Shown: positions 1-37,183 of the stretch, one piece after another
Layout: each line of letters begins with the position of its first letter
Position numbering within the stretch: the stretch's first letter is position 1
Made by a program: the position numbers and the translations under genes
From: Ignavibacteria bacterium GWF2_33_9
Lineage (GTDB): Bacteria > Bacteroidota > Ignavibacteria > Kapaibacteriales > UBA2268
Direction of reading: 5' to 3'
Assembly: GCA_001804565.1 (NCBI GenBank)
Contig: MHAC01000016.1
Span: 1 to 37,183 of the forward strand
Length of the DNA stretch: 37,183 bases
The notes under the pieces: model-generated
Seen by the model: only the letters and a program-made list of their open reading frames with translations
Told to the model about the DNA's origin: nothing
The model's database searches: none

Positions 1-519
1 AATATTTCTTTGAACAATAATTATAATAAAGAATTTAAATATCTATATAAGATAATTGATATAGAAAGAGGTCAAATATATATCTTAGGTTCAAGTTCAA
101 ATAAAAATTTTAAAGTTCCGAAATACTTTATCAAACCTAGTAGAAAATTAAGATTACAAGTTGAAGTATCAAATCAGGATACAATTTTTAATCTTTTTTC
201 TAATAATTTTTTTTATATTCTTAACGATTTAGTAGTTAACCAATCACAGAACAATATTAATTCAAACAACACAAATAATATTTTGATATATCCAATTCCA
301 TTTAAGAATTATGTTACCTTAAATATTGGAAATTTTACAAATATTTCTAAATTTCAAATTTATGATTTATTAGGAAATGAAGTTTTATCTTATAAAGTTA
401 TAGATTGTTCCTGTAAGTTATTTTCAATTAAAACTGATTTTTTGCGTTCTGGTTACTATCTATTTGTTGTTGATGATATAAACGGTGTTAAGTTTTCATT
501 TAATATTTTCAAACAGTAA
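1..519 (+). CDS. T9SS (Por) type A sorting-domain-containing secreted protein, 5'-truncated by the window edge
   Basis: Frame is open from base 1 (AAT ATT TCT TTG...). The C-terminal ~80 aa read IYPIP-F...FQIYDLLGNEV...LRSGYYLFVV...FNIFKQ, matching the YPNP / IYDxxG / LxxGxY / terminal K pattern of T9SS type A CTDs. Confidence 0.75.
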   Translation, partial: NISLNNNYNKEFKYLYKIIDIERGQIYILGSSSNKNFKVPKYFIKPSRKLRLQVEVSNQDTIFNLFSNNFFYILNDLVVNQSQNNINSNNTNNILIYPIPFKNYVTLNIGNFTNISKFQIYDLLGNEVLSYKVIDCSCKLFSIKTDFLRSGYYLFVVDDINGVKFSFNIFKQ

Positions 520-545
520 TTTTTTAAATTCATAAAGGTATTGGA

Positions 546-1034
546 ATGAAAAAATCGTTTTTGTTATTGTTGTTTTCATTGCTTTTTATGTCGTGTGGTG
601 AATATTCAGAGGAGCCATATTCATTCAAAGCTAATTTCTTAGGCACTTATTATGGTGATGTTAAACTACATATATCTGATTCGAATCATTATATGTACTT
701 TGGATATGAGAGCGGTAGATATGCTGTACTTAAAAATAATTCAAATTTGGAGTATCCTGATTTACCTCCAAGAACAATAATTTGTGATATTTATAAGCAT
801 GACACTACAAAATGGTTTAATCATATTCTCAGAGCATTAAGTCGTTATGAATATGATGAAATAACGAATTATTATTGGGATCATGATGATTTGAATAAAA
901 ACAAAGATACTGTGATACAAAGCATTACATTATATGAATGTGAAGAAGATTCAATAAGTATTATTATTTGCTATAAAGCAAAAAGTATGAGTTTTGGATA
1001 TATTTTTTACGGTGCAAAAGTAAAAGAAAAATAA
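546..1034 (+). CDS. Hypothetical lipoprotein
   Basis: MKK plus hydrophobic stretch plus lipobox-like FMS-C; AAAGG SD-like site upstream; no recognisable domain. Confidence 0.7.
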   Translation: MKKSFLLLLFSLLFMSCGEYSEEPYSFKANFLGTYYGDVKLHISDSNHYMYFGYESGRYAVLKNNSNLEYPDLPPRTIICDIYKHDTTKWFNHILRALSRYEYDEITNYYWDHDDLNKNKDTVIQSITLYECEEDSISIIICYKAKSMSFGYIFYGAKVKEK

Positions 1035-1132
1035 TTGATATAATTAATGTGAAAAAGCAGAATATTACATATAATTTTAAGACTTTGTCTAATAAGTATC
1101 AATAAACAATTTGCATTCGCTCATTATTAATG

Positions 1133-1173
1133 GGTACACTCAGTTCATACATCACTGGGTGTACCTTTTGATT
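1133..1173 (+). terminator. Probable intrinsic terminator after the lipoprotein gene
   Basis: GGTACACTCAGT (1133-1144) pairs with ACTGGGTGTACC (1154-1165), 12 bp with one G-U, followed by TTTTGATTT. Confidence 0.6.
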
Positions 1174-1270
1174 TGAAAAAATGTCAACGCCCTGCCGCCG
1201 GGAGTATATTTTGTGAGAATTGTGGACGTGGTGCAGAAATTTGTGAAGATGTGATGATAGTGAACGGAAA

Positions 1271-1480
1271 AGGGGACGAAGTCCCTGGCATTTCGACACT
1301 CAGGTAGAAATCTGGGCTATTTTGTATGTGACCTCTCCCTAAATCCCTCTCCTTAAAGAGAGGAACTTTTATTTTATGTCATTCCGACTCGCAGGGTGAA
1401 ATCCAGAAATATAGCCCACGATTTTAATCATGGGAAAAGGAAAGCAACACACCCCCTCGCCCCCTCTTGTTTGAGGGGAA
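1271..1480. repeat. Cluster of different short GC-rich REP-like palindromes
   Basis: Hairpins GGGAC-gaa-GTCCC (1273-1285), CTCAGGT-agaa-ATCTGGG-CTA (1299-1319), CCTCTC-cttaaa-GAGAGG (1346-1363), TAG-CCCACGATT-tt-AATCATGGG (1412-1434) and CCCCTC-ttgttt-GAGGGG (1461-1478), plus TGTCATTCCGAC...AATCC (1377-1404), all in otherwise AT-rich DNA. Confidence 0.55.
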
Positions 1481-1534
1481 AAGAAATCACGAAGTGGTTC
1501 AATAAATAATCAGTTCAAAATAAAAGGAAATTTG

Positions 1535-1542
1535 TAATTTTG
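1535..1542 (+). promoter_or_regulatory. Bacteroidota-type -7 promoter box (TAnnTTTG) for the VOC gene
   Basis: TAATTTTG 46 nt upstream of ATG 1589; the same motif precedes several other units in the window. Confidence 0.5.
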
Positions 1543-1588
1543 TGAATATTTTTGACTTTGATTTATTCAATTAAAAATAAGGATTTAA

Positions 1589-2086
1589 ATGAAAACAAAT
1601 AATCCCTTGCAAATATGCCTTTGGTTCGATAATCAGGCAGAAGAAGCAGTTAACTTTTACTCTTCTCTTTTTCCGAATTCGAAAATTGGAAAAATTGCTC
1701 GTTACACTTCCGAAGGAAAGGAAATTCACGGACAGGACGAAGGTAAAGTAATGACAATAGATTTCGAATTGAACGGAATGAAGTTCATTGCTCTAAATGG
1801 TGGTCCAATATTCAAATTCAATGAGTCAATGTCCATTTGTGTGATGTGCGATACTCAGGAGGAAATTGACTATTACTGGTCTGAGCTTACTAAAGAAGGT
1901 GCTGAAAGTTATTGCGGCTGGTTGAAGGATAAATTCGGAGTATCCTGGCAGATTGCTCCAAATGTATTGAGCAATATGCTTTCTGATGAGAATCCGAGGA
2001 AAGTTCAAACAGTTACAGCTGCTTTTATGCAGGTTCGTAAGTTTGTCATTGCAGATTTATGGACGGCATTTAATTCAGTGAAATAG
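1589..2086 (+). CDS. VOC family protein (PhnB / 3-demethylubiquinone-9 3-methyltransferase-like)
   Basis: CLWFDNQAEEAVNFY, FIALNGGP-FKFNESMS, QEEIDYYW and CGWLKDKFGVSWQI motifs. Confidence 0.9.
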   Translation: MKTNNPLQICLWFDNQAEEAVNFYSSLFPNSKIGKIARYTSEGKEIHGQDEGKVMTIDFELNGMKFIALNGGPIFKFNESMSICVMCDTQEEIDYYWSELTKEGAESYCGWLKDKFGVSWQIAPNVLSNMLSDENPRKVQTVTAAFMQVRKFVIADLWTAFNSVK

Positions 2087-2140
2087 TTTTCAAACTATGT
2101 ATTACTAAGGAATCTCAACAATTCACCAAATTTATATATC

Positions 2141-2163
2141 AAAAAAGGGGCTCATTGCCCCTT
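2141..2163 (-). terminator. Intrinsic terminator of katG (may also serve the convergent VOC gene)
   Basis: AAGGGGC-tcatt-GCCCCTT hairpin with an A-run on the + strand (U-tract on the minus strand), about 20 nt past the katG stop. Confidence 0.75.
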
Positions 2164-2185
2164 CTCTAATATTGTACATCCTATT

Positions 2186-4399
<2,214 letters not shown>

Positions 4400-4708
4400 T
4401 TATTTTTATATAAAATTTTATATAAAAGAATCTTAAATTGTTATTAATTTTAGAGAAATTAACATACTTGTTATTACGAATTAATACAATATTATTGAAT
4501 TAATATACACATCTATTTTAAAATGTACTAATTAGTGAAGATACCTAAAATTATTTTTATTTACTAATCGTAATTCATTCATACAATTAATATTTTGTGC
4601 GTTCCTACAAATAAGTATTAGTAAGTATTAAATAAATAAGCATGCAAAAGAAAAACATAATTAAGAATAAGACCCGTGCAATTCCTCAAAATGCGTAATT
4701 TTGTTATT

Positions 4709-5962
4709 ATGAAAATTCCACAAATCAATATAAATGATTATAATTATTATCTCCCATCTGAACGAATTGCACAATTTCCACTTCAGGAGCGGGATAACAG
4801 TAAATTGCTCTTTGCAGATTGCAGTTCCAAGAGTATTGAGCATTACTATTTTCGTGATATTCCGGGAATAATTCCTTCGGAATCGCTTCTGATAAGGAAT
4901 GATACCAAAGTATTTCCTGCCAGGCTTTACGTGCTGAAGCCAACAGGCGGGAATGTGGAAATATTGATTGAATCTCCTGTTTCGCACTTGGAACCACAAA
5001 TTGCACTGAAAGAACAAGGTCCGCAAAGCTGGCTTTGTACAGTACGGGGTAAGCATTTGCATGAGGGACTGGATTTGCGGGGTGATTTTTTTTCAGATAA
5101 ATACGGCAAGCTCATTCTCAATGCAAAAATCCTGGAAGTAAAGGAAGGCAAGCGTGTAATAGAATTTACTTGGGAACCGGGGAATCTTGCTTTCGCTGAT
5201 TTTTTAGATATAATAGGGAAAGTGCCACTGCCGCCATATATTCACAGGGTTGCATTAGAATCGGATACAAATACATATCAAACTGTGTTTGCTAAAGTGG
5301 AAGGTTCAATTGCTGCCCCAACAGCAGGTTTGCACTTTACTCCCAATGTTGCTGAAAATCTTGCTGAAAAAGGTATTCAAACGATTGATATAACGCTGCA
5401 TGTGGGGTCGGGTACATTTGCACCAATGAAAAGCGATAATGTGGAAGGACATTCCATGCACTACGAGCAATTTTCCGTAAATTTAGCTAAACTCGAAATA
5501 CTGCATAAGTATTTGAATGATAACAAATTATCTGAAATAAAAAGAAGGATAATTAGCACAGGAACGACTACTACACGAACGCTTGAAACATTGTACTGGC
5601 TAGGGATGAAGGTTCATCTGGGTAAAACAAAAAATCTGAATGATTTCCGGCAGTGGGATTGGGCAGAACTTAATGATGAAAACTTACTCAACCCGGCTGA
5701 TGCAATAGAGGAATTTGCTAATTATTTACATAAGTTAAATATTAAAAATTTCCAGGGAGAAACAAGTATGTTCATTGTTCCGGGATATGATTTTAAGATT
5801 ATTAATGGATTAATCACAAACTTTCACCTGCCGAAGAGCACTCTGCTGCTTCTGATTGCATCATTTGCAGGAAGTGATTTCTATAAAAAAATATATACAT
5901 CCGCACTGGAAAATGATTACAGATTTCTAAGTTATGGCGATAGTTCCATATTATTCAGATGA
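4709..5962 (+). CDS. queA: S-adenosylmethionine:tRNA ribosyltransferase-isomerase (long Bacteroidota-type QueA)
   Basis: YNYYLPSERIAQFP, NDTKVFPARL, PLPPYI, YQTVFA, AAPTAGLHFT, TLHVGSGTF, TNFHLPKSTL and YRFLSYGDS. ATG 4709 is preferred over GTG 4676 because homology begins there and a promoter box lies at 4696-4703. Confidence 0.93.
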   Translation: MKIPQININDYNYYLPSERIAQFPLQERDNSKLLFADCSSKSIEHYYFRDIPGIIPSESLLIRNDTKVFPARLYVLKPTGGNVEILIESPVSHLEPQIALKEQGPQSWLCTVRGKHLHEGLDLRGDFFSDKYGKLILNAKILEVKEGKRVIEFTWEPGNLAFADFLDIIGKVPLPPYIHRVALESDTNTYQTVFAKVEGSIAAPTAGLHFTPNVAENLAEKGIQTIDITLHVGSGTFAPMKSDNVEGHSMHYEQFSVNLAKLEILHKYLNDNKLSEIKRRIISTGTTTTRTLETLYWLGMKVHLGKTKNLNDFRQWDWAELNDENLLNPADAIEEFANYLHKLNIKNFQGETSMFIVPGYDFKIINGLITNFHLPKSTLLLLIASFAGSDFYKKIYTSALENDYRFLSYGDSSILFR

Positions 5963-5963
5963 T

Positions 5964-6018
5964 AGAAAAGGAATAAATATTAAATATCTCTTGTAGTTAA
6001 TTTGTTTATCCCTTTTCT
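5964..6018. terminator. Possible bidirectional terminator between convergent queA and tolC
   Basis: AGAAAAGGAATAAATA (5964-5979) pairs with TGTTTATCCCTTTTCT (6003-6018) with one mismatch; large loop and AT-rich. Confidence 0.35.
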
Positions 6019-6041
6019 CGTTAATTCAATTATTTTCTTAC

Positions 6042-7226
6042 TTAATTTATAATTTCACTAAATATAATTTGTGAATAGAGATTAGAAATCGTCTTGTAAT
6101 ATTCTAATTCATTTATTAGAATATTATCTAATATCTCATAATATAATTGATTGTCTAAATAATACTGTGTTAATGAGATATGTCCAAGTTTGTATGATTT
6201 TTCATTTAATTCGAGTTGCGAAAAATCAATTAATTCTTTTTGTTCGTCCATCGATTTTTTCAATTCAATAGATTTTTCGAAGAGTATTTTCTTTTTAATA
6301 GATAATCCTGACAAATAGGATTGTTTGTTTAAATTAATGAAATTAATATCACTCAATGCCTTAGGAACTTTGTTTGAGTTTTCAAAAAGAGGGATTGACA
6401 TCTGAAGTTGAATTCCTCTATATTCAAATTCAGGTTCATTTTCATAGCGATAACCTATATCAAAATTCGGCAGCCAACCACTTTTGGCCAAACTTAATTT
6501 TTTATCAAATAATTTCTCTTCATAGATTAATGTATTTAAATAATTATCTAAATCTTTAATTTTGAGAAATAATGAATCGAAGTTAGAAATAAGTTCAACT
6601 TGGAAATATTCGTTTAGATTTATTTCAAATGATTCGCCTCCATTTAAATTTATCAATTCGAATTTGAAAGAGCGTAAATTTAATTTCGCAATATTTAACT
6701 TGGTTTTATCAACCGAATAAGAAGATTTTACCTTATTTAATTCTAAAATACCAACATCTCCTGCATCAAATCTTGTTTGAATTGTATTTAACATATTTTC
6801 AGAAGAAATACTCCTTTGTTCTAACTCTGCCACCAGTTTAGTTTGATAAATATAGTTCATCAAAATATCCTGTGCATTTTCAAAAACTTGGAGCATTAAT
6901 TCTTTGAATTTATTTTCATAATATTTTATTTGGTAAGAAGCTATATCAGATTTTAGAAAATAAATACTAGGGAATTCAAATGGTTGAGAAATTGTTAATT
7001 CTTGTTTATTACCGGGAATGAGACCAATTCCAGATAAATATGAATATTCAATAGATGGATTTTGGGGTAATAAACCGGTTTTGCTTTCAAATTTAATTGA
7101 GTTTAATTGCTCTCTGTAAGCTTTAATTTCCAGATTATTTTTAATAATATTTCTCAGAATATCATTATAAGATTGAGAGAAGGCAATATTAAATGAAATT
7201 AGAATTAAAAATATATATTTGATCAT
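6042..7226 (-). CDS. TolC/CzcC-family outer-membrane factor of the heavy-metal RND system
   Basis: Signal peptide; NPSIEY, ISQPFEFP, RFDAGDVGILELNK, WLPNFDIG, MSIPLF and YKLGHISL patterns of OMFs; start overlaps the RND stop (ATGA, 7223-7226). Confidence 0.85.
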   Translation of the reverse strand: MIKYIFLILISFNIAFSQSYNDILRNIIKNNLEIKAYREQLNSIKFESKTGLLPQNPSIEYSYLSGIGLIPGNKQELTISQPFEFPSIYFLKSDIASYQIKYYENKFKELMLQVFENAQDILMNYIYQTKLVAELEQRSISSENMLNTIQTRFDAGDVGILELNKVKSSYSVDKTKLNIAKLNLRSFKFELINLNGGESFEINLNEYFQVELISNFDSLFLKIKDLDNYLNTLIYEEKLFDKKLSLAKSGWLPNFDIGYRYENEPEFEYRGIQLQMSIPLFENSNKVPKALSDINFINLNKQSYLSGLSIKKKILFEKSIELKKSMDEQKELIDFSQLELNEKSYKLGHISLTQYYLDNQLYYEILDNILINELEYYKTISNLYSQIIFSEIIN

Positions 7227-10200
7227 GATATTTTCCTATTTAATATTCTACTTTTTTGAGTAATATAATATACAATTGGTAGTACGATTAAGTTCAAAAA
7301 TGTGGAACTAAACAGTCCTCCAAGGATAACTTCAGCCATCGGACTTTGAATCTCATTTCCGGGCTTATCACCTGCCAGAACTAATGGAACCAACGCTAAT
7401 GCAGCAGTGAGAGCAGTCATCAATACGGGATTTAGTCTATCCAAAGAGCCTTGAATAATTGCATCTTTTAATGCTAATCCATCGTCTATGAGTTTGTCAT
7501 AGCGTGAAACCATTAAAATACCATTTCTGGTAGCTATCCCAAAAAGAGTTATAAATCCAATTAAAGATGGTATGCTTATGATTGAGGATGAGAACCAAAT
7601 AATAATAATTCCACCAATCAAAGCTAATGGTAAATTTATTAAAATTACTCCAGCAGTAAGATAATTCTTGAATTCCTGATAGAGAATAAAGAAAATTAAA
7701 AGAATGGAAACAATTGAAACTAAGATTATAATTCTAGAAGCATTTTCCTCACTTTCGAATTGACCTCCATATTCCACATAATAATTATCAGGCAGCTCTA
7801 TTTTAGTATTAACTACCGATTTAATTTCGTTAACAGCACTCCGTACATCCCTATCTGCAACATTTGCAGAAATAATAATTCTTCTTTTTACATTTTCACG
7901 GTTTATTACATTAAGTCCTTTTGCAGAACGAATCTCGGCAATATCTCCTAATTTAATTATTTCTCCCTCTCTGGTATCTACCGGAACATTTTTCAAAGTT
8001 AGATAATCATCTCTATATTCTTTTTTTAACCTTAAGAGCAAATCGAAAGATTTTTCGTTTTCAAACACATTTCCAATAATTTCGCCTCCTAAAGCAGTAT
8101 TGATGATTTCATTAAAATGACCAAGAGAAATTCCATATCTGTTTAGAACTTCACGTTTAGGAATAATGTGAATTTGAGGTACCGACATGATTTGTTCAAC
8201 ACTCAGGTCTGCAACACCATCTATTTCAGAAATTTCAGTATTGATTTTGTTCGCAATTGAATACATCAAGTCCAGATTCGTGCCAAAAAGTTTAATAGCT
8301 ATGCTTGTTTTCACACCGGAAATAATATGATCTATTCTATGACTGATTGGTTGACCAATATTGAAAACGATGCCTGTTATTGATGATAATTTACTCCTCA
8401 CGTCTTTCAGAAATTCCTTTCTGGATCTGTTGGTTAATTTAAATGGGGTTTCAATTTCAGAGATACTGGAGCCGAAGGAATGTTCAGAAAGTTCTGCCCT
8501 TCCGGTTTTTCGGGCTGTAGAGATAACTTCCGGAATGGATAAGAGTGCTCTTTCTGTTTGAACGCCAATTTTATCAGATTCTTCTAGTGAAATACCGGGT
8601 GTAGTAGCAACATTAATTGTTAGCGAGCCTTCGTTGAAAACCGGTAGAAAATTTCTTCCGAGAAATTTAATTGAAATTAATGAACCTATTAATATTATTG
8701 CAACAGTAACGATAATTTTCTTTCGATGCGAAAATGATAAAGAGAGTACTTTCAAATAAACTTTCTTAAGAAAAGTGATTAAGAAATTATCGCTTTTTTG
8801 CCTGCCAAGTAGTTTTTTGTCGGTTAATAAATAACTGCATAATACGGGAGTAATCGTAATCGAAACAATTAATGAGGCAAATAATGAAATCACAAATGAA
8901 ACACCAAGAGGTTGCAGCATTCTGCCTTCCACACCACTAAGGAAGAATAATGGCAGAAAAGCAATAATAATAATGAACGTTGCTTTAATTATGGATGCCC
9001 TAATTTCCATTGATGCATCATAAACTACTTTGAAAGTGCTTTGTTTGAGTGAATCAGGTAAATAATAATTTTCTTTTAATCTCTTGAATACATTTTCCAC
9101 ATCAATAATTGCATCATCCACAAGAGAACCAATTGCTATGGCCATTCCGCCCAAACTCATAGTATTTATACTAAGTCCAAAGATTTTCATTATAATTATT
9201 GTAGTCAGTAATGAAAGTGGTATGGAGATAATAGAAATAATTGTTGTCCTAAAGCTCATTAAGAAAATGAATAGAATAATTATTACAAATATTGCACCTT
9301 CTAATAAAGCATTCTGGACATTGTCAATTGATGTGTTAATAAAATTGGCTTGATGAAAAGGTTCTGTCTTGAATTTAATATTTCCGGGTAAATTCTTTGA
9401 AAGATCTTGAATATTAGCAGTAATTTTTTTAGTTAAATCAATTGTGCTTACTCCTGATTGCTTTGTAACAGTAATTATAACTGCAGGTTTTTCATTATAC
9501 GATGCTTTGTTTAAGCTCTGAGCAGGCATGATTTGGACTTCTGCAATGTCCTTTAACCTAACAGGAAATCCATCAATCATTTTAATAACACTCAGGGCAA
9601 TTTCTTCGGGATTTGTAGTTCTCGATAGACCTCTTATGATATATTCATTTCCGAATTGATTGAAAAATCCTCCATTAGAATTTACATTCATATTTTTGCA
9701 AGCTTCAAGTATATCATCAACAGAAATTCCATAAGTTTGCATTTTCTGGGCATCAATTAATATCTGAAATTGCTTTTCATCACCGCCCATAACGGAAACT
9801 TGTGCAACTCCTCCCAAAGCAAGTAATCTTGGTTTCACATTCCAATCTGCAATTGTACGTAAATCCATTTGCGAAAGGGAATCCGATGTCATGGCAAATA
9901 CGAATATTTCTCCAAGCAAGGATGTTTGTGGTGCAAGTATTGGTGCAGATGTACCTTCGGGTAATTTACCGGAGATCTGCGATAATTTTTCGGTAACGAT
10001 CTGCCTGTCTCTGAATACATCTGTTCCCCAGTCAAATTCTACCCAAACAATAGAAAATCCCATTGTAGAATTTGATCTTACTCTACGCACACCCGGTGAA
10101 CCATTCATGACAGTTTCTATCTGAAAGGTTATCATTTTTTCAACTTCTTCTGGGGCCATACCTTGGGCTTCTGTCATTACTACAACGGTAGGTGCACTCA

Positions 10201-10327
10201 AATCAGGGAAAATATCTACGTCCATGTTTGAAGAAATTACTATACCGCTAATCATTACTATTATCCCGAAGATCAATACAGGAATTTTATTTGTTAATGA
10301 GAAATTTAAAATTTTATTTAGCATCAT
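7223..10327 (-). CDS. czcA: CzcA/CusA-family heavy-metal efflux RND permease
   Basis: 1034 aa. VDIFPDLSAPTVVVMTEA-GMAPEEVE, SLGGMAIAIGSLVDDAIIDVEN, FLPLFFLSGVEGRM, TGRAELSEH, GQPISHRIDH, GIATRNGI and RLNPVLMTA. Family-level call with unknown metal specificity; start may be 10324. Confidence 0.88.
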   Translation of the reverse strand: MMLNKILNFSLTNKIPVLIFGIIVMISGIVISSNMDVDIFPDLSAPTVVVMTEAQGMAPEEVEKMITFQIETVMNGSPGVRRVRSNSTMGFSIVWVEFDWGTDVFRDRQIVTEKLSQISGKLPEGTSAPILAPQTSLLGEIFVFAMTSDSLSQMDLRTIADWNVKPRLLALGGVAQVSVMGGDEKQFQILIDAQKMQTYGISVDDILEACKNMNVNSNGGFFNQFGNEYIIRGLSRTTNPEEIALSVIKMIDGFPVRLKDIAEVQIMPAQSLNKASYNEKPAVIITVTKQSGVSTIDLTKKITANIQDLSKNLPGNIKFKTEPFHQANFINTSIDNVQNALLEGAIFVIIILFIFLMSFRTTIISIISIPLSLLTTIIIMKIFGLSINTMSLGGMAIAIGSLVDDAIIDVENVFKRLKENYYLPDSLKQSTFKVVYDASMEIRASIIKATFIIIIAFLPLFFLSGVEGRMLQPLGVSFVISLFASLIVSITITPVLCSYLLTDKKLLGRQKSDNFLITFLKKVYLKVLSLSFSHRKKIIVTVAIILIGSLISIKFLGRNFLPVFNEGSLTINVATTPGISLEESDKIGVQTERALLSIPEVISTARKTGRAELSEHSFGSSISEIETPFKLTNRSRKEFLKDVRSKLSSITGIVFNIGQPISHRIDHIISGVKTSIAIKLFGTNLDLMYSIANKINTEISEIDGVADLSVEQIMSVPQIHIIPKREVLNRYGISLGHFNEIINTALGGEIIGNVFENEKSFDLLLRLKKEYRDDYLTLKNVPVDTREGEIIKLGDIAEIRSAKGLNVINRENVKRRIIISANVADRDVRSAVNEIKSVVNTKIELPDNYYVEYGGQFESEENASRIIILVSIVSILLIFFILYQEFKNYLTAGVILINLPLALIGGIIIIWFSSSIISIPSLIGFITLFGIATRNGILMVSRYDKLIDDGLALKDAIIQGSLDRLNPVLMTALTAALALVPLVLAGDKPGNEIQSPMAEVILGGLFSSTFLNLIVLPIVYYITQKSRILNRKIS

Positions 10328-10338
10328 TTTTCCCTATA

Positions 10339-11862
10339 TTAATGAACATGAGAGTGTGAAGGTAATTCTGAGTTTTTCGATGCAAGCATAACTTTATAAG
10401 TACCCTTGCTCACAATTACATCGTTAAGAGCAATACCGGATTCAATTTTATAGTTTACGCCGTCAAAGCCTGAAATTTCCACTTCTCTTTTTTCAAATAA
10501 TTCTCCATTTTTCTGAAGAAAGACATAAAAATGTCCTTGATCTTCCCAAATTGAGGATTTTGGTACAAGAAGTGAATTAGTATTAATTTTCCCTTTTAAA
10601 TATGCAGTTAAAATTGTATTTGGGGTTATTCCAAATTTATTTTCTATTTCAAAATACAAGCTTACATATGTGGATGCATTATAGACAGGTCCTCCGGTAA
10701 TTTTGGCTTTTAATTCCTGTAAATTATATACTTTATTTCCTATTTCGAAGTTAGCATTACTCACAAAAGCCAATTCCAAATATTCATCATTTGGAATGTC
10801 CACTCGAATAAATAATTTGTTATTATTAGTCAGAATTGCCAGGGGAGTGCCTGCTTCTACAAATTGACCTTCATTAACCAAAACTTTTTTTATAAATCCT
10901 GACTTAGGGGCATTGACAGATATTTTGCCCCCTTTTATCAATTGGGAGAGTTTATTATATTCAGCAGTTGACTTTTCCAATTCAGTTTTGGCATTTAGGT
11001 ATTCACTTTCTGAAACAATTTTTGATTCGTACAATTTTGAAATTCTATCAAAGTCTTTAATATTTTTATCCATATCAGATTTTGCATTTGCGAATTTGAC
11101 TTGAAAATTATCATCTCTTGTACTATTGGCTGAAATTTTGAAAAGCTGCTCACCTGCTTTTATTTTTTTGCCGGGTATAGTAGAATTTGAATTAATACTC
11201 AAAATTCCTGAAGCGGTAGAATTGATATATATCTCCTCTGATGTTGGCAATTCTGTTATTCCGGTTGCCTTATAGGATTCTGCAAAATGATGCAAGGTAA
11301 CTTTGGTGAGAGCAAAATCAATTTTCCATGCTTCTTCTTTCAAGAAGGTAATTCCATCTTCCGCAGGCAAAGTATGATGTTTTGCTTCTGATTCGGATGC
11401 AAAACATTGTTGTGAAGCCACTTTAATGGTATCGCTAAATTCTCCATTTTCATAAATAAAGGCAATATTTACAGCCCCAGATTTTTTCGGAGTATATGAG
11501 GCAAGAAAAATTCCGGCTCTAGCGATAGAATCAACATATATTTCTGAATTTAAATCGCCTGATAAAACAATCCTGAGAGCTCCTTTTGTAATTGCTTTGA
11601 AATCACTCAATTTTGTAAAATGTACCACAAATTCACTTTCTTTATTTATGATTAATGGAGTCATTTCAGCAAACAATTCATGAGCATCAGAAAATACTGT
11701 GAATTTGATATTTTCGAGGTCACCTGATCCATGCCCATGCCCTTCATGCTCCTGACCTGCATCGTCATTTCCATTTTCTGAATGGTCATGGGTTTCAAAA
11801 TCTGTTTTGGAGCATGCTGCAAATAATATTATAAACAAAACTAAACTAAAATATTTAGTCAT
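10339..11862 (-). CDS. Efflux RND periplasmic adaptor subunit (CzcB/CusB-like lipoprotein) with His-rich ends
   Basis: Lipobox FAA-C; N-terminal HDHSE..EHEGHGHG; lipoyl/hairpin motif APKSGFIKKVLVNEGQFVEAG; LLVPKSSI, FEKREV; C-terminal HSHVH. Confidence 0.88.
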   Translation of the reverse strand: MTKYFSLVLFIILFAACSKTDFETHDHSENGNDDAGQEHEGHGHGSGDLENIKFTVFSDAHELFAEMTPLIINKESEFVVHFTKLSDFKAITKGALRIVLSGDLNSEIYVDSIARAGIFLASYTPKKSGAVNIAFIYENGEFSDTIKVASQQCFASESEAKHHTLPAEDGITFLKEEAWKIDFALTKVTLHHFAESYKATGITELPTSEEIYINSTASGILSINSNSTIPGKKIKAGEQLFKISANSTRDDNFQVKFANAKSDMDKNIKDFDRISKLYESKIVSESEYLNAKTELEKSTAEYNKLSQLIKGGKISVNAPKSGFIKKVLVNEGQFVEAGTPLAILTNNNKLFIRVDIPNDEYLELAFVSNANFEIGNKVYNLQELKAKITGGPVYNASTYVSLYFEIENKFGITPNTILTAYLKGKINTNSLLVPKSSIWEDQGHFYVFLQKNGELFEKREVEISGFDGVNYKIESGIALNDVIVSKGTYKVMLASKNSELPSHSHVH

Positions 11863-11909
11863 AATAATCCTTTTTAAATTAAATTAATGAAAAATTAAAA
11901 AATCTTAAA

Positions 11910-12326
11910 TTAGGAGAAACTGGGCGGTGCTCTTAATTTGAGAGGCGTAGTTATTATGGATTCAAGCCGAGTTATACTTTGTTTTACAATTCTTTCTTTA
12001 AAGTTTGGTGGATTTTTGAATATTTCTTGAGCATCAAAGATAACAAATGTTTTTTCATAAGAAGAATTTTTATCTGATAGAGGTTTATACTTAACTAAGT
12101 CATAAATCTGACGAAAATGTTCCAGATGGTTTACATCACTTTCGGAATTTTCATGATTGGGCAAATTAGAATCATGATGTTCGCTTTCAAATATACCAGA
12201 AAAGAAATCGTTTAATTTGCAGATTTCAACATTCATAACCCTGATATGGACATGTGGGAACAATTCATGAGCAAAATTCACGAATATGGCTGATATTAAA
12301 ACAAATATTATTACTTTTTTCTTCAT
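11910..12326 (-). CDS. Exported His-rich leader protein with C-terminal RAPP motif (candidate arrest-peptide regulator, functionally analogous to DUF2946 proteins)
   Basis: MKKK plus hydrophobic signal segment, HELFPHVH, a His-rich middle, and the ending LRAPPSFS-stop 47 nt before the adaptor gene. Confidence 0.75.
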   Translation of the reverse strand: MKKKVIIFVLISAIFVNFAHELFPHVHIRVMNVEICKLNDFFSGIFESEHHDSNLPNHENSESDVNHLEHFRQIYDLVKYKPLSDKNSSYEKTFVIFDAQEIFKNPPNFKERIVKQSITRLESIITTPLKLRAPPSFS

Positions 12327-12392
12327 CAGGATTGTTTGAAAAATTCTTTTAAATTGAATTAATTACTTCAGATTTAATTTGCAAATAAAACG

Positions 12393-12426
12393 CAAATCTA
12401 AAGAATAATATTTTAATAGAACCAAA
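12393..12426 (-). promoter_or_regulatory. Proximal promoter of the leader-czc operon
   Basis: Minus strand TAGATTTG (12400-12393) matches TAnnTTTG; TTTG at 12426-12423 gives a 22-nt spacer, slightly long. Confidence 0.45.
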
Positions 12427-12575
12427 AATTTTTTTTTATTTCAGATTTTACATACATTAAAATTGACCAGGGCAAAAAAAAATAACTTAAATTGAAAGTC
12501 GCTGGAATGCAAGATTGGGATAGAAAAAAATAAAATTTACGTAAAAATTACACAAAAAGAATCAAATCCAAGAAG

Positions 12576-12606
12576 CAAAATTAAATAAATGTGGAAAAGT
12601 TTCAAA
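12576..12606 (-). promoter_or_regulatory. Distal minus-strand promoter divergent from the tRNA promoter
   Basis: Minus strand TTTG (12606-12603), 19 nt, TAATTTTG (12583-12576). Confidence 0.45.
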
Positions 12607-12612
12607 AAAAGT

Positions 12613-12643
12613 TTTGTAGATTTATAAAGTTTTCGTAATTTTG
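12613..12643 (+). promoter_or_regulatory. Promoter of the tRNA-secE-nusG-rplKA unit
   Basis: TTTG (12613-12616), 19 nt, TAATTTTG (12636-12643): the established Bacteroidota -33/-7 architecture, 15 nt before tRNA-Tyr. Confidence 0.7.
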
Positions 12644-12658
12644 TATTCTTTTCAAAAT

Positions 12659-12742
12659 GGGCAGGTACCGAAGTGGTTAAACGGGACAGACTGTAAATCT
12701 GTTAGGCTGCGCCTTACGGAGGTTCGAATCCTTCCCTGCCCA
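12659..12742 (+). tRNA. tRNA-Tyr(GTA)
   Basis: Acceptor GGGCAGG/CCTGCCC, anticodon arm ACAGA-CT GTA AA-TCTGT, long variable arm, GGTTCGAATCC; CCA not encoded. Confidence 0.97.
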
Positions 12743-12799
12743 CAGATTTTGGAAGTAGAAGAAGGAAGCAGATTAGAATAAGAAGTTGGAGATTGATAA

Positions 12800-12872
12800 G
12801 CGGGAGTAGCTCATTCGGTAGAGCATCAGCCTTCCAAGCTGAGGGTGGCGGGTTCGAGTCTCGTCTCCCGCT
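12800..12872 (+). tRNA. tRNA-Gly(TCC)
   Basis: GCGGGAG/CTCCCGC, TCAGC-CT TCC AA-GCTGA, GGTTCGAGT, discriminator T. Confidence 0.97.
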
Positions 12873-12885
12873 CGAGAAAAAAAAC

Positions 12886-12929
12886 TTGCAGGATATTCAT
12901 TTGGAAAATATACTGCAATAGTTCTTTAA
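12886..12929 (+). promoter_or_regulatory. boxB-like hairpin followed by a boxA-like antitermination sequence
   Basis: TTGCAGGATATT...AATATACTGCAA stem (12886-12918), then AGTTCTTTAA (12920-12929), resembling rrn boxA. Confidence 0.45.
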
Positions 12930-12991
12930 AGTATGTTAAATACTCAGATTTAGTGGGAGGAAGCTCCGATCAGAATATCGCAAAGGATTCT

Positions 12992-13063
12992 GCGGGAATA
13001 GCTCAGAGGTAGAGCATCAGCTTCCCAAGCTGAGGGTCACGGGTTCGATCCCCGCTTCCCGCT
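12992..13063 (+). tRNA. tRNA-Gly(CCC)
   Basis: GCGGGAA/TTCCCGC, TCAGC-TT CCC AA-GCTGA, GGTTCGATCC; one A-C mismatch at the T-stem base. Confidence 0.93.
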
Positions 13064-13069
13064 CTCGAC

Positions 13070-13142
13070 GCTGATGTAGCTCAGCTGGCAGAGCACTTCC
13101 TTGGTAAGGAAGAGGTCACGGGTTCAAGTCCCGTCATCAGCT
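13070..13142 (+). tRNA. tRNA-Thr(GGT)
   Basis: GCTGATG/CATCAGC, CTTCC-TT GGT AA-GGAAG, ACGGG-TTCAAGT-CCCGT. Confidence 0.97.
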
Positions 13143-13156
13143 CAAAGCGGTACCAC

Positions 13157-13229
13157 ACGGGTGTAGCTCAATTGGTAGAGTGGCGGTCTCCAAAACCGTA
13201 GGCTGTGGGTTCGAGTCCTACCACCCGTG
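13157..13229 (+). tRNA. tRNA-Trp(CCA)
   Basis: ACGGGTG/CACCCGT, GCGGT-CT CCA AA-ACCGT, GGTTCGAGTCC; usual position before secE. Confidence 0.97.
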
Positions 13230-13253
13230 CGAAATTTATTTTTTTAAAATATT

Positions 13254-13436
13254 ATGGTAAAAAAGATTAAATCATTTGTAAACGACGTAGTTGTTGAAAT
13301 GAAGAAAGTTACTTGGCCAACAAGGGAACAGCTTATGGAATCAACCAGAGTTGTTATTGGTACTTCATTGATAATCACTTCTATCGTTTTTGTAGTTGAC
13401 CAGGTTACTACCTGGGTTTACTCGTTTCTTTTTTAA
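13254..13436 (+). CDS. secE: Preprotein translocase subunit SecE
   Basis: EMKKVTWPTREQL motif plus a single TM helix; lies between tRNA-Trp and nusG. Confidence 0.96.
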   Translation: MVKKIKSFVNDVVVEMKKVTWPTREQLMESTRVVIGTSLIITSIVFVVDQVTTWVYSFLF

Positions 13437-13445
13437 TTTGGTGTT

Positions 13446-14084
13446 ATGATGGATGAAATTCAAAATATGGATGAACTTCAAAATACTGAGGAACTTCAAA
13501 ATACTGAAGAACTTCAAAATGCTATTCCTGAAGAACAACAAGAAGAAGTTGAGGCTAAGTGGTATGCACTTAGGACTTATACAGCACACGAAAATAAAGT
13601 AAAAGCTCAAATTGAGGCTGAAGTCAAAAGATTGGGCATTGAAGAAAAAGTGGTTGAAATTGTTGTTCCTGAGGAAACTGTATTCGAAGTACGTAATGGG
13701 AAGCGTCGCACCAAAGTGAAAAATTTTCTTCCTGGTTATATAGTTCTAAAATGTATTCTCAATAAAAAATTGAAGGATATTATCGTTGCATTGCCATCGG
13801 TTGTGTCTTTCGTTGGCCGCAGGAATGAACCTACAGCTTTGCAGCAAATCGAAGTTGACAGAATTTTGGGTCGTGTGGAAGAACGTAAGGACGTTTCCAC
13901 AATCGAAACAGCATTCCAGACCGGAGATCCGGTGAGAATAATTGACGGTCCTTTCAATACATTTTTGGGAACAGTAAAGGAAGTGAATTTAGAAAAGCAA
14001 AAACTCAAAGTTGAAGTTGGAATTTTGGGTAGAAAAACTCCTGTCGAACTTGATTTTACTCAAGTCGAGATGGAAACACACTAA
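13446..14084 (+). CDS. nusG: Transcription termination/antitermination factor NusG
   Basis: KWYALRTYTAHENKVK, FLPGYI, KOW motif GDPVRIIDGPF, ILGRKTPVELDFTQVE. Confidence 0.97.
   Translation: MMDEIQNMDELQNTEELQNTEELQNAIPEEQQEEVEAKWYALRTYTAHENKVKAQIEAEVKRLGIEEKVVEIVVPEETVFEVRNGKRRTKVKNFLPGYIVLKCILNKKLKDIIVALPSVVSFVGRRNEPTALQQIEVDRILGRVEERKDVSTIETAFQTGDPVRIIDGPFNTFLGTVKEVNLEKQKLKVEVGILGRKTPVELDFTQVEMETH
13449..13520 (+). repeat. 18-bp in-frame tandem repeat x4 in the nusG 5' end
   Basis: ATGGATGAAATTCAAAAT / ATGGATGAACTTCAAAAT / ACTGAGGAACTTCAAAAT / ACTGAAGAACTTCAAAAT, encoding MDEIQN MDELQN TEELQN TEELQN. Confidence 0.9.
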
Positions 14085-14116
14085 CAAAGAAAGTAAAAAG
14101 ATAAACAGAGAATAAA

Positions 14117-14542
14117 ATGGCAAAGAAATTATTAGGAACATTTAAACTTCAATTGAATGCAGGTCAAGCATCAATGTCACCTCCTGTGGGTCCCGCATTT
14201 GGTCAGAGAGGTTTGAATGGTATGGAGTTTGTAAAGCAATTCAATGCTAAGACTCAAAAACAAGCCGGAACACTATTGCCGGTAGTTGTTTCTTACTATT
14301 CAGATAAGAGTTTTACTTTTTTGGTAAAAACTCCTCCTGCAGCAGTTTTGCTCAAAAAAGCAGCAAATCTTAAGTCAGGTTCAGCTGAATCGAATAAGAA
14401 AAAAGTGGGCAAAGTAACACTTGCTCAAGTTCAAGAAATTGCAGAATTAAAAATGGTGGATTTAAATGCATTCACAATGGAATCTGCTATGAGTATGATT
14501 AAAGGAACTGCCCGTTCAATGGGCGTTGAGATTGAAGGTTAA
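14117..14542 (+). CDS. rplK: 50S ribosomal protein uL11
   Basis: [33 protein letters not shown]. Confidence 0.98.
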
Positions 14543-14553
14543 GGTGAAGAGAA

Positions 14554-15252
14554 ATGAGAAAATTTAGTAAAAGATTTGAAGTTGTATTTAAAGCTGTAGA
14601 CAAAGCTAAAGCTTACGATGTGCTAGAAGCTATCTCTTTGGTAAAGAAGAACGCTACTGCTAAATTTGATGAATCATTCGAAGTTGCAATTCGCTTGGGT
14701 GTAGATCCTCGTAAAGCAGATCAAATGGTTCGTGGTACAGTTTCCCTTCCAAATGGAACCGGAAAAACTGTAAGAGTTCTCGTACTTGCAAAAAGTCCGA
14801 AAGATCAGGAAGCATTGAATGCTGGTGCTGATTTTGCAGGACTTGATGAATACGTAGAAAAAATCAAAGGCGGCTGGACTGACGTTGACGTGATTATCGC
14901 TACTCCCGACGTAATGGGTGAAGTTGGTAAATTAGGTCGTATTTTAGGCCCACGTGGTTTGATGCCAAATCCTAAGGTTGGTACAGTTACTTTCGATGTG
15001 GAAAAAGCTGTTAGCGAAGTAAAAGCAGGTAAGATTGAATACCGTGTGGATAAATCCGGTAATGTTTCTGCTGCAATTGGTAAATGTTCATTCAATGATG
15101 ACCAATTATTGCAAAATTTCGTAACGTTTTTCAATAACATATTAAGAGCAAAACCATCAACAGCTAAAGGAAGATACATCAAGCACATCAGTATTAGTTC
15201 CACAATGGGACCAGGTGTGGCAATAAGCGAAAGCACTATACCGGTTGAATAA
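14554..15252 (+). CDS. rplA: 50S ribosomal protein uL1
   Basis: [45 protein letters not shown]. Confidence 0.98.
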
Positions 15253-15427
15253 GATTTAACTTACAGAAGTTAAGTTTTGCAAAAAACGAAGTTATTTGAA
15301 AGTACGAAAGAAATTTTAACAATAATAAAATTATAAATAAGGCTATTACGCTACTTGCAGTAAGCTTCTACTTGCAATTTAAAAATTGCATGTTACTGTG
15401 GGTGACAAATAAATCAACGGAAATGCT

Positions 15428-15952
15428 ATGAAAAATTTAGAATCAAAAAAGCAGATCGTTGGGGAATTAGTTGAACAACTCCGCAATGCGAATGGGGTGT
15501 ATTTCATCAACTTTGAAAAAATGGATGTTGCGTCCGTTGTGAATTTACGTGGTCTTTTCCATAAAGAAAACGTATCCTACAAAGTTGCAAAAAATACACT
15601 TATCTGGAGAGCGCTCAATGAAGCAGGATTCGAAGGACTCGAAGAAAGCTTTTTGGTAGGCAATACAGGACTTGCATTCGGGAGTGATGACCCATTAGTT
15701 CCGGCAAAAATTCTGAAACCAATCCTGGACAAAAGCGATAAGCCAAAGTTCAAAGGTGCATTGGTGGAAGGAGTTTTCTACGGTGCGGATCAACTGAAAA
15801 CATTGGCATCATTGCCATCGAAGACAGATTTGATTGCCGGTATCCTAGGCAGCTTGAATTCACCAATTTCAGGTATTGTCGGTTCGATCAATGCAGTAAT
15901 GCGTGATTTGGCTTCAGTTATTGAAGAAGCCGCTAAAAAAAGAAGTGCATAA
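15428..15952 (+). CDS. rplJ: 50S ribosomal protein uL10
   Basis: LRGLF...YKVAKNTL, LASLPSK; position between rplA and rplL. Confidence 0.96.
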   Translation: MKNLESKKQIVGELVEQLRNANGVYFINFEKMDVASVVNLRGLFHKENVSYKVAKNTLIWRALNEAGFEGLEESFLVGNTGLAFGSDDPLVPAKILKPILDKSDKPKFKGALVEGVFYGADQLKTLASLPSKTDLIAGILGSLNSPISGIVGSINAVMRDLASVIEEAAKKRSA

Positions 15953-16039
15953 GCACTCTAAATAAGTGCTAAAGCACTAGTATCGGTGGAATTCCGATAG
16001 ATTTTTTAAAATGTATAAAAATATTTTTGGAGTAATAAA

Positions 16040-16429
16040 ATGTCTGAAAAAATTGAAAAATTATTAGAAGAGATTTCCTCTTTAACATTAGTTGAAGCTT
16101 CTGAATTAAAAACAGCTTTAGAAGATAAGTTTGGTGTAACTGCAGCTGCTCCTATGATGATGGGCGGTGTTATGCCAGCAGCTGGCGCAAGTGCTGATGC
16201 ACCTGTAGCTGAAGAACAAACTGAATTTGATGTTGAATTAACTGAAATTGGCGCAAACAAAATCAACGTTATCAAAATTATCCGTGAAATCACTGGATTA
16301 GGTTTGAAAGACGCTAAAGATTTAGTTGAAGCTGCACCAAAAGTAGTTAAAGAAGCAACTTCAAAAGCAGATGCTGAAGATTTGAAGAAGAAAATCGAAG
16401 AAGCTGGCGCTAAAGTAACTCTTAAGTAA
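16040..16429 (+). CDS. rplL: 50S ribosomal protein bL12 (L7/L12)
   Basis: [52 protein letters not shown]. Confidence 0.98.
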
Positions 16430-16451
16430 TTACTTTTTTTCTTAATGGAAT

Positions 16452-16486
16452 TACCGGGGAATCTCACCCCGGTATTTCTTATTTTT
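16452..16486 (+). terminator. Intrinsic terminator after rplL
   Basis: TACCGGGG-aatctca-CCCCGGTA followed by TTTCTTATTTTT. Confidence 0.8.
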
Positions 16487-16673
16487 ATGAAATCGTAATA
16501 TTCTCATATTTTTCGTAGATTTTATTATTTATTAACAATATTTATGTAAATTATTGCTGATATAATAAAATTAATTAACTTACGTTACTAATAATCTATA
16601 ATTATTATTTTTCTGAAGAAAAAATCAATAAACAATTGATAAAAGTAAAGTTTGAACAAACTGATTTTTTCAT

Positions 16674-16725
16674 AGGGTTTTTGATGTTCGATCAAGTAAA
16701 TTGAACATCAAAGGTCCTTTTTTTT
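16674..16725 (+). terminator. Terminator/attenuator-like hairpin in the rpoB leader
   Basis: 19-bp stem (16674-16692 with 16700-16718, four G-U pairs), 7-nt loop, then a T-run, ending about 10 nt before the rpoB SD. Confidence 0.65.
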
Positions 16726-16747
16726 ATTTTTTGCAAAGGAGGTTCCG

Positions 16748-19700
16748 GTGGGAACACTAAACGGTCAAAATGAAATTACTAATGTTGATTACTTGTTAAA
16801 TACTTACAAGGACGCAACATACGATAAAGATGCAGATATAAAATTGATGGAAAGCGATTCCGGAATTATACGTTTACGCAGAAGAATTGATTTTTCCAGA
16901 TTTGGCAAAACTGACCATTATCCTGATTTGCTCGATATTCAAATCCGCTCTTACAAGGATTTTTTGCAAGATGATGTTCTTCCTTCAAAAAGGGGAATGC
17001 AAGGTTTGCAAAAAGTCTTCAATAATAATTTCCCAATTGAGGATGCTTCCTCAGTTTACCAGTTGGAATTTGTTGAATATAGCATTGAGCGCCCAAAATA
17101 TTCTGAAAAAGAATGTCGTGAACGTGAGTTGACTTTTTCAAAACCATTGAAAGCTAAATTGCGTTTATCCAGCAAAGCAGATCCGGAATCTGAAGATTTT
17201 ATCGAAGCTGTTGAACAAGAAGTATATCTTGGTAATATTCCTGCAATGACTAATCGTGGGACATTTATCATTAATGGTGCTGAACGTATTATCGTTAGCC
17301 AAATTCACCGTTCACCCGGAGTATTTTTTGATGATACAATGCATCCGAACGGAATGAGAATATATTCAGCAAGAATTATTCCTTTGCGTGGTTCATGGGT
17401 AGAATTTACTACAGATATTCACGAAGTGCTATATTGCTATGTGGATCGTAAGAAAAAATTCCCAGCAACTTCACTTTTGCGTGCTTTGGGATTTTCTTCT
17501 GACGTGGACATTTTGAAATTGTTCGATTTGATGGATACAGTAAATCCTGAAGATATTGATGAATCTCATGTGAACAGACGTGTTGCATCCGATATCGTAG
17601 ATTTGAATACAGGTGAAATAATTGCATCCAGAGATGCTGTGCTTACTGAAGCATTGTACAAACAGATTAAAGCAACCGATATTTTGCCGATAAGTTTCTT
17701 CAAACAATTTGATCCGGGCGAAGAACCTGTGATTGCAAAAACTTTGCAGAAAGATACTACTCGCAACCGTGAAGAAGCCCTGGAAACAATTTACCGTACA
17801 ATCCGAACAACTGAACCACCTGATTTAGAAACAGCTGCAGGACTTTTGGATAAACTATTCTTTACAAATCAGAGATACGATTTGGGTGCTGTCGGCAGAT
17901 TCAAAATTAAAGATGTTTTGCATGTTGATATTGCCGATGATGTACATGTGCTCACAATCACAGACTTTGTGGAAGTTATTCGCCATCTGCTATATCTCCA
18001 TGATAATAAATTGACCGGAGACGATATTGACCACTTGGGCAACCGTCGTGTACGTACAGTTGGCGAACAGTTTGCAAATCAGTTCAATATTGGTTTGGCA
18101 AGAATGGCTCGTACTATTAAGGAAAAATTAGGATTAAAAGATAATCAGTCGCTATCTCCTACAGAGTTGGTGAATGCAAGAACAATATCATCGGTAATAA
18201 ATCAATTTTTCGGAACAAATCAGTTGTCACAGTTCATGGATCAAACAAATCCACTTGCTGAACTGACGCACAAAAGAAGAGTGTCCGCATTAGGACCGGG
18301 CGGTTTGAGTCGTGAAAGAGCAGGCTTCGAAGTACGTGACGTTCACTATACTCACTATGGCCGCTTATGCCCGATTGAAACACCTGAAGGTCCAAATATC
18401 GGTTTGATTTCATCTTTGGCAATTCACTCCGATATTGATGAATTAGGTTTTATTATTACACCGTACAAAAAAGTAATTGATGGCATTGTAACTGATGAAA
18501 TCGTTTATCTTACTGCCGACGAAGAAGATGCTTACACTTTAATTCCTGCTTCAACAAGAATTGAAGCTAACGGGAAAATAGTGGAACCTAAACTTAGGGC
18601 AAGGAAATCCGGTGATTTTGTGCTGGTTACTCCTGAAGAAGTTAACTTCATGGATATTTCTACAGACCAAATTTCTTCTGCTGCAGCCTCACTCATCCCA
18701 TTCCTGGAACATGATGATGCGAACCGTGCACTTATGGGTTCGAATATGCAACGTCAAGCTGTTCCATTATTGCGTCCGAACGCTCCAATTGTTGGGACAG
18801 GTATGGAAGCACGTGTTGCAAAAGACTCACGTTCAATTGAATTTGCCCGTGGTAATGGTTATGTAAAATACGTTAGTGGTGATAAAATTATCGTTGAATA
18901 CGATGATGAAAGAGATGAACGAAATAAATATTGCTCCTGGGGACATGAAAATGTTATTTCTTATGAATTGAAAAAATTTGAAAGAACAAATCAGGACACA
19001 ACAATAAATCATAAACCACTCGTTAAACAAGGTCAGAAAGTTGTGAAGGGAACCCCATTAGTGGATAATTCCTCATCAGAAAAAGGCGAATTGGCACTTG
19101 GTAAAAATGTGTTGGTAGCATTTATGCCTTGGCGTGGTTATAACTTCGAAGATGCGATTATTATCTCTCAGAAATTAGTTGCCGAAGACGTGTTTACTTC
19201 AGTTCATATTGAAGAATTTACTTTGCAGGTACGTGACACAAAACGTGGCGAAGAAGAATTTACTCGTGAAATCCCTAATGTTAGCGAAGAAGCAGTTAAA
19301 GATTTGGACGAAAAAGGCATAATCCATATAGGTGCTAAAGTCAAAGAAGGAGATATACTTATTGGTAAGATTACTCCTAAAGGAGAAACTGACCCTACAC
19401 CTGAAGAAAAACTACTACGTGCAATATTCGGTGATAAAGCAGGAGATGTGAAAGATGTTTCACTCAAAGCAACTCCTGGTTTGCGTGGTATAGTTATGAA
19501 TACTAAAGTATTCTCACGCCGCCAGATTACACAGGATAAATTGACAAAAGAAAAAGATAAAAAAGCTCAGGAAAATCTGAACAAGAAGGAAAAATCGGAA
19601 CTAGCAGCTTTGGATAATGAAGTAATCGCAAGACTCGGTAAATACCTAAATGGTCAGGTTACTTTGGGAATCAAACTCAAAAACGGAGTACAAGTATTCC

Positions 19701-20650
19701 GTAATGGCGCAAAAGTTTCTGAAGAAAGACTTCTTGAAGCATATACAAAGAGTATGCTTAAACCTGAATTCCTTGATCCTGATGCAGATTATCTCGCTGA
19801 TGAAGAAAAGAATACATTAATTAAAGATATGTTAAGCAATTTTATAAACTTCAGAACTGATAAGAAAAATGAATATCGTGCTGAAAAGAATAAGATTGCA
19901 TCAGGTGACGAACTTCCTCCGGGAATTTTGGAAATGGCTAAAGTTTACATTGCGAAGAAGAGAAAATTGCAGGTAGGCGACAAAATGGCCGGTCGTCACG
20001 GTAATAAAGGTATCGTTTCCAAAGTGGTGCATCGTGAAGATATGCCGTTCTTACCGGATGGTCAACCAGTGGATATCGTATTGAATCCTCTTGGTGTGCC
20101 TTCACGTATGAACCTCGGACAGCTTTATGAAACTGCACTTGGTTGGGCAGGTCAGAAGCTTGGTGTATATTTTTCAACACCAATTTTCGATGGTGCAACA
20201 TGGGATCAGGTTGGTGATTTCTTAGAAAAAGCCGGCTTACCACGTTCAGGAAAAACGCCACTCTTCGATGGTAGAACAGGTGAACCATTCAAAGAACAAG
20301 TAACAATCGGTGTGATTTATATGCTTAAATTATCGCACATGGTTGACGATAAAATGCACGCACGTTCCATTGGACCTTACTCACTCATTACTCAGCAGCC
20401 ACTTGGCGGTAAAGCACAATTTGGTGGTCAGCGTTTAGGAGAAATGGAAGTTTGGGCTTTGGAAGCTTACGGTGCTTCGAATACTTTGCAAGAAATGCTC
20501 ACAGTGAAATCCGATGACGTTCCGGGACGTTCCAGAATGTATGAATCAATTGTGAAAGGCGATAATGCTCCGGATGCAAATGTTCCGGAATCTTTCAAAG
20601 TACTCGTAAGAGAACTCCAGGGATTAGCCTTGGATGTTGTTTATAAATAA
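16748..20650 (+). CDS. rpoB: DNA-directed RNA polymerase subunit beta
   Basis: GTFIINGAERIIVSQ, SQFMDQTNPLAELTHKRR, CPIETPEGPNIGLI, GDKMAGRHGNKG, GGQRLGEMEVWALEAYG; GTG start with AAAGGAGGT SD. Confidence 0.99.
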   Translation: MGTLNGQNEITNVDYLLNTYKDATYDKDADIKLMESDSGIIRLRRRIDFSRFGKTDHYPDLLDIQIRSYKDFLQDDVLPSKRGMQGLQKVFNNNFPIEDASSVYQLEFVEYSIERPKYSEKECRERELTFSKPLKAKLRLSSKADPESEDFIEAVEQEVYLGNIPAMTNRGTFIINGAERIIVSQIHRSPGVFFDDTMHPNGMRIYSARIIPLRGSWVEFTTDIHEVLYCYVDRKKKFPATSLLRALGFSSDVDILKLFDLMDTVNPEDIDESHVNRRVASDIVDLNTGEIIASRDAVLTEALYKQIKATDILPISFFKQFDPGEEPVIAKTLQKDTTRNREEALETIYRTIRTTEPPDLETAAGLLDKLFFTNQRYDLGAVGRFKIKDVLHVDIADDVHVLTITDFVEVIRHLLYLHDNKLTGDDIDHLGNRRVRTVGEQFANQFNIGLARMARTIKEKLGLKDNQSLSPTELVNARTISSVINQFFGTNQLSQFMDQTNPLAELTHKRRVSALGPGGLSRERAGFEVRDVHYTHYGRLCPIETPEGPNIGLISSLAIHSDIDELGFIITPYKKVIDGIVTDEIVYLTADEEDAYTLIPASTRIEANGKIVEPKLRARKSGDFVLVTPEEVNFMDISTDQISSAAASLIPFLEHDDANRALMGSNMQRQAVPLLRPNAPIVGTGMEARVAKDSRSIEFARGNGYVKYVSGDKIIVEYDDERDERNKYCSWGHENVISYELKKFERTNQDTTINHKPLVKQGQKVVKGTPLVDNSSSEKGELALGKNVLVAFMPWRGYNFEDAIIISQKLVAEDVFTSVHIEEFTLQVRDTKRGEEEFTREIPNVSEEAVKDLDEKGIIHIGAKVKEGDILIGKITPKGETDPTPEEKLLRAIFGDKAGDVKDVSLKATPGLRGIVMNTKVFSRRQITQDKLTKEKDKKAQENLNKKEKSELAALDNEVIARLGKYLNGQVTLGIKLKNGVQVFRNGAKVSEERLLEAYTKSMLKPEFLDPDADYLADEEKNTLIKDMLSNFINFRTDKKNEYRAEKNKIASGDELPPGILEMAKVYIAKKRKLQVGDKMAGRHGNKGIVSKVVHREDMPFLPDGQPVDIVLNPLGVPSRMNLGQLYETALGWAGQKLGVYFSTPIFDGATWDQVGDFLEKAGLPRSGKTPLFDGRTGEPFKEQVTIGVIYMLKLSHMVDDKMHARSIGPYSLITQQPLGGKAQFGGQRLGEMEVWALEAYGASNTLQEMLTVKSDDVPGRSRMYESIVKGDNAPDANVPESFKVLVRELQGLALDVVYK

Positions 20651-20733
20651 GCTTAAACTTTTTAGGTTTGCAGTGGATTTAGTAAAAAGTTATAAGCAAT
20701 TTAAAAAATAGAAATTTATAAGAGGCAATATAT

Positions 20734-23700
20734 ATGCAACCAATTTCAATGCCAAAGGGTGGCTTCAGGGAAATAGTTATAAAGCTCGCTTCTCCGGATA
20801 AAATTTTAAATCGTTCCAACGGTGAAGTTACAAAACCTGAAACGATAAACTATCGTTCATTTCGCCCAGAAAAAGATGGGTTGTTTTGTGAAAAAATCTT
20901 CGGACCTATTAAAGATTGGGAATGTGCATGCGGCAAATATAAGAGGATAAGATACAAAGGGATTGTATGCGACAGATGCGGTGTGGAAGTTACAAGCAAA
21001 AGCGTTCGACGTGAAAGAAACGGCCATATTATGCTTGCTGTACCGGTAGTTCATATTTGGTTTATGCGCTCTTTGCCAAGCAAAATCAGTGCTGTACTAG
21101 GTATGCATACAAAGGACATCGAAAGAATAGTTTATTACGAATCTTACGTTGTTGTTCGTCCCGGGAGCACCAGTCTTGCATCAAAAGATTTGATGACTGA
21201 AGAAGAATATTTGAAAACTTTATCGCAGTTACCGAAAGAAGAATTGGAACTCGACGATGATGATCCGAATAAGTTCTTTGCTGCAATAGGTGGTGAAGCA
21301 ATTAAAGAATTGCTCAGAATGGTAGAACCGGACCGTGATTATGCTCATTCAAAAGAAGAATTGAAAAATGAAACTTCACAGGTGAAAAAAGCTGAATTGC
21401 TCAAACGCCTTAGAGTTTTGGATGCTTTCCGCAGAAAGGAAGATCAGGAATATATAAATGAACCTAGCTGGATGGTACTGGACGTTGTTCCGGTTATTCC
21501 TCCTGACTTGCGTCCTCTTATTCCTTTAGATGGTGGTCGTTTTGCAACATCAGATTTGAATGACCTTTACCGTCGTGTGATTATTCGTAACAATCGACTA
21601 AAAAGATTAATTGACATCAAGGCACCGGAAGTTATTTTGCGTAATGAAAAACGTATGCTTCAGGAAAGTGTTGATGCTTTATTTGATAGTACTAAAAAAG
21701 CTAATAAAACAGATTCATCCCGTTCATTAAAATCATTGGCAGATACTCTGAAAGGTAAGACCGGTCGTTTCCGTCAGAACCTTTTAGGTAAACGTGTGGA
21801 TTATTCAGGTCGTTCAGTAATCGTAGTTGGTCCTGAACTTAAACTTCACGAATGCGGTTTGCCGAAAGATATGGCAGTGGAACTGTTCAAACCTTTCATC
21901 ATTCGTAAATTGATTGAAAAAGGTTTTGTGAAAACGGTGAAGAGCGCAAAAAAACTAGTTGAACGCAAAACAAATGAAGTTTGGGATATTTTGGAAATGG
22001 TGATTGAAGGGCATCCTGTTATGCTTAACCGTGCTCCGACACTTCACCGCTTAGGTATTCAGGCATTCCAGCCAAGACTTATCGAAGGTAAAGCAATCCA
22101 GCTTCACCCTCTCGTTTGTACAGCATTCAACGCCGACTTCGACGGTGACCAAATGGCCGTTCACGTGCCTTTAGGTCATGAAGCACAGCTCGAAGCATTG
22201 CTGCTTATGCTTGCTCCGAACAATATTGTGCATACTCAAAATGGTGATCCTATTGCTGTACCGTCTCAAGATATGGTGCTTGGACTTTATTATTTAACCA
22301 AAATGCGTCCCGGTGCTCTAGGGGAAAACAAACTTTATAGTTCAGTTGACGAAGTTATTATTGCAGTAAATTCCGAAAAACTAGATATGGGTGCATTAAT
22401 TAAAGTTCGTCACATGGGTACAACAATCGAAACTACTCCTGGTAGATTAATCTTTAACGTAATAGTTCCTAATGAATTAGGCTATGTGAATGAACTTTTA
22501 ACCAAGAAACGTCTCCGCTTTTTCATTGGAAAGAGTTTCCGTGTTGCCGGATTAGGCAGGACTGTAGAATTTTTGGATGATATGAAAAATCTCGGTTTCG
22601 AAATGGCAACTCGTGGAGGTTTGACTGTAAGTATCCATGATGTTGTTATTCCTGCGGAAAAGAGAGAAATTATCGAACAAACACAAGCTAGTATTGATAT
22701 TTTCGAAAAATCATTCCGAAAAGGTATGCTTTCCGGTGGTGAAAGATATAATAAAATCATTGACCTTTGGTCCAGTGCAACTCACCGTGTAGCGGATAAA
22801 CTTTACAATGAATTGCAGAAAGATAAACAAGGTTTCAATACATTTTATATGATGCTTGATTCCCAGGCTCGTGGTTCTAAAGAACAGATTCGCCAGCTTG
22901 CAGGTATGAGAGGCTTGATGGCAAAACCGAAAAAATCAGTTTCCGGTTCGTCAGGTGAACTTATCGAAAATCCAATTATTGCAAACTTCAAAGAAGGTTT
23001 GTCAATTTTGGAATATTTCATTTCTACTCACGGTGCACGTAAAGGTTTGGCCGATACAGCACTCAAAACTGCAGATGCCGGTTATCTTACTCGTCGTTTG
23101 CATGACGTTGCTCAGGATATGATTATCAGGGAAATCGATTGCGGTACTATTCGTGGCGTAGATACAACTGCTCTGAAAGATGGCGAGGAAGTAAAAGAAA
23201 GTTTGAAAGAAAGAATTCTTGGTAGAGTGTCTCTCGTTGACGTTGTAGATCCACTCACCGACAAATTGATTCTGAAAGGCGGTGAAGTAATTGATGAAGA
23301 AATTGCTGAAGCAATTGAATCATCAGCAATTGAATCCGTGAAAATCCGTTCGGTACTTACTTGTCAGTCCAAGCAGGGAACTTGTGCAAAATGTTATGGT
23401 AGAAATATGTCAAGCGGTAAATTGGTTGATGTGGGAGAAGCTGTTGGAACAATTGCCTCTCAATCAATCGGTGAACCGGGTACACAGTTGACACTTCGTA
23501 CATTCCACACAGGTGGTGCTGCAGCATTATTTGCATCTCAATCATCTATTATAGCAAAATTCGATGGTAAAGTATCATTCGAAAATATTCGAACAATCGA
23601 AGTTGAAAGCGAAGAAGGCGAAGATGTTCTCATTTCCGTTAGCCATAGTGGTGTAATTAAAGTGATGGATGATAAGAATAACCGTGAATTGAATAAGTAT

Positions 23701-25041
23701 GATGTTACTTACGGTGCTGAAATTAAAGTGAAAAATGGAGACCAGATCAAAAAAGGTCAAATACTTTATGAATGGGATCCTTATAATACTACTATTATTT
23801 CGGAATTCAAAGGTACTGTTCGTTACCGTGATTTGGAACATAATGTTACTTATCGTGAAGTGAATGATGAACAAACCGGCCATACAACAAAAATCGTATT
23901 TGATTCCAAAGATAAAACAAAAGCACCTGCAATTGACATTGTTGATGAAAAAGGTGAAATATTTAAAACATACAATATTCCATCCAAAGCACAATTGCGT
24001 GTTGATGACTACGATCAGGTTGGCAAAGGTCACCACCTAGCTAAAATCCCAAGAGATTATGGTCGTACTCGTGATATCACAGGTGGTTTGCCACGTGTTA
24101 CAGAACTTTTCGAAGCTCGTTCACCTCAAGCTCCGGCCGTTGTTGCTGAAATTGACGGTATTGTTTCCTTCGGTAAACCAAAACGTGGTCAGAGAACAAT
24201 TTTGATTACATCACATGACGAATTGACTGAAACAGATTACAATGTACCATTCAGTAAACACGTATTGGTACAGGATAAAGATTATGTGAAAGCAGGTGAT
24301 AAGATTACAGAAGGTTCAATAAATCCTCACGATATTTTGAGAATCAAAGGTCCTTTCGCAGTACAGGAATATCTAGTGAATGAAATTCAGGATGTTTACC
24401 GTATGCAAGGTGTTAAAATTTCCGATAAACATATCGAAGTAATCGTACGTCAAATGATGCAGAAAGTAAGAATCAAAGAATCCGGGGACTCAATCTTCTT
24501 GGAAAATGATTTAGTTGACCGTATTAAATTCGATGCTGAAAATCAGAAACTCAAAAATATGGTTGTTATCACTGATGTTGGCGAAACTAATCTTTCTGAA
24601 GGTCAATTGCTCTCACGTAAGAAATTCCGTGAAATCAATGGTTCTATCAGAAAGAAAGATGCTCAAATTGCTGAAGCACGACAGGCAGAAAATGCTATCG
24701 CTGAACCGGTACTTTTGGGTATTACTCAGGTTTCACTCCAAACAGACAGCTGGCTTTCTGCAGCTTCATTCCAGGAAACTACAAAAGTACTTTCCGATGC
24801 AGCAATTCATGCTCGTTCTGATAAATTCCAGGGATTGAAGGAAAATATCATCGTTGGACAACCGATTCCGGCAGGTACTGGTCTAAGAAAATATACTACT
24901 ATAAATATTGAAAGCGATATAGGAGATATTTTCGGTCGTACTAACCGTGTTCTTCACAATGAAAAATACGACGACAGAGTGGAATATGACAATGCTCAGG
25001 AAATTGTTAAAGAAGAAATTCCTGCTGTAACTGAAGATTAA
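20734..25041 (+). CDS. rpoC: DNA-directed RNA polymerase subunit beta'
   Basis: Zn finger CACGKYK...CDRCGVE, catalytic [44 protein letters not shown]. Confidence 0.99.
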
Positions 25042-25064
25042 TTAATTTAATCTGTATATATTTT

Positions 25065-25096
25065 AAAAAGGGAAGTTATTTACAACTTCCCTTTTT
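25065..25096. terminator. Bidirectional terminator between rpoC and khtU, overlapping the last khtU codons
   Basis: AAAAAGGGAAGTT-atttac-AACTTCCCTTTTT, a perfect 13-bp inverted repeat with A/T tracts on both sides. Confidence 0.8.
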
Positions 25097-26234
25097 TCTT
25101 ATAAAATAATTTTGCAATTTTATTTGAAAAATAGGAAGTTGCAATTCCAATTACGGCAAGTATCAAAATATAAAGCGAGGCAATCGGAGCAATTGCGAGT
25201 GACATATGTTGAGAAATTGCAATCGAAAACTCTCCACGATTCACAATACCCAAACCAGCTATAAGTGACTTACGCTTAGAAAGCCCGAAAATCCTGCCGC
25301 CAATAATTCCTGTTAGTATTTTCCCAAGAATTGATAAAATCACAATTGCAATAAGAGGCCAGAGAAATTGTGTAAAATTAGGGAATATGAAATGAATTGA
25401 TGAACCGAAAATCAGGAAGAAGTAAGAAACTGTAATATCTCTAATTGGTACAATGAGCGATTCCACTTGATAAGATTTTCCGGATTCAGCAACAATTATA
25501 CCTACCAGGAATGCACCAAGTGCTTCGGAAAGTCCAAGTTCTTTCGTTACCCCAGAAGCAAATATGACAAAACCGATTACCATAATCGTGAGAATTTCAT
25601 CCTGCAAATATTTATCAATAAATGAAGACAATTTCTTTTTAATCAAAAATGAGAAGAGAATTGCTGAAATTATTACTAAAAATATCTTAAATAATATCCA
25701 AAAAGTAAGTGAAATATTTGGCATGGCTCCAACTGAAAATGCCGTAGCAAATGCAATGATTATTGGTGCTACCATATCTTCAAATACCATTAAACCAAGG
25801 ATAAATTCTGTTTCCGAATTGGCCATCCTATGCTCATCGATGATTATTTTAGTAGTAATTGCCGATGAACTTGCATAAGCAACTCCTGCAAGAGTAAAGG
25901 ATACTATGAAATTAAATCCGAATAATGACAGTACGAGAAATATTAATAAAAAATTAAAAGCTATATCAAGAACGCCCCCTATCCACACTTTTTTGGCTAT
26001 GTTCAATACTTTGCTTAAATTGAATTCCAAACCTAAGAAGAAGAACAAAATAACAATCCCAATTTCTCCAAAAATAGCAATATTGGAACCCAGTGGCAGC
26101 AATTCGGAAACTATCACACCGGCAAAAATATAAAGTAAAAGCATCGGGATTTTGAATAATTTCCCGATAAATCCTGCTACAAAAAGAGCAATTCCGGTTA
26201 GACCGAATATCAATAGGAATGAAACATCATGCAT
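25080..26234 (-). CDS. khtU: CPA2-family K+/H+ antiporter, KhtU(YhaU)-like
   Basis: Polytopic membrane protein with GEIGIVILFFFLGLEF, YASSSAITTK, GLMVFED, GLSEALGAFLVG and NRGEFSIAI; no fused RCK domain; paired with khtT. Confidence 0.82.
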   Translation of the reverse strand: MHDVSFLLIFGLTGIALFVAGFIGKLFKIPMLLLYIFAGVIVSELLPLGSNIAIFGEIGIVILFFFLGLEFNLSKVLNIAKKVWIGGVLDIAFNFLLIFLVLSLFGFNFIVSFTLAGVAYASSSAITTKIIIDEHRMANSETEFILGLMVFEDMVAPIIIAFATAFSVGAMPNISLTFWILFKIFLVIISAILFSFLIKKKLSSFIDKYLQDEILTIMVIGFVIFASGVTKELGLSEALGAFLVGIIVAESGKSYQVESLIVPIRDITVSYFFLIFGSSIHFIFPNFTQFLWPLIAIVILSILGKILTGIIGGRIFGLSKRKSLIAGLGIVNRGEFSIAISQHMSLAIAPIASLYILILAVIGIATSYFSNKIAKLFYKKKGKL

Positions 26235-26240
26235 AATGGA

Positions 26241-26726
26241 TTATTCAGATATATTGAACAATTCTTTGAATCTTCGTGTTTGTTCTCTTGAACCCACAAC
26301 AACCAATGTATCATCCAGTAAAAGTTGAGTGTCCGGTGCTGGATTGATTATTGTATCATCATTTCTGATGATGGAAATAATTGTTATACCTGTTTTTTTT
26401 CGAATACCACTTTCCAGAATTGATGAATTCACCAAACTTGAATTTTCAGTCAAATTTACCCATTCAATCGAAAGTTTATCAATGAGTAATTGTTTCTGTT
26501 TTTCTTGTTCAGGTTTGAAATAATTACCCATCAAAATCGAACCAAGCAAATTTGCTTCTTCTTCATTAAGGAGAAAGTGAAATTTCGCATCGTCTTCCGG
26601 ATCATCGAACAGGAAGATTTCTCTTTTACCGTTAATAAGTACAACTACCGATAAATAGGCTCCATTAACAATTTGAAAAGTGAATTTTTTCCCGATTCCG
26701 GGCAATTCCATTTCTTTAAAAATCAT
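26241..26726 (-). CDS. khtT: K+/H+ antiporter regulatory subunit, KhtT(YhaT)-like, with C-terminal RCK_C/TrkA-C domain
   Basis: ELPGIGKKF N-terminus, GKREIF, EEANLLGSIL-G-YFKP, and IRKKTGITIISIIR...INPAPD...DDTLVVVG. Confidence 0.85.
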   Translation of the reverse strand: MIFKEMELPGIGKKFTFQIVNGAYLSVVVLINGKREIFLFDDPEDDAKFHFLLNEEEANLLGSILMGNYFKPEQEKQKQLLIDKLSIEWVNLTENSSLVNSSILESGIRKKTGITIISIIRNDDTIINPAPDTQLLLDDTLVVVGSREQTRRFKELFNISE

Positions 26727-26813
26727 CTTTATAAGTCCACAACTAATTTTGTTAAATAAATATGTATAAAATTACAAAAAAATCAGAAAAAAATACAATT
26801 ATTAAAATAAATA

Positions 26814-26880
26814 TTCGTAAACTAATTTTACGAAAATAGTTTTTTGGGTTTTTATAGTTTTTCTAGTTTCCTCGGTTTCC
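26814..26880. promoter_or_regulatory. Candidate TetR operator region: 8-5-8 inverted repeat plus five 9-bp tandem repeats
   Basis: TTCGTAAA-ctaat-TTTACGAA (26814-26834); ATAGTTTTT/TGGGTTTTT/ATAGTTTTT/CTAGTTTCC/TCGGTTTCC (26836-26880). Confidence 0.5.
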
Positions 26881-26926
26881 TGATGAATTCCGAAAAACAA
26901 ATATGAATTATATTAATGGAGAAAAT

Positions 26927-27625
26927 ATGGCAAAAGCAGCTCAAATGAAAGAAAATGCTAAGATGGAACTTAAGGATAAGATTCTTAATACTTCAATTGA
27001 ACTTTTTAGAACAACAGGTCTGAAAAGCGTGAATACTGACCTTATTGCTAGTGAATGCGGTATTAGCAAAAAGACACTTTACGAAGTATTCAATAGCAAA
27101 GAAGAATTAATTTCTTATGTGATAACAACATCTTTAGGTAAATTAGAAGCAGATTTGAAAGCTTTGGCTGAAGAAATTGAAGAGAAGCATGTTTCTGACT
27201 TTGGAGAAGTGTTTCATCATTTAATGCATGGCGTGAATAAAATCATCATTGTTTTCTCCAAACAATTTCTGACTGACCTAAAGAAATACTATCCTAATTT
27301 ATGGGTAGATATACGTGAATATAAAAAAGAAAGAATTAGAAATTACTTCGGATTGATTTTTAAAATTGGTCAGAAGCATGGGTATATCCGTAAAGATATT
27401 AATCCAGAACTTGCGTATTATATTCACCATTATATTTTGGATAATATTGTTTCTCCAGAAGTACTCGCAGAATTACCACTCAGTTCAAAGGACGTCCTGA
27501 ATGGGATTTACAATATATTGCTTTTCGGAATTCTCACTGAAAAGGGTGTTGAAAAATCGGATTTCAGTACAAAACTAAATAAAATGTACGAACATGGCAT
27601 CAACCGAAATATGAATGAATCTTAA
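26927..27625 (+). CDS. TetR/AcrR-family transcriptional regulator
   Basis: ILNTSIELF...G...IASECGISKKTLYEVFNSKEELI HTH. ATG 26927 is chosen because it has a GGAG SD; the ORF track starts at 26903. Confidence 0.92.
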   Translation: MAKAAQMKENAKMELKDKILNTSIELFRTTGLKSVNTDLIASECGISKKTLYEVFNSKEELISYVITTSLGKLEADLKALAEEIEEKHVSDFGEVFHHLMHGVNKIIIVFSKQFLTDLKKYYPNLWVDIREYKKERIRNYFGLIFKIGQKHGYIRKDINPELAYYIHHYILDNIVSPEVLAELPLSSKDVLNGIYNILLFGILTEKGVEKSDFSTKLNKMYEHGINRNMNES

Positions 27626-27727
27626 TAAAAAATTAATGCAACAGGAAAACAAAAATTTCGTATTAAACAATTAAAAAATAGAAAAATAAAATTACAATAA
27701 AAATTAAAAAATAGAATTAATAAAATT

Positions 27728-29149
27728 ATGTTTCAAACTCAATCAAAATGGTTGTTTTTTCTCATCCTTATAGTTGCAGTTTCATCAATTAATCAAATAC
27801 AGGCAAGGCAAATGACCCTTGACAGTGCTATTAATTATGCTATAGCAAAAAATAATGATGTGAAACTCGCAAAACTGGAATTGGAAAAATCAAAATTTGC
27901 CATAAAAGAAGCATTTGGCTATGCTTTGCCATCGCTTGACTTTACAGGACAATTTTCGCATTTTATCGAAAAACCGAAAATGGCATTTCCTGATTTTAAT
28001 GCTATGCTGAACAATTCAGTGTATGGAGTTATGTTCAAAGAAAATTTACTTCCTGAAGATGATTCCAAGTTTTTACCAATGGATTTTGTATTGCAATCTT
28101 TTGCTTTGGCAAATAGTTACAATGCACAACTTTCACTTACGCAAGTGCTTTTTAGTTCTACAGTTTTTAAAGGAATTTCATCAAGCGGAATTTATAAAAA
28201 TTTAGCAGAGGAAGCACTTTACGGGAAAATATCTGCAGCAGTTCTTAATACTAAAAGAGCCTTTTACGGTGCCTTGCTTTCCAAAGAAGTGTTAAATATC
28301 ACAAAAGCAAGTTTCGAAAATGCGCAGCAAAATTTTAAGAGCGTGAAAGCATTACAGTCGCAAGGAATGGTTGCTGAATTTGATGCAATTCGTGCAGAAG
28401 TGCAAGTGGAAAATATTCGACCTGTGATTTTGCAAATGCAAAATAATTATGAAGTAGTTCTGAATAATCTAAAATTAGTTATGGGTATGGATCAATCAGA
28501 AAATCTTGAATTGACAGGGGACCTGGATTATTCTGAATTGCCTGTACCAGACAGACAGGAAGCTATTGCTGCTGCTACAAAGAATAACTTTGATTTGAAG
28601 ACATTGCAAACAAAAAGAGATTTTGATGAAGCTCTAATAGATTTGGATATTTCGACTTATTATCCGACACTTGCCGCATTCGGGAATTATGCATTTGCAG
28701 GTTCTGCTGATGATTTCAATTTTCAGAATTATCGTCAATCAATGGTTGGACTTAATTTCTCCATTAATCTTTTCAATGGATTCCGCACGACTCAAAAGGT
28801 ACAACAAGGTCATATCAATGTGATGAAATCTGATGAATCTGTGAATCAATTGAAAGAGTTTATCATTTCACAGATAACTACCAAAATAAGTGAAATAGAA
28901 AGAATTAAGAGCAATCTGGAAGCACAGGAAAGAAACATCACTCTCGCCCAAAAGGCTTATAATATATCCAATTTGCGTTACAAAGAAGGTACCGGCAATC
29001 AGTTGGAAATTGAAAATGCTGATTTGGCTATGCGTCAGGCCAAAACAAACAGACTACAGTCAGTATTTCAGTATATTTCCGCTTATGCAGAGCTCGAAAA
29101 TCTGATGGGTAATCTCGATGCAAAATACAGAAAAATTAAAATTGATTAA
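27728..29149 (+). CDS. TolC-family outer-membrane efflux protein
   Basis: Signal peptide, MTLDSAINYAIAKN, ALPSLDF, LTQVLF, YYPTLAAFG, INLFNGF, RYKEGTGNQLE. Confidence 0.92.
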   Translation: MFQTQSKWLFFLILIVAVSSINQIQARQMTLDSAINYAIAKNNDVKLAKLELEKSKFAIKEAFGYALPSLDFTGQFSHFIEKPKMAFPDFNAMLNNSVYGVMFKENLLPEDDSKFLPMDFVLQSFALANSYNAQLSLTQVLFSSTVFKGISSSGIYKNLAEEALYGKISAAVLNTKRAFYGALLSKEVLNITKASFENAQQNFKSVKALQSQGMVAEFDAIRAEVQVENIRPVILQMQNNYEVVLNNLKLVMGMDQSENLELTGDLDYSELPVPDRQEAIAAATKNNFDLKTLQTKRDFDEALIDLDISTYYPTLAAFGNYAFAGSADDFNFQNYRQSMVGLNFSINLFNGFRTTQKVQQGHINVMKSDESVNQLKEFIISQITTKISEIERIKSNLEAQERNITLAQKAYNISNLRYKEGTGNQLEIENADLAMRQAKTNRLQSVFQYISAYAELENLMGNLDAKYRKIKID

Positions 29150-29169
29150 TAACTTAAAAAAAAATTAAT

Positions 29170-30204
29170 ATGAAAAAGACAATATTCTTAATTATAATTG
29201 CATTATTTGCTGGTCTGACTTTGCAATCTTGCAAAAAGGAAAATAAAGTAGTTTCCAAAACCATGGAAGAAATCCAAAAAGAAAATGGTGTTCCTGTAAA
29301 ACTAACTAAAATTGAAACTCAGGAATTGACTATTCCCTTGAAATATATGTCCACTTTGGAAGGAATTAAACAAACTACAGTTACTGCTCCTGTGGCAGAC
29401 AATGTTGACTTATTTAAAGGAAAAGTGGGCAAAGTAGTTAAGGAAAAAGATGTAGTTGTTACTTTCCCTACAGATAATCCTGCATTGCAATTCGAGCAAG
29501 CAAAATTATCTTTTGAAAATTTCAAAAAAATGTATGAAAGAATGTCTGCATTACTAGCCGGAGGAGAAACATCACAGCAAAATTACGATAATATTGAAAC
29601 TCAGTATTTGGTTGCAAAAAGAAATTATGAATCCCTCAAGCAGATGCTTTTTGTGGAAGCACCCATAAGTGGTACTATTGTTGAAAAATTTGTTGATGAA
29701 GGTTTCAAAACAAAAAGTGGAGACAAACTTTTCACTATTGCGCAGATAGACAGAATGAAGGCGATTTTCTGGGTAAGTGATGAAGAATTGATTTATATCA
29801 AAAACGGTATGCCTGTTCAAATTACCAAAAATGATAAAGTTTATAATGGCAGAATTTCCGAAGTTGCTCTTGCACAGGATGAAATGAGAAAAGCATTCAA
29901 AATTGAAGCAGATTTTCCAAATCCAAAGCGTGAATTGAAAGTAGGCATGACTGTGGAAATTCAATTTGATTCATACAAAAATCCTTCTGCTATAGTAATA
30001 CCAAGAAGCTCTATCGTTGTGAAAGCCGGTAAAAGTTATGTGTTTGTGTCTGATGGAAGTAATGCACAGGAAAGAGAAATAACATTAGGTAAAACTATTG
30101 GGGAAATGGTGGAAATCACTTCCGGACTGAATGTTGGAGATGAACTAATTACCGAAGGTGTAAGTATTTTGACTAGTGGTGCAAAATTAAATATAAAACA
30201 ATAA
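29170..30204 (+). CDS. Efflux RND periplasmic adaptor (MFP) lipoprotein
   Basis: Lipobox LQS-C, VEAPISGTIV, LKVGM, IVIPRSSI, VEITSGLNVGDELITEG. Confidence 0.92.
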   Translation: MKKTIFLIIIALFAGLTLQSCKKENKVVSKTMEEIQKENGVPVKLTKIETQELTIPLKYMSTLEGIKQTTVTAPVADNVDLFKGKVGKVVKEKDVVVTFPTDNPALQFEQAKLSFENFKKMYERMSALLAGGETSQQNYDNIETQYLVAKRNYESLKQMLFVEAPISGTIVEKFVDEGFKTKSGDKLFTIAQIDRMKAIFWVSDEELIYIKNGMPVQITKNDKVYNGRISEVALAQDEMRKAFKIEADFPNPKRELKVGMTVEIQFDSYKNPSAIVIPRSSIVVKAGKSYVFVSDGSNAQEREITLGKTIGEMVEITSGLNVGDELITEGVSILTSGAKLNIKQ

Positions 30205-30214
30205 CGGAGTAAAT

Positions 30215-33200
30215 ATGAGAATAGCAGACATTGCCGTAAAAAGACCGGTTCTTGTATCCGTAATTGTAATTGTATTCGTTCTGTTCGGATTTATTGCGTT
30301 CAGAACACTTAATTTGAACTTATTTCCGGATGTGAAAATACCGTTTGTTACGGTACAATGTATTTATCCGGGTGCCGGACCGAAAGAAATCGAATCTCTT
30401 GTTACCAAAAAGATAGAAGATGTTATCACAACGATTGAAGGTGTAGAAGCAATTGATTCATATTCACTTGATGGTGTTTCCATTATTGTAATTGAATTTG
30501 GATTAGGCAAAGATGTAGATGTAGCAAATCAGGAAGTGAAGGACAAGATTGATCAGATTGTAAATAATTTACCGACAGATGCGAAGAAGCCGATTATTAC
30601 TAAAGTTGACTTCCGTGCATTCCCAGTTGCAAACTTAATTTTAAGTGGTGATGCTTCTCCGGTGGATATGTATGAATTTGCAGATAAAGTTGTAAAAAAT
30701 AAATTATCGCAGGTTGCTGGTGTTGCAAATATTACATTGGATGGTGGACAAGAAAGAGAAATTCAAGTTACTCTTTCGGGTAAGACAGTTTATGAAAATA
30801 TGATGTCTCTGCCTGCTTTTATGGGAATTTTGGGTCAACAGAATTTTGATATTCCCGGAGGAACATTCGAAATCGGGAATCAGGATTATTCTGTTCGCTT
30901 GAAAGGACAATATGATTCCTTGAATACAATTTTGGAAACAGAAATTCCGACCGCATTTGGTGTTAAAAAAATCAGAGAATTGGCAAAAGTCGAATTTGCT
31001 GGCAAAAAAGTAGCTGCAAAGACTATGTTCTATGATGTGAAAAATAACATCAAGTATGAAAATGCGATATTGTTAGGTCTAATTAAGAGTCCCGATGGTA
31101 ATGTAGTGGAAGTTGTGAAAGCAGTAAAGGAAAAATTACCCGAAATTTTGCGTGAGCTGCCTAAAGGTATGGAATTGAAAGTAGTGAATGAATCTGCTGA
31201 TTTTGTGGAGAGTACTTCCTCTGATACTTTAAGTAATATATATCTTGGTATCTTACTCACCGCATTAGTATTGCTTTTCTTCCTGCATGATATTCGTTCT
31301 ACAATTATTGCCTCGATCACAATGCCTGCATCAATCATTTCTGCTTTCGTTTTATTCCAGTTCGCAGGATTGGATTTGAATATGATGTCGCTAATGGGTA
31401 TTTCTGTAACTGTGGGTGTGCTCGTTGCGAATGCTGTTGTGATTATCGAAAATATATTCCGCTTCAAAGAAATGGGAATGCCTATCAAAGAGGCTGCGAT
31501 TAAAGGTACAAATGAAGTGTTTGTGGCGGTGCTTGCATCTACAATGACTAACTTGGTTGTATTTATTCCATTAGCAAATCTGAGCAGTACTGTAGGTCAA
31601 TTCCTTAAAGCACTTGCTCTTTCCGCTACATTTACTACACTCTTTTCGCTTATTTATTCCTTTACTTTAACTCCTATGTTGAGTTCTCTCTTATTTTCGG
31701 ATAAAGCAAAAGAAAAAGGAAAATTTGCTAAGTTCTTATCTGCTCATATTGATAAATATTTGATTGGTCTCTACGGTAAAACCTTACGAATAATTTTGCG
31801 TAATAAGAAACTAGCCATAGCAACTGTAGTGAGTGCAATTATCTTATTTATAGTTGTGCTTATGGGATTGGGACCAAAAATCGGTTTTGAATTTCAACCA
31901 ACATTCGACCAGGGCGTGATAACAGCAAAAGTTGAACTACCAACAGGATATAATGTTGAATCTACTGAACAAGTAATTAAGCAGATTGAAGATAAGATTA
32001 AGCATTATCCGGAAGTGACAGAAATTGTTTCTTCAATTGGGAAATCCAGCAATGTTGATATTGGTACAAACCTGGCAACAGTAAGCATATACATAGTTGA
32101 CAAGAAAGAAAGAACAATTGGAATTGATGAAATGGTTATTAAAGTTACCGATGAACTATCTTCTATACCAAATGCGAAAATACAAGTATTTTCTGGTGAA
32201 GGTGGCGGACAAGGTGGTACTGCTCCTGTAGAATTCTTCATTTTGGGTCAAAATTCCGTAAAATTGCAAAGAATTACCGATGAACTATACGATTCATTAA
32301 AAACAATACCCGGACTAATCAATTTCGAACAATCCACCAGGGAAGGTAAACCGGAAATGACTGTTTATCCAAACCGCAGCAAACTTGCTGATGTTGGTTT
32401 ATCAGTATCGGAACTTGCAATGTCATTACGCCTTTCAGTGGAAGGTATGGCTAGTTCTAAATATAAATACGAAGGTGAAGAATACGATATTACAGTGAAA
32501 TTGAATGATGATGAAGTTAATTCTCCAGAAAAAATCAGTCAAATACCGATTGCAACACGTGCAGGCGTATTCAAGATTTCCGATTTAGCTGATATTAAAT
32601 TCACTCCCGGGCCGACTAAGGTACTTCACCGCAATAAATATATAACGATTAAGTTTTCAGGTGCCCCCGGAGCAGGTGTACCTCTTGGGGATATTACCTC
32701 CGAAGTGGAAAAAAGAATTGCAAAATTCAATTTGCCAAAAGGTTATCAATTCGCATGGGGTGGGTCTGCAAAACTTTTCAAACAGATGGTAAGCGACTTA
32801 TCATTTGCATTTATGGTCGGCATTTTGTTGACATATTTCCTTATGGCAGCAATTCTGGAAAGTTATATACAACCGCTTTATATTATGATTACTATTCCGA
32901 TGGGTATGATTGGTGTAATCACATTCTCTTATTTAACAGGCACTACGATGAGTATAACTGCAATGATGGGTGTGATTTTGCTCACCGGTATTGTTGTGAA
33001 TAATGCGATTTTGCTGCTTGACTTTGCTAATCAGATGATTAGGGAAAAAGAGATGAACGTGCATGATGCATTAATAGAATCAGGTGAGACAAAATTGATG
33101 CCGATCCTGATGTCCAACGCTGCATTGGCACTTGGTGTACTTCCTCTTGCACTTGGAATTGGTGATGCAGGTGTGGAAATGCGTACTCCTTTAGGAATTG

Positions 33201-33328
33201 TTACAATAGGCGGTATTTTTGCTTCAACGTTACTTACATTGTACGTAATTCCGGCACTTTACCTAATTTTTGCAAAATTGAAAAAGAAAAATAAAAATTC
33301 AAATATAGATTTGATTGCTGAAAATTAA
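30215..33328 (+). CDS. AcrB/HAE1-like RND efflux permease with atypical proton-relay residues
   Basis: AVKRPV, LFPDVKIP-VTV...YPGAGPKEIE, FLHDIRSTII, VFIPL, SFTLTPML, PILMS, TLLTLYVIPALY. TM4 reads LVANAVVIIEN instead of LVDDAIVVVEN. Confidence 0.93.
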   Translation: MRIADIAVKRPVLVSVIVIVFVLFGFIAFRTLNLNLFPDVKIPFVTVQCIYPGAGPKEIESLVTKKIEDVITTIEGVEAIDSYSLDGVSIIVIEFGLGKDVDVANQEVKDKIDQIVNNLPTDAKKPIITKVDFRAFPVANLILSGDASPVDMYEFADKVVKNKLSQVAGVANITLDGGQEREIQVTLSGKTVYENMMSLPAFMGILGQQNFDIPGGTFEIGNQDYSVRLKGQYDSLNTILETEIPTAFGVKKIRELAKVEFAGKKVAAKTMFYDVKNNIKYENAILLGLIKSPDGNVVEVVKAVKEKLPEILRELPKGMELKVVNESADFVESTSSDTLSNIYLGILLTALVLLFFLHDIRSTIIASITMPASIISAFVLFQFAGLDLNMMSLMGISVTVGVLVANAVVIIENIFRFKEMGMPIKEAAIKGTNEVFVAVLASTMTNLVVFIPLANLSSTVGQFLKALALSATFTTLFSLIYSFTLTPMLSSLLFSDKAKEKGKFAKFLSAHIDKYLIGLYGKTLRIILRNKKLAIATVVSAIILFIVVLMGLGPKIGFEFQPTFDQGVITAKVELPTGYNVESTEQVIKQIEDKIKHYPEVTEIVSSIGKSSNVDIGTNLATVSIYIVDKKERTIGIDEMVIKVTDELSSIPNAKIQVFSGEGGGQGGTAPVEFFILGQNSVKLQRITDELYDSLKTIPGLINFEQSTREGKPEMTVYPNRSKLADVGLSVSELAMSLRLSVEGMASSKYKYEGEEYDITVKLNDDEVNSPEKISQIPIATRAGVFKISDLADIKFTPGPTKVLHRNKYITIKFSGAPGAGVPLGDITSEVEKRIAKFNLPKGYQFAWGGSAKLFKQMVSDLSFAFMVGILLTYFLMAAILESYIQPLYIMITIPMGMIGVITFSYLTGTTMSITAMMGVILLTGIVVNNAILLLDFANQMIREKEMNVHDALIESGETKLMPILMSNAALALGVLPLALGIGDAGVEMRTPLGIVTIGGIFASTLLTLYVIPALYLIFAKLKKKNKNSNIDLIAEN

Positions 33329-33337
33329 TTATAAAAA

Positions 33338-34522
33338 ATGGACATAAAAAAAATGAACGTACCATTATTAGATTTGAAATTACAATATGCTCAGATTCAA
33401 GAAGAAGTTGAGCAGGAGATTTTAAGAGTATCACGTTCGCAAATGTGCATACTCGGAAAAGACGTTGAATCATTCGAAGAAAATGCTGCAAAATATCTTG
33501 GCGTAAAGCATGCCATTGGTGTTTCCAGCGGGACTGACGCACTTTTAATGGGCTTGATGGCTTATGATATCGGTCCTGGAGATGAAGTGATTTTGCCGAC
33601 ATTTTCGTTTTTTGCAACTGCGGGAGTAGTGGCAAGAACTAATGCTACACCTATTTTCGTGGATAGTATTGCAAATACATATAATATTGATCCAAAAGCT
33701 ATTGCTGCAAAAATTACTGAAAAGACAAAAGCAATTATTCCTGTTCATCTTTTCGGTCAAGCAGCTGAAATGGACGAAATAATGGCGATAGCACACAAGC
33801 ATAATATACCTGTAATTGAAGACGGGGCTCAATCTTTCGGAACTCAGTACAAAGACGGTAAATTTGCAGGTAGTATTGGTGAAATAGGATGTTTTTCATT
33901 TTACCCATCTAAAAATTTGGGAGCATTTGGTGATGGAGGTCTGGTTACGACTAATGATGATGTATTAGCCGAGAAATTGCGCCAGATGCGTAATCACGGA
34001 ATGTATCCTAAGTATTTCCATAAATTTATTGGGGGTAATTTCAGATTGGATGCAATTCAGGCTGCAGTGCTGAATGTGAAATTAAAACATCTCGAAGATT
34101 GGCACAAAGCTCGCCGAAAAAATGCAGATTTATACAGGAAATATGCTCAAAAGGAAGGTTTGGAAATTGCTAACAATGTTCAGAATTTTATTAACAGCAA
34201 TCAGATTTATTTACCGGAACCTATTTACGCAGAAACCGGCATTAACAATAATCATATTTACAATCAATTTACAATTAGGATTGCACGCAGAGATAAGATT
34301 AAAGATTACCTGTCAGCAAATGGTATTGGATCGGATATATATTATCCTGTACCATTCCATCGCCAGGAATGTTTCTCTTATTTGAACAATCCTGATAGGG
34401 ATTTTCCAAATGCAAATATGCTAGTAAGTGAAGTTCTTTCTCTTCCTATTTTCCCGGAATTAACTGAAGAACAAATTGCTTACACAGTGGAAAAACTTGC
34501 AGAAGCAATAAATATAACATAA
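33338..34522 (+). CDS. DegT/DnrJ/EryC1/StrS-family PLP-dependent sugar aminotransferase
   Basis: VPLLDLK, GVSSGTDAL, FSFFATA, IIPVHLFGQ, IEDGAQSFG, SFYPSKNLGAFGDGG (PLP Lys), RLDAIQAA, LSLPIFPEL. Start may be 33353. Confidence 0.95.
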   Translation: MDIKKMNVPLLDLKLQYAQIQEEVEQEILRVSRSQMCILGKDVESFEENAAKYLGVKHAIGVSSGTDALLMGLMAYDIGPGDEVILPTFSFFATAGVVARTNATPIFVDSIANTYNIDPKAIAAKITEKTKAIIPVHLFGQAAEMDEIMAIAHKHNIPVIEDGAQSFGTQYKDGKFAGSIGEIGCFSFYPSKNLGAFGDGGLVTTNDDVLAEKLRQMRNHGMYPKYFHKFIGGNFRLDAIQAAVLNVKLKHLEDWHKARRKNADLYRKYAQKEGLEIANNVQNFINSNQIYLPEPIYAETGINNNHIYNQFTIRIARRDKIKDYLSANGIGSDIYYPVPFHRQECFSYLNNPDRDFPNANMLVSEVLSLPIFPELTEEQIAYTVEKLAEAINIT

Positions 34523-34576
34523 TCTTCCATCTCTTCTTATTGAAAAAGAATAGGGTATAAAAATATTCGAAATTGA

Positions 34577-34611
34577 ATAAAAAAGACACATCATTGATGT
34601 GTCTTTTTTAT
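34577..34611. terminator. Bidirectional terminator between the DegT gene and the M28 peptidase gene
   Basis: ATAAAAAAGACACATCA-t-TGATGTGTCTTTTTTAT, a perfect 17-bp inverted repeat. Confidence 0.85.
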
Positions 34612-34640
34612 CTTTTTCAATCAAATAAACCACTGATGAA

Positions 34641-36470
34641 TTATTCACTACCTGTGAGTATTACATCAGTAGTCATTTCTTTACCCTTGCGAAGGAAAGT
34701 TACTTTTATTTTGTCCCCGGGTTTAGATTCACGCAGAAAGAAAGTGAAATCGTGCAAATTCATGATTCCGGTATCATTAAGTTTTGTGATTATATCATCG
34801 CCCTGCAAACCTGCTTTTTCGGCAGGACTTCCCGGAGAAGCACCGGAAATTTTCATCCCTAAAGGTTCTCTATCGAAATTGGGGACAATGCCGAATTTCA
34901 CTTTGCTGCCACTTCTGTTTTCTCCATGAGCAGGAGATTTCTCAGATACTTTATGAAATGGAGGTCGATTGTCCAGATTGCCAAATTTTTGGACTGCAGC
35001 ATCCAGAAAATTAATAATTGTTTCCATTCCGTCAAAATTGATTTTGTCAACGTCATCACTTGGTTTATGATAATCCAGGTGTACACCGGTGAAGAAGAAT
35101 ACTGAAGGGACATTTTTCAGATAGAATGCTGTTTGGTCACTTGCACCAAGTGGTGAATCGCTTTTATTCAGTGTTAATACTGAATCTGCGGCATCCAATT
35201 CATCGAAAATCGGTTCAAATGCAGGTGATGAACCAGTGCCCATCAGATAAATTGAATTATCATGAAAGCGGCCAACCATATCCAGATTAATCATCATTGC
35301 AATATTCTCAGGAGCAATAATTTTCTGATTAACAAATGCATTAGAACCGATTATACCAAGTTCTTCCGAAGTAAATGCAACAAAAACAAGAGAACGCTTC
35401 GTTGGATTTTCAGCAGCATAACGAGCAAGTTCAATCACTGCAGAAGTTCCCGATGCATTATCATCAGCACCATTATGAATTTTGGGAGTTTTGCTCTGAT
35501 ACATTGAAGTTGGTCCGCCCCATCCGAGATGGTCGTAATGGGCTCCCACAACAATATATTCATTTTTCAGTGTTGCATCGGTTCCTTCCACCATACCGAA
35601 AACATTGTCAGTTTTAGCAATTTTGTCCTTCAATTGTACTTTTATATAAATTTTTGAATTAGGAATATCGAAGCTGTTAGGTTTTTTTGTTTCCATAATC
35701 TTCATTTCGGTAGGGTATAGCGACCTACGAGGGAAATATTCGGAAATTTTAGTTCGATTCACTTGAATTGCAAGCAGACCGGTATTCCTTTCGAAGCGGT
35801 CTTTTTCGAGTGGTTCGAAAACACTAGCGGAATCACCGTTAATTTTCACAAATATTATTCCTTTAGCGCCATGATCACGTGCATTCGTTGCCTTATAACG
35901 ATAAGATTTGTAAGGTTCAAAAGGATCATCTTTCATTTCACCATTCGGGGAATGAGTGAGAATGATTACAATTTTGTCCTTTACGTCAATACCTTCATAA
36001 TCGTCATATTTCAAATCTTTGGAAGAAATACCAAATCCACAGAATGCTAAAGGAGCTTCTAATTCACCATCATCGCTAATACTTAACGGCAACCAGTCAC
36101 TTGTCAGATCCCATGACTTTCGCATTGGACGAGACATTTCAATTGGAACGCCGGGTTTAGGGATGATTACATTGAAGTAAACTTCATTTTTTTCTCCAAG
36201 TTCATATCCAATCGGCACTTCCAATTGCTGCAAGTAACTTCCATTTATGGGTTTAAGTCCAAATTCTTTAAATTTATTAAGAATATAATCACGTGCTTTA
36301 TCCATTCCGGGAGTACCTGGAAAACGACCTTCTAATTCATCACTTGCTAAATATGTGAGATGTTCTTTTGCTGCAGTATAAACTAGAGATTTCTCGGTTT
36401 GTGCAAATAAATTCAGCGTTGATACCAGAATTAAAATTTGCACAAAATTTGTTAAGCGTTTAAAATTCAT
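34641..36470 (-). CDS. Secreted M28-family metallopeptidase with PA and C-terminal PDZ domains
   Basis: Signal peptide, LASDELEGRFPG, PA insert (DDYEGIDVKDKIV), GAHYDH, NGADDNASG, EELGIIGS, NLDMVGR, YHKPSD, and PDZ motif GSPAEKAGLQGDDII. Confidence 0.93.
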   Translation of the reverse strand: MNFKRLTNFVQILILVSTLNLFAQTEKSLVYTAAKEHLTYLASDELEGRFPGTPGMDKARDYILNKFKEFGLKPINGSYLQQLEVPIGYELGEKNEVYFNVIIPKPGVPIEMSRPMRKSWDLTSDWLPLSISDDGELEAPLAFCGFGISSKDLKYDDYEGIDVKDKIVIILTHSPNGEMKDDPFEPYKSYRYKATNARDHGAKGIIFVKINGDSASVFEPLEKDRFERNTGLLAIQVNRTKISEYFPRRSLYPTEMKIMETKKPNSFDIPNSKIYIKVQLKDKIAKTDNVFGMVEGTDATLKNEYIVVGAHYDHLGWGGPTSMYQSKTPKIHNGADDNASGTSAVIELARYAAENPTKRSLVFVAFTSEELGIIGSNAFVNQKIIAPENIAMMINLDMVGRFHDNSIYLMGTGSSPAFEPIFDELDAADSVLTLNKSDSPLGASDQTAFYLKNVPSVFFFTGVHLDYHKPSDDVDKINFDGMETIINFLDAAVQKFGNLDNRPPFHKVSEKSPAHGENRSGSKVKFGIVPNFDREPLGMKISGASPGSPAEKAGLQGDDIITKLNDTGIMNLHDFTFFLRESKPGDKIKVTFLRKGKEMTTDVILTGSE

Positions 36471-36502
36471 TAAATCACCAAAAAATGATAAGTATAAAAA
36501 AA

Positions 36503-36624
36503 CAAAATTAAGAATAATTAAATTAATTCCCTTTTAAAAATCGGATAAGCAGTCCTAATATTTTATGAAATGCATTTAATTCATTATAATTTATATATTA
36601 AAATAAAATAAATCCTTAATTTTG
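36503..36624. promoter_or_regulatory. Divergent -7 boxes for the M28 peptidase (minus) and atpD (plus)
   Basis: TAATTTTG on the minus strand at 36510-36503 and on the plus strand at 36617-36624. Confidence 0.45.
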
Positions 36625-36675
36625 TAAAATTTTTTCAATACAAATACAAATAAAAAAATAGACAAGGAAATAGAA

Positions 36676-37183
36676 ATGAATGAAGGTACATTAATACAAG
36701 TTATCGGACCTGTAGTTGACGTTCAGTTTTCTGAAGGCAATATCCCCGCTGTACTAAATGCATTGCAAATCCCAAGAAAAAATGCTGAAGGTGCTGACGA
36801 ATTACTAGTTTGCGAAGTACACCAGCACTTAGGTGAAGATAGAGTGAGAGCTGTTGCAATGGATTCTACAGACGGATTGGTGCGAGGAATGAAAGTAATA
36901 GATACAGGTGAACCAATCAAAATCCCGGTAGGACAGGAATTGCTTGGAAGAATGATGAACGTAATCGGTGAACCAATTGATGGTAAGGGCGAAATCAAAA
37001 GTGAAATGGAATATCCTTTGCATCGCCATGCACCTAAATTCGAAGACTTAAGCACAAAGAAAGAAATGTTCGAAACAGGTATAAAAGTAATTGACTTAAT
37101 TCAACCATTTACAAAAGGTGGCAAAACCGGTCTTTTCGGTGGTGCAGGTGTGGGTAAAACGGTTGTGATTCAAGAATTGATCC
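36676..37183 (+). CDS. atpD: F0F1 ATP synthase subunit beta, 3'-truncated by the window edge (absent from the ORF track)
   Basis: Translated by hand: [18 protein letters not shown]...[15 protein letters not shown]...[36 protein letters not shown] (Walker A); AAGGA SD. Confidence 0.97.

What the first reader, a model, noticed from the sequence alone, without database searches (positions are those of the whole stretch)
11863..12326. Candidate metal-sensing ribosome-arrest leader (signal peptide + His motifs + LRAPP) controlling a heavy-metal exporter
Seen: a 138-aa ORF with a Sec-type N-terminus (MKKKVIIFVLISAIFVNFA), an HELFPHVH motif, further His residues (EHHD..NHE..NHLEH), a spacer of about 60 aa, and RAPP (codons 11933-11922) three codons before the stop. 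The adaptor gene starts 47 nt later. Established: RAPP/RAGP-type motifs stall ribosomes in ApdA, ApdP and SecM, and DUF2946-type leaders (CruR, CutF) combine a signal segment, a CxxC metal site and a C-terminal proline-rich/RAPP-type motif to control downstream copper genes. Here there is only one Cys and no CxxC. Inference: a His-based variant in which the nascent chain senses periplasmic Zn/Ni/Co during export and stalling tunes a CzcCBA-type efflux operon. The intergenic RNA is U-rich with no strong hairpin, so coupling may act through termination or polarity rather than RBS unmasking.
Basis: partly seen in the sequence, partly recalled or inferred. Interest (0 to 1): 0.85.

Follow-up and report, generated by a model that had tools for sequence, protein, structure and literature searches.

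The report
Ribosome-stalling leader of metal-efflux operon
A small exported protein gene that ends in the ribosome-stalling motif RAPP sits in front of a heavy-metal efflux pump operon and most likely acts as a built-in metal-responsive switch, a kind of control already described for copper genes in other bacteria.

Summary
Window 11910-12326(-) is a 138-aa ORF with a hydrophobic N-terminus, His motifs, and RAPP three codons before the stop. It lies 47 nt upstream of an RND adaptor / CusA-CzcA-type pump / outer-membrane-factor operon.

All 16 of 16 orthologous adaptor genes found in 130 genomes of the same GTDB family (Ignavibacteria) carry such a leader: 15 have RAPP and 1 has RSPP. The motif is held through synonymous codon changes. 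The N-terminal H-x4-H-x-H motif and a His pair 62-66 residues before the Arg are conserved, while the spacers are only 18-23% identical.

The family has no Pfam match but is a distant relative of the uncharacterised DUF6769.

In 9 of 18 related loci, the stop-codon region pairs with the adaptor's ribosome-binding site, and a ribosome modelled at the RAP/P stall opens that pairing. In the window's own copy this helix is weak (-4.9 kcal/mol, z +0.93).

Best reading (about 0.6): a CruR/CutF-like arrest leader built on His rather than Cys. The general class is already published (Roy 2022; Ozturk 2023; Fujiwara 2025), so this is a new variant and not a new kind. Stalling, the metal sensed and the way stalling is coupled to the downstream genes are all untested.

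The parts
11910..12326 (-). Leader ORF, 138 aa (P0001), first gene of the operon
   Evidence: homologues sit upstream of all 16 of 16 orthologous adaptor genes
12270..12326 (-). Residues 1-19: MKKK followed by a hydrophobic segment, read as a signal peptide or signal anchor
   Evidence: Kyte-Doolittle 15-residue maximum 2.81 at residue 5. It is the only confidently modelled element, helix 2-22 with pLDDT >90. No SignalP-type predictor was available.
12246..12269 (-). N-terminal His motif H20-x4-H25-x-H27 (HELFPHVH), preceded by invariant N17
   Evidence: invariant columns in 10- and 14-sequence alignments; regional pairwise identity 0.68, against 0.18-0.23 in the spacers
12117..12128 (-). Middle His pair H67/H70, at -65/-62 from R132
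   Evidence: H70 is invariant. The His pair sits at -64/-62 in 8 core-family sequences and at -66/-64 in 6 of the 24 sequences compared.
11922..11933 (-). RAPP codons (R132 A133 P134 P135). [quoted passage not shown]
   Evidence: 23 RAPP and 1 RSPP in 24 sequences; synonymous codon variation; stall state taken from PMC10951233
11910..11921 (-). Tail S-F-S plus the TAA stop. In relatives this stretch is the strand that pairs with the adaptor's ribosome-binding site.
   Evidence: in this window the pairing is weak (UCCU/AGGA plus A-U pairs, MFE -4.9 kcal/mol, z +0.93)
11863..11909 (-). 47-nt A/U-rich intergenic region with an SD-like AGGA at 11868-11871
   Evidence: no terminator-like site; no Rfam family apart from the tRNAs elsewhere in the window
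10339..11862 (-). RND periplasmic adaptor (P0002): lipoprotein-type N-terminus with a His-rich stretch, about 200 aa of unassigned N-terminal region, and a C-terminal H-x-H-x-H
7223..10327 (-). CusA/CzcA-family heavy-metal RND pump (P0003)
   Evidence: The positions aligned to the CusA methionine triad read N, I and H (the identity of the triad is recalled).
6042..7226 (-). Outer-membrane factor, OEP family (P0004); its start overlaps the pump's stop by 4 nt

Best explanation
The 138-aa ORF is a cis-acting arrest leader that works like CruR or CutF.

Proposed sequence of events (inferred, not shown). The N-terminal hydrophobic segment takes the nascent chain to the Sec translocon. When the ribosome reaches RAP(134)/P(135), peptide-bond formation stalls, as it does in ApdA, ApdP and CruR. 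At that moment the N-terminal His triad (H20, H25, H27) lies at the outer face of the membrane. The His pair 62-65 residues from the Arg has just left the ribosome tunnel and translocon. Binding of a periplasmic metal to these His residues is proposed to alter the pulling force on the chain and so the lifetime of the stall. The metal is probably divalent (Zn, Ni, Co or Cd), because the ligands are all His and the pump lacks the CusA methionine triad.

Coupling to the pump. The stalled ribosome covers the last codons and the stop codon. In about half of the related loci this stretch pairs with the adaptor's ribosome-binding site, so a longer stall means more adaptor, pump and outer-membrane factor. 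In this window's own copy that helix is marginal, so the coupling step here is the weakest link.

Shown: a real gene, its position at the head of the operon, motif and spacing conservation, and the RBS-masking helix in relatives. Inferred: the stalling, metal sensing, the direction of control and the identity of the metal.
For: 1. Synteny. Adaptor orthologues (E<=1e-60) were found at 16 loci in 15 of 130 family genomes. All 16 have an upstream ORF of 124-147 aa with a hydrophobic N-terminus, an H..[PIV]H.H-type motif and R[AS]PP 2-8 residues before the stop.

2. Selection acts on the protein. The RAPP codons differ synonymously between members (AGA/CGT; GCA/GCG/GCC/GCT; CCN). The single variant, RSPP, is partially arrest-permissive in ApdA and ApdP (PMC12992588).

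3. Rarity. RAPP is absent from 1912 long ORFs of this genome, where 1.9 would be expected. It is reported as strongly excluded from bacterial proteomes and enriched near the C-termini of small secretory proteins upstream of metal genes (PMC12992588 section 13).

4. Pattern of conservation. Invariant residues are N17, H20, H25, H27, H70, R132, P134 and P135. Regional identity is 0.68 and 0.69 at the two ends, against 0.18 and 0.23 in the spacers.

5. Spacing. The His-pair-to-RAPP distance is fixed within 0-3 residues in the core family. This parallels the fixed CxxC-45-RAPP spacing of DUF2946 (PMC9426467).

6. No confident fold beyond the N-terminal helix. AF2 gives mean pLDDT 53.9 and pTM 0.23. 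The Atlas model has pLDDT 0.49.

7. RNA. In 9 of 18 loci (7 genera), opening the RBS becomes 3.5-8.4 kcal/mol easier when a 28-nt footprint is placed at the stall. In 7 of those 9 the effect begins exactly at the stall position. The middle base of the stop codon pairs A-U in UAA loci and G-C in four UGA loci.

8. No metal-responsive regulator lies next to the operon. The neighbours are a peroxidase, QueA, tRNAs, SecE, NusG and ribosomal protein genes.

9. Precedent. CruR has RAPP three residues before its C-terminus and heads a metal operon. For CutF, a stall melts a stem-loop that shields the RBS.
Against: No experiment of any kind exists for this family or for DUF6769. Literature searches returned 0 relevant papers for DUF6769 and 0 for DUF6660.

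In the window's own copy the stop-region/SD helix is not distinguishable from chance. The duplex is -4.8 kcal/mol, and 131 of 500 shuffles do as well. The modelled gain at the stall is 0.42 kcal/mol. The MFE is -4.9 kcal/mol with z +0.93. Seven of the 18 loci show no unmasking effect at all.

The window's copy is also the most divergent member. It lacks the PF-x-H-x-H form of the middle motif.

Export was inferred from hydropathy only. In several members the residue before the first His is I, L or F, which does not fit signal-peptidase cleavage.

The AF2 alignment had only 10 sequences, so the low confidence is weak evidence for disorder.

RAPP arrest depends partly on the upstream context and on the species' ribosome. 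Nothing is known for Ignavibacteria.

Conserved His residues and co-transcription with a pump also fit a protein that works in trans.
Confidence: 0.6

Rival explanations
1. The ORF encodes a working exported or membrane-anchored metal-binding accessory protein of the pump, such as a His-based metallochaperone or gatekeeper. It acts in trans. RAPP is then a structural C-terminal element, or at most a translational pause with no regulatory role.
For: There are eight His, four of them invariant, plus a hydrophobic N-terminus. The ORF always co-occurs with one adaptor type whose own termini are His-rich. The window's copy has no convincing RBS-masking helix.
Against: No confident fold is predicted. 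The spacers are only 18-23% identical. RAPP is invariant through synonymous changes, and the only substitution seen is the arrest-permissive Ser. RAPP is otherwise avoided in this genome. The stop region pairs with the RBS in 9 of 18 relatives, and this pairing opens exactly at the stall position.
Confidence: 0.2
2. The window's copy is a decaying leader. The family is a stall-based switch, but this member has lost the masking helix and part of the middle His motif, so the operon is expressed constitutively or is controlled elsewhere.
For: It is the most divergent member, 23-36% identical to the others. The PF-x-H-x-H motif is reduced to H-x2-H. RBS opening costs only 3.7 kcal/mol and does not change with a stalled ribosome.
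Against: All eight invariant residues, the RAPP codons, the three-codon tail and the His-to-RAPP spacing are intact. The ORF is open and full length. The same helix topology is still the MFE of the 86-nt region, although weak. G027 and G144, which keep a canonical middle motif, also lack a strong helix.
Confidence: 0.1
3. CruR-type logic. The stalled ribosome blocks Rho-dependent termination in the intergenic region, and metal relieves the stall and switches the operon off.
Against: Switching an efflux pump off when metal is present is the wrong direction. The 47-nt intergenic region is A/U-rich with a single C, which makes a poor Rho loading site (read directly). No intrinsic terminator is present. 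Relatives have RBS-masking helices instead.
Confidence: 0.07

Closest known systems
CruR (Bordetella pertussis Bp2923; Pfam DUF2946). Roy et al. 2022, PMC9426467; passages read.
   Same: A small (145 aa) exported upstream ORF that heads a metal-homeostasis operon. [quoted passage not shown] A metal-ligand motif sits at a fixed distance from RAPP. The stall is not relieved by EF-P.
   Different: CruR has a CxxC motif 45 residues from RAPP; here the ligands are all His and sit 62-65 residues away. No sequence similarity was detected (no DUF2946 hit). CruR controls a TonB-dependent importer through Rho termination and is switched off by copper. Here the downstream genes encode an efflux pump, and relatives use RBS masking.
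CutF (Rhodobacter capsulatus) and the rule-based 'CutF-like' set. Ozturk et al. 2023, PMC9973294, sections 10-12 read; 2025 preprint 10.1101/2025.02.05.636593, abstract and discussion read.
   Same: Meets the rule-based criteria: under 150 aa, an N-terminal signal-like segment, PP within the last 15 residues, and a same-strand downstream gene within 1000 nt. The published mechanism is periplasmic metal prolonging a stall that melts a stem-loop over the next gene's RBS. That is the topology seen in 9 of 18 relatives here. The paper reports RND components as common neighbours and notes that His-only clusters exist.
   Different: CutF stalls on an EF-P-sensitive PPP motif and senses copper through CxxxC. 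The published His-only clusters sit next to HupE/UreJ genes, not RND adaptors. Whether DUF6769-type proteins are in their list D could not be checked, because the supplements are closed.
Pfam DUF6769 (PF20558), an uncharacterised Bacteroidota family
   Same: Same architecture: a hydrophobic N-terminus, an H-x3-PH... motif, and G/L-RAPP 2-4 residues before the stop. It occupies the same position upstream of His-rich lipoprotein RND adaptors. Two of the 16 leaders upstream of orthologous adaptors score above the Pfam cut-off, at 39.9 and 31.4 bits against 27. hhalign gives 97.1% probability over the N-terminal 33 columns. The family profile finds a DUF6769 member at E 5.8e-5.
   Different: The window's protein and its nine closest relatives give no DUF6769 hit even at E<=10. 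They lack the PHHHH run and the conserved Cys residues.
ApdA / ApdP / SecM monitoring substrates. Morici et al. 2024, PMC10951233, passages; Fujiwara et al. 2025, PMC12992588, sections 8, 10, 13 and passages.
   Same: A RAPP (or RAGP) arrest core near the C-terminus of a small exported protein. [quoted passage not shown] The next gene is controlled by the stalled ribosome.
   Different: Those peptides monitor Sec or YidC activity and sit upstream of sec or yidC genes. Here the downstream genes encode a metal efflux pump, and the proposed input is a metal.
Streptomyces lividans RAPP/RGPP arrest peptides upstream of metal-related genes (SLIV_16130, SLIV_18480). PMC12992588, passages.
   Same: RAPP/RGPP-bearing small proteins with conserved His or Cys residues upstream of metal genes. 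The authors propose them as metal sensors.
   Different: A different phylum with no sequence relation. Arrest was shown experimentally for them but not here.

Membership tests
DUF2946 (CruR/CutF Pfam family) | Match to the Pfam model | tested here: not met
   No Pfam family at E<=1 for P0001. No DUF2946 hit at E<=10 for any of the 10 members.
DUF2946 (CruR/CutF Pfam family) | Conserved CxxC / CxxxC metal motif | tested here: not met
   There is one Cys (C36) and it is not conserved. The invariant ligand candidates are all His.
DUF2946 (CruR/CutF Pfam family) | C-terminal RAPP a few residues before the stop | tested here: met
   RAPP is at residues 132-135 of 138. It is conserved in 23 of 24 relatives, with RSPP in the other.
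DUF2946 (CruR/CutF Pfam family) | Fixed spacing between the metal motif and RAPP (45 +/- 2 residues) | tested here: not met
   The spacing is fixed but different. The His pair lies at -64/-62 or -66/-64 in relatives and at -65/-62 in the window.
CutF-like (rule-based, Ozturk 2023) | [quoted passage not shown] | tested here: met
   138 aa; PP at residues 134-135; adaptor gene 47 nt downstream on the same strand.
CutF-like (rule-based, Ozturk 2023) | N-terminal signal peptide | tested here: inconclusive
   MKKK plus a 15-residue hydrophobic stretch (KD 2.81) and a confident helix at 2-22. No signal-peptide predictor was available. The residue before H20 varies (A, T, I, L, F), so cleavage is doubtful.
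CutF-like (mechanistic) | A stem-loop shielding the downstream RBS that a stalled ribosome would open | tested here: inconclusive
   In the window the helix is weak (-4.9 kcal/mol, z +0.93) and the modelled gain is 0.42 kcal/mol. It is present in 9 of 18 related loci.
DUF6769 (PF20558) | Score above the Pfam gathering cut-off (27 bits) | tested here: not met
   No hit for P0001 or its 9 closest relatives. Two leaders at orthologous positions do pass.
DUF6769 (PF20558) | Detectable homology and the same genomic position | tested here: met
   hhalign 97.1% probability, E 6e-11, over the N-terminal 33 columns only. The family profile finds the DUF6769 member P0014 at E 5.8e-5 with 96% coverage. 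The position upstream of orthologous adaptors is the same. Nine of the 30 Atlas feature hits, at a score of 0.96, are DUF6769 clusters; this is a lead only.
Sec/YidC monitoring substrates (SecM, ApdA, ApdP) | The downstream gene encodes a protein-localisation component | tested here: not met
   The downstream genes are an RND adaptor, pump and outer-membrane factor.
RAPP-type arrest peptides (functional class) | Ribosome stalling demonstrated at RAP/P | not testable with these tools
   This needs toeprinting or in vitro translation. Only the motif, its conservation and its rarity were tested.
DUF6660 (PF20365) | Pfam match or profile similarity | tested here: not met
   No hit. hhalign probability 0.2%.

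The most novel reading that the evidence does not exclude
This family, and with it DUF6769, is a His-only nascent-chain sensor for divalent metals (Zn, Ni, Co, Cd). One His cluster is held at the outer membrane face by the signal anchor. A second emerges from the translocon exactly when the ribosome reaches RAPP, 62-66 residues earlier in the chain. Periplasmic metal bridges the two clusters, removes the pulling force and prolongs an EF-P-resistant RAPP arrest. The arrested ribosome then exposes the start site of an RND efflux operon. That would be the first non-copper, Cys-free arrest-peptide metal switch. It would also give a function to a Pfam DUF found across Bacteroidota and Ignavibacteria.
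Probability: 0.3. Interest if true: 0.65.

Novelty: new variant of a known kind. Interest (0 to 1): 0.45.

Why it matters
Metal-sensing arrest leaders have been studied experimentally in two Proteobacteria (CruR, CutF), and RAPP/RGPP arrest was shown for Streptomyces peptides next to metal-related genes. In CruR and CutF the sensed metal is copper, bound through Cys.

This locus and its 15 syntenic relatives give a compact, testable case in a different phylum. The ligands are all His, the target is an RND efflux pump, the ligand-to-stall distance is conserved, and in half of the relatives an RBS-masking helix begins exactly where a RAP/P-stalled ribosome's footprint ends.

If confirmed, the result would do three things:
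- Assign a function to DUF6769 and to an unnamed sister family.
- Extend nascent-chain metal sensing beyond copper.
- Explain how heavy-metal pumps with no adjacent regulator are controlled in these bacteria.

It would not establish a new principle.

Tried and rejected
Single-sequence searches found nothing beyond the protein itself. The word-indexed search of 5.8 billion proteins matched 1 of 9 candidates. phmmer over 1.84 billion representatives gave 1 hit. The family appeared only through whole-genome six-frame search and synteny.

The genome contigs pattern scan returned one relative, the G027 contig, out of 68 pattern matches. The metagenome-contig scan had 151 pattern matches and no relatives.

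Homology to DUF6660 is rejected: hhalign probability 0.2%.

Rfam finds only five tRNAs in the window, and no known leader or riboswitch in the intergenic region.

The promoter and terminator scan of 11700-12700 found 1 promoter-like site, on the wrong strand, against 5.6 expected, and 0 terminators. A Bacteroidota-type TAnnTTTG element lies 74 nt upstream of the ATG in the window, but it is not at a conserved distance in the other 9 loci (4 of 10 have one at all). I dropped it.

MAFFT put 3 of the 9 intergenic rows out of register. I therefore did not run the count of structure pairs or build a covariance model, and used per-locus thermodynamic tests instead.

Expression: no RNA holder is listed for this stretch, and read laying was not used.

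Complex prediction, fold search and the listing of cluster members were not used. The model was too poor for a fold search (pLDDT 53.9).

The metal specificity of the pump could not be settled. CusA (504 bits) and ZneA (484 bits) score alike.

Supplements of PMC9973294 (Fig. S6, File S1) were closed. I could not check whether DUF6769-type clusters are already in that paper's list.

Full report
OBSERVATION. On the minus strand, window 11910-12326 is an ATG-initiated ORF of 138 codons. It starts with MKKK and a 15-residue hydrophobic stretch. HELFPHVH is at residues 20-27, and further His are at 50, 51, 58, 67 and 70. There is one Cys (C36). RAPP is at residues 132-135 (nt 11933-11922), followed by S-F-S and TAA.

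The next gene starts 47 nt later at 11862. It is an RND periplasmic adaptor with a lipoprotein-type, His-rich N-terminus. After it come a CusA/CzcA-family pump (TIGR00914, 817.8 bits) and an OEP-family outer-membrane factor. The description is accurate. The stated start (11863) simply includes the intergenic region.

Chance does not explain the motif. In the 2.65-Mb genome (33% G+C), RAPP occurs in none of 1912 ORFs of >=150 aa, where 1.9 would be expected. It occurs in 4 of 7535 ORFs of >=50 aa, and only two of those lie within 20 residues of a stop. The other of the two is in an ORF with no signal-like start.

IS IT A REAL, CONSERVED GENE? Single-sequence searches found only the protein itself, and Pfam and NCBIfam gave nothing.

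A six-frame search of 61 related genomes gave one true homologue (E 1.9e-5). It lies directly upstream of the same adaptor type. Both ends are conserved and the middle is not (31% identity overall by BLASTP).

A two-sequence profile searched against 254 genomes of the order found members in ten genomes, counting the window's own. All belong to one GTDB family (ORFs read). A contig of one of them is titled an uncultured Ignavibacteria MAG.

For an independent test I searched for the adaptor instead. Orthologues (E<=1e-60) occur at 16 loci in 15 of 130 family genomes. All 16 have an upstream ORF of 124-147 aa with a hydrophobic N-terminus, an H..[PIV]H.H-type motif and R[AS]PP 2-8 residues before the stop. 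Fifteen have RAPP and one has RSPP. In one locus (L066) the gap to the adaptor is 462 nt; in the other 15 it is 37-122 nt.

The six same-genus genomes searched (94-99% complete) have neither the leader nor the adaptor orthologue. The operon therefore travels as a unit and is accessory.

WHAT IS CONSERVED. In alignments of 10 and 14 sequences, the invariant residues are N17, H20, H25, H27, H70, R132, P134 and P135. Mean pairwise identity is 0.68 for the N-terminal motif, 0.69 for the L-x-L-RAPP block and 0.45 around the middle His pair. It is only 0.18 and 0.23 in the two spacers.

The RAPP codons differ synonymously among members, so selection acts on the peptide. The one natural substitution, Ala to Ser, is among the few that keep partial arrest in ApdA and ApdP (PMC12992588).

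The middle His pair lies at -64/-62 from the Arg in eight core-family sequences and at -66/-64 in six others. In the window's copy it is at -65/-62 (24 sequences in all). More distant members, including DUF6769, place their last His/Cys cluster differently. This fixed distance recalls the CxxC-45-RAPP spacing of DUF2946 (PMC9426467).

AlphaFold2 with the 10-row alignment models only the N-terminal helix with confidence (mean pLDDT 53.9, pTM 0.23). The Atlas model is equally poor. The alignment is shallow, so this is weak evidence that the rest has no stable fold.

FAMILY PLACEMENT. The 10-row profile found 11 proteins in 5.8 billion, several of them the same as the genome hits. One of them (E 5.8e-5, 96% coverage) is a member of Pfam DUF6769.

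DUF6769 members from other Bacteroidota families have the same build. They carry a hydrophobic N-terminus, H-x3-PHHHH, a His/Cys-rich middle and G-L-RAPP 2-4 residues before the stop. They also sit upstream of His-rich lipoprotein RND adaptors.

Two of the 16 leaders at orthologous positions pass the DUF6769 cut-off (39.9 and 31.4 bits). The window's protein and its nine nearest relatives do not match even at E<=10. hhalign links the two alignments at 97.1% probability, but only over the N-terminal 33 columns.

The ORF is therefore a divergent, Cys-free sister of DUF6769 and lies outside the Pfam model. DUF2946 is not matched, and DUF6660 is unrelated. No paper in the library discusses a function for DUF6769 or DUF6660.

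HOW STALLING COULD BE READ OUT. [quoted passage not shown]

I modelled a 28-nt footprint, from -12 to +15 relative to the P-site codon, at successive codons. For each position I computed how much it lowers the ensemble free energy needed to expose the adaptor's ribosome-binding site (-14 to +3).

Results for the 18 loci modelled:
- Nine loci, from seven genera, gain 3.5-8.4 kcal/mol at the stall position. In seven of these the gain is below 2 kcal/mol two codons earlier.
- One locus gains 1.8 kcal/mol.
- One opens only four or more codons later.
- Seven show nothing. These include the window (0.42 kcal/mol; RBS opening cost 3.7 kcal/mol).

The pairing strand is the leader's last codons plus its stop codon. 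Its partner is the SD (AUUAGGA-type) in Ignavibacteria loci and the start-codon region in several SD-less loci.

The middle base of the stop codon pairs A-U in 7 of 10 UAA loci. In the 7 UGA loci it pairs G-C in 4 and G-U in 2. The helix is thus kept through sequence change. Three of the G-C loci come from one genus, so the independent events are few.

The tool folds agree. The same helix is both MFE and centroid in relatives, with energies from -8.0 to -27.6 kcal/mol and z down to -3.44. In the window the same topology is drawn but at -4.9 kcal/mol, z +0.93, and its duplex is matched by 131 of 500 shuffles.

The family as a whole points to RBS unmasking, as in SecM and CutF, not to termination. 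The intergenic region has no terminator and only one C.

WHICH METAL. The pump scores alike against CusA (504 bits) and ZneA (484 bits). At the positions aligned to the CusA methionine triad it has N, I and H (the triad's identity, M573/M623/M672, is recalled and not taken from a call).

The leader's ligands are all His, and the adaptor's termini are His-rich. Together these point to divalent cations over Cu(I)/Ag(I), but this is inference.

No metal-responsive regulator lies nearby. The neighbours are a catalase-peroxidase-like gene, queA, five tRNAs, secE, nusG, rplK, rplA, rplJ and rpoB.

COMPARISON WITH WHAT IS KNOWN. CruR is 145 aa and exported, has CxxC and has RAPP three residues from its end. 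It controls a downstream metal gene through RAPP-dependent stalling.

CutF senses periplasmic copper co-translationally, and its stall melts a stem-loop over the next gene's SD.

Ozturk et al. catalogued 5,334 'CutF-like' proteins, defined as under 150 aa, with a signal peptide and a C-terminal PP. Normalised for the number of available proteomes, 40% come from Bacteroidota. Their motifs are Cys-based, His-based or mixed, and they often sit upstream of OEP, ACR_tran or HlyD genes. The His-only clusters they describe sit next to HupE/UreJ.

Fujiwara et al. showed that RAPP and RGPP are EF-P-resistant, are avoided in proteomes, and are enriched at the C-termini of small secretory proteins upstream of metal genes.

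The present ORF fits this published class by its rules and works like it by every feature I could test. It is not a sequence member of DUF2946, and it differs in ligand chemistry, spacing and target.

VERDICT. I put about 0.6 on a cis-acting, metal-modulated RAPP arrest leader, 0.2 on a trans-acting metal-binding accessory protein, 0.1 on a decaying copy and 0.07 on CruR-type Rho logic.

It is a new variant of a known kind: His-only, with 62-66-residue spacing, in an Ignavibacteria clade outside Pfam, and controlling an RND adaptor. Interest is moderate, because the principle is already in print and nothing here is experimental.

The most useful new points are three. The synteny result is 16 of 16. 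The ligand-to-stall spacing is conserved. A ribosome footprint at the RAP/P stall is exactly what opens the RBS helix in half of the relatives.

Noticed in passing
L009 1363-1689(-), L010 1414-1764(-), L011 1444-1770(-), L012 1492-1821(-), L013 1492-1809(+), L014 1393-1710(-): DUF6660 proteins in other families of the same order also have a hydrophobic N-terminus (with a P-C-x-D motif) and Cys clusters. They end in [W/L]-[R/H/Q]-P-P-[Q/K/R] 1-6 residues before the stop. They sit upstream of a P-type ATPase (L009) or RND pumps (L010, L012). They may be a second, Cys-based family of PP-terminated leaders. No paper in the library mentions DUF6660.
   Followed up: partly
window 10339-11862 (-): The adaptor has about 200 N-terminal residues with no Pfam assignment, lying between a His-rich lipoprotein start and the membrane-fusion domains. 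It ends in H-x-H-x-H. Both features recur in the orthologues and in the adaptors downstream of DUF6769.
   Followed up: no
window 7223-10327 (-): The CusA/CzcA-family pump has N, I and H at the positions aligned to the three methionines of the CusA metal site (triad recalled from memory). It scores almost equally against CusA and ZneA, so its substrate is open.
   Followed up: partly
window 6042-12326: The whole leader-adaptor-pump-OMF operon was not found in the six same-genus genomes searched. It lies between queA and a tRNA cluster. The outer-membrane-factor gene has 25% G+C, against 31-34% for the other operon genes and 33% for the genome.
   Followed up: partly
window 12659-13229 (+) and 13254-20650 (+): Five tRNA genes are followed by secE, nusG, rplK, rplA, rplJ and rpoB. 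This is the usual conserved cluster and is ordinary.
   Followed up: yes
L028 1498-1923(+), L029 1495-1929(+): In two family members RAPP is followed by eight codons, not two to four. In one of them (L028) the modelled RBS opening begins only when the ribosome is four or more codons past the stall.
   Followed up: partly
L066 3448-3879(-) and adaptor 1486-2985(-): One genome (G209) carries two leader-adaptor loci. One has a core-family leader and the other a DUF6769-positive leader, which sits 462 nt upstream of its adaptor. That gap was not examined for further features.
   Followed up: no
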